A stretch of DNA of 32,000 nucleotides. It comes from Candidatus Scalindua sp. GTDB taxonomy: Bacteria > Planctomycetota > Brocadiia > Brocadiales > Scalinduaceae. Positions 1 to 32,000 of this stretch are shown here, piece after piece. The translations under genes were made by a program, and so were the position numbers. Every line of letters begins with the position of its first letter. The stretch's first letter is position 1. Where the stretch lies: the NCBI GenBank assembly GCA_031316235.1, contig JALDRA010000001.1:2670001-2702000 (forward strand). The letters run 5' to 3'. Below the pieces are notes generated by a model. It made no database searches. It was not told the DNA's origin and saw nothing but the letters and a program-made list of their open reading frames with translations.

Positions 1-39
1 AAATGCTGGAAGGTAGGTACATTAGTGGGTGATGTACAG

Positions 40-81
40 ATACCCTATACTACCCTTAAAAACGGGGTTAGTATAGGGTAT
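40..81. repeat. Perfect 13-bp inverted repeat / stem-loop (ATACCCTATACTA ... TAGTATAGGGTAT, 16-nt spacer)
   Basis: Read directly: 40-52 is the exact reverse complement of 69-81, and inner CCC/GGG can extend the stem. It lies about 30 nt upstream of the SD of ORF 129..353. No clear T-tract follows. Confidence 0.8.
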
Positions 82-128
82 CATAGAATAATTTTCAGGA
101 AAACTAACTCAAAAAGGAGGAGATAACG

Positions 129-353
129 ATGATTAATGAAATGGAAAAACAGAATTCTGTTTCCTGGCATAACCATGCTACTTTTGAAGAAATAGAAAAA
201 GTAAAAGGGGTAAATGTCATAGAATTTCAAAGATTATCTTCTGAATATGCAGATGATATCCGGCAAATCGACAAATCAAGATCTCCATCCGCCTTTATGG
301 TGTGCCATAATATAGGTGTTCAGGAATTTGACCTGTCATTAAAAATTTCATAG
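129..353 (+). CDS. Hypothetical small protein (74 aa), no recognisable family, no TM segment
   Basis: ATG preceded by a strong SD (AAAAGGAGGAG at 111-121). It ends 19 nt before murE on the same strand. I recognise no motif. Confidence 0.5.
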   Translation: MINEMEKQNSVSWHNHATFEEIEKVKGVNVIEFQRLSSEYADDIRQIDKSRSPSAFMVCHNIGVQEFDLSLKIS

Positions 354-372
354 TCAAGAATGTGGAACGCCG

Positions 373-1845
373 ATGAAATTAGGCAGATTGATTGAAAATT
401 TAGATTCAGAAGGGGTGTATAACTTTCAAAATCTTGAAATAGCCGGGCTGACACATGATTCACGTCGGGTGAAACCCGGATATATGTTTGTTGCAATTGA
501 AGGTCATAAAACAGATGGACACTATTTTATAGAAAAATCACTTGAACAGGGGACGGCAGCTATCGTCAGTGAAAAGATCTACTCCCCTCATACAAGAATA
601 CCACAAATTATCGTACGTAACTCAAGGAGAGCTCTTTCCCATTTAAGTTGTTGCTTTTACGAAAACCCGTCACAGAAAATCAATGTTACCGGGATAACAG
701 GGACAAATGGTAAGACGACAACGGCATTTCTTACGAAATCTATCATTGAATCAGAAGGATATGATACGGGTTTAATCGGTACAATCAGCTATCAAATTGG
801 AAAAAAGAAATTACCGGCACAGGAGACAACACCTGAATCTGTTGAACTCCAGCGGATTATTTCTGAAATGGTTGCCTCAAGACTGAAGTTTGTGGTGATG
901 GAGGTGTCTTCCCACTCTCTGGTTCAACACCGGGTGGAGGACATAAACTTTAAAGTTGCCGTTTTTACCAATATAAGTCCGGAACATCTTGATTATCACA
1001 AAACAATTACAAATTATATCGAAGCGAAAATAAAGTTATTCCAGGGACTCAAAAGCAGCTCTTTTGCAGTATTAAATGCTGATGATGAACAGAGCGGGTG
1101 CTTCGCAGATAATACCAAAGCTCAAATACTATGGTTTGGAATAGAAAAAAGTGCCGACATAGAAGCGAGAATCTGTCATGAAACGATGGAGACTACTGTT
1201 GTGCAGTTGACATATGCAGGGACGAAAGCAGAAATTTTTATACCCCTCATAGGTCTGCATAATGTGTATAATGTACTTGCCTCGGCCTCGGCAGCAATAG
1301 CGCTGGGATTTGATTTAAAAGCGGTAAAAAAGGGAATTGAAGCCGTGCCGGTAATACCCGGAAGATTAGAGAATGTGCCGTGTAAAAAAGGTTTTACTGT
1401 CTTCATAGATTTTGCCCACACTCCCCATGCGCTTGAGGTAGTCTTGTGTACACTGAAAAAATTGACATCAGGGAGGTTAATTCTTGTTTTTGGTTGCGGC
1501 GGTGACAGGGATAGGAATAAAAGGGCTGAAATGGGAAGAATTGCCGATCTGAACTCGGATATTTTCTGGATAACGAATGATAATCCACGTTCAGAGAATC
1601 CAGAAAAAATAATTGATGATATCCAGGCCGGCATTAGACCGGGAAGGACCTTTCACGTCCAGCAAGATAGACAGCGTGCAATACAGGCTGCAATCTCTGA
1701 AGCAGAAATAAGTGATATTGTGCTGGTTGCTGGAAAAGGTCACGAGAAATGTCAGATATTGAAAGACAGAGTGATACCTTTTGATGATAAGGATGTTATC
1801 AAAACGATCATATCGGGTGATGAATCAGGAAATATTTATGGATAG
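373..1845 (+). CDS. murE: UDP-N-acetylmuramoyl-L-alanyl-D-glutamate--2,6-diaminopimelate ligase
   Basis: Mur-ligase P-loop GITGTNGKTTT, DNPR motif (WITNDNPRSE) typical of meso-DAP-adding MurE, and AGKGHE near the C-terminus. First gene of the dcw array. Confidence 0.93.
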   Translation: MKLGRLIENLDSEGVYNFQNLEIAGLTHDSRRVKPGYMFVAIEGHKTDGHYFIEKSLEQGTAAIVSEKIYSPHTRIPQIIVRNSRRALSHLSCCFYENPSQKINVTGITGTNGKTTTAFLTKSIIESEGYDTGLIGTISYQIGKKKLPAQETTPESVELQRIISEMVASRLKFVVMEVSSHSLVQHRVEDINFKVAVFTNISPEHLDYHKTITNYIEAKIKLFQGLKSSSFAVLNADDEQSGCFADNTKAQILWFGIEKSADIEARICHETMETTVVQLTYAGTKAEIFIPLIGLHNVYNVLASASAAIALGFDLKAVKKGIEAVPVIPGRLENVPCKKGFTVFIDFAHTPHALEVVLCTLKKLTSGRLILVFGCGGDRDRNKRAEMGRIADLNSDIFWITNDNPRSENPEKIIDDIQAGIRPGRTFHVQQDRQRAIQAAISEAEISDIVLVAGKGHEKCQILKDRVIPFDDKDVIKTIISGDESGNIYG

Positions 1846-3238
1846 ATTAGCTCTTGCTGATGTTCTTTCGGCTACAGGGGGGAAATTTCTCAGCGGGAGG
1901 AAACAATCATATGTTACAGGCGTTTCAACGGACACGAGGTCAACAGCAGAGGGTGAGATATTTTTTGCCATAAACGGTGAGAATCATGATGGGCACGCTT
2001 TTGTAAGTCAGGCGATAGATAAAGGTGCAGTTGGTGCTGTAATTTCGAACATGAACGGAATTGCTGATCTATTACGAGGGAAACAAGGCACATGCAGCTT
2101 GATAAAGGTAGAAGATACCCGAAAAGCCCTGGGAGATCTTGCAAGGTTCTATCGTAAAAACTTACCTGGCAGATTTATTGCCATAACCGGAAGCAATGGA
2201 AAAACGACAACAAAGGATATGGTATATCATCTCCTGAGAAATTTCAAAAAAGTAACGAGATCAAAAAACAGTTTCAATAATGACATAGGTGTTCCCCTGA
2301 CGATATTTGAAACCAGCAGTTCCCATGATTTTGGTGTTATCGAAATGGGGACAAATGCCCCGGGTGAGATAAAACGGCTGTCTGAAATTATCTCTCCGGA
2401 TTATACTATATTGACCAATATATCCCATACCCATCTTGAGGGATTGGGAGATATTAAGGGTGTAGCGGATGCAAAGGCAGAATTTATTGAAAACATGGAT
2501 GAAAAGGGGACCCTGATTACAAATACAGACGACAACTGGTGCAGACAGATTTCAAGACGTTTTTGCGGTAAGGTTGTCGGGTACGGTTTTGGCGAGGACG
2601 CACTCATCAGGGCATCGAATGTCAAGCGAAATGAATCCGGTTTTGAATTCACGGTAAATGACTCATTTCCTGTTGCGGTAAAAATAATGGGAAAGCATAA
2701 CATCTATAATGCCCTGGCAGCTATTGCCCTCTGTTTTTCCATTGGTATCCCTTTAGAGGAGCTATGCGACAAGTTCGAGGGCTTTACTCCTCCACCAATG
2801 CGGATGGAAAAACAGATTTACGGTGATATTGTTATTATTAATGACGGATATAACTCAAGTCCCTTGTCGATGTTGGTTGCAATCGAGGAATTTGCGCAAT
2901 TGCAGGTTCCGGGAAGACGGGTACTTGTGTGTGGTGATATGCTGGAGCTTGGGGAAAAATCAGAGGAGCTGCACAGAGAAATAGGCGAGAAGGTTGCACA
3001 ATCTCATATCGATAATCTCTGGACAATCGGGCCCTATTCAAGATTAATAGCGCAAGAGGCCATTATCAAGGGTATGGCGAGAGAAAATATTCAAAGTTGT
3101 GAAAACTCAGAAGAAATGTGTTCTCTTGTTGCCTCTCTGATAAGGAAGAATGACACCGTACTCATAAAAGGTTCGAGAAAAATGAAACTGGAGGCGGTTT
3201 CACACCAAATCGAGCAATTTTCTCAGAGTAAGAAGTAA
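1838..3238 (+). CDS. murF: UDP-N-acetylmuramoyl-tripeptide--D-alanyl-D-alanine ligase
   Basis: P-loop GSNGKTTTKDM, NDGYNSSPLSM (Mur ligase C-domain motif) and KGSRKMKLE near the end. I prefer ATG 1838 (MDRLALADV...), which overlaps the murE stop (1843-1845) by 8 nt. The track ORF starts at 1781. Confidence 0.9.
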   Translation: MDRLALADVLSATGGKFLSGRKQSYVTGVSTDTRSTAEGEIFFAINGENHDGHAFVSQAIDKGAVGAVISNMNGIADLLRGKQGTCSLIKVEDTRKALGDLARFYRKNLPGRFIAITGSNGKTTTKDMVYHLLRNFKKVTRSKNSFNNDIGVPLTIFETSSSHDFGVIEMGTNAPGEIKRLSEIISPDYTILTNISHTHLEGLGDIKGVADAKAEFIENMDEKGTLITNTDDNWCRQISRRFCGKVVGYGFGEDALIRASNVKRNESGFEFTVNDSFPVAVKIMGKHNIYNALAAIALCFSIGIPLEELCDKFEGFTPPPMRMEKQIYGDIVIINDGYNSSPLSMLVAIEEFAQLQVPGRRVLVCGDMLELGEKSEELHREIGEKVAQSHIDNLWTIGPYSRLIAQEAIIKGMARENIQSCENSEEMCSLVASLIRKNDTVLIKGSRKMKLEAVSHQIEQFSQSKK

Positions 3239-3329
3239 AGGCTTCTCAGAATTTTTTATTATTTGTGTTGTTCAAAAAGTCGTATTTCATGAAGGCGTTA
3301 TCTGTTGTGAAACATCTGGAGAAGGTTCT

Positions 3330-4424
3330 GTGCTATACAGTTGGGTTTATTATCTACACAACCATTTTTCTGAACTTGAAATAATAAAGTACATATCATT
3401 CCGGGCCGGTCTTGCCGCCTTTACCGCTTTTTTAATCAGCGTGTTTATCGGGGGCAAGATAATAAAAATGCTGAAAAAGTATAAGGTCTCAGAAGATACG
3501 ACAAAAACAGATTCTGTGAGATTAAGAGAACTGCATAGTGACAAAAAAAACATCCCTACAATGGGAGGTGTTATTATGCTGATATCGATAATCGGCTCTA
3601 CTCTGCTCTGGTGTGACCTGGTAAATATTTATATAAGAATTGTATTATTTGCAACCGTGTGGCTTGGTGCTGTGGGTTTTGTTGATGACTATATTAAATT
3701 GAAGCACAAAGATGCTTCCGGCATGTCAGGCAGATCTAAACTTATCTTTCAATGCGGTCTGGGACTTATTCTCGGTATTGTATTGTATTTTCATTTCAAG
3801 AATATTGATGACGGCACAAAACTGATCATACCATTTTTCAAAGGGCTTAAGCCCGAACTGGGGGCATTTTATGTGTTAATGGTGATGTTCTTTGTAGTAG
3901 GGATGTCAAATGCTGTCAACATTACCGATGGTCTTGACGGGCTGGCTATTGGATGCGTTGTAATTGCAGGACTTGTGATTACCCTGGTGGCGTATGTTGT
4001 AGGGAGGGTTGACTTCAGTAGTTATCTGCAGGTGCCTTATATCCCCGGGTGCGGAGAATTAAGTATCCTGTGTGCAGCGTTGGTTGGTGCCGGATTGGGT
4101 TTTATGTGGTTTAATTGTTTTCCGGCACAAGCCTTTATGGGGGATACGGGCTCACTTCCATTGGGTGGCATACTGGGTATAGTTGCCATAATTGTAAAAC
4201 TTGAGCTCTTTGTTTTTTTTATTTACAGTATTTTTATTGTAGAAGCACTTTCAGTGGTATTGCAGGTAGGGATATACAAGATCTGGAAAAAAAGGGTCTT
4301 TCTCTGTGCACCGTTACACCATCATTTTCAGTTTAAGGGATGGCCGGAAACAAAGATCACGGCAAGATTTTTTATTATTGCCGCAATAATGGCACTCTTG
4401 AGCTTGATTACTATAAAATTATGA
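3330..4424 (+). CDS. mraY: Phospho-N-acetylmuramoyl-pentapeptide transferase
   Basis: Polytopic membrane protein with MraY motifs NAVNITDGLDGLA, GDTGSLPLGG and APLHHHF. GTG start at 3330 preceded by GGAGAAGG. Confidence 0.92.
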   Translation: MLYSWVYYLHNHFSELEIIKYISFRAGLAAFTAFLISVFIGGKIIKMLKKYKVSEDTTKTDSVRLRELHSDKKNIPTMGGVIMLISIIGSTLLWCDLVNIYIRIVLFATVWLGAVGFVDDYIKLKHKDASGMSGRSKLIFQCGLGLILGIVLYFHFKNIDDGTKLIIPFFKGLKPELGAFYVLMVMFFVVGMSNAVNITDGLDGLAIGCVVIAGLVITLVAYVVGRVDFSSYLQVPYIPGCGELSILCAALVGAGLGFMWFNCFPAQAFMGDTGSLPLGGILGIVAIIVKLELFVFFIYSIFIVEALSVVLQVGIYKIWKKRVFLCAPLHHHFQFKGWPETKITARFFIIAAIMALLSLITIKL

Positions 4425-5563
4425 AAGCCATCAAAAGTCAAGCAGTTGTACCATATACAGAAAATCGTGCCCTGGAACCGGTTAACGTTATCTTATACCT
4501 TATTACGACGCTGCTTGTAGTGGGGATAATTATGGTGTACAGTACGAGTTCGGCAAAACTTATAAAAGGCGGTGATGCCCAGAATCTCGTCTTCATGAAG
4601 CATGTTTTGTGGGTAATCTTTGCTTTTCTGGGTATGTTAATCATGATGAGGGTAGATTATCATTTCTGGCAGAACTATAGCACCGTAATCCTCGGAATTT
4701 CCGTAGTCTGCCTTGTCGCCGTATTAATTCCAGGAGTGGGATCAGTTATTAATGGTGCCCGCAGGTGGATACGATTTGGTTCCTATTTTGGTGTCCAGCC
4801 ATCTGAGTTTGTAAAACTTGCAATGATCATATTTGTTTCAAGTTATATAGCAAAAAACCAGGGCAGTATGTCGGATTTTGTTAAAGGTTTTGTTCTCCCT
4901 CTTGTGATAATTGGCGGTGTCTCACTGCTTGTCCTTGTTGAACCGGATTTCGGTACAACGTTATTCATCATGTTTGTCTCACTGATACTTGTGATTGTCG
5001 GAGGAACGAGAATTGTCTACTTTGTTTTCACCTTGATGGCCGCGGTCCCATTTATTTATGAAAGTATATATAAAATTAAACCTTACCAGATGAAAAGAAT
5101 CCTGGTTTTTCTTGATCCCTGGAGAGACCCCCAGGGAGATGGCTATCAAATAGTACAATCATGGATTACCCTTGGATCAGGCGGGATCTCTGGTTTGGGG
5201 TTAGGCGAAGGGAGACAGAAATTGTTTTTTTTACCTGTCAGTAGCAGTGATTTTATCTTCTCTATAATAGGCGAGGAGTTTGGATTCATCGGCACTTCAA
5301 GCATTATCATCATGTTTGGCTTGTTGGCATGGTATGGGATCAGGGTCAGTAAGCAGGCTCCGGATATGTTTGGTTCTCTGCTTGCTTTAGGAATAACCCT
5401 CACGATCGCTTTACAATCAGCCATGAATATTGCTGTTGTTACCGGGGCAATACCGACAACGGGTATTCCTCTTCCATTCATCAGTACCGGGGGTTCATCA
5501 CTGTTTTTATCGTTATTGGGGATGGGTATGCTCTTAAGTATTGCAAAACAATCAAGAACTTAG
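4421..5563 (+). CDS. ftsW: SEDS-family peptidoglycan glycosyltransferase / lipid II flippase FtsW (FtsW/RodA/SpoVE)
   Basis: Multi-TM protein with EPDFGT, WITLGSGGISGLGLGEG, SDFIFSIIGEEFGF and PLPFISTGGSS. ATG 4421 overlaps the mraY stop in an ATGA junction. The track ORF starts at 4340 inside mraY. Confidence 0.88.
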   Translation: MKAIKSQAVVPYTENRALEPVNVILYLITTLLVVGIIMVYSTSSAKLIKGGDAQNLVFMKHVLWVIFAFLGMLIMMRVDYHFWQNYSTVILGISVVCLVAVLIPGVGSVINGARRWIRFGSYFGVQPSEFVKLAMIIFVSSYIAKNQGSMSDFVKGFVLPLVIIGGVSLLVLVEPDFGTTLFIMFVSLILVIVGGTRIVYFVFTLMAAVPFIYESIYKIKPYQMKRILVFLDPWRDPQGDGYQIVQSWITLGSGGISGLGLGEGRQKLFFLPVSSSDFIFSIIGEEFGFIGTSSIIIMFGLLAWYGIRVSKQAPDMFGSLLALGITLTIALQSAMNIAVVTGAIPTTGIPLPFISTGGSSLFLSLLGMGMLLSIAKQSRT

Positions 5564-5576
5564 CAATAACCTTCCA

Positions 5577-6782
5577 ATGAGAACAGGGGAAAAAGAGTCT
5601 TCTTTTTTGAAAGTGATCTTCGCCGGTGGCGGTACCGGCGGTCATTTAATGGCGGGGATAAGTATTGCGGAGGAAATATCCTCTCAGTTTCCTGATGCAG
5701 GTATTGTATTTTTTTGTACTGATTTGAAGAGAGAGGCCGGATACCTGGAAAAGAGCGGATACCGGATAAAACAGATCAGAGCACGGAAACTCACATCTTT
5801 GCGTCACGTACCAGCATTCCTCTTCGTTTCTACCATTGGGCTTGTCTCTTCCTTCATCCATATTGCAGCGATTCGGCCTGATATGGTTGTCGGCCTGGGA
5901 GGGTATGGATCGGTCTTACCGGTTGTTGCTGCATATTTCTGCAGAGTTCCAATTGTCCTGATAGAACAGAATAGTATTCCCGGCAGAGCTAATCGAATGC
6001 TGGCAGGAGGAGTGGATGCGATTTTATGTCATTGGGAGAAAACGGCAAAGTTGTTTAAAAAGTCAAAATCAATACATGTTACCGGTATTCCCGTACGGAA
6101 AGATATCATAGGAAATACATCTGAGAAGGAGTACGAAAAATTCGGTTTTGTCAGTCAGGGAAAGATTTTACTTATTATGGGCGGCAGTCAGGGGGCACAA
6201 ACAATAAACAGGGTTTTAGTGCAGTGCCTGCCAGAACTAAAAAAAATGATTCCGGAGTTGCAAATTATTCATTTAACAGGTAAGCTTGGATTCTGTGAGG
6301 TGAAAAGGGTGTATGACAAAATGGGGATTCGGGCCTTTGTGTCGGAGTACTTTGAAGACATCGGCCTCATCTACAGGATAACTGACCTGATAATAAGCCG
6401 TTCCGGGGCAAATACTGTTGCGGAAATTGCTGAAGTTGGAATTCCCGCAATCCTGATACCATATCCTTATGCTACTGATAACCATCAGTATTGGAATGCA
6501 CACGAACTTTCCCGGAACGGGGGTGCCATAATCATAGAACAAAAAGAGCTGAATCCGGAGATGATAACAGAAATAATAGTTCGTTTACTTGCAGACAGGG
6601 AAAGATTGCATGAGATGAAAGCTCTTAGTAAAAAACAGAGCAAGCCTTTTGCTGCTGAAAGGGTTGTTGAGGGAATTCTCCAGACACTGGCGGGAAAGAA
6701 ACAGGGGGCAGGTCTAATTTTATCAGAGCGAAACAGAAAACGAAAAGAAAATGAATCTTACAACACAAGACACTTATCATAA
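5577..6782 (+). CDS. murG: UDP-N-acetylglucosamine--N-acetylmuramyl-(pentapeptide)-PP-undecaprenol GlcNAc transferase
   Basis: N-terminal GGGTGGH, GGSQGA and SRSGANTVAE motifs of glycosyltransferase family 28. Start is uncertain: ATG 5577, or TTG 5541 overlapping ftsW. Basic C-terminal tail of about 30 aa. Confidence 0.88.
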   Translation: MRTGEKESSFLKVIFAGGGTGGHLMAGISIAEEISSQFPDAGIVFFCTDLKREAGYLEKSGYRIKQIRARKLTSLRHVPAFLFVSTIGLVSSFIHIAAIRPDMVVGLGGYGSVLPVVAAYFCRVPIVLIEQNSIPGRANRMLAGGVDAILCHWEKTAKLFKKSKSIHVTGIPVRKDIIGNTSEKEYEKFGFVSQGKILLIMGGSQGAQTINRVLVQCLPELKKMIPELQIIHLTGKLGFCEVKRVYDKMGIRAFVSEYFEDIGLIYRITDLIISRSGANTVAEIAEVGIPAILIPYPYATDNHQYWNAHELSRNGGAIIIEQKELNPEMITEIIVRLLADRERLHEMKALSKKQSKPFAAERVVEGILQTLAGKKQGAGLILSERNRKRKENESYNTRHLS

Positions 6783-8349
6783 ATCACAGAATCAGCATTA
6801 CCAAAACCTTCTTCATTATGATCGTGAACAGGAGAAAAATGTCTATTTTATAGGAATCGGTGGTGTGGGTATGAGTGCAATTGCGAAGATATTGATGGAT
6901 GAGGGGTGCATCGTGTCTGGTTCGGATCCGGAATGTACACCCATTACGCATAACCTGAGGGAGAAGGGTGCAAAGATTTATACGAAACAGGATGGTAACA
7001 GCCTGGATCACTATACAAATCTGGTTATAGCTTCTGCGGCGATAAATGAAAGTAATCCGGACCTTGTCAAGGCAAGGAAATTAGGGCTGAAGGTGGTCAA
7101 ATACTCTGAATTTCTGGGCTCATTAATGAAGGATAGACGGGGCATTGCGGTGAGCGGTACACATGGTAAGACTACCACAAGCGCCATGATATCAACAATT
7201 CTCAAGAAGTCTGGTCATGAACCTACATTTGTAGTGGGGGGTGATATTGTAGAGATAGGAGGTGGTTCCTGTGTTGGAAAGGGAACTCTTTTTGTTGCGG
7301 AGGCGTGTGAATATGATAAGACATTCCTGAACCTGTCTCCACAAATTGGAGTTATTACGAACATTGATGAAGACCACCTGGATTACTATAAAGACATAAG
7401 GGGTATAACAGATGCCTTTTCGGAATTTGCCTCCCTGATACCTGCAGATGGAATACTGGTTGTAGATGGCGAGGATGAGAATATAAAGACGGCTATTAAA
7501 AATGCAGGATGCCGGATCTCCCGGTACTCAGTAGTTTCCGCGCGGGTTAATACACAAATGGCTGATGTGCCGGACTCTTTTTCGTTTTGTACGATACCAG
7601 GCGTCATCATGGACGAATCAGCTGGTGGCATGCAGGGTAAATCAGAGTCGAAATGGCTGGCAGTTGTGTACAGTTTTGATAAGACTGAGAGTGTTTTCAG
7701 CGTATATAATGAGAGTGGGTTTTTTGGTAATTTTTCTCTTCAGGTACCCGGGATACATAATGTAAAAAATGCACTTGCAGCAATTACTGTCTGCAGCCAC
7801 ATTGGTTTACAGGCCGAAGTTATCCAGAAGGCATTCCAATCCTTCAAGGGTGTCAGCCGGCGATTTGAAATCATCAGCAATGAAGACGGTATTACCATAA
7901 TTGATGATTATGCCCACCATCCTACCGAAATAAGAACGACATTAGAAACGGTTAGAGCTGTCTATCCTTCACAACAGGTTACGTGTGTGTTTCAACCTCA
8001 CCAGTATAACCGTACAAGATTTTTCTTAAAAGAGTTTGCTGCGTCACTCAGCCTTGCCGATCGGGTAATCCTGACCGATATTTATGCAGCAAGAGATTCC
8101 GGTATTGATAAGGCCTCTGTCAGTTCATTGGATCTTGTACGTGAATTGCTCGAAATGGGTGGTAACGTTCAGTATATGAAAAGCATCTCAGAGATTGTAA
8201 ATGAATTACCCATTAACGCAAAAACAGGGGATATTATTTTGACGATGGGAGCGGGGGATATCTGGAAAGCCGCTTATGGTCTGAGGGATTTTTTCAAAAA
8301 GAAACATGATAACCCGAACGAAGGCAGACGACAGCTTATTTCAACGTGA
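6751..8349 (+). CDS. murC: UDP-N-acetylmuramate--L-alanine ligase
   Basis: FIGIGGVGMS N-terminal fold motif, P-loop GTHGKTTTSAM, DDYAHHPTE. Overlaps the murG end by 32 nt. Carries an internal extra segment (see findings). Confidence 0.9.
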   Translation: MNLTTQDTYHKSQNQHYQNLLHYDREQEKNVYFIGIGGVGMSAIAKILMDEGCIVSGSDPECTPITHNLREKGAKIYTKQDGNSLDHYTNLVIASAAINESNPDLVKARKLGLKVVKYSEFLGSLMKDRRGIAVSGTHGKTTTSAMISTILKKSGHEPTFVVGGDIVEIGGGSCVGKGTLFVAEACEYDKTFLNLSPQIGVITNIDEDHLDYYKDIRGITDAFSEFASLIPADGILVVDGEDENIKTAIKNAGCRISRYSVVSARVNTQMADVPDSFSFCTIPGVIMDESAGGMQGKSESKWLAVVYSFDKTESVFSVYNESGFFGNFSLQVPGIHNVKNALAAITVCSHIGLQAEVIQKAFQSFKGVSRRFEIISNEDGITIIDDYAHHPTEIRTTLETVRAVYPSQQVTCVFQPHQYNRTRFFLKEFAASLSLADRVILTDIYAARDSGIDKASVSSLDLVRELLEMGGNVQYMKSISEIVNELPINAKTGDIILTMGAGDIWKAAYGLRDFFKKKHDNPNEGRRQLIST

Positions 8350-9187
8350 TGTTTCTCTGCGAAAATATACTTCTTTCAGAACGGGAGGAGCTGCTGAGTT
8401 TTTTGTAGAGCCGGAGAGTGTATCAGAGCTGATGAAGGTGCTCCGGTTTTGCAAGAGAGAGAAAAAAAAGATTTTTATACTCGGTAACGGAAGTAACATT
8501 CTTGTTCATGATGACGGTGTTGAAGGTGTGGTCATTTATCTGGGAGGGAATTGCTTTAAACAGTTACATAGATACGGGTTGCGTGTTTGTTCCGGAGCGG
8601 GAGTGAGTCTTGTCGGACTGCTGAGGAAAGCAGCCGGGTGGGGTCTGGGCGGTTTAAGCAGCCTGGCTGGGATTCCGGGGAGTGTTGGCGGGGCTGTAGT
8701 AATGAATGCCGGTGGGAAATACGGCAGTATCAGCGAAAATATCAACTCGGTAACAACGGTCACCTTTCATGGCGAAATAAAAAAGCTGGAACGTAAAGAG
8801 ATCGGCTTTCAATACCGTGGATGCGGCCTCCGGGAAGAGATAGTTATTGAGGTGGAATTTCTGCTGAGAGAATCCGAAAAAGAGAGAACCTTTGAAGAAA
8901 TGAACACTATTTATAAAGAGAAGAGAGAAAGTCAACCTCTGGGAACGTTAAATGCCGGTTGTATTTTTAAAAACCCTCAAGGCTTCAAGGCTGCTGAACT
9001 TATTGATAAAGCGGGTCTGAAAGGGGTAAAAGTTGGCGGCGCCATAGTCTCACCAAAACATGCAAATTTTATTATTAATAGTGGAGATGCTACCAGTAAT
9101 GATATATTGGAGCTCATACAAGTGATAAGAAATAGTGTCAGAAAAAAATATAATGTTATATTAGAGACCGAACTGCATATTTGGTAA
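8306..9187 (+). CDS. murB: UDP-N-acetylenolpyruvoylglucosamine reductase
   Basis: FAD-binding PCMH-type motifs YTSFRTGGAAEFF, ILGNGSN and AGIPGSVGGAVVMNAGG, then C-terminal AGCIFKNP. Overlaps the murC end by 44 nt. Confidence 0.9.
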   Translation: MITRTKADDSLFQRDVSLRKYTSFRTGGAAEFFVEPESVSELMKVLRFCKREKKKIFILGNGSNILVHDDGVEGVVIYLGGNCFKQLHRYGLRVCSGAGVSLVGLLRKAAGWGLGGLSSLAGIPGSVGGAVVMNAGGKYGSISENINSVTTVTFHGEIKKLERKEIGFQYRGCGLREEIVIEVEFLLRESEKERTFEEMNTIYKEKRESQPLGTLNAGCIFKNPQGFKAAELIDKAGLKGVKVGGAIVSPKHANFIINSGDATSNDILELIQVIRNSVRKKYNVILETELHIW

Positions 9188-9217
9188 AAAAGGTTCTTTA
9201 CAAAGGTGAGAGCAGGA

Positions 9218-10192
9218 ATGGCTGACAAGAAAATAATAGCGGTATTAATGGGAGGTGTATCTCCAGAAAGGGAGATTTCTCTCCTCTCTGGTCAGGCAGT
9301 CTCGCATGCCCTCAGGAAGGCCAATCACAAGGTCGTTGAGATAGTCGTAAACGACTGTTTAGTTAACGAAATTGATGATCATGAGGTAGATGTGGCATTC
9401 ATTGCTCTTCACGGTTGTTTTGGCGAGGATGGGGGAATACAGGAAGTTTTAGAATCAAAGCAGATTCCCTACACGGGCTCGGGAGTTGGTGCGAGCAGGC
9501 TTGCCATAGACAAGGTGAAATCAAAGGATGTCTTTAAAAGGGAGAATATTCCAACTCCCGATTATTGTGCTGTATCAATGAAGCTCAGTATGTCAGAAAT
9601 TATCGAGAGTGTTGAAAAAGTAACATTGCCTGTTGTTGTCAAGCCGACAGGAGCCGGTTCAAGTGTCGGCATATCCATGATAGGGACATATGATGAATTG
9701 TGTGAGGGAGTGGCTTATTCTCGTTTATATGGCGGGCAGGTTCTTGTTGAAAAATTTATTGAGGGTCGGGAATTGACGGTTGGTATACTCAACGATCTGC
9801 CTTTACCGGTAATTGAAATAAAAACTGCATCACTCTTTTATGACTATGATGCGAAATATAGAGATAAGAGAACTCAGTACATTATCTTGAAATCAGCCGA
9901 TAGAGCAGGTGAGAGATCGTTGCCTCACTCTACTTATACCAGGGTGCAGGAGCTGGCAATGGAGGCGCACAAAAGCCTTGGCTGCCGAGATTTTTCCCGT
10001 GTAGACCTTATCCTGGGCAAGGGGGGAGAAATATACGTTCTTGAGGTGAATACAATCCCTGGATTTACCGAGAGAAGCCTGTTCCCGAAAGCAGCCGGTG
10101 CACAAAATATTGATTTTATCGAGTTGTGTAATACGATTGTGAGAAATGCATTAAAACCCGCCATGAAAGACCTCTCGGCTGTGTGTCCGTAA
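9218..10192 (+). CDS. ddl: D-alanine--D-alanine ligase
   Basis: ATP-grasp enzyme with IAVLMGGVSPEREISLLSG, ALHGCFGEDGGIQ and EVNTIPGFT. ATG 9218 is preferred over the in-frame GTG 9206 used by the track. Confidence 0.9.
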   Translation: MADKKIIAVLMGGVSPEREISLLSGQAVSHALRKANHKVVEIVVNDCLVNEIDDHEVDVAFIALHGCFGEDGGIQEVLESKQIPYTGSGVGASRLAIDKVKSKDVFKRENIPTPDYCAVSMKLSMSEIIESVEKVTLPVVVKPTGAGSSVGISMIGTYDELCEGVAYSRLYGGQVLVEKFIEGRELTVGILNDLPLPVIEIKTASLFYDYDAKYRDKRTQYIILKSADRAGERSLPHSTYTRVQELAMEAHKSLGCRDFSRVDLILGKGGEIYVLEVNTIPGFTERSLFPKAAGAQNIDFIELCNTIVRNALKPAMKDLSAVCP

Positions 10193-10288
10193 TTCATAAA
10201 GATACCTCGGGGCAGGAAATGAATCATATCGAAAGGCAGCAGTCACGGAAAACCAATTTTATCGAAACAAATAAGAAGCCCTGCAATA

Positions 10289-11215
10289 ATGAAAAGTTTA
10301 CTTAAGCATCATTACGCTACTGTAATAGATGGTATAAAGATACGTTTGGCACCATTGCAACCTTTCCGTGCGAAGATTCAGAAAACAGTCTCTCTCTGTT
10401 TGTTGAGACTTGTAATTGTGATGGTAATGGTTATGATTGTTCTGTGGTTGGTGAAATCAACATGGTTCTATTTCACAAATCAATGGATTTTTTTTGTGAG
10501 TCCTGCAACCTTTACGTTTAATTCACCAAACTGGGTGACTGACAGCTTGATTGAGAAGATGAGAAATATTGAAGGGTTGGAAACCAGGTACAATATATTT
10601 GAAAAGGATCTGACAAAAAAGATTGGAGAAGTGTATGGGGAATCACCGCTCATCTCCCAGGTTTTTTCTATTAAAAGAAGATTGCCAAATACGATAGAGA
10701 TAAGACTGGAGCTGCGCAGACCGATCGCTGTCGTTAAAAGTAAATCCAGGGAATATTTAATTGATAGAGACGGCGTAAGGCTTCTTGATAATCTCTATAA
10801 GTATCCTGAAAAGGAAGGGCGACCAATTTATATAAGGGACAACAGGCGGTTGCGAGTTCCGGAATACGGGGAAGAATGGGAAATGAATTCTGTCAGGGTA
10901 GGGTTAAATCTTTTGAACTATCTGAGACACAATAAGATAGATACACTTTTAAAGATTGCAACCATTGATGTGTCTCATGTTGTTGAGAAAATAAGCAACA
11001 GGGGGCGGAGCAATATCATCTTATGGACAGAAAAAGGAACTATGATAAAATGGGGAAGCCCTCCATCATCCAGGCAATTAATGGAACTTTCAAATTACGA
11101 GAAGCTGCAGAACTTACTCAGTGTTGCAAATGAAGAGGGTACCGATCTGTCAAATCTTGAGTATGTAGACGTGAGATGGAAAACTCCGGTTGGCAAAAGG
11201 ATCGATATTCAATAA
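10289..11215 (+). CDS. ftsQ: Cell-division protein FtsQ-like (N-terminal cytoplasmic tail, one TM helix, POTRA domain)
   Basis: Hydrophobic segment LCLLRLVIVMVMVMIVLWLV, followed by a POTRA-like region (ISQVFSIKRRLPNTIEIRLELRRPIAVVKS..YLIDRDGV). Canonical position after ddl. Confidence 0.75.
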   Translation: MKSLLKHHYATVIDGIKIRLAPLQPFRAKIQKTVSLCLLRLVIVMVMVMIVLWLVKSTWFYFTNQWIFFVSPATFTFNSPNWVTDSLIEKMRNIEGLETRYNIFEKDLTKKIGEVYGESPLISQVFSIKRRLPNTIEIRLELRRPIAVVKSKSREYLIDRDGVRLLDNLYKYPEKEGRPIYIRDNRRLRVPEYGEEWEMNSVRVGLNLLNYLRHNKIDTLLKIATIDVSHVVEKISNRGRSNIILWTEKGTMIKWGSPPSSRQLMELSNYEKLQNLLSVANEEGTDLSNLEYVDVRWKTPVGKRIDIQ

Positions 11216-11500
11216 GCGCCATTTCTGTTGTATCCGCAAATTTTACTGCCTCTTTTTCACATCTTCTGACCTCACGGAGTTCTTTACCGCTTAATCCCTG
11301 TAAAAAGCCATCGATCGTTCCCGGGCACCACTTGTCTACTGTTTTCCGATGAGGTGTAGCACATTTAGTATGGGAGAGCAAAAAAAAAATTCAGGGGCCA
11401 TTATGACGTAACTTATGGAATTAAAAATCTTTGCGATCATAAATGTTGTGTTTAAATGGAGGAAGAGTACAATATTTTGTATATTTGACGATAAAAATAC

Positions 11501-11528
11501 TTGACATTCTGTAGGTAATTTGTATAGT
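11501..11528 (+). promoter_or_regulatory. Sigma70-like promoter candidate (TTGACA-16 nt-TATAGT)
   Basis: TTGACA at 11501-11506 and TATAGT at 11523-11528, in a 470-nt AT-rich spacer. Would give a leader of about 150 nt before ATG 11690. Confidence 0.45.
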
Positions 11529-11689
11529 ACTGCCTGTTATGCCTTACTTCTTTAGTCTCATTTTCGGTATATCGTTTATCTCGATTAAGTATTCTAGGAA
11601 AGGAGGTGTGATAGGGGGCTTTTATTAATCTTTTTACCTGTTTAAAGAATATATTTGTCGGTGCTATTTTATTTGAAAGGGAGGTTTTG

Positions 11690-12157
11690 ATGGTAGCAGT
11701 ATCAACTTTAAGGGAAAAAACAGATGTATGTGACGCAGTAGAGAGAAGTGTTTCGATTTTTATAGAGGCGGTGGAACTGTCTTCTGAACTGGAAATAATA
11801 GGTACCTCATTTCCGGAAAATGCGGATGGCAGCCGGGGAGAGGAAGTCTTTGTGATGAGGGATTATACAAAGGCTGAAGGTGTTGATGGTGCGTATGTTG
11901 AGGTGTCGATCGCTGAAGTTGTGGAAAAGGTTACCGATTTTGACAGGGCACAGGAACTTTTGAGGGTTATCAGTAATGATAGATCTTCGATTGTTCTTAA
12001 TGGGATTACAAGAATTGTAGGGTACTATTCAAGAGTAAATAACTGGAATAAGTCAAAGGTAGGGGAATTGAGAGATAGATCAAGCGGAAGTTACGGTCTT
12101 ACGAGAGAAAAACCTTGCTTTCAGGAAGAACGGTTAAAAATGATAGACTCTTTGTGA
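11690..12157 (+). CDS. Stand-alone NrdD-C-terminus-like (glycyl-radical-type) protein, 155 aa
   Basis: C-terminal ITRIVGYYSRVNNWNKSKVGELRDR matches the pattern I know from class III RNR tails (R-[IV]-x-G-Y ... [WF]-N-x-[GS]-K-x-x-E-x-x-[DR]-R). The preceding GAYVEVSIAE...LLRVISNDRSSIVLN resembles the last NrdD barrel strands. The Cys4 Zn-ribbon that normally sits between them is absent. SD AAGGGAGG at 11677-11684 lies 5 nt before the ATG, and a terminator follows the stop. Confidence 0.6.
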   Translation: MVAVSTLREKTDVCDAVERSVSIFIEAVELSSELEIIGTSFPENADGSRGEEVFVMRDYTKAEGVDGAYVEVSIAEVVEKVTDFDRAQELLRVISNDRSSIVLNGITRIVGYYSRVNNWNKSKVGELRDRSSGSYGLTREKPCFQEERLKMIDSL

Positions 12158-12220
12158 CGTGAAGGGTCGGGGGTTGTTTAATACGTGAGAGGGGACGCTC
12201 TCTTATGCCAATAGTCGGGA

Positions 12221-12255
12221 AAGGCTTATAAGGTAAATCCTTATAGGCCTTTTTT
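12221..12255 (+). terminator. Rho-independent terminator after the NrdD-tail-like gene
   Basis: 13-bp stem (AAGGCTTATAAGG / CCTTATAGGCCTT, one G-U pair), 5-nt loop TAAAT, then a run of six T (12250-12255). Confidence 0.75.
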
Positions 12256-12441
12256 GTTGATCATTTACTCTCTCTTCATTGATGTGCTGTTTTTTTATCG
12301 GGAGATTACTGGAGGAAGGGTTTTTACCTGTTGCGGAAGCAATTATACCAGACAAAGCAGGAAACTATACCTTGACTATAAAGTATAACTTTGTTACGAT
12401 CGACAGTTCGGCTGCTCTCTACAATGTTTTTGTTTACCATA

Positions 12442-12461
12442 GCAGTTTTGAGCAAAACTGC
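12442..12461. promoter_or_regulatory. Perfect 8+8 palindrome GCAGTTTT-GAGC-AAAACTGC (possible operator)
   Basis: Read directly. Centred about 47 nt upstream of ATG 12499. A TTGACT-17 nt-TACGAT promoter-like pair lies about 50 nt further upstream. Confidence 0.4.
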
Positions 12462-12498
12462 ATTATAAGTTACTACAATACTAGGGGAAAAGGGCAAA

Positions 12499-14394
12499 AT
12501 GTTAACTCTTGGGATAGATATAGGTTCATTGTCAACAGATGCTGTTTTATTGAATGATAAAAAAGAAATTGTATCGTATGAAGTAATTGCTACAGGTGCC
12601 AGCAGTAAGAAGGCATGTGATAAGATATACAATCAAATCTTGAAGGTGACAAATCTGGATGCCAAGGATATTGATTATGTAGTTGCAACTGGATACGGGA
12701 GAATCAAAGTTCCCTTTGCGGATGAGGTTGTGACTGAAATTACCTGCCATGCAAGAGGGGCAAATTACTGTTTTCCAAGCGCGAGAACGGTCATAGACAT
12801 CGGAGGGCAGGATAGTAAGGCTATTAAACTTGATGCGAAAGGTAATGTACTTGATTTTTCCATGAATGATAAATGCGCAGCTGGGACCGGAAGGTTTTTG
12901 GAAGTCATGGCCAGGACGTTGGAGATAGACCTGGATGATATGGGAGAGCTCTCACTTAAAGGAACCGACAGTGTCTCTATCAGCAGCCTGTGCACTGTTT
13001 TTGCTGAATCTGAAGTTGTCTCTTTAATAGGCGCTGATCATAAAACGGAAAACATATGCAAGGGGCTGCATGTTTCCATAGCCAAAAGAGTCTCTGCGCA
13101 AGCGAAAAGAGTTGGTTTGGAAGAAGATGTGATCATGACAGGAGGTGTTGCTAAAAACATAGGAGTCGTACGTGAGCTGGAGAAAAAACTTTCCTGTTCT
13201 ATCAAAATACCTGACGAACCACAGATAGCCGGTGCCTTGGGAGCGGCACTCATAGCTTTGGAGAATGCCCTTTCCCGAAAAAAAGCAGACAAGGTTGTTG
13301 AAAAGGAAAAAGTTTCAATTGCAGATGTGAAGCTTGATGATGATGAGAGGCCTAAAATCGGTTATTTCTGCACCTATACGCCAGTCGAAATAATCAGGGC
13401 AGCGGGGTTCCATCCAGTCAGGATAAAGGGTGAAGAGGGGGACAATTCCTCAAATGACGAATTGCTTTGCAACAATATCTGTTCATATATAAAGACGGTT
13501 GCGGACAGAAAGGTGTCCGGAACCCTGGATCAACTTGAAGGGGTGGTATTTACCAACTCCTGCGACGGTATGCGTAGACTGTACGATGCTTGGGTGAGAA
13601 TAGACAATGGCAGTAAGTTCAACTATATTCTGGATATACCTAAAAACAGTGATGACGCTTCAGTGCTCTATTTTGCGGATTTAATAAAGACATTTAAAGA
13701 GCGGCTTGAAAGTTTTTATAAACTGAAAATAGATATTGAGGACATTAATAAGAGTATTTCCCTGTACAATGAGGTGAGAGACAAGGTAGCGTTATTTCTT
13801 CAAAAACAATGGGAGGGTTACGTCGGATACTCTGGTTATGAAATTTACAGCTTGTTAAAGAAGGGCATAAATGCAGTGCCTGAAAGATTTAATGATTACG
13901 TGGGTTCTCTGACCTCCCTCATGAAACAGATAGGGGATGTTCCCGAGAATAAATCTCAGCCAAAACTCTTGATATGGGGAAGTATATTAGAAAATGAAGA
14001 TATAATAAAGATAATTGAGGATGCAGGTGCCCGGGTTGTTTTAGATGATTTGTGTACGGGAAGCAGGTTTTTTGATAAAAAAGTCGAGATAACGGGTAAC
14101 CCCTACCAATCGATATCGGAGAGGTATTTGAGGAAATCACCATGTTCCAGGATGGTTAACGTTTTTGAGAGAATTAGAAATACCATCTCTCTCATAGAAA
14201 AAAGAGCGATCCATGGTGCAGTTTATCACACCCTGAAATTTTGTGATCACACGCTATATGATTATCCCTTGGTAAAGCAGGAGTTCACAAAGAACAATAT
14301 CCCTCTTCTTCATATAAACTGTGATAATAGTTCGAAAAGTGAAGGTCAAGTCAAGACCAGGATAGAAGCGTTTATTGAACAGCTTACTACCTGA
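12499..14394 (+). CDS. Fusion protein: HgdC/BcrAD-BadFG-type ATPase activator domain (aa 1-255) plus 2-hydroxyacyl-CoA dehydratase / benzoyl-CoA reductase BcrBC-family (HGD-D) domain (aa ~285-631)
   Basis: N-terminus: GIDIGSLSTD, ATGYGR, VIDIGGQDSKAI, NDKCAAGTGRFLE, CTVFAESEV, TGGVAKN, GALGAA. The two conserved Cys fall at positions 126 and 165, matching the cluster-bridging Cys spacing of HgdC. C-terminus: KIGYFCTYTPVEIIRAAGFHPVRI, FTNSCDGMRR, DDLCTGSRF, HTLKFCDH and a ...KTRIEAFIEQL ending typical of HGD-D proteins. Confidence 0.85.
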   Translation: MLTLGIDIGSLSTDAVLLNDKKEIVSYEVIATGASSKKACDKIYNQILKVTNLDAKDIDYVVATGYGRIKVPFADEVVTEITCHARGANYCFPSARTVIDIGGQDSKAIKLDAKGNVLDFSMNDKCAAGTGRFLEVMARTLEIDLDDMGELSLKGTDSVSISSLCTVFAESEVVSLIGADHKTENICKGLHVSIAKRVSAQAKRVGLEEDVIMTGGVAKNIGVVRELEKKLSCSIKIPDEPQIAGALGAALIALENALSRKKADKVVEKEKVSIADVKLDDDERPKIGYFCTYTPVEIIRAAGFHPVRIKGEEGDNSSNDELLCNNICSYIKTVADRKVSGTLDQLEGVVFTNSCDGMRRLYDAWVRIDNGSKFNYILDIPKNSDDASVLYFADLIKTFKERLESFYKLKIDIEDINKSISLYNEVRDKVALFLQKQWEGYVGYSGYEIYSLLKKGINAVPERFNDYVGSLTSLMKQIGDVPENKSQPKLLIWGSILENEDIIKIIEDAGARVVLDDLCTGSRFFDKKVEITGNPYQSISERYLRKSPCSRMVNVFERIRNTISLIEKRAIHGAVYHTLKFCDHTLYDYPLVKQEFTKNNIPLLHINCDNSSKSEGQVKTRIEAFIEQLTT

Positions 14395-14584
14395 TCAGAG
14401 AATGCTTCGCGTACTTTGCGGCCGAGCAAAGGGTACGGTCCTGCAAGGTGAGACCAGCAATCCTCCTGGGTGCAGTGTATCCAGCCGTTTCGATGTTTTG
14501 CTCTGTTGGCTTCACTCCCCTGATTCCTCAATTCCAGAAACTTGAAACATGACAGTATTTTATTAATGACACAATAACAAAGCT

Positions 14585-15862
14585 ATGCTGAGTATAAAGA
14601 AATCAAAGGACAATTTAACTCGAAAACTCGCTCCCTTTTTTTTAAAAGAGCTCCTGAGAATTCTCACTATTTATTCGAAGATAACCCTCAAGGGGCTTGA
14701 TAATAACCACATCGATGCCTTTAAATACCTGTCTAAATATGTAATTGAACACCATTTTCATGCATACAAATACGGTTCTATCTGGACAACCCTCTTTGTC
14801 CCCTCGGAAATTCTTTTTGCTATGAAATTGCCCAACTTTTCATTGGAGATAGCAGCAGCTCTGTGCGCAAGGTATGGAAAAAGTGCGCAGGGGTTTGCAG
14901 AAGCAGATCTGTTTGCGATTCCGACTGACGTCTGTTCATTTCATAGGGCTGGAATAGGTCACGCCTTTACAGGGTTTTACCCTCAACCAAAGTTCCTTGT
15001 CGGGACAACTACTATCTGTGACAGTAACTTGAAAACAATTAAGATCTGTGAATCTGAAACAGGAAAAGAGAGCCTTATTATAGACGTTCCCTATGAAATG
15101 AGTGATTACTCTGTCAAATATCTGGCAGATCAATTAAGAAATCTGACTAAATGTTTAGAAAAAGTTTCCGGGAAAACGATGGAGAAAGATTCTCTCAGAA
15201 GGGCGATTGATCTATCCAATCAGGCGAGGGAAAAAATGATAGAAATAAATCGGGTGAGAGAGGATCCTTTATCTCCCCTCATGGGACAGGACTCCCTTGG
15301 ATTAATGCTGCCAAGCCACCTTTTAATTGGTTCAACGTATGCGGTAGATTTCTATTCAAAACTGCTGGAAGAGCTGAAGGAGAAGATCGCAGCTAAAAAA
15401 AGAGAAGGTGTGAAGGAAGAAGAGAAGATTAAGATTCTCTGGCTTGAACTCAAGCCCTATTTCTGTTCAGATATCTTTGATAAGATTGAAAGTGCACGAA
15501 ATGTTAAAATCGTCTTCGAGGAGATAAATCATGTGTACTGGGAGAAATTAGATCCTGATAAACCTTATGAAAGCATTGCCCGCAAGTTGATTTCAAATCA
15601 CAACAATGGGCCGTTAGAAAGAAGATTGGATGTGATAAAGATGTTATCGAAAAATTATCATATAGATGGTATAATTGCTTTTTCCACATGGGGTTGTAGA
15701 AGAAACAATGCCGCAATACCTACCATAAAAAAGGAGATGAACAGGGAGGGGTATCCACTCTTAAATCTTGATGGAGACTGTGTTGACGACAGTAATTATA
15801 TGTCTGGGCAGATTGCAACAAGGATTGAAGGTTTTCTTGAAATGCTGGGAGTCAGAAAATGA
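14585..15862 (+). CDS. 2-hydroxyacyl-CoA dehydratase-family (HGD-D, HgdA/BcrC-like) subunit
   Basis: IWTTLFVPSEILFAM, TDVCSFHRAG, TTTICDSNLK, IIAFSTWGCRRNN, LLNLDGDCVD and an ...ATRIEGFLEML ending. Same strand as the fusion gene, 190 nt downstream. No obvious SD before ATG 14585. Confidence 0.8.
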   Translation: MLSIKKSKDNLTRKLAPFFLKELLRILTIYSKITLKGLDNNHIDAFKYLSKYVIEHHFHAYKYGSIWTTLFVPSEILFAMKLPNFSLEIAAALCARYGKSAQGFAEADLFAIPTDVCSFHRAGIGHAFTGFYPQPKFLVGTTTICDSNLKTIKICESETGKESLIIDVPYEMSDYSVKYLADQLRNLTKCLEKVSGKTMEKDSLRRAIDLSNQAREKMIEINRVREDPLSPLMGQDSLGLMLPSHLLIGSTYAVDFYSKLLEELKEKIAAKKREGVKEEEKIKILWLELKPYFCSDIFDKIESARNVKIVFEEINHVYWEKLDPDKPYESIARKLISNHNNGPLERRLDVIKMLSKNYHIDGIIAFSTWGCRRNNAAIPTIKKEMNREGYPLLNLDGDCVDDSNYMSGQIATRIEGFLEMLGVRK

Positions 15863-15989
15863 ACGGAAAAAGCAGGAAATTGACTACCTGGAGGCTTATA
15901 GGTTATACCTTCTGCATGAGGCCCGTTTCTTCATAATTCTTCTTCATGATCGTCTTCCCCGTGTGATAAGGGCCCTTTTTAGGTATCGG

Positions 15990-16610
15990 TCAGGGATCTT
16001 TAGTCGCTGATTCGATTCCTTGATTTGCGAGTTTATCAGCCTGTCGGTTCTCCTCTCTGGGGATATGCTCTATCTTCCACTTTGGCAGTTTTTTCAGAAG
16101 ACCCTGCGCATCGGTAAAGAGATACATGAGATGAGGATTCTTGACTCGGTATTCCCCTTTTATTTGCTTCACTAAAAGCTCACTGTCTGATTTAAACAGG
16201 GTTTCCTTCGGATTAAATTTTAGTGCCTCTTTAATGCCAAGTATAAAGGCCTTGTATTCTGATACATTATTTGTTGCGAGTCCAATATATTCACAGATCT
16301 CCTTTATCAATTTTGAGTCTTTATCAAATATGGCAACTCCGACACCTGATTTACCAGGATTGCCCCTTGAGGCACCGTCAATATTTATGACAAGAGTTTC
16401 AAATTTCTTTACGGGAGAACGAACAACACCTGGATCAATACGTTTTAAGGCAGGAGCTTCAATCTCTTTTGCATGATTTGCAAGATCATGAAAAAGGGCG
16501 TCGATTCTTTTCTTTGTTACCGTTTTATCCAGCTTTTTCAGCTCTTTAATATTAATGTTTTTATGTATCAACGTTAATAGCTCTTCATCTTTGATGAGGG
16601 TTTTTTTCAA
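15990..16610 (-). CDS. Type 1 RNase H-like protein (RNase HI / RVT_3-type domain) with an N-terminal extension of about 75 aa
   Basis: INIDGASRGNPGKSGVGV, NNVSEYKA, SDSELLVKQI and REENRQADKLAN carry the D-E-D-D catalytic pattern of RNase H. TTG start at 16610 is preceded by AGGAG with a 9-nt spacer. There is no in-frame ATG before the catalytic domain. Confidence 0.75.
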   Translation of the reverse strand: MKKTLIKDEELLTLIHKNINIKELKKLDKTVTKKRIDALFHDLANHAKEIEAPALKRIDPGVVRSPVKKFETLVINIDGASRGNPGKSGVGVAIFDKDSKLIKEICEYIGLATNNVSEYKAFILGIKEALKFNPKETLFKSDSELLVKQIKGEYRVKNPHLMYLFTDAQGLLKKLPKWKIEHIPREENRQADKLANQGIESATKDP

Positions 16611-17040
16611 TTTTTCTGACTCCTGCTAGATTTTTTAAATGAAACTTCCAGTATCCATTCATGTAAAGATGCAAATGTCGTCAACCACACGGTGTGGATA
16701 GCCAAATAAGTGGCACGTGATGCGCCATAATAGTATTTTCTTTGATTTGACAATAAAGCCATCAACCATTAGAATTGCATTCCCGTTGCAGTATGATGCT
16801 TCTCATGGCATGTGAGATGAACGTTATAATTTAATAACCGTTTATTCAGCGCCTGAACGGAAACCTGTGGCTGAACAGAAAGTGTCCGGATACAATGCTT
16901 GTAATCATCTGGTAACCTGAATGTAATAATGTACGTGAGTATCGCGGAATTATCAGGGCAACCAGCAGGCGGATAGTTTTCGCTCAACCACTATACAGTC
17001 TTTGAACAGGCCATTATTCAAAGGGTAACATCCAATAATT

Positions 17041-17982
17041 ATGACAGCTCTCGTTTACGACGATATTTATACAAAGCATGATACCGGTTTTCAGCATCCA
17101 GAGAATTCTCTAAGGATAACAAATACCGTAACATATCTGAAATCAACAGGTATCTGGCAAAAACTGACTGTTGAGAAGCCTCGTGCTGCAACAATTGAAG
17201 AAATTGCCGCCGTACATGGCACCTGCCATATTGAACAAATTGAGAAGCTTGCCAGAACCGGAGGTGGTTACGTAGACCCTGACACATATGTTTCGCCTTT
17301 TTCATATGATGCCGCTCTGTATGCAGCCGGGGCACCGCTTACGGCTATTGATGTTATAATGAAAAGAGAGATAAATAATGCCTTTTGCCTCATCCGGCCG
17401 CCAGGCCATCATGCCACGCCGACGAGGGCAATGGGTTTCTGTTTATTTAATAACGTATCCATAGCTGCGAAGTATCTTCAAAAAGAATACAATCTTGAAA
17501 AAATTGCAATTATTGATTGGGACGTACACCATGGTAATGGGACGCAGGATACATTTTATGAAGATCCTTCAGTGTTGTATTTTTCAATCCATAGATATCC
17601 ATTCTATCCCGGTACCGGCAGGGATAGTGAAACAGGAACAGGTAAAGGGGCCGGCAGCACAATAAATGTTCCTCTATCCCATGATACTACTTCAAAAACA
17701 TATATGAGTATCTTTGAGGAGATACTTCAAAAGGATATTAAACTATTCAAACCGAATTTTATCCTCATCTCATCCGGTTTTGATGCATATTACCTCGATC
17801 CTATCGGTGGTTTAGATCTTGGAGTTTCTGAATTCCGTATCCTGACAGAAATTACACAAAAAATCGCTAACGAGTGTTGTGAGGGGCGAATTGTTTCTTG
17901 TTTAGAGGGTGGATACCACGTGTCAGATTTGCCAAGATGTATAGAAGCACATCTAAATGGCCTGAATAGTAATCAAACGTAA
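17041..17982 (+). CDS. Histone deacetylase-family amidohydrolase (AcuC / acetylpolyamine deacetylase-like)
   Basis: RPPGHHA, DWDVHHGNGTQ, SSGFDA and LEGGY motifs of the Zn-dependent arginase/deacetylase fold. Confidence 0.85.
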   Translation: MTALVYDDIYTKHDTGFQHPENSLRITNTVTYLKSTGIWQKLTVEKPRAATIEEIAAVHGTCHIEQIEKLARTGGGYVDPDTYVSPFSYDAALYAAGAPLTAIDVIMKREINNAFCLIRPPGHHATPTRAMGFCLFNNVSIAAKYLQKEYNLEKIAIIDWDVHHGNGTQDTFYEDPSVLYFSIHRYPFYPGTGRDSETGTGKGAGSTINVPLSHDTTSKTYMSIFEEILQKDIKLFKPNFILISSGFDAYYLDPIGGLDLGVSEFRILTEITQKIANECCEGRIVSCLEGGYHVSDLPRCIEAHLNGLNSNQT

Positions 17983-17999
17983 CCGTAAAAAACCTGAAT

Positions 18000-18275
18000 T
18001 TATGGCGTGGCTGTTTTTAGTTTGTTGAGAACTTTCGCTAATCTCGATTTTTTTCTTGAGGCAGTTTTTTTGTGGATAATTCCTTTCGCTGCTATCTGGT
18101 CCAACCTCTTCGTAGTTAACGAAAAGTGCTTTTCTGCATCAGCCATATTTCTGGCCTGAACAGACTGTACAAATTTCTTAATCTGGGTTTTTAGAGCAGA
18201 TTTGTGGCTTCTGTTCATCATCCGGCATTTACTGTTTTGACGGACCCGTTTTTTTGCAGATTTGTTTATGGGCAT
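18000..18275 (-). CDS. rpsT: 30S ribosomal protein S20
   Basis: MPINKSAKKRVRQN... is a typical S20 N-terminus in a basic 91-aa protein. The internal ATG at 18275 is preceded by GGAAGGA. The 139-aa track ORF is an upstream artefact. Confidence 0.88.
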   Translation of the reverse strand: MPINKSAKKRVRQNSKCRMMNRSHKSALKTQIKKFVQSVQARNMADAEKHFSLTTKRLDQIAAKGIIHKKTASRKKSRLAKVLNKLKTATP

Positions 18276-18366
18276 AAATAGTTCCTTCCCGGTTTCAATT
18301 GATTTCTGAAGATTTTTGTTTCCATCATACTCTCTCCAATAATAGGAAAGAGTAGTTAATCGTGAA

Positions 18367-18395
18367 AGTCTAAGAAATAGGGATGCAGTTGTCAA
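18367..18395 (-). promoter_or_regulatory. Sigma70-like promoter candidate for rpsT (TTGACA-17 nt-TAGACT on the minus strand)
   Basis: Minus strand reads TTGACA (18395-18390), a 17-nt spacer, then TAGACT (18372-18367). Sits about 90 nt upstream of the rpsT ATG. Confidence 0.4.
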
Positions 18396-18521
18396 CAAAA
18401 AAACAAAAAACCCTTGCATTTTCAGTGGTTTGTATTATATACTGAATCCTGTTAACTTGACCTTTTTATTGGGTATATGTCATGTTCAGCGGTTATATAT
18501 ACCCTCTTTGAATCACTCTCT

Positions 18522-19037
18522 ATGGAAGTTCTTATTTTCCCAAATCCGGGTTTGAAATGCAAGGCGAAATCAGTAGAAGAGATCGACGAAGAGATCTGTA
18601 AAACCGCTGATGCAATGTTAGATACCATGTACGATGCCTGTGGAATCGGTCTTGCGGCAACGCAGGTCGGGATCCCCAAACGCATCGTTGTTTTGGACAT
18701 TGAGGGTAATAAAGCAGGAGAAAGGGTTTTTATTAATCCGTATATTGTTGAACAGCGAGGTGAGATAATTGAAGAGGAAGGTTGCCTGTCGTTTCCAGGT
18801 TTGGTAGGTATGGTAATGCGTTCCCAACATGTTACGGTTATTGCTTTTAATCTCAAAGGCGAAAGATTGGAAATTGAAGCTGACGGATTATTGAGCCGTG
18901 CCTGGCAGCATGAAATCGATCATTTAAACGGCACTCTTTTTATAGAAAAAATGACACCTGCAAGCATGATTGCAAATAAACAGAAGATGAAAGAATTCGA
19001 GCTTGCGTATCAAGAAAACAATGCCAACGTCCGTTAG
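18522..19037 (+). CDS. def: Peptide deformylase
   Basis: GIGLAATQVG, EGCLSFPG and QHEIDHLNG (the three PDF motifs). ATG 18522 (MEVLIFPNP...) preferred over the track start at 18477. Confidence 0.92.
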   Translation: MEVLIFPNPGLKCKAKSVEEIDEEICKTADAMLDTMYDACGIGLAATQVGIPKRIVVLDIEGNKAGERVFINPYIVEQRGEIIEEEGCLSFPGLVGMVMRSQHVTVIAFNLKGERLEIEADGLLSRAWQHEIDHLNGTLFIEKMTPASMIANKQKMKEFELAYQENNANVR

Positions 19038-19063
19038 GCCAGACAATTTGAGAAGAAGCGTTT

Positions 19064-20014
19064 ATGAATGTTATTTTTATGGGGACACCGAGCTTTGCTG
19101 TTCCAAGTTTAGAATTACTGGAAAAATCAAAATATAAGATCGTAACGGTTATCACCCAAACAGACAAACCGGCCGGACGAAAACGGCAACCTTGCCCGCC
19201 GCCTGTCAAGGAGGCGGCCCTGGATTTTGGAATCCCTGTAATTCAGCCACAAAATGTAAACGACAGGAGTGTTGTCAATCAAATTGCAGGATACAGTCCG
19301 GACATCATTATTACGGTTGCTTTCGGTCAGAAGATCTCTTCTGAGATATTAAATTTGCCAAGATATACATGCTTAAATATTCACGCCTCATTGCTTCCTA
19401 AATATCGTGGTGCTGCACCCATTAACTGGGCAATTATCCGGGGAGATAAGGAGTCGGGGATTACGTCCATGGTGATGCGAGAAAAAATGGATGCCGGTGA
19501 GATTATTATGCAAAAAGCACTGCAGATACGAGATAATGAAACTGCAGGGGAATTGGGGGACAGGTTAAGTATCCTTGGTGCAGAACTTTTAATGGAAAGT
19601 ATCGGGCAGATAGAAGCGGGAGACGCAAGATATACGAAACAGGATGAACGGCTGGTTACCTATGCACCAAAACTGAAAAAGAGAGACGGGCTTATCTATT
19701 GGAATCAGAATACCAGAGATATTCACAATTTTGTAAGAGGTGTGAATCCCTGGCCTGGAGCGTATACAACGGTAACACATAATGAAAAAACGGAAAGAAT
19801 CATAATCCTGGAAACTGAGTGTGACATACAGTCTGCCGCAGGTTCAATGGATCCTCCCGGTACTGTTTCAGATGTTTCTGATCGTGGTATCAGCATAGCG
19901 ACAAAGAATGGTTCTATTTGGATAACTCGGGTTAAGCCCGAAGGGAAACGAGACATGAAGGCTGCAGCGTTTTCACGGGGACACAACGTTAAAGCTGGTG
20001 ATCTGTTTACGTAA
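19064..20014 (+). CDS. fmt: Methionyl-tRNA formyltransferase
   Basis: MNVIFMGTPSFAV, NIHASLLPKYRGAAPINWAI and a C-terminal Fmt domain. Classic def-fmt pair. Confidence 0.92.
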   Translation: MNVIFMGTPSFAVPSLELLEKSKYKIVTVITQTDKPAGRKRQPCPPPVKEAALDFGIPVIQPQNVNDRSVVNQIAGYSPDIIITVAFGQKISSEILNLPRYTCLNIHASLLPKYRGAAPINWAIIRGDKESGITSMVMREKMDAGEIIMQKALQIRDNETAGELGDRLSILGAELLMESIGQIEAGDARYTKQDERLVTYAPKLKKRDGLIYWNQNTRDIHNFVRGVNPWPGAYTTVTHNEKTERIIILETECDIQSAAGSMDPPGTVSDVSDRGISIATKNGSIWITRVKPEGKRDMKAAAFSRGHNVKAGDLFT

Positions 20015-20115
20015 TACCTTTAACGGTATGAAGCTGCCTTTGGGTTTGAAAGAGTGTTTGGATTTCGGGGAACGGAATTTCAGTATAAACCTTCAATAAA
20101 AGGGGTATTGATAAG

Positions 20116-20577
20116 ATGGAAGTTTTGGACAAGAAGCTTGTTTCGCTTAACAATTTAATGACGAAGTTAAGGAAAAAGAAATGCCCGCCTGAGGGATTGC
20201 TACTCCTCTTTCCGCACTGCATTCAAAATTCTAAATGTAAACAAAATATCAAACACGACCTTAATGAGTGCAGGCGTTGTGGAAAATGCAAGGTAAAAGA
20301 GTTATTGGAAGTGTCTGAAGAATATGGTATCAGTGTAGCGGTTGCGAGTGGTGGTAGAATTGCGCTGAAAAGGGTTATGGCTGAAGAGGTTCAAGGGGTG
20401 GTTGCGATTGCCTGTGAAAAGGAACTGCGGGTGGGGTTGATGGCGGCAATGCCAAAAGCGATTGTTGCCGTTCCCAATTTGAGGCCATACGGTTACTGCG
20501 TCAACACTGATGTATACCTTGATGATGTCTTAAAGGCTGTTAAGTGGTTTACGAGGGACCACAGAAAGAATCCCTGA
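20116..20577 (+). CDS. DUF116-like Cys-rich protein (short form without N-terminal TM region)
   Basis: LLLFPHCIQNSKC, CRRCGKCKV, ASGGRIA and VVAIACEKEL match my recollection of the DUF116 (PF01976) pattern. SD AAGGGG upstream. Confidence 0.6.
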   Translation: MEVLDKKLVSLNNLMTKLRKKKCPPEGLLLLFPHCIQNSKCKQNIKHDLNECRRCGKCKVKELLEVSEEYGISVAVASGGRIALKRVMAEEVQGVVAIACEKELRVGLMAAMPKAIVAVPNLRPYGYCVNTDVYLDDVLKAVKWFTRDHRKNP

Positions 20578-20933
20578 ATACATGGCTCTCTGGGTGAAGG
20601 AATGCAGGGTTTTTAACCAGGCTGCTCAAAATGAGAGCAGCCATGAGATCTGTGAAGACTGCACCGGCTTCACGGCAGGATGAGAAATCGATTGTGACAA
20701 CCGATGTGAACAGTTTAAACCGAACACCAGAATATCTCAATGGGTTATGAAAATTTGTCCAATACCGTTACTGAAGAGGGTGCTACCTGTTTCTTTTCGG
20801 TTTAAAAGGGTAAACCTCGATTTGCCTGCAACTTCAACATAATTACTCTTGTTCACACCAGACAATTCACTACACTTCTTTTTTGTAGGCGTTCATCATT
20901 GCAGAATCTTTGTTTGTGCTGAATATAAATGAA

Positions 20934-21452
20934 TTATTTTTCTTTATGTTGAGTAACCTTGACCCATATAGGTGTGTCAGGATAAGAGGTTTCCTGGACA
21001 TGTTTAATGATCTCTGTTACGTGTTTGGCAATATCTTCTCTCTGGCAGCTTGAGGGGAAGAACTGCAGGACTTCTACTTCGATTTCTCTTCCTTCTTCCG
21101 CATGAGCCTTATCCGGGATGATGTGTGTTGAATAGTCCAACGGTATAATTCCTCGATACTTACGGATCAGCTCATCATAATCATTGAACATGTTCTGGAG
21201 TAAGATTTTCAAGTCTTCCGTGTCGTGTTTTTCTTGCTCAAATACTTTCTGATGCAATTGTATCAAGTATTCCCGTTCCTTGCCAAAATTGCTGAATTGG
21301 TTTTCGTATGTATAGGAACTGTTTTCCAGCATCGAATCTTTGATTGCGGTCAATTTTTCAAATCTCTCGCTGAACCACAAATCAATGCTGACCCTGATTT
21401 GTTCAAATTTGAATCTGAATTTTTTTAAAATTTCTATAAGTACTTCTCTCAC
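20934..21452 (-). CDS. Hypothetical protein (172 aa, charged/helical, no recognised family)
   Basis: Long ORF 27 nt downstream of the 21480..21995 gene on the same strand. GTG start with a weak SD. Composition looks protein-like. Confidence 0.5.
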   Translation of the reverse strand: MREVLIEILKKFRFKFEQIRVSIDLWFSERFEKLTAIKDSMLENSSYTYENQFSNFGKEREYLIQLHQKVFEQEKHDTEDLKILLQNMFNDYDELIRKYRGIIPLDYSTHIIPDKAHAEEGREIEVEVLQFFPSSCQREDIAKHVTEIIKHVQETSYPDTPIWVKVTQHKEK

Positions 21453-21479
21453 AATAATAACCTTTTTAGTAGATTTCCG

Positions 21480-21995
21480 TTAATTGTTGTCGCCAAGGTT
21501 GAGAAAGATTTTCCATTTACCATCTTCTTGAACGAGTTCAAATTCTCCGCTCTTTTCGACCATAGGGACATCAGCCTTTCTCAGGTATTGTTTCAGCATA
21601 TGCCTCATCGCCTGCCGGGTAGTTTTCATATCCTTCGGGCCGTAAAATGGTCCAAAGATTTCGGCCAGGACTTCGGGCATATCCGGCGAGGTAATGGTTG
21701 TGTAAGCGGTTGCACTGCCGTCTCCGATTCTCGTTTCAGTTATCTCATAACTGCTTAATGCAGATATTGCCTTTGCTATTTCTTGTTGAAAGGGATCCTC
21801 CAGGCGGTTTTTTCTTATAAACTCCTCTTTGCTGACTATCTTTTTATCTGCATTTGATAGATAGATATACGCTTTTTTGTGGTTGTTTGAGTAAAAAGCC
21901 TTCAAGTACTTAATAAGAACCTTTTCGGGTTGTTCATTGCCGAAACCCAAGAGGGGAACAGCGATGAGGAAAAGCAGTATTTTATATTTTTTCAT
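21480..21995 (-). CDS. Hypothetical secreted protein (signal peptide; possibly NTF2/DUF4878-like)
   Basis: N-terminal MKKYKILLFLIAVPLLGFG is signal-peptide-like. The rest is soluble (KYLKAFYSNNHKKAYIYLSNADKKIVSKEEF...). Family assignment is weak. Confidence 0.6.
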   Translation of the reverse strand: MKKYKILLFLIAVPLLGFGNEQPEKVLIKYLKAFYSNNHKKAYIYLSNADKKIVSKEEFIRKNRLEDPFQQEIAKAISALSSYEITETRIGDGSATAYTTITSPDMPEVLAEIFGPFYGPKDMKTTRQAMRHMLKQYLRKADVPMVEKSGEFELVQEDGKWKIFLNLGDNN

Positions 21996-21999
21996 GAAC

Positions 22000-22114
22000 G
22001 TATACTAAAACCGATTTGGTTTTCGGCTTTACCGGAAACCAAATCTTGGTTGCAGTTATACTCGCTCAATTTTATCTCGGATTTTATCCGAAAACCATAA
22101 TGAGATGAGTATAT
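22000..22114. repeat. MITE-like repeat, copy L (115 nt) with imperfect terminal inverted repeats (TATACT..GGTTTTCGG / CCGAAAACC..AGTATA)
   Basis: Hand alignment to the reverse complement of 23455-23595 gives two blocks of 46 nt (3 mismatches) and 56 nt (6 mismatches). Several internal short hairpins, e.g. AAAACC-GATTT-GGTTTT. Confidence 0.8.
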
Positions 22115-22344
22115 AATTATGCTTTTCCTGTTTATTGACAATCGTGATACCGGCTAAGGGGAGTATGTTTTTGATTAGATAGTATTGGAACGAAAGCTAC
22201 CCATCTACGGCATTGCTGCAATAATGACGTAGTCCTCACGTACTTGTAGTACGCACTCCGGTTACGTAATTATTTCGCGCCCTGTACCTGGGCCGTTTTG
22301 ATTCAACCACAGGGGGTCCCGTTCAGGCTCGACAGATGATTTTC

Positions 22345-23349
22345 TTAGGGAATCGATTCTTCAGCATCTTCGGTATCTACAGGTTTCTTATCGATATCTC
22401 CATTCTGGAAACGGCCAATCTTTCTATACTTCATAAATCTATTTTCAAGTAACGTATTCATCGGAATATCCTGGAGTTCTTCAAGGTACCGAATAATAGT
22501 ACTCTTTAAAGTACGGGCCATCTCTTTAGGATTGTTATGAGCGGCACCGAGGGGTTCCGGTATGACTTCATCAACAATTCCCATTTCATAAAGATCTTTT
22601 GCGGTTAATTTCAGGGCATTTGCCGCATCTTCGGCATTATCCTTGCTCTTCCATAGAATAGCCGCACAACCTTCAGGAGAAATTACTGAACAGTAAGCGT
22701 ACTCCAGAATCGAAAACTTGTCGCCTACACCTATTCCGAGTGCACCACCGCTTCCTCCTTCACCAATTACAATACAAATTATGGGGGTTCGGAGTCTCGA
22801 CATCTCAGCGATATTTATGGCTATTGCATGCGCTTGCCCCCGTTCTTCAGCACCGATATCAGGATTGGCTCCTGGTGTATCAATCAATGTTACAACCGGC
22901 AAATGAAATTTTTCTGCTAACTTCATTTTGTGCAGAGCTTTTCGATATCCTTCCGGATTAGGCATGCCAAAGTTGTATGTAATTCTCTCCTTTGTTGTTT
23001 TTCCTTTCTGGTGACCAACAATCAAAGCTCTCTGATTGCCAAATTTGCCCATGCCTGTAATTATCGCCTTATCGTCACCAAAACTGCGGTCACCGTGTAA
23101 TTCCATAAAATCATCGACCATCAAAGCGATGTAATCGGATACAGGCGGTCGAAGGTGATGTCGGGAAATTTGTATAGTGTCATACGGCGAGAGATTTGAA
23201 TAGATTTTCTTCAGAAGAATTTCCTTCTCTTCCTCTAATTTTTTTATCTCAGTCAGGCTCCCTGGCTGTTTGGGGTCATCCTGCAGCTTATGGATACGCA
23301 GATCAATCTCGACGATCGGATTATCAAGACTGGTAGTTTTCTTTGACAT
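22345..23349 (-). CDS. accA: Acetyl-CoA carboxylase carboxyltransferase subunit alpha
   Basis: RHHLRPPVSDYI, GDRSFGDDKAIITG, TLIDTPGA and VIGEGGSGGALG motifs. ATG 23349 is preceded by AAAGGA. The track's longer ORF begins at an upstream TTG (23415). Confidence 0.9.
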   Translation of the reverse strand: MSKKTTSLDNPIVEIDLRIHKLQDDPKQPGSLTEIKKLEEEKEILLKKIYSNLSPYDTIQISRHHLRPPVSDYIALMVDDFMELHGDRSFGDDKAIITGMGKFGNQRALIVGHQKGKTTKERITYNFGMPNPEGYRKALHKMKLAEKFHLPVVTLIDTPGANPDIGAEERGQAHAIAINIAEMSRLRTPIICIVIGEGGSGGALGIGVGDKFSILEYAYCSVISPEGCAAILWKSKDNAEDAANALKLTAKDLYEMGIVDEVIPEPLGAAHNNPKEMARTLKSTIIRYLEELQDIPMNTLLENRFMKYRKIGRFQNGDIDKKPVDTEDAEESIP

Positions 23350-23392
23350 GCAGGAATCCTTTTCATATTCGATATAGAGAAACGATGATTCA

Positions 23393-23420
23393 ATTCTAGC
23401 AATTTTTTTGTTCAAATCAA
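23393..23420 (-). promoter_or_regulatory. Sigma70-like promoter candidate for accA (TTGATT-16 nt-TAGAAT on the minus strand)
   Basis: Minus strand reads TTGATT (23420-23415), a 16-nt spacer, then TAGAAT (23398-23393). Sits about 45 nt upstream of ATG 23349, inside the segment bracketed by the two repeats. Confidence 0.4.
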
Positions 23421-23454
23421 GAAAATATAGAGAATACCACTTGTTTTTAATAAA

Positions 23455-23595
23455 ATATACTCACCTTACAATGGTTTTCGGATACAATCCGGGATAAAAT
23501 TGAGCGAGTAAAGTCCTCGGCGCTTTTTGTCCGGGGATACCTTCACCAGGATTTTGTTTCCGGTAAAACCGAAAACAAAATCGGTTTTAGTATAC
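23455..23595. repeat. MITE-like repeat, copy R (141 nt), inverted relative to copy L
   Basis: Its reverse complement aligns with 22000-22114 (see copy L). Carries an extra internal segment of about 26 nt (ATCCCCGGACAAAAAGCGCCGAGGACT in reverse complement). Confidence 0.8.
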
Positions 23596-23943
23596 CTGTT
23601 CTTATCACTCACCGGTTAGATTTTTGCGGACTTTATAACGATAGTCCCAAGGCTGTCATCCCCGCAAGTAAAAACCTGACCGGACACAACCGACCTATTC
23701 TGAAAAAAACAGAGTTGAAAACAAATAGAAAAGAAAAATATCATGTAAACATTATTTTACTCGTTTTTATTTCTACCTTGAATGGCTTAAAAAATTATTA
23801 TATCATACGTCCTCGTTTTACAGAATTAGTTCTCAGCATCGGCATAAAAAATTTTTATTATTTATATAAAGAAGTTCCCTGGTTTTTTTGTGCAGCATCC
23901 AGTCGCCCGATCGAAGACAGGAGGGAGATGAGATGATTTTTCT

Positions 23944-24795
23944 ATGAATTTTGGAATTGTTACAATAATTGGTACTGGATTGATTGGAGGTTCGATAGGA
24001 CTTGGCTTGAAACAGAGAGGTCTGACAAAGCTGGTTATCGGTGTCGGTCGACGTAAGTTGTCTTTGGATAAGGCGCTTGAGATAAAGGCGATAGATGAAG
24101 GCACCTGTGAAATTGAGACAGCCGTCAAGCGGGCCGATATCGTAATTTTAGCAACTTCGGTTGATCTTATCCCTTCTTTTGCAAAAGAGATAGTCCCTTT
24201 TATGAAAAAAGGTTCGATTCTCACTGACGTTGGAAGCACAAAAGAGTATATCGTTTCAGAAATAAGTCAGGTGCTGAAGGGTAAAGGGGATACCTGTTGC
24301 TTTATCGGGGCGCATCCACTTGCGGGTTCAGAGCAGAGAGGTGTAGAATTTGCGCTGCCTGATCTTTTTGAGGGGAGTATCTGTGTCTTAACACCCACAA
24401 ATACAAGCCCGAAAGGGTGCATAAAAAAGATAACAGAAATGTGGATTGCACTTGGTGCAGAAGTCAAGATCTTGAATCCGCGTGCACACGATGAGGTAGT
24501 GGCCTATACCAGCCACCTGCCCCATTTTGCTGCTTCAGGGATTACCAATGTGATTCAAGAGGAGCACTGGAGATATGGGGCGAATGGTTTGAGGGATACG
24601 ACACGGGTTGCTTCGGGAGATCCGGAACTCTGGGCAGGCATCTGTAAACAGAACAGGTCTGCGTTAGTAAGCGCACTTCGCCGATTTTCTGAAGAAATCA
24701 AATCCATGTTAAAGGATATTGAAGAAGAAAATGACAACAATGTTCTGCAGAGATTGCAAAGGGCAAAGTCCTTACGTGACTCATGTTTAAAATGA
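23944..24795 (+). CDS. tyrA: Prephenate/arogenate dehydrogenase
   Basis: N-terminal Rossmann IIGTGLIGGSIG, then DVGSTK, GAHPLAGSE and SHLPH motifs. Confidence 0.85.
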   Translation: MNFGIVTIIGTGLIGGSIGLGLKQRGLTKLVIGVGRRKLSLDKALEIKAIDEGTCEIETAVKRADIVILATSVDLIPSFAKEIVPFMKKGSILTDVGSTKEYIVSEISQVLKGKGDTCCFIGAHPLAGSEQRGVEFALPDLFEGSICVLTPTNTSPKGCIKKITEMWIALGAEVKILNPRAHDEVVAYTSHLPHFAASGITNVIQEEHWRYGANGLRDTTRVASGDPELWAGICKQNRSALVSALRRFSEEIKSMLKDIEEENDNNVLQRLQRAKSLRDSCLK

Positions 24796-24881
24796 AGTAT
24801 TAAAGTATTTATTTAATGGACGATAGAGCCTTGGGTTTCGTTTCAGCAATAAAAGAAGCCGGATATTTTGGTTAAGAGAAT

Positions 24882-27776
24882 ATGGAGAGCAGGATAGAAG
24901 TTTTTACGAAGAGAGAATTTCCGGATGTCCTTGGAAATGAAGCCAAGTCTGAGATTGAGAATATCGGGATTACTTCGGTAGATGAAATCCGTATCGTACA
25001 GGTGTACGTGCTGGGTGGTGACTTATCGAAAGAAGAGATTCGGTGCATTTGCGACGAATTGCTCACAGATCAATTGACACAGGGATACATTTTTGAGGGC
25101 AGTACATCTGAAAAAAAAATGTCCGGTCAGAAAAAGGAAGAGTGCAGCGCTTCTTATTCGGTTGACGTCGTCCGCAAGCGTGGAGTAATGGATCCCGTAG
25201 AGGCGACAGTTATGAAAGGGATTAAGGATCTGGGCCTCCGTGTTGACTCAGTTAAAACGGCCAGGAGGTTTTTGATAACCGGTAAGCTCACGGTTGAACA
25301 GCTTGAGACTGTTGCTGACAAGATACTTTCCAACAGGACAATAGAAGATGTTTTTATTAATGAAGATTCCTCGATTCATGGAAACGGGAAAAGTATCGTA
25401 GACGGTGTTTTCAGGAAAAACACGCTTGAGCTGATCGGTGTCGATGATGATGAACTTCTCTCTATAAGTGAAAGGCGGCAATTATCATTAAATTTCGATG
25501 AGATGAAGGCTGTTCAGGTTTATTTTGAAGGATTAGGAAGAGATCCTACTGATGTGGAATTGGAAACTATCGCGCAAACATGGTCTGAGCATTGTCTGCA
25601 TAAGACGCTCAAGGGCATTATAGAGTATGATGGTGAGGTTATTAACGATCTTCTTGCTAATACCATTATGAAGGTTACTTCAGAATTACAAAAGCCCTGG
25701 TGTGTTTCAGTATTTAAAGACAATGCGGGAATTATTGAGTTTGATGAAGAGTACAATATCTGTTTCAAGGTGGAAACACACAACCATCCATCAGCAATAG
25801 AGCCTTATGGTGGTGCAAATACCGGAATCGGTGGTGTTATCAGAGATACCCTCGGAACAGGACTCGGCGCTAAACCGATCTTAAATACCAATGTTTTTTG
25901 TTTCGGGCCTTTGGATATTCCGTATGAAGAGCTTCCGGATGGTGTGCTTCATCCGAGAAGAACTTTCAAAGGTGTCGTGTCAGGTGTCCGTGATTATGGT
26001 AACCGAATGGGTATTCCTACTGCAAACGGTGCAATCTTCTTTGACAAAAGGTATCTCTATAATCCCCTTGTTTATTGTGGGAATGTAGGCCTGATACCAA
26101 GGGACAAATGTGAAAAGAGATCTTACCGTGGTGATCTCATATTGCTTGTAGGCGGCAGGACGGGAAGGGATGGCATTCACGGTGCAACATTTTCGTCTAT
26201 CGGATTGACACAACAATCTGAAGTTGTCAGTGGAGGGGCCGTGCAAATTGGTAATCCAATCATGGAGAAAAAGATTACCGATGCCCTGCTGGCGGCACGC
26301 GATCGTGGACTGTATAATAATATTACTGATTGCGGCGCGGGTGGCTTATCTTCGGCTATTGGTGAGATGGGTGAAGAGCTGGGAGCGGTTGTCGATCTGG
26401 AAAAAGTACCGCTGAAATACGAGGGATTGAATTACTCAGAAATCTGGATTTCTGAGGCGCAGGAGAGGATGGTACTTTCCGTTCCTCCGGAAAATATTGC
26501 AGCGATTAAGGATGTTTTTGAGCAGGAAGATGTCGAGGCCGTAATTATTGGAGAGTTTACAGGGGATAAGAAACTGCACCTGCGGTATCAGGGAGAAACG
26601 GTAGCGGATCTTGAGATGTTGTTCCTGCATAAGGGTTTTCCCCGGATTAAACGCAAGGCTACCAGTCGTTCTTCTCAGAATGAAGAGCCACAAATCGGGG
26701 ATAAAACAGATTATGGTGCAGACTTAAAGAAGATCCTCTCTTCATGGAACGTATGCAGTAAAGAGTGGGTGATTCGGCAATATGACCATGAAGTACAGGG
26801 GGGAAGTGTTTTGAAACCGCTTCAGGGAATTGATAATGATGGCCCGGGCGATGCCTGTATTATCAGGCCGATCCTGAACTCTCAGAAGGGTATTATTGTT
26901 TCTAATGGTATGAATCCTAAATATGGGGATATTGATGCGTATCATATGGCGGGTTCTGCAATTGACGAGGCTTTGAGACAAATAATCTCTGTTGGGGGCA
27001 ATTTAAAGAGGGCCGCACTTCTTGATAATTTTAGCTGGGGAAATACTGATAAGCCTGAATATCTGGGAGATCTGGTTGAGGCGGCGAAGGGGTGTTACGA
27101 TATCGCTCTTTATTATGAGACCCCTTTTATCTCGGGGAAGGACAGTCTGCATAATGAATTCAGGCTTGGAGATCGAACGGTTTCTATACCACATTCACTC
27201 TTGATTTCTGCTCTCTGTATAATGCCGGATGTTACCAAGGCCGTATCGATGGACGTGAAGCAGCCTGGTAATCTTATCTACATCCTGGGGCTGACAAAAG
27301 CTGAGCTTGGTGGCTCTCATTATTATCAGAATCATGGTTTTACCGGTAATAGCGTTCCGAAAGTAGACACTACGATCGGCAAACTGGTGATGGATTCCCT
27401 GGCAAGCACTACTGACAGGGGGTTGGTGCGATCGTGTCATGATTGTTCGGAAGGAGGACTGGCCGTTGCAGCAGCTGAGATGAGTTTTTCCGGTGGTTAC
27501 GGCCTGGAATTGAACCTCTCCAGCGTTCCTGTTGAGGCGGGTGTTGTTAACGATGATGTAATTCTTTTCTCAGAATCGAACTCCCGTTTTATTGTTGAAG
27601 TGGAGGCTGAGAATCTAAAGGAGTTTGAAAGGCTGATCAGGGATATACCCTACGGGTGCATTGGCAGGGTTGTGGAAAATGACCTGTTTGTGGTCCATGC
27701 CCGTAAAGGAGGCACTCTCATTTCTGAAAAGATTGCTGATCTCAAAGAAGCATGGCAGGCAACTCTGAGGCTCTAG
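24882..27776 (+). CDS. purL: Phosphoribosylformylglycinamidine synthase subunit PurL with two N-terminal PurS-like repeats
   Basis: Core PurL motifs WSEHCLHK, ETHNHPSAIEPYGGANTGIGGVIRD and GRDGIHGATFSS. The first ~175 aa contain two segments resembling PurS (GVMDPVEATV...KILSNRTIEDV versus the PurS pattern VLDPQG...KLLANxVIEDY). Confidence 0.9.
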   Translation: MESRIEVFTKREFPDVLGNEAKSEIENIGITSVDEIRIVQVYVLGGDLSKEEIRCICDELLTDQLTQGYIFEGSTSEKKMSGQKKEECSASYSVDVVRKRGVMDPVEATVMKGIKDLGLRVDSVKTARRFLITGKLTVEQLETVADKILSNRTIEDVFINEDSSIHGNGKSIVDGVFRKNTLELIGVDDDELLSISERRQLSLNFDEMKAVQVYFEGLGRDPTDVELETIAQTWSEHCLHKTLKGIIEYDGEVINDLLANTIMKVTSELQKPWCVSVFKDNAGIIEFDEEYNICFKVETHNHPSAIEPYGGANTGIGGVIRDTLGTGLGAKPILNTNVFCFGPLDIPYEELPDGVLHPRRTFKGVVSGVRDYGNRMGIPTANGAIFFDKRYLYNPLVYCGNVGLIPRDKCEKRSYRGDLILLVGGRTGRDGIHGATFSSIGLTQQSEVVSGGAVQIGNPIMEKKITDALLAARDRGLYNNITDCGAGGLSSAIGEMGEELGAVVDLEKVPLKYEGLNYSEIWISEAQERMVLSVPPENIAAIKDVFEQEDVEAVIIGEFTGDKKLHLRYQGETVADLEMLFLHKGFPRIKRKATSRSSQNEEPQIGDKTDYGADLKKILSSWNVCSKEWVIRQYDHEVQGGSVLKPLQGIDNDGPGDACIIRPILNSQKGIIVSNGMNPKYGDIDAYHMAGSAIDEALRQIISVGGNLKRAALLDNFSWGNTDKPEYLGDLVEAAKGCYDIALYYETPFISGKDSLHNEFRLGDRTVSIPHSLLISALCIMPDVTKAVSMDVKQPGNLIYILGLTKAELGGSHYYQNHGFTGNSVPKVDTTIGKLVMDSLASTTDRGLVRSCHDCSEGGLAVAAAEMSFSGGYGLELNLSSVPVEAGVVNDDVILFSESNSRFIVEVEAENLKEFERLIRDIPYGCIGRVVENDLFVVHARKGGTLISEKIADLKEAWQATLRL

Positions 27777-27916
27777 GCCTGGTATCATCATTGAACGTTT
27801 AATCTTTCAATAATTATTATAAGTCCACTAAACCGGGTAACGGCATCGGCTGGTGGCGTAAAATGGTCAGATTTTTTAACTATTTTATCCTTTAAATTGG
27901 TAAAAACATTAGGGTT

Positions 27917-28765
27917 ATGAGAGATAAAGCTTGTGACGAACTGAAACCAAAAGTTGTTATTATTCGTACCGCAGGGACGAACTGTGATTATGAGACGAGA
28001 TATGCACTTGAAAGAGTTGGTGCCAGCGTTGACATGATACACATTAATCAGTTGGTGAAGGAAAAAGAGCTTCTGGAGCTGTATCAAATGGTAGTTTTAC
28101 CGGGCGGATTTACCTACGGCGATGATATTGCGGCAGGAAAGGTTCTGGCAAATCAACTCCGCTATCATTTGCTGGATGATCTTCTCCGGTTTGTTGATGA
28201 GGGGAAACTGATAGTGGGGATTTGTAATGGTTTTCAGGTTCTCGTAAAGATGGGCCTGTTGCCGGGAGTGAACGGCTCTGCCTCTTCTCAGGAACCTCGG
28301 GGACAGGCATTTACATTAACATATAACGATTCCAGCAAATTTGAAGATAGGTGGGTTTATGTGAAGGCTTTTTCAAATAAATCTGTTTTTATTGAAAAAG
28401 ATACGATATTATATATCCCGGTGGCGCATGCAGAGGGAAAGTTTATTGGAAGGAGTGAGGAGGCACTTGAATTGCTTTTCCGATCGGGGCAGATAGTCTT
28501 CAAGTATGTTGATAAAGAGGGCAATGAATCTGGGTATCCCTGGAATCCCAATGGTTCACTAGCTAATATTGCAGGGGTGTGTGATCCAACTGGCCGCATC
28601 CTTGGGATCATGCCGCACCCTGAACGCTATATTGAACCGACCCAGCATCCACGATGGACGCGTGAGGGTTTAAAAGATGAGGGGGATGGTATGGTAATTT
28701 TTCGAAAGGCGGTTGATTATATGAGGGAGAAATCGTGGAAGGAAAAGAGAGTAATAAACAGGTAA
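27917..28765 (+). CDS. purQ: Phosphoribosylformylglycinamidine synthase glutamine amidotransferase subunit
   Basis: IIRTAGTNCD, LPGGFTYGDD, GICNGFQ (catalytic Cys), HAEGKF and MPHPER. Confidence 0.9.
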   Translation: MRDKACDELKPKVVIIRTAGTNCDYETRYALERVGASVDMIHINQLVKEKELLELYQMVVLPGGFTYGDDIAAGKVLANQLRYHLLDDLLRFVDEGKLIVGICNGFQVLVKMGLLPGVNGSASSQEPRGQAFTLTYNDSSKFEDRWVYVKAFSNKSVFIEKDTILYIPVAHAEGKFIGRSEEALELLFRSGQIVFKYVDKEGNESGYPWNPNGSLANIAGVCDPTGRILGIMPHPERYIEPTQHPRWTREGLKDEGDGMVIFRKAVDYMREKSWKEKRVINR

Positions 28766-29241
28766 TAGACATGAGTTGTGTGAGAGACATTGTCTCAAAA
28801 TTTGCAGACAGAGACGATCCAAACCTCATATCTGTATTGCAGCAGGCACAGGATGAATATGGATATTTACCAAAATCTGTGTTGAAGGAGATTTCATCTG
28901 TAATGGATATTCCATTAACCAGGATATTTGGTGTGGTCACTTTTTATTCCCAGTTCACTCTAACACCCCGGGGAAGGCATTCTATAAAGGTATGCAGCGG
29001 CACTGCCTGTCATGTAAAGGGTGCGGAAGGTGTGAAGCAAAAGCTCAGAGATGAATTACAGATAAATGAGGGAGAAACAACCCCGGATTACCAATTTACC
29101 CTGGAAACAGTAGCATGTATAGGGACTTGTTTTCTTGCGCCGGTAATGATGGTGGATGAGAGATATTACGGGAAATTGACAGCAGATAAAACGTCTGATA
29201 TTGTAGGCACATATTCAAATAAAAAACTTGGGAGTGAATAA
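28735..29241 (+). CDS. NuoE/HoxE/FdsG-like thioredoxin-fold [2Fe-2S] protein
   Basis: ISVLQQAQDEYGYLP, VVTFYSQF, VCSGTACHVKG and CIGTCFLAPVM (Cys-x4-Cys ... Cys-x3-Cys). GTG 28735 follows GAGGGAG, and ATG 28771 is an alternative start that avoids overlap with purQ. Confidence 0.82.
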   Translation: MEGKESNKQVIDMSCVRDIVSKFADRDDPNLISVLQQAQDEYGYLPKSVLKEISSVMDIPLTRIFGVVTFYSQFTLTPRGRHSIKVCSGTACHVKGAEGVKQKLRDELQINEGETTPDYQFTLETVACIGTCFLAPVMMVDERYYGKLTADKTSDIVGTYSNKKLGSE

Positions 29242-30878
29242 TGCTGAAGAGCTTGAAATCTAATGATGACCTCGTTGCCATGAAGGAGGCATGTGAAGAA
29301 AAGTTTAAGTCTGATAAGGTAAGGGTATACGTCTGCATGACGGGGTGCCGTGCACTTGGTGCTGAAGAGGTATACGGTGAATTTCAAAAACAGGTAAAGA
29401 CGCAGGGCCTGGAAGATAAAGTTGAAGTTGTAGAGACCGGTTGCCAGGGTTTGTGTGCAAAGGCGCCCGTTATGACGATAGATCCGCCGGGAATTTTCTA
29501 TGGAAGGGTGTCCGTAGATAGTGTTCCTGAAATAATATCAAGTACAATTTTGAAGGGTGAGGTCATTAATAAGCTTTGTTATGCTGAGTCTGGTAAGAAG
29601 ATTCCGTATATGAAAGATATCCCCTTTTATAACAGGCAACAGAAGGTTGTTCTCAGAAACTGTGGGGTTATTGATCCAAAAAATGTGGAGCACTATATAG
29701 CCAGAAAAGGGTACGAAGGTCTGGCAAGGGCTCTTTTCCACCTTCCGCCTGAGGGAATTATCAAGGAAATTGAGAACTCCGGGCTCAGGGGGCGGGGAGG
29801 TGGTGGTTTTCCGACCGGGACCAAGTGGGGGTTTGTTCGAAAAGCAAAGAGTGATATAAAATATATTGTATGCAATGCGGATGAAGGAGATCCGGGTGCC
29901 TTTATGGACAGAGCGATATTGGAAGGCGATCCACATGCAGTTGTTGAGGGGATGATCACGGCCGCTTTTGCTATTGGCGCCAACAAAGGTTTTGTGTATG
30001 TAAGGGCTGAATATCCGATTGCGGTTGATCATCTTGAGTTCGCTATTCATCAGGCAAGGCAACTCAACTTGCTTGGTGATAATATCCTGGGATCTGGCTT
30101 TAATTTCGATCTGGAGATAAAAAAGGGTGCAGGTGCCTTTGTGTGCGGTGAGGAGACAGCTTTGATCGCTTCCATTGAGGGCAAGAGAGGAATGCCGCGT
30201 CCTCGTCCACCTTTTCCTGCAATCTCGGGTTTATGGCAGAAGCCTACCAATATAAACAATGTGGAGACATTTGCCAACGTTCCCTTGATAATGCAACATG
30301 GTTCGGAATGGTATAAGCAATTCGGCACGAAAAATGGTTCCGGCACAAAAATATTTGCACTGGCGGGGAATGTAAAGAATACCGGATTGGTAGAAGTTCC
30401 CATGGGAACAACTCTCAGGGAGATTGTCTTCGATATTGGGGGTGGCATACCGGGACGTCGCCAGTTTAAGGCTGCTCAGATGGGAGGACCCTCAGGAGGC
30501 TGTGTTCCTGCCGAGCATCTGGATCTGCCAATTGACTATGAGTCAGTAAAAGAGGTTGGTGCGATTATGGGATCCGGCGGACTTATAGTCATGGATGAGA
30601 AGACATCGATGGTTGAGATTGCAAGGTATTTTATGGAATTTGTTCAAGAAGAGTCTTGTGGGAAATGCGGTCCCTGCAGGATTGGTACGAAAAGGATGCT
30701 GGAAGTGTTGACAAGACTCGTTGCTGGTAATGGCTGCAGGGAGGATATTGAGGATTTGACAAAGATGGCACATGTCACGAAAAATGCCTCTTTGTGCGGA
30801 CTTGGGCAGACAGCTCCAAACCCCGTATTGTCAACAATCAGGTTTTTTCTGAAAGAATTTGAAGAGCTTATTCCATGA
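29241..30878 (+). CDS. NuoF/HoxF/FdsB-like NAD(H)-binding FMN/[4Fe-4S] flavoprotein with an N-terminal thioredoxin-like [2Fe-2S] domain
   Basis: GLRGRGGGGFPTGTKW (FMN/NADH site), CNADEGDPGAF, ESCGKCGPCRIG and LCGLGQTAPNP. The N-terminus has CMTGCRALG...GCQGLCAKAP. Its ATG overlaps the previous TAA by 1 nt. No C-terminal ferredoxin domains. Confidence 0.88.
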   Translation: MLKSLKSNDDLVAMKEACEEKFKSDKVRVYVCMTGCRALGAEEVYGEFQKQVKTQGLEDKVEVVETGCQGLCAKAPVMTIDPPGIFYGRVSVDSVPEIISSTILKGEVINKLCYAESGKKIPYMKDIPFYNRQQKVVLRNCGVIDPKNVEHYIARKGYEGLARALFHLPPEGIIKEIENSGLRGRGGGGFPTGTKWGFVRKAKSDIKYIVCNADEGDPGAFMDRAILEGDPHAVVEGMITAAFAIGANKGFVYVRAEYPIAVDHLEFAIHQARQLNLLGDNILGSGFNFDLEIKKGAGAFVCGEETALIASIEGKRGMPRPRPPFPAISGLWQKPTNINNVETFANVPLIMQHGSEWYKQFGTKNGSGTKIFALAGNVKNTGLVEVPMGTTLREIVFDIGGGIPGRRQFKAAQMGGPSGGCVPAEHLDLPIDYESVKEVGAIMGSGGLIVMDEKTSMVEIARYFMEFVQEESCGKCGPCRIGTKRMLEVLTRLVAGNGCREDIEDLTKMAHVTKNASLCGLGQTAPNPVLSTIRFFLKEFEELIP

Positions 30879-31594
30879 AGATAGTCTCTGTGCTGGGTAC
30901 GGCAAGTAATACGGGTAAAACTACTGTGGCATCATACATTATCAGGAGTTTGTCGGAATGCATACGCAACGTTAGCGGAGAGAACATAAAAGCAAGCGGA
31001 TTGGGTGCCTTAAAAATTACCGTCAGGCATGAGGGGGTATGTCCCAGGCATACACAGTGCGACACATGCGATACTCATGAGACACCGTTTCAGATTATAA
31101 CGAGTGATGAAATTATCAGGGAAGAAGGGAAAGATACCGCGTGCCTGTTAAATTCAGGGGCAGGTAACGTGGTCTGGCTGCAAACTGACTCAGATGTGGA
31201 AAGAGAGAGCATTGAGGCGGCTCTTGGTTGCTTTGATAAAGACAAAATATTAATTGTTGAAGGAAATAGCCTTCTGCGTGTGATGGATGCTGATATTTCT
31301 ATTTTAGTGGCAACACCTTCCGTAAAAAAGATGAAAAGATCTGCAAAACTCTTACTCAATAGAATAGATATTGTTGCCATTAACATGCATAATGATGATA
31401 GCGTGGAGCAGTTGAGAGAGTGTAAAAAAGAGTTGGGTGATTTCGGCTCTCGAATAGTCCCGTTTTATATGATCAACCCCTGCAAAGACAATGTCTATTC
31501 CAATAAAGCATTCATTGAGAAAATATGGTATTCTTTATATGGCGAGCCTCTCGATCACAATTTCTGGTCAAAAAAACAGAAAATTGCCGGTTGA
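30875..31594 (+). CDS. MobB-like P-loop NTPase with an inserted Cys motif
   Basis: Walker A GTASNTGKTTV. LKITVRHEG, GKDTACLLNSGAGNVVW and ILIVEGNS parallel the MobB pattern (IKHTHH, GKDS..AGA, LVEGFK). Inserted CPRHTQCDTC. ATGA overlap with the NuoF-like stop. Confidence 0.55.
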   Translation: MKIVSVLGTASNTGKTTVASYIIRSLSECIRNVSGENIKASGLGALKITVRHEGVCPRHTQCDTCDTHETPFQIITSDEIIREEGKDTACLLNSGAGNVVWLQTDSDVERESIEAALGCFDKDKILIVEGNSLLRVMDADISILVATPSVKKMKRSAKLLLNRIDIVAINMHNDDSVEQLRECKKELGDFGSRIVPFYMINPCKDNVYSNKAFIEKIWYSLYGEPLDHNFWSKKQKIAG

Positions 31595-31645
31595 GAGACT
31601 CGCTTCAGATTTTATTGTACCATAGGGGTGGTGATTGTCGTAAAA

Positions 31646-31770
31646 CCAGATGTTGAACGAAAACCGCCCGGACACAAGCTGCGCAATGAGTTCTTGTCCG
31701 GCAAGGTCTCATGTACCTCAGGCTTGGGGGGATTATTGACGCAACCCCGCAGTTTCCGTTCAACAACTGG
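31646..31770. repeat. 19-bp imperfect inverted repeat (17/19) enclosing 87 nt with internal hairpins
   Basis: CCAGATGTTGAACGAAAAC (31646-31664) pairs with GTTTCCGTTCAACAACTGG (31752-31770). An inner hairpin pairs CCGGACA(CA)AG with CTTGTCCGG (31668-31701). Confidence 0.7.
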
Positions 31771-31829
31771 ATAGCAAGAATTGGTTTTGGTATATGAAAG
31801 GCTGAATGGCGATTCAAGAGACCTCCAGT

Positions 31830-32000
31830 ATGAAATGGGTTTTTTCTCCCCTGAGTAATGATCTTCGAGATGAGATTGCTCGTTCTCTCCGTATCTCACC
31901 GATAGTATCTCATATCCTGATTAACCGGGGGGTAACAGATGTTGGCGCTGCAAAAATGTTTTTAAGACCTCAACTCTCTTTTCTTCGTGACCCTGCACTC
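31830..32000 (+). CDS. recJ: Single-stranded-DNA-specific exonuclease RecJ, 5' part (runs off the window)
   Basis: My own translation from ATG 31830 gives MKWVFSPLSNDLRDEIARSLRISPIVSHILINRGVTDVGAAKMFLRPQLSFLRDPAL. This is the typical RecJ N-terminal pattern (ISP..A.IL.NRG.....A..FL.P.L..L.DP). The frame stays open to position 32000 and is not in the supplied ORF track. Confidence 0.7.
   Translation, partial: MKWVFSPLSNDLRDEIARSLRISPIVSHILINRGVTDVGAAKMFLRPQLSFLRDPAL

Follow-up and report, generated by a model that had tools for sequence, protein, structure and literature searches.

A free-standing NrdD-type glycyl-radical-domain protein in Candidatus Scalindua, a possible detachable part of class III ribonucleotide reductase

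Introduction

GrcA (YfiD) of E. coli and Y06I of phage T4 are autonomous glycyl-radical cofactors of pyruvate formate-lyase (PFL), and according to a 2026 review spare parts of this kind are known for formate lyases only (PMC13450708). Among ribonucleotide reductases (RNRs), split genes have been described in the form of NrdJa/NrdJb of Pseudomonas aeruginosa and of intron- or intein-interrupted phage nrdD (PMC4520616, PMC3653736). If class III RNR had a separate subunit or spare part bearing its glycyl radical, it would be of a type unreported outside pyruvate formate-lyase.

An earlier note on a 32,000-nucleotide stretch of Candidatus Scalindua sp. (the window; contig JALDRA010000001.1, positions 2,670,001 to 2,702,000) had drawn attention to three adjacent genes, one for a small protein resembling the tail of the class III RNR NrdD and two for an ATPase-HGD-D fusion and a second HGD-D subunit (the HGD pair). 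It proposed a joint radical system in the "ftsA/ftsZ slot", with the caveat that the genes might be chance neighbours, the small one having its own promoter-like site and terminator. Here we compare this locus with its homologues and conclude that the caveat is favored by the evidence.

Results

The three ORFs were confirmed on the same strand at the coordinates first noted (Table 1), and all of the domain calls proved correct. Both flanking genes, ftsQ and an RNase H-like gene, were also found as described. The dcw cluster upstream, running from murE to ddl, included neither ftsA nor ftsZ. As the earlier note had stated, the main ORFs of the window included no gene for a CoA-transferase, a ligase or a radical-SAM protein.

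Table 1. Positions of genes and predicted signals in the window
Feature	Position	Strand	Evidence or remark
ftsQ	10289-11215		end of murE-to-ddl dcw cluster
NrdR box 1 (ATCATAAATGTTGTGT)	11436-11451	+	5/6 highly conserved positions
NrdR box 2 (GTACAATATTTTGTAT)	11467-11482	+	6/6 conserved positions; 15-bp linker from box 1
Promoter-like site of small gene, TTGACA-16-TATAGT	11501-11528	+	11/12 consensus matches
Free-standing NrdD-type glycyl-radical-domain protein, 155 aa	11690-12157	+	ORF, Pfam, BLASTP, profile, AF2
Codon of Gly111, predicted radical glycine in RIVGYY	12020-12022	+	invariant; aligns with Gly of NrdD tail
Predicted intrinsic terminator of small gene, hairpin then U-run	12216-12256	+	folding energy
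Weak promoter-like site before HGD operon, TTGACT-17-TACGAT, TG extended	12372-12400	+	9/12; consensus match only
HgdC/BzdQ-type ATPase fused to BzdN/HadC-like HGD-D subunit, 631 aa	12499-14394	+	Pfam, NCBIfam, Cys alignment
BzdO/HadB-like HGD-D subunit, 425 aa	14585-15862	+	Pfam, NCBIfam, Cys alignment
RNase H-like gene	15990-16610	-	3' flank of HGD pair

The small ORF opens at 11687 or 11690, and the ATG at 11690, which lies behind a GGGAGG ribosome-binding site, gives the 155-aa product. All Pfam and NCBIfam matches of this protein fell below the cut-off, including that to NRDD (22.8 bits against a cut-off of 26.2 bits), in which only residues 104 to 132 were aligned, with model positions 533 to 560 of 562. 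BLASTP against the C-terminal tail of full-length NrdD gave 27 identities in 34 positions (79%), spanning the glycine loop and the next helix. A profile of the small family matched residues 72 to 143 to residues 731 to 802 of Brocadia NrdD with 99.2% probability, covering the whole glycyl-radical domain. At the level of sequence, the small protein is homologous to this entire domain of NrdD. An AF2 model (pLDDT 87.9) placed Gly111 at the tip of a predicted beta-hairpin (residues 106-109 and 112-115); a comparison of the predicted fold with solved structures returned no relative at E <= 0.001.

The gene is considered real because its product has 407 homologues at E <= 1e-3. The protein belongs to an extensive family whose members are short and stand alone. 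Clustering at 50% identity gave 501 clusters, and the proteins of the best 150 were all 62 to 207 aa long. In four loci (L068, L069, L140 and L252), NrdD itself was found to stop right after the zinc ribbon, just ahead of the glycine loop, and at each of these four testable tail-less nrdD genes a small-family gene lay within 5 kb. This pairing suggests that the small proteins are obligate subunits rather than repair parts only. The four partners all belong to a short subfamily (97 to 107 aa) and not to the long Scalindua type, an observation that we counted on the negative side.

A stricter analogy with GrcA/YfiD was considered, in which Scalindua has an intact, tail-bearing NrdD and the small protein replaces the tail after oxygen cleavage or supplements it. 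Such a spare part would share the GrcA architecture, dominated by the glycyl-radical domain, and NrdR control would lift its expression when dNTPs fall. Scalindua lives at oxic-anoxic boundaries, which also fits. Phage copies of the small gene, sited between the portal and Mu-F genes, encode the tail alone, comparable with the GrcA-like Y06I of phage T4 (PMC13450708); these copies speak for action in trans in general. Neither an NrdD core nor NrdG was found for Scalindua; in the one search aimed at this core, the best 120 matches were exclusively tail-bearing NrdDs, from Brocadia, Jettenia and other Planctomycetota. That related Brocadiaceae have tail-bearing NrdDs is again in keeping with a spare part. 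However, the fetched flanks of about 34 NrdD genes with a cis tail contained no small-family gene, against four of four for the tail-less ones, and no genome was seen to combine a small-family gene with an intact NrdD. We therefore regard the strict spare-part explanation as possible but rather unlikely.

It was also considered that the small protein gives no radical at all, being a regulator or decoy that, for example, titrates NrdG or caps the NrdD core, or the product of a decaying gene fragment. In favor of such explanations, it lacks the zinc-ribbon cysteines of NrdD, and neither an activase nor a core is encoded close by. We judge them improbable nonetheless: the radical glycine, G111, and the motif around it do not vary across 47 diverse homologues, in which R108, V110, K123, E126 and R130 are all invariant, the AF2 model folds the conserved N-terminal domain with confidence, hundreds of clusters of the family exist and phages have kept it, and the tail-less NrdDs would be dead without a small partner.

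NrdR boxes are the operator of ribonucleotide-reductase genes. Their highly conserved positions are C4, A6, A8, T9, T11 and G13 (PMC13584703), and box 1 of the small gene has an A where the critical C4 is expected. This box was kept in all Scalinduaceae small-gene promoters. The whole window contained one tandem NrdR-box site (0.10 expected); as this sole site belongs to the small gene, the HGD genes have none. When 1.23 Mb were scanned, 56 of the 59 tandem sites that kept 11 or 12 of the 12 conserved positions lay upstream of small-family genes or nrdD: 42 no more than 450 nt ahead of small-family ORFs in the annotation, 1 located 30 nt ahead of the corrected L056 start, 12 upstream of full-length nrdD, and 1 upstream of an operon of nrdR, nrdG, tail-less nrdD and a small-family gene. 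The promoter-like site following the boxes scored best of all such sites in 11100-16100, and both of its hexamers were kept across Scalinduaceae. The terminator hairpin had a folding energy of -23.6 kcal/mol (z = -4.2), with none of 200 shuffled sequences folding equally well. The small gene is thus predicted to be monocistronic, with a putative promoter and a strong terminator of its own.

In the HGD pair, Pfam recognized BcrAD_BadFG (241 bits) and HGD-D (269 bits) in the 631-aa fusion and HGD-D (246 bits) in the 425-aa subunit. The fusion is taken to be a real gene product because it was 62 to 100% identical to its best 120 listed matches, whose named organisms were Scalindua, Brocadia, Jettenia, Kuenenia and Loosdrechtia. 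In seven anammox orthologues, Cys126 and Cys165 of the ATPase and Cys291, 328, 355, 519, 549 and 582 of the HGD domain were unchanged. The latter six have the same spacing as the [8Fe-9S] ligands of BzdN (Cys36, 73, 100, 263, 293 and 327), in line with the double-cubane cluster that had been guessed at. The invariant Cys117, 145 and 371 of the second subunit correspond to BzdO Cys95, 128 and 380, ligands of the catalytic [4Fe-4S] cluster. The fusion is therefore predicted to join an activator ATPase to an [8Fe-9S]-type subunit, and the pair, which is conserved across all anammox genera, to form an ATP-driven low-potential reductase of the benzoyl-CoA-reductase I/2-hydroxyacyl-CoA-dehydratase/double-cubane family.

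The idea that the three genes form one system, in which the reductase might for example service or repair the radical protein, could be assessed from the gene neighborhood. In its favor, same-strand adjacency of the small gene and the HGD genes, with gaps of 235 to 851 bp, is shared by about 25 distinct Scalinduaceae contigs and by one Anammoxibacter that has a small protein of just 46% identity. But the adjacency is confined to Scalinduaceae and even there is broken by a 6.2-kb insertion (L024) and an inversion (L026), while a third member (L029) had no HGD gene within 10 kb of the small gene. It was likewise absent from a phage copy 63% identical to the small protein (L203), and the fetched flanks of about 95 more distant loci, phage copies included, contained no HGD gene. 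In Kuenenia, Brocadia and Loosdrechtia, conversely, the HGD pair follows a different membrane protein of 129 to 130 aa, and no NrdD-tail motif lies closer than 10 kb. The adjacency sits inside a longer stretch of conserved gene order (RNase H, deacetylase, S20, def, fmt), and since the downstream genes keep their places just as well in Scalinduaceae, the conservation does not single out the three genes. Nor did the "ftsA/ftsZ slot" hold, as this syntenic block has Lon/CHASE2 or TraB, and not ftsQ, as its upstream neighbors in the other Scalinduaceae. With the separate promoter and terminator and the different regulon, in which NrdR boxes mark the small gene only, the joint system is very improbable and has largely been refuted by the neighborhood comparison. 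The small gene and the HGD pair are two unrelated units that are neighbors through inherited synteny within Scalinduaceae.

Discussion

The reading that we favor makes the small protein a subunit or spare part that supplies class III RNR with its glycyl radical in trans. For the full proposal, namely two independent units with the small gene repressed by NrdR and its product serving as a detachable class III RNR glycyl-radical domain, we estimate a probability of about 0.5. Besides the short-subfamily partners, points against it are that no NrdD core or NrdG turned up for Scalindua in the search described, that the Pfam and NCBIfam matches fell below their cut-offs, that the predicted fold had no solved relative at E <= 0.001, and that box 1 has an A at C4. 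The unit at 11436-12256 would be transcribed as a monocistronic message under NrdR repression. The NrdG activase would place a radical on Gly111 in the conserved hairpin, and the protein would dock into the catalytic core of an NrdD whose gene lies elsewhere, giving the radical in trans; this core most likely ends after the zinc ribbon and has no tail of its own. Should oxygen cleave the protein at the radical glycine, replacement of the 17-kDa piece alone would suffice. The homology to the whole glycyl-radical domain, the family membership, the NrdR boxes and the pairing of natural tail-less nrdD genes with family members were observed; radical formation, docking and a tail-less NrdD in Scalindua are inferred. 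The protein would act as a "radical cartridge" that can be detached, a device for DNA precursor synthesis that has apparently not been described before.

The HGD pair resembles class I benzoyl-CoA reductase (BzdNOPQ, and MbdONQP) in having an N-like subunit with six [8Fe-9S]-spaced cysteines, an O-like subunit with the three cysteines of the catalytic cluster, and a BzdQ-like ATPase retaining both cluster cysteines. It differs in that its ATPase is of a single type and forms one chain with the N-like subunit, in scoring far under every NCBIfam equivalog cut-off, in the absence of aromatic-CoA pathway genes nearby, and in its conservation in chemolithoautotrophic anammox bacteria. The fold family and the ATP-driven electron-injection logic are also those of DCCP/DCCP-R of Carboxydothermus hydrogenoformans and of 2-hydroxyisocaproyl-CoA dehydratase (HadBC/HadI): the best NCBIfam match of both HGD domains was "double_cubane" (the fusion scoring 199 bits and the second subunit 115 bits), and the best PDB match of the ATPase was HadI (270 bits). 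Unlike the DCCP homodimer, the pair is a predicted heterodimer; unlike HadC, its N-like subunit retains six cysteines, and no CoA-transferase accompanies it.

The small protein, like GrcA/YfiD and Y06I, is free-standing and amounts in essence to a glycyl-radical domain whose homologue is the C-terminus of a large glycyl-radical enzyme; it too has phage-encoded copies and is presumed to act in trans on the parent enzyme. Unlike GrcA, it is homologous to NrdD (RIVGYYSRVNNWNKSK) and not to PFL (RVSGY), its N-terminal domain is structured and conserved where that of GrcA is disordered, its gene appears to be controlled by NrdR, and its family is tied to natively tail-less nrdD genes. With the C-terminal domain of class III NrdD it shares, besides the sequence match, the same NrdR operator architecture upstream; it has no ATP-cone, no catalytic barrel and none of the four zinc-ribbon cysteines, and is 155 rather than about 800 aa long, with an additional N-terminal helix and sheet. 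As in split RNR genes, RNR catalytic function would be spread over two polypeptides or gene pieces. Those, however, either lie side by side as pieces of a single gene or are rejoined by splicing, whereas the gene for the small tail protein is in most cases unlinked; it has acquired a domain, promoter and operator of its own and forms its own family.

The small gene and the HGD pair are not one unit

The earlier note had proposed that three same-strand genes in an "ftsA/ftsZ slot" form one system: a small gene, whose product is a free-standing NrdD-type glycyl-radical tail, and an HGD pair consisting of an ATPase-HGD-D fusion and a second HGD-D subunit. ORF calls and Pfam searches bore out the three genes and their domains in every particular. 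It was also right that no radical-SAM activase lies near the small gene and that no CoA-transferase, ligase or acyl-CoA enzyme genes accompany the HGD pair, as neither kind was found in the window. The joint three-gene system, however, was unsupported. Five lines of evidence agree on this, namely the transcription signals, the regulation, the neighbourhoods in Scalinduaceae, and the surroundings of the HGD pair and of the small gene elsewhere; the gene-neighbourhood test that the note had proposed was run, and its outcome was against a functional link.

The source organism is a marine anammox planctomycete, and two NCBI proteins located on a 4.15-Mb contig (MDR4505371.1 and MEZ6156391.1) are 100% identical to the small protein. 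The dcw cluster of the window has neither ftsA nor ftsZ after ftsQ, as is expected for Planctomycetota. The "slot" proved to be incidental, as the small gene lies directly behind ftsQ only in the closest Scalindua relatives, and its upstream neighbour in other Scalinduaceae is Lon/CHASE2 or TraB. The small gene has its own promoter-like site and its own terminator, followed by a spacer of 340 bp before the fusion gene. The terminator was missed by a simple terminator scan, presumably due to a G-U pair in the stem or to low GC content, and was revealed by direct folding. A 92-aa ORF between the two units was judged to be probably spurious on the basis of its TTG start, its odd composition and its overlap with the start of the fusion gene. 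Two adjacent minus-strand ORFs further downstream had no Pfam match.

The order small gene-fusion-HGD-D was kept, with gaps of 235 to 851 bp, in about 25 distinct Scalinduaceae contigs and in one Anammoxibacter, where the small protein is 46% identical. Since the downstream RNase H, deacetylase, S20, def and fmt genes are equally syntenic in Scalinduaceae, this conservation is not specific to the three genes. Adjacency was broken by a 6.2-kb insertion in one locus (L024), by inversion of the fusion-to-deacetylase block in another (L026) and by the absence of an HGD gene within 10 kb in a third (L029). No NrdD-tail motif was found within 10 kb of the HGD pair in Kuenenia, Brocadia and Loosdrechtia. 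Outside Scalinduaceae, about 95 genomic, metagenomic and viral loci hold a full-length small-protein homologue of <64% identity, and their fetched flanks contained no HGD gene. From the promoter, the terminator, the putative NrdR boxes described below and these neighbourhoods, we conclude that the small gene and the HGD pair are not one unit.

Coordinates of features in the window and in the comparison loci (L-numbers; fetched from genomes, metagenomes and viral contigs)
Feature	Locus	Position	Strand	Remarks
dcw cluster	window	373-11215	+	murE, murF, mraY, ftsW, murG, murC, murB, ddl, ftsQ in order
Putative NrdR box 1	window	11436-11451	+	ATCATAAATGTTGTGT; A at position 4
Putative NrdR box 2	window	11467-11482	+	GTACAATATTTTGTAT; 15-bp linker from box 1
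Promoter-like site	window	11501-11528	+	TTGACA-16-TATAGT; best sigma-70-like site of the region
Conserved leader element	window	11595-11610		GGAAAGGAGGTG
Small gene	window	11690-12157	+	155 aa; ATG preceded by GGGAGG
Terminator hairpin and U-run	window	12216-12256	+	-23.6 kcal/mol, z = -4.2
ORF, probably spurious	window	12279-12557		92 aa
ATPase-HGD-D fusion gene	window	12499-14394	+	631 aa; BcrAD_BadFG and HGD-D (Pfam)
Second HGD-D gene	window	14585-15862	+	425 aa; HGD-D (Pfam)
ORF	window	20934-21452	-	172 aa
ORF	window	21480-21995	-	171 aa
Tail-less nrdD	L068			Elusimicrobiota; small-family gene immediately downstream
Operon with tail-less nrdD	L069	1645-6323		small-family gene immediately downstream of nrdD
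Tail-less nrdD	L140			metagenome; small-family gene 1.1 kb upstream
Tail-less nrdD	L252	8198-13075		1625 aa; phage-like replication module
Small-family gene	L252	3195-3488		97 aa; 4.7 kb upstream of nrdD
Tail-less nrdD	L259			phage-like replication module
Split nrdD	L250	~11855 and ~18159
Split nrdD	L255	~12282
Split nrdD	L256	~13609
Phage small gene	L196	7773-8201		IMG/VR viral contig
Phage small gene	L236	2345-2791		IMG/VR viral contig
Phage small gene	L203	5815-6261		IMG/VR viral contig
PflA-like radical-SAM gene	L040	4249-5268
PflA-like radical-SAM gene	L065	6385-7395
PflA-like radical-SAM gene	L066	5286-6296
PflA-like radical-SAM gene	L082	1162-2247
Small-family domain in long ORF	L093	6001-8409		metagenome contig Ga0180438_10001424
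129-130-aa protein	L086	9586-9975		Kuenenia
129-130-aa protein	L087	9584-9973		Brocadia
129-130-aa protein	L088	9585-9977		Loosdrechtia

The small protein corresponds to the glycyl-radical domain of NrdD

The NRDD Pfam match (PF13597) was confined to residues 104 to 132 of the small protein (22.8 bits, cut-off 26.2), and the TIGR02487 score was 17.9 against a cut-off of 326. The C-terminal RxxGY motif and the NWN..K..EL.DR helix are both present (GITRIVGYYSRVNNWNKSKVGELRDR, residues 105 to 130), and the tail shares 27 of 34 positions with the C-terminus of full-length NrdD. In a profile comparison, residues 72 to 143 matched Brocadia NrdD 731-802, which is the entire glycyl-radical domain, with 99.2% probability. 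The ten-stranded NrdD barrel with its catalytic cysteine is absent from a protein of this length, the full-length match of which is below the cut-offs. So is the four-cysteine zinc ribbon that lies just before the glycine loop in NrdD: the small protein holds two cysteines in all (C14 and C143), and in the aligned, Cys-free segment 72-104 a helix stands in for the zinc-ribbon cysteines. By these comparisons, the small protein is the tail domain of NrdD only and not an NrdD itself.

Among 1.84 billion representative proteins, 501 clusters matched at E <= 0.001; the best 150 of them span 62 to 207 aa and are all short. In an alignment of 47 diverse members, R108, V110, G111, K123, E126 and R130 were invariant within the near-invariant motif G(I/V)TRIVGYYSRVxNWNKSKxGELRDR, and the N-terminal region was likewise conserved. 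Two longer ORFs with the motif, L060 (363 aa) and L056 (155 aa), were rejected as over-extended calls, the real start being at the conserved M..EF(Y/F)..VE. In a metagenome contig (L093), the small-family domain (residues 1 to 100) continues in frame for about 700 further residues, giving 802 aa in total, and by eye the extra part resembles a PolA-type DNA polymerase/exonuclease; this ORF is either a fusion or the result of a missing stop codon. Family proteins are currently labelled "anaerobic ribonucleoside-triphosphate reductase" or "hypothetical", and the family is apparently undescribed.

The AlphaFold2 model of the small protein was confident (pLDDT 87.9), with a well-ordered N-terminal domain and a beta-hairpin whose tip is occupied by Gly111, the predicted radical glycine, an arrangement shared with glycyl-radical enzymes. 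A Foldseek search of this model against the PDB gave no match at E <= 0.001, and so the fold of the free protein yields no functional lead. The sole match in a profile search against PDB sequences was the NrdD tail, which was weak (E = 0.043).

The small gene is a predicted member of the NrdR regulon

The NrdR operator consists of two 16-bp partially palindromic boxes, 15 to 16 bp apart, with C4, A6, A8, T9, T11 and G13 conserved (PMC13584703). Just upstream of the -35 hexamer of the small gene, two putative boxes were found in this arrangement, agreeing at 11 of the 12 conserved positions, with the one mismatch in box 1. They form the only tandem site in the window (0.10 expected), and there is therefore none ahead of the HGD genes. 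Tandem boxes were also kept in the promoters of orthologous small genes.

When the fetched loci, 1.23 Mb in all, were scanned for sites with at least 11 of the 12 conserved positions and a linker of 15 to 16 bp, 59 tandem sites emerged, 42 of which precede an annotated small-family ORF by at most 450 nt. These 42 take in all Scalinduaceae loci but one, together with 14 sites in 13 loci where the small protein is <50% identical to that of the window; a perfect 12/12 site occurs in 11 of these 13 distant loci. Another site is 30 nt ahead of the start to which the over-extended L056 ORF was corrected, 12 are upstream of full-length nrdD, one is ahead of an operon of nrdR, nrdG, nrdD and small gene (L069), and three are elsewhere. 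This placement of boxes upstream of small-family genes and nrdD suggests that the small gene belongs to the ribonucleotide reductase (RNR) regulon controlled by NrdR.

A second conserved element in the leader of the small gene, GGAAAGGAGGTG, precedes the real ribosome-binding site by about 90 nt; in those Scalinduaceae whose leaders are shorter, the element itself serves as the ribosome-binding site. It matched no known RNA family. No Rfam family reached its gathering score anywhere in the window, and 11200-12520 gave just a chance miRNA match (E = 0.86); there is thus no known riboswitch in the leader.

Tail-less NrdDs are accompanied by small-family genes

Five nrdD genes in the comparison loci have a complete zinc ribbon (...C..C..N(V/I).G(V/I)) but stop directly behind it, with no glycine loop. 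Four of these loci had sufficient flank, and each of the four holds a small-family gene no more than 5 kb away; no such gene was found in the fetched flanks of about 34 NrdDs that bear a tail of their own. L069 holds a complete operon of NrdR boxes, nrdR (Zn_ribbon_NrdR and ATP-cone), nrdG, tail-less nrdD (783 aa) and small gene (101 aa), and as read from its genes would be the clearest case in nature of a class III RNR made in two pieces. The L252 NrdD, located on the same viral contig as L169, ends in ...CENCNSGDVEGIEYYQ* with the glycine loop absent, and its extra length likely reflects inteins, which the NrdD of L259 would bear too. The surrounding module resembles a phage replication module, with a replication initiator, a primase/helicase and a processivity factor. 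Another type of split was seen in three phage NrdDs (L250, L255 and L256), where the break is inside the zinc ribbon and the second CxxC and the glycine tail form an ORF of 46 to 53 aa, 0.1 to 6 kb downstream.

The association with tail-less NrdDs (4/4, against 0/34 for tail-bearing NrdDs) leads us to favour, tentatively, the view that the small protein is an obligate subunit whose NrdD partner natively has no tail; less probably, it would serve an intact NrdD as a spare part in the manner of GrcA. Two results count against the obligate subunit. All four tail-less partners pair with members of a short subfamily (97 to 107 aa), and the one search for a Scalindua NrdD, made with a Brocadiaceae NrdD query, returned among its best 120 matches none labelled Scalindua and tail-bearing enzymes only (749 to 833 aa; Brocadia, Jettenia and other Planctomycetota).

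In either role, the small protein would receive the radical on Gly111 from NrdG, dock onto an NrdD core encoded elsewhere and hand the radical over; upon oxygen cleavage at the glycine, only the 17-kDa piece would have to be replaced. An NrdG-like radical-SAM gene is present within the L068 and L069 operons. In four loci (L040, L065, L066 and L082), a PflA-like radical-SAM gene (336 to 361 aa) is located two genes from the small gene, making its product a possible alternative activase. These four loci are Brocadiales-like, and in them the small gene adjoins a gene for a 152-157-aa protein that by eye looks like a universal stress protein.

Phages carry Scalindua-type copies

Bona fide phages encode Scalindua-type small proteins that are 54 to 63% identical over their full length. 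In L196 and L236, a phage portal gene lies on one side of the small gene and a Mu-F-like head gene on the other. The small gene of L203 comes after an ORF with a weak Portal_Mu match (23.3 bits, cut-off 23.9), and no gene was identified downstream. The flanks of these three copies contain neither an NrdD core nor HGD genes. The phage small gene is a candidate for a new auxiliary metabolic gene. Short free-standing tails are carried by about 70 viral contigs.

The HGD pair is a predicted reductase with a fused activator

The HGD-D domains of the fusion (269 bits) and the second subunit (246 bits) and the ATPase domain (241 bits) all scored above the Pfam cut-offs (PF06050 and PF01869). The ATPase domain is nearest to HadI (270 bits), MbdQ (258 bits) and HgdC (226 bits). 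Its Cys126 (MNDKCAAGT) and Cys165 (SSLCTVFAE) are invariant in seven orthologues and aligned with HadI and HgdC; from what is known of HgdC, we take them to be the bridging ligands of a [4Fe-4S] cluster in an activator dimer. The fused HGD domain has eight invariant cysteines. By sequence spacing, six of these, Cys291/328/355/519/549/582, match BzdN 36/73/100/263/293/327 (offset 255), and Cys117/145/371 of the second subunit align with BzdO 95/128/380. In the known enzymes, six cysteines bind an [8Fe-9S] cluster in the N-like subunit and three bind the catalytic [4Fe-4S] cluster in the O-like subunit (PMC11971306). The best NCBIfam equivalog scores of the pair all fell far below their cut-offs (double_cubane, 199 against 350; BzdQ, 214 against 380; HadC, 160 against 700; BzdN, 111 against 454; BzdO, 62 against 449). 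The pair is a new addition to the BCR-I/HAD/DCCP superfamily, has its activator fused and falls outside any defined enzyme.

The fusion is 65 to 66% identical in Kuenenia, Brocadia and Loosdrechtia, with Jettenia matches equally close, and all named sequences among its best 120 matches (at least 62% identical) are from anammox bacteria or Planctomycetota. No CoA-pathway genes were found in the window or beside the orthologues in Kuenenia, Brocadia and Loosdrechtia. In these three genera, a conserved hydrophobic protein of 129 to 130 aa precedes the HGD pair by about 25 nt; it was called a membrane protein from its sequence and a COX1 Pfam match (marked weak in Loosdrechtia only), and may be a partner of the reductase. 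No homologue was found near the Scalindua HGD pair. Searches of the literature on Scalindua or anammox RNR, Kuenenia HGD or BCR genes and ladderane links found nothing relevant. A BzdNO-like reductase with a fused activator, conserved over all anammox genera, would give these hydrazine producers a low-potential enzyme not yet characterised; the related DCCP can reduce hydrazine in vitro.

A proposed detachable radical domain for class III ribonucleotide reductase

Class III RNR supplies DNA precursors in strict anaerobes, and Scalindua inhabits oxygen-minimum zones. We put at slightly better than even (roughly 0.55) the probability that the small protein represents a widespread NrdR-controlled family of detachable glycyl-radical "cartridges" for this enzyme, including auxiliary copies in phages. 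In many Planctomycetota (including the marine anammox Scalindua), in Elusimicrobiota and in phages, class III RNR would on this view consist of two pieces, the oxygen-sensitive tail that bears the radical being a separate, replaceable polypeptide, and this would be the first spare-part or trans-acting radical domain outside pyruvate formate-lyase. Such a tail would explain continued DNA synthesis after oxygen pulses at oxic-anoxic interfaces, and would enlarge the NrdR regulon by one member and the known phage auxiliary genes by one class. It would also affect annotation, in that tail-less NrdDs would pass as complete.

A recent review of glycyl-radical enzymes (June 2026) holds that spare parts are known for formate lyases alone and that their existence for other glycyl-radical enzymes is still to be settled (PMC13450708), and the split nrdD genes known are interrupted by introns or inteins (PMC3653736). 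We found no account in the literature of an autonomous radical protein of the NrdD type. The small gene and its family of about 500 clusters offer a concrete, testable spare-part candidate for class III RNR. The closest functional analogues are GrcA/YfiD of E. coli and Y06I of phage T4. The small protein shares with GrcA/YfiD the format of a small autonomous protein that is mostly glycyl-radical domain (residues 72 to 143 of 155), but unlike GrcA it is homologous to NrdD and not to PFL, its only Pfam, NCBIfam and PDB matches being to NrdD. It would thus be GrcA-like in function at most, and is no member of the GrcA family. It further differs from GrcA and Y06I in its structured N-terminal domain, its predicted regulation by NrdR and its pairing with natively tail-less cores.

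Follow-up and report, generated by a model that had tools for sequence, protein, structure and literature searches.

What does a free-standing protein of 155 residues that ends in the glycyl-radical tail of an anaerobic ribonucleotide reductase do in a marine anammox bacterium? The question is raised by a small gene of Candidatus Scalindua in the 32,000-nucleotide stretch of DNA analyzed here, which we refer to as the window. By textbook definition, a class III ribonucleotide reductase (RNR), the anaerobic enzyme that supplies building blocks for DNA, carries its glycyl radical on the C terminus of the catalytic chain. The Scalinduaceae are marine anammox bacteria that account for a large share of oceanic nitrogen loss. 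A previous reading of the locus from the sequence alone (the sequence-only reading) had regarded the product as a "spare-part" radical protein for class III RNR. Part of that proposal stood: the protein is a free NrdD-type tail within a class III RNR system, as judged by tail homology, an invariant Gly111, strong purifying selection, NrdR boxes, and the presence of nrdD and nrdG. The spare-part role did not stand in Scalindua, where NrdD lacks the glycine, and the radical cofactor of the Scalindua class III RNR probably resides on the separate small protein.

The small gene lies on the forward strand at positions 11690 to 12157, from an ATG at 11690 to a TGA at 12155 to 12157. Upstream of it, on the same strand, a Shine-Dalgarno sequence (GGGAGG, 11679 to 11684) is read 5 nt ahead of the ATG, and a sigma-70-type promoter (11501 to 11528; −35 TTGACA, 16-nt spacer, −10 TATAGT) matches at 11 of 12 positions, with both hexamers kept in 14 aligned Scalindua upstream regions. 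Downstream, a terminator-like hairpin (12216 to 12258, forward strand) consists of an 18-bp stem and a 5-nt loop with a T-run at the end; it is absent from the list of the pattern scanner, and RNAfold assigns it −23.6 kcal/mol. The expression signals are all present, as in the sequence-only reading. The leader of about 155 nt contains a purine-rich, Shine-Dalgarno-like block (AGGAAAGGAGGTG, 11598 to 11610, forward strand) that is kept in about two-thirds of the aligned Scalindua leaders. A riboswitch or other RNA element in the leader was considered and rejected, since the Rfam search of the leader returned no match and leader conservation is poor. On its 5′ side the gene is flanked by the dcw cluster (murB, ddl, and ftsQ) and on its 3′ side by a fused BcrAD_BadFG/HGD-D gene followed by a second HGD-D gene.

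The C-terminal part of the protein is a predicted NrdD-type glycyl-radical tail (amino acids 98 to 143, positions 11981 to 12118, forward strand), composed of a loop, GITRIVGYYSR, and a helix, NWNKSKVGELRDR..G.Y. Gly111, on which the radical is predicted to reside, is encoded by GGG at 12020 to 12022 on the forward strand, exactly where its codon had been placed before. It lies within RIVGY, and the glycyl radical enzyme (GRE) fingerprint RVxG[FWY] is matched by R108-I-V-G111-Y112; in both family alignments, Gly111 and Arg108 do not vary, and Tyr112 hardly does. The similarity to NrdD, claimed earlier for residues 105 to 130, was recovered by four methods, and in both profile models it was confined to the C-terminal end at scores under the curated cutoffs. 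Residues 103 to 131 align with positions 533 to 560 of the 562 in the Pfam model NRDD (PF13597; E value of 4.4e-5, 22.8 bits, below the gathering cutoff of 26.2), and residues 104 to 131 with positions 552 to 579 of the 581 in TIGR02487 (17.9 bits versus a curated cutoff of 326). When a profile of 30 diverse family members was compared by hhalign with a profile of 15 planctomycete NrdDs, residues 98 to 143 matched NrdD positions 768 to 814 at a probability of 99.6% and an E value of 5e-24. BLASTP against the NrdD of Jettenia gave an E value of 1e-14 in an ungapped alignment of residues 71 to 135 that is weak before the tail. The Pfam Gly_radical model (PF01228), which represents the C terminus of pyruvate formate-lyase (PFL), had no match in the small protein even at E values up to 10.

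The Zn ribbon of NrdD is missing from the small protein, as had been noted. In the BLASTP alignment, V, F, S, and R stand opposite the four Zn-ribbon cysteines of the Jettenia enzyme, and the only cysteines of the small protein are Cys14 and Cys143. Conservation within the family is concentrated in the tail: R108, G111, N120, S122, K123, E126, L127, R130, and Y135 are invariant among members that are about 30% identical overall, and the block TRIVGYYSRVxNWNKSKxGELRDRxxGxY is nearly invariant in the family alignment, while identity among the N-terminal domains is only about 30%. For residues 98 to 155, dN/dS is 0.03 to 0.08.

The N-terminal part (amino acids 1 to 97, positions 11690 to 11980, forward strand) was found to be a domain of its own, with a long helix, three strands, and two helices, and it represents a new fold and family. 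AlphaFold2 models residues 10 to 100 as a compact helix/three-strand/two-helix domain at pLDDT of 92 to 98, and dN/dS for this part is 0.14 to 0.16. The domain is without a match in Pfam, in the PDB by phmmer, and in the PDB and BFVD by Foldseek (none with an E value of <0.01), and Foldseek returned no NrdD match for it. Thus, the sequence-only reading was right that the first 60 or so residues are unmatched, but the acidic stretch is not structureless. Its suggestion that the roughly 40 residues ahead of the loop resemble the final barrel strands of NrdD was not supported: a cleaned profile of residues 1 to 100 built from 181 sequences showed no similarity to the NrdD profile (E value of 0.68), and the BLAST extension to residue 71 is weak and ungapped. 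An origin of the domain from the last barrel strands or from a degenerate Zn ribbon was rejected on that E value and on the weak posterior support of the hhalign extension obtained at low stringency. The ten-stranded alpha/beta barrel with its finger-loop cysteine is not present in the 155-residue protein. In the AlphaFold2 model the glycine loop (residues 103 to 114) has pLDDT of <50 and is followed by helices at 121 to 130 and 145 to 154; the loop is presumably mobile, as would be expected of a loop that must visit an activase.

The whole gene is under strong purifying selection, with dN/dS of 0.10 to 0.13 against three orthologues. A word-index search returned 407 homologues, of which the best 120 are all 143 to 171 amino acids long, and a profile search of 1.84 billion representatives gave 644 matches; among the best 150 of these, almost all are 67 to 207 amino acids long and carry the motif at the C terminus. 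When full-length NrdD was searched against the window by tblastn, no other NrdD remnant, frameshifted or otherwise, was detected. A pseudogene or decaying nrdD fragment, already disfavored in the sequence-only reading, was ruled out by the dN/dS of about 0.1, the hundreds of full-length homologues, and the lack of upstream remnants.

The genomic distribution was sampled from 80 GTDB loci and 80 IMG/VR loci among the matches listed. Neighbors of the small gene differ by lineage and include HGD-like, groEL-hsp20-lon, nitroreductase, HAD, Usp, ClpP, and AraC genes. Each Scalindua locus has the BcrAD_BadFG/HGD-D genes downstream of the small gene, an arrangement confined to Scalindua. A functional tie to the adjacent genes was rejected, since the neighbors are lineage specific. 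At the 139 loci examined (61 genomic and 78 viral), nrdD, nrdG, and nrdR were never among the neighbors; for delivery of a radical to NrdD in trans, this lack of adjacency to nrdD and nrdG is an unfavorable observation.

Viral copies are numerous in this sample, and on genuine phage contigs the small gene stands alone, a point in favor of delivery in trans. The IMG/VR scan yielded at least 89 matching stretches, and 78 of the 80 retained loci are small open reading frames (50 to 225 amino acids, contig GC of 24 to 69%) with the same tail. The phage neighbors encode terminase large subunit, portal, head-morphogenesis, and holin-like proteins, and no planctomycete-type nrdD or nrdG was found within 5 kb of the viral small genes at the loci listed. 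A tblastn search of GenBank phage genomes had no match; among phages, the family is carried by uncultivated IMG/VR contigs only. The phage copies closest to Scalindua among the matches listed show 54 to 63% identity and GC of 37 to 46%, and they share the C-terminal extension.

The regulatory region connects the small gene to ribonucleotide reduction. Just 5′ of the −35 hexamer lie two predicted NrdR boxes on the forward strand: box 1 (ATCATAAATGTTGTGT, 11436 to 11451) has 3 mismatches to ACACWANATNTWGTGT and is conserved as ACTATAAATGTTGTGT in Scalindua orthologues; box 2 (GTACAATATTTTGTAT, 11467 to 11482) starts exactly 31 bp past the start of box 1. Tandem 16-bp boxes spaced at about 31 to 32 bp are the arrangement expected of an NrdR regulon, and NrdR is encoded in the genome. 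When the 14 Scalindua upstream regions were aligned, the two boxes and the promoter hexamers were the only well-conserved blocks. Tandem boxes were present in all 27 Scalindua loci, in Jettenia, in other Brocadiales, and in unrelated or distant Planctomycetota. The 80 GTDB loci listed (1.03 Mb) contain 52 tandem pairs: 44 within 420 bp upstream of small genes, 3 elsewhere, and 5 upstream of an nrdR that precedes a full-length nrdD, which served as a positive control. The arrangement is about 15-fold enriched at small genes relative to the rest of the loci. Similar boxes occur at the Scalindua nrdR-nrdD-nrdG operon, where they overlap the operon's own TTGACA. Given the boxes in all 27 Scalindua loci and in many Planctomycetota, we reasoned that the small gene belongs to the RNR regulon, and this NrdR coregulation suggests a positive role in the supply of deoxynucleoside triphosphates (dNTPs).

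A search of the genome for nrdD and nrdG, which the sequence-only reading had called for, located both on the contig of the small gene (4,149,782 bp). A Brocadiaceae NrdD query had returned only closer relatives, and the Scalindua nrdD was found through synteny, with the Jettenia SMC protein as the query; nrdR-nrdD-nrdG lies directly upstream of smc (SMC protein P0463). The gene order is trmE, nrdR (164 amino acids), nrdD (799 amino acids), nrdG (244 amino acids), and smc. NrdR consists of Zn_ribbon_NrdR and ATP-cone domains, NrdD of ATP-cone and NRDD domains, and NrdG is a radical SAM protein. At loci L174 and L175, a small open reading frame between nrdD and nrdG was considered as a family member and rejected, for it proved to lie outside the family. 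In Scalindua profunda, nrdR, nrdD, nrdG, and smc are likewise adjacent and all transcribed, with NrdG at rank 72 of the transcriptome, and the proteome includes NrdD (PMC3655542, supplements). Two other RNR-like genes of S. profunda are both almost untranscribed. Jettenia ecosi has the same operon order as S. profunda (nrdR, nrdD, nrdG, and smc), and one assembly of it holds the small gene together with an intact NrdD.

The NrdD of the window genome has lost its glycyl-radical motif, with YGIKKRDSHDKINNW where YGISRIVGYFSRINNW is expected, and has kept the barrel and the Zn-ribbon cysteines. Its C terminus reads ...TISPEFTICTECKRVNPRLVDECSFCGSSNFYGIKKRDSHDKINNWDRSKVEELVNRHRDNYHV... and is one residue shorter than the Jettenia counterpart, YGISRIVGYFSRINNWNKSK. 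The same glycine loss, with other residues in its place, was observed in S. japonica, Scalindua SCAELEC01, Scalinduaceae FS_1_bin.16, and one other Brocadiales metagenome-assembled genome. The pattern R[IVLC]xGY occurs nowhere in the five glycine-less NrdDs and is not encoded in their other reading frames. In contrast, the glycine motif is present in all 120 related NrdDs of other lineages, as [ST]R[IV]xGY in 119 and ARIVGY in one. Judged from these sequences, the glycine loss is a lineage trait, and an assembly error is excluded.

The bodies of the glycine-less NrdDs are 76 to 95% identical (pN of 0.02 to 0.11), and the four Zn-ribbon cysteines are kept. Their former glycine tails (31 residues) are only 13 to 55% identical, at pN of 0.07 to 0.28; this is the fastest-evolving segment of the protein, yet its rate is below neutral. 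Where the motif is intact, the tail of NrdD shows no less conservation (75 to 97% identity) than the body (70 to 92%). The Scalindua NrdD still has the Zn ribbon and a recognizable C-terminal helix (INNWDRSKVEEL), and this tail would need to yield to a foreign loop if one were delivered in trans. At the position aligned with the radical glycine, a serine is kept in the four Scalindua NrdDs (DSH, ASQ, DSH, and GSH), which is another observation at odds with such delivery; the NrdD of the other Brocadiales genome (L173) has no serine there. NrdG is intact (244 amino acids, CNLRCPYC cluster motif) in every genome with a glycine-less NrdD, and NrdD and NrdG of Scalindua are both under strong purifying selection. 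The small gene and a glycine-less NrdD were found together in three assemblies: the window genome, SHMT01 (L006 and L171), and JBHICG01 (L012 and L172). The predicted site at Gly111 is the only intact NrdD-type radical site found in these genomes.

These results bear on what the small protein does. We consider it likely that it is the separate radical-bearing partner of NrdD, with a Gly111 that would be activated by NrdG and delivered to NrdD in trans, and that in Scalindua it is obligate. An activase kept by selection must have a substrate, and a conserved RNR barrel cannot work without a radical; the simplest explanation is activation of Gly111, its insertion, and transfer of the radical. 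A role like that of GrcA, in which the protein replaces the NrdD C terminus after oxygen has cleaved it at the glycyl radical, would suit the GrcA-parallel architecture (a monocistronic, stand-alone copy of the tail of a parent enzyme), the coexistence of an intact NrdD and the small gene in the J. ecosi assembly, and the oxic-anoxic interfaces that anammox bacteria inhabit. As the sole function it is nonetheless unlikely: the radical glycine is missing from NrdD in the window genome and in the four others named above, and the NrdR boxes upstream of the small gene are a signal of dNTP supply. With no radical glycine in the Scalindua NrdD, there is nothing for oxygen to cleave and thus nothing to replace. 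In Jettenia, where an intact NrdD coexists, the small protein may have a spare-part role; in Scalindua, the motif loss makes a regular radical-bearing subunit more likely than a spare part. It is quite unlikely that the protein is a decoy, buffer, or regulator of NrdG, receiving or storing the radical or titrating the activase without ever entering NrdD. Its glycine loop is an obvious NrdG substrate, and the gene is never next to nrdD, but conservation runs about 25 residues past the short activase motif, through the helix NWNKSKxGELxDR..G.Y that is common to NrdD. Such a decoy would also leave NrdG without a productive substrate in Scalindua, even though NrdD and NrdG are strongly selected, and it sits poorly with the positive role in dNTP supply suggested by NrdR coregulation.

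The serine of the four Scalindua NrdDs raises another explanation, that NrdD bears its own radical on a nonglycine residue, as aminoacyl radical enzymes do, with the small protein as an accessory; Ser, Thr, and Ala radicals are known in PFL-like enzymes (PMC11528403). We judge this to be very unlikely, since aminoacyl radical enzymes retain RVx[AST][FWY], whereas NrdD has KRDSH, with neither the valine nor the aromatic residue and with a 1-residue deletion. Moreover, the segment is the part of NrdD that evolves fastest, and the Brocadiales NrdD mentioned above lacks the serine. The presence of BcrAD_BadFG/HGD-D genes downstream in every Scalindua locus could indicate that the protein serves another enzyme, such as the adjacent pair that resembles 2-hydroxyacyl-CoA dehydratases. 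However, that neighborhood is found in Scalindua only, and other lineages and phages have unrelated neighbors. In addition, dehydratases of this type work by ketyl-radical chemistry, driven by an ATP-dependent activator, and have no glycyl radical. Together with the decaying nrdD fragment, against which the dN/dS, the full-length homologues, and the missing remnants all count, this explanation is largely refuted and extremely unlikely.

We thus return to the separate radical-bearing partner, for which the following sequence of events is proposed. Under NrdR control, the small gene would be expressed together with nrdR-nrdD-nrdG. We infer that NrdG, the radical SAM activase, would abstract a hydrogen from Gly111 in the flexible RIVGY loop, that the small protein would then dock on NrdD so that the loop enters the barrel, and that a thiyl radical would be generated on the finger-loop cysteine of NrdD. 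The Scalindua enzyme would accordingly consist of a catalytic barrel and a separate radical carrier, with the small protein obligatory. In Jettenia and similar Brocadiaceae, where the small protein occurs next to an intact NrdD in the same genome, it is maybe a GrcA-like backup. An ability to back up NrdD in trans probably let the Scalindua lineage lose the glycine in cis; complementation in trans, as proposed for Jettenia, would explain how the loss of the cis copy was possible. In phages, the small gene may be an auxiliary gene that sustains dNTP synthesis of the host. With somewhat less confidence than for the partner role itself, we lean toward the wider proposal that Scalinduaceae possess a two-component class III RNR, composed of a glycine-less NrdD and a 155-residue carrier activated by NrdG and acting in trans, and that the family provides a backup in other Planctomycetota and was acquired by phages.

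If true, the Scalindua enzyme would be the first GRE to keep its radical on a subunit that is obligately separate, and an ancient, essential enzyme would thereby have a quaternary design not seen before. It would occupy a natural halfway point between "spare part" and "subunit" and show a repair part turning into a permanent subunit. The small protein, NrdG, and NrdD would then offer a tractable system for studying how a glycyl-radical loop is delivered into a barrel. The finding bears on oxygen tolerance and dNTP supply of anammox bacteria in oxygen-minimum zones, and it would add a new phage auxiliary gene. Present annotation is misleading on both sides, as the small protein is labeled "anaerobic ribonucleoside-triphosphate reductase" or "hypothetical" and the glycine-less NrdD is labeled as a normal enzyme.

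[quoted passage not shown] Neither a free NrdD-type radical protein nor a glycine-less NrdD turned up in our literature search, in agreement with the sequence-only reading, which was aware of no characterized NrdD-type equivalent. The closest parallels are GrcA/YfiD, which serves PFL in E. coli as its autonomous glycyl radical cofactor, and Y06I of phage T4. These are also small, stand-alone, monocistronic proteins whose C termini copy the glycyl-radical loop of the parent enzyme; activation by the activase of the parent and action in trans are further likenesses, both presumed for the small protein, and phage-encoded versions exist in either case. The parallel drawn earlier with GrcA/YfiD therefore holds for a free copy of the radical tail of a parent, but not for a replaceable native glycine in the Scalindua parent. 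Unlike GrcA/YfiD, the small protein has an NrdD-type rather than a PFL-type tail (no Gly_radical match), its N-terminal part is a conserved folded domain instead of a disordered segment, tandem NrdR boxes precede its gene, and its parent NrdD in Scalindua lacks a glycine of its own; in J. ecosi, the coexisting NrdD has one.

With the C-terminal domain of NrdD itself (PF13597 and TIGR02487), the small protein shares TRIVGY[YF]SR..NWNKSK.GEL.DR..G.Y, and its tail is about 75% identical to planctomycete NrdD tails. It differs from NrdD in having an unrelated N-terminal domain and in lacking the Zn ribbon, the barrel, and the active-site cysteines. Class I RNR, with its radical cofactor on the beta subunit, and the split class II RNR of Pseudomonas aeruginosa resemble the proposed arrangement conceptually, in that separate polypeptides carry the catalytic barrel and the radical source, or portions of the enzyme. 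The chemistry, however, is entirely different, since the radical here would be a glycyl radical generated by a radical SAM activase on a 155-residue carrier, and the small protein probably inserts its loop into the barrel instead of relying on long-range radical transfer. Finally, the Scalindua NrdD resembles the aminoacyl radical enzymes (Fu et al. 2024) as a member of the GRE family in which the canonical glycine is replaced. Those enzymes keep the fingerprint and bear the radical, whereas the entire fingerprint is gone from the Scalindua NrdD, and an intact copy is found on a separate protein.

In 13 Scalindua genomes (among loci L013-L032), groEL-hsp20-lon lies directly 5' of the small gene on the same strand, whereas in the window this position is taken by ftsQ. 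Thus, the 5' neighbourhood of the small gene is variable, and its 3' block is fixed. ftsQ belongs to a dcw cluster (window 373-11215) consisting of a murE-like gene, mraY, mur ligases, murB, ddl, and ftsQ; the cluster stops there, and ftsA and ftsZ are absent from the window. On the 3' side, a 631-aa protein in which a BcrAD_BadFG activator is fused to HGD-D and a second HGD-D protein of 425 aa (window 12499-15862) were found in all Scalindua loci examined, and the pair looks like a 2-hydroxyacyl-CoA-dehydratase-like system in an anammox bacterium. Elsewhere in the window, no Pfam match was obtained for two tandem minus-strand ORFs of ~171 aa each (20934-21995) or for a 239-aa ORF (30875-31594).

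The leader of the small gene (~155 nt) carries in its middle a strong SD-like purine block (AGGAAAGGAGGTG, window 11598-11610), ~80 nt 5' of the real start. The block is kept in the leaders of many Scalindua orthologues, in which no consistent upstream ORF follows it.

Just 3' of the small gene, the window also contains the block HDAC-S20-def-fmt-DUF116 (17041-20577). The same block directly abuts nrdR-nrdD-nrdG in Jettenia (L166), and it lies ~2 kb away from smc in the Scalinduaceae locus with a glycine-less NrdD (L172). Possibly, the nrd operon and the small gene were formerly located in a common neighbourhood.

A different setting was observed in phages. On IMG/VR contigs (L087-L094 and L098-L118), the small gene sits within the packaging and head module, flanked by portal or terminase genes on one side and by head-morphogenesis genes on the other, and small membrane ORFs of a holin-like type often come next. 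For a gene of nucleotide metabolism, such a location is unusual. On two further viral contigs, the reading frame of NrdD is giant, with 1584 aa (L133, 384-5138) and 1676 aa (L165, 87-5117); in both cases the Zn ribbon and the Gly tail are intact, and inteins are probably present.

Between nrdG and smc, the window's own genome encodes a histone-H1-like protein of 83 aa that is rich in Lys and Ala (L168, 9562-9813). In two other Brocadiales lineages, a conserved ORF separates nrdD from nrdG; it encodes 107 aa in L174 (4286-4609) and 123 aa in L175 (4658-5029). The NrdD tails of these lineages have the sequences RLDGY and RVDDY. The two ORF products are 38% identical and have no Pfam match; considered as candidate members of the small-gene family, they proved unrelated to it, and they may represent another kind of class III RNR accessory protein. 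In S. profunda, a helicase and a "putative SAM radical protein" are encoded next to a "putative ribonucleoside reductase" (scal01867-scal01869) that is almost untranscribed (PMC3655542 supplement); the reductase and the SAM radical protein may constitute a second NrdD/NrdG pair of this species, possibly derived from a prophage. Finally, in many Planctomycetota and Omnitrophota (L035, L042, L051, L052, L055, L060, and L062), full-length nrdD is followed by a gene for a CxxC redoxin-like protein of ~87-100 aa. Since the finger loop of these NrdDs carries an ACCR double cysteine and lacks methionine, the data suggest that their reductant is of the thioredoxin type rather than the formate type.
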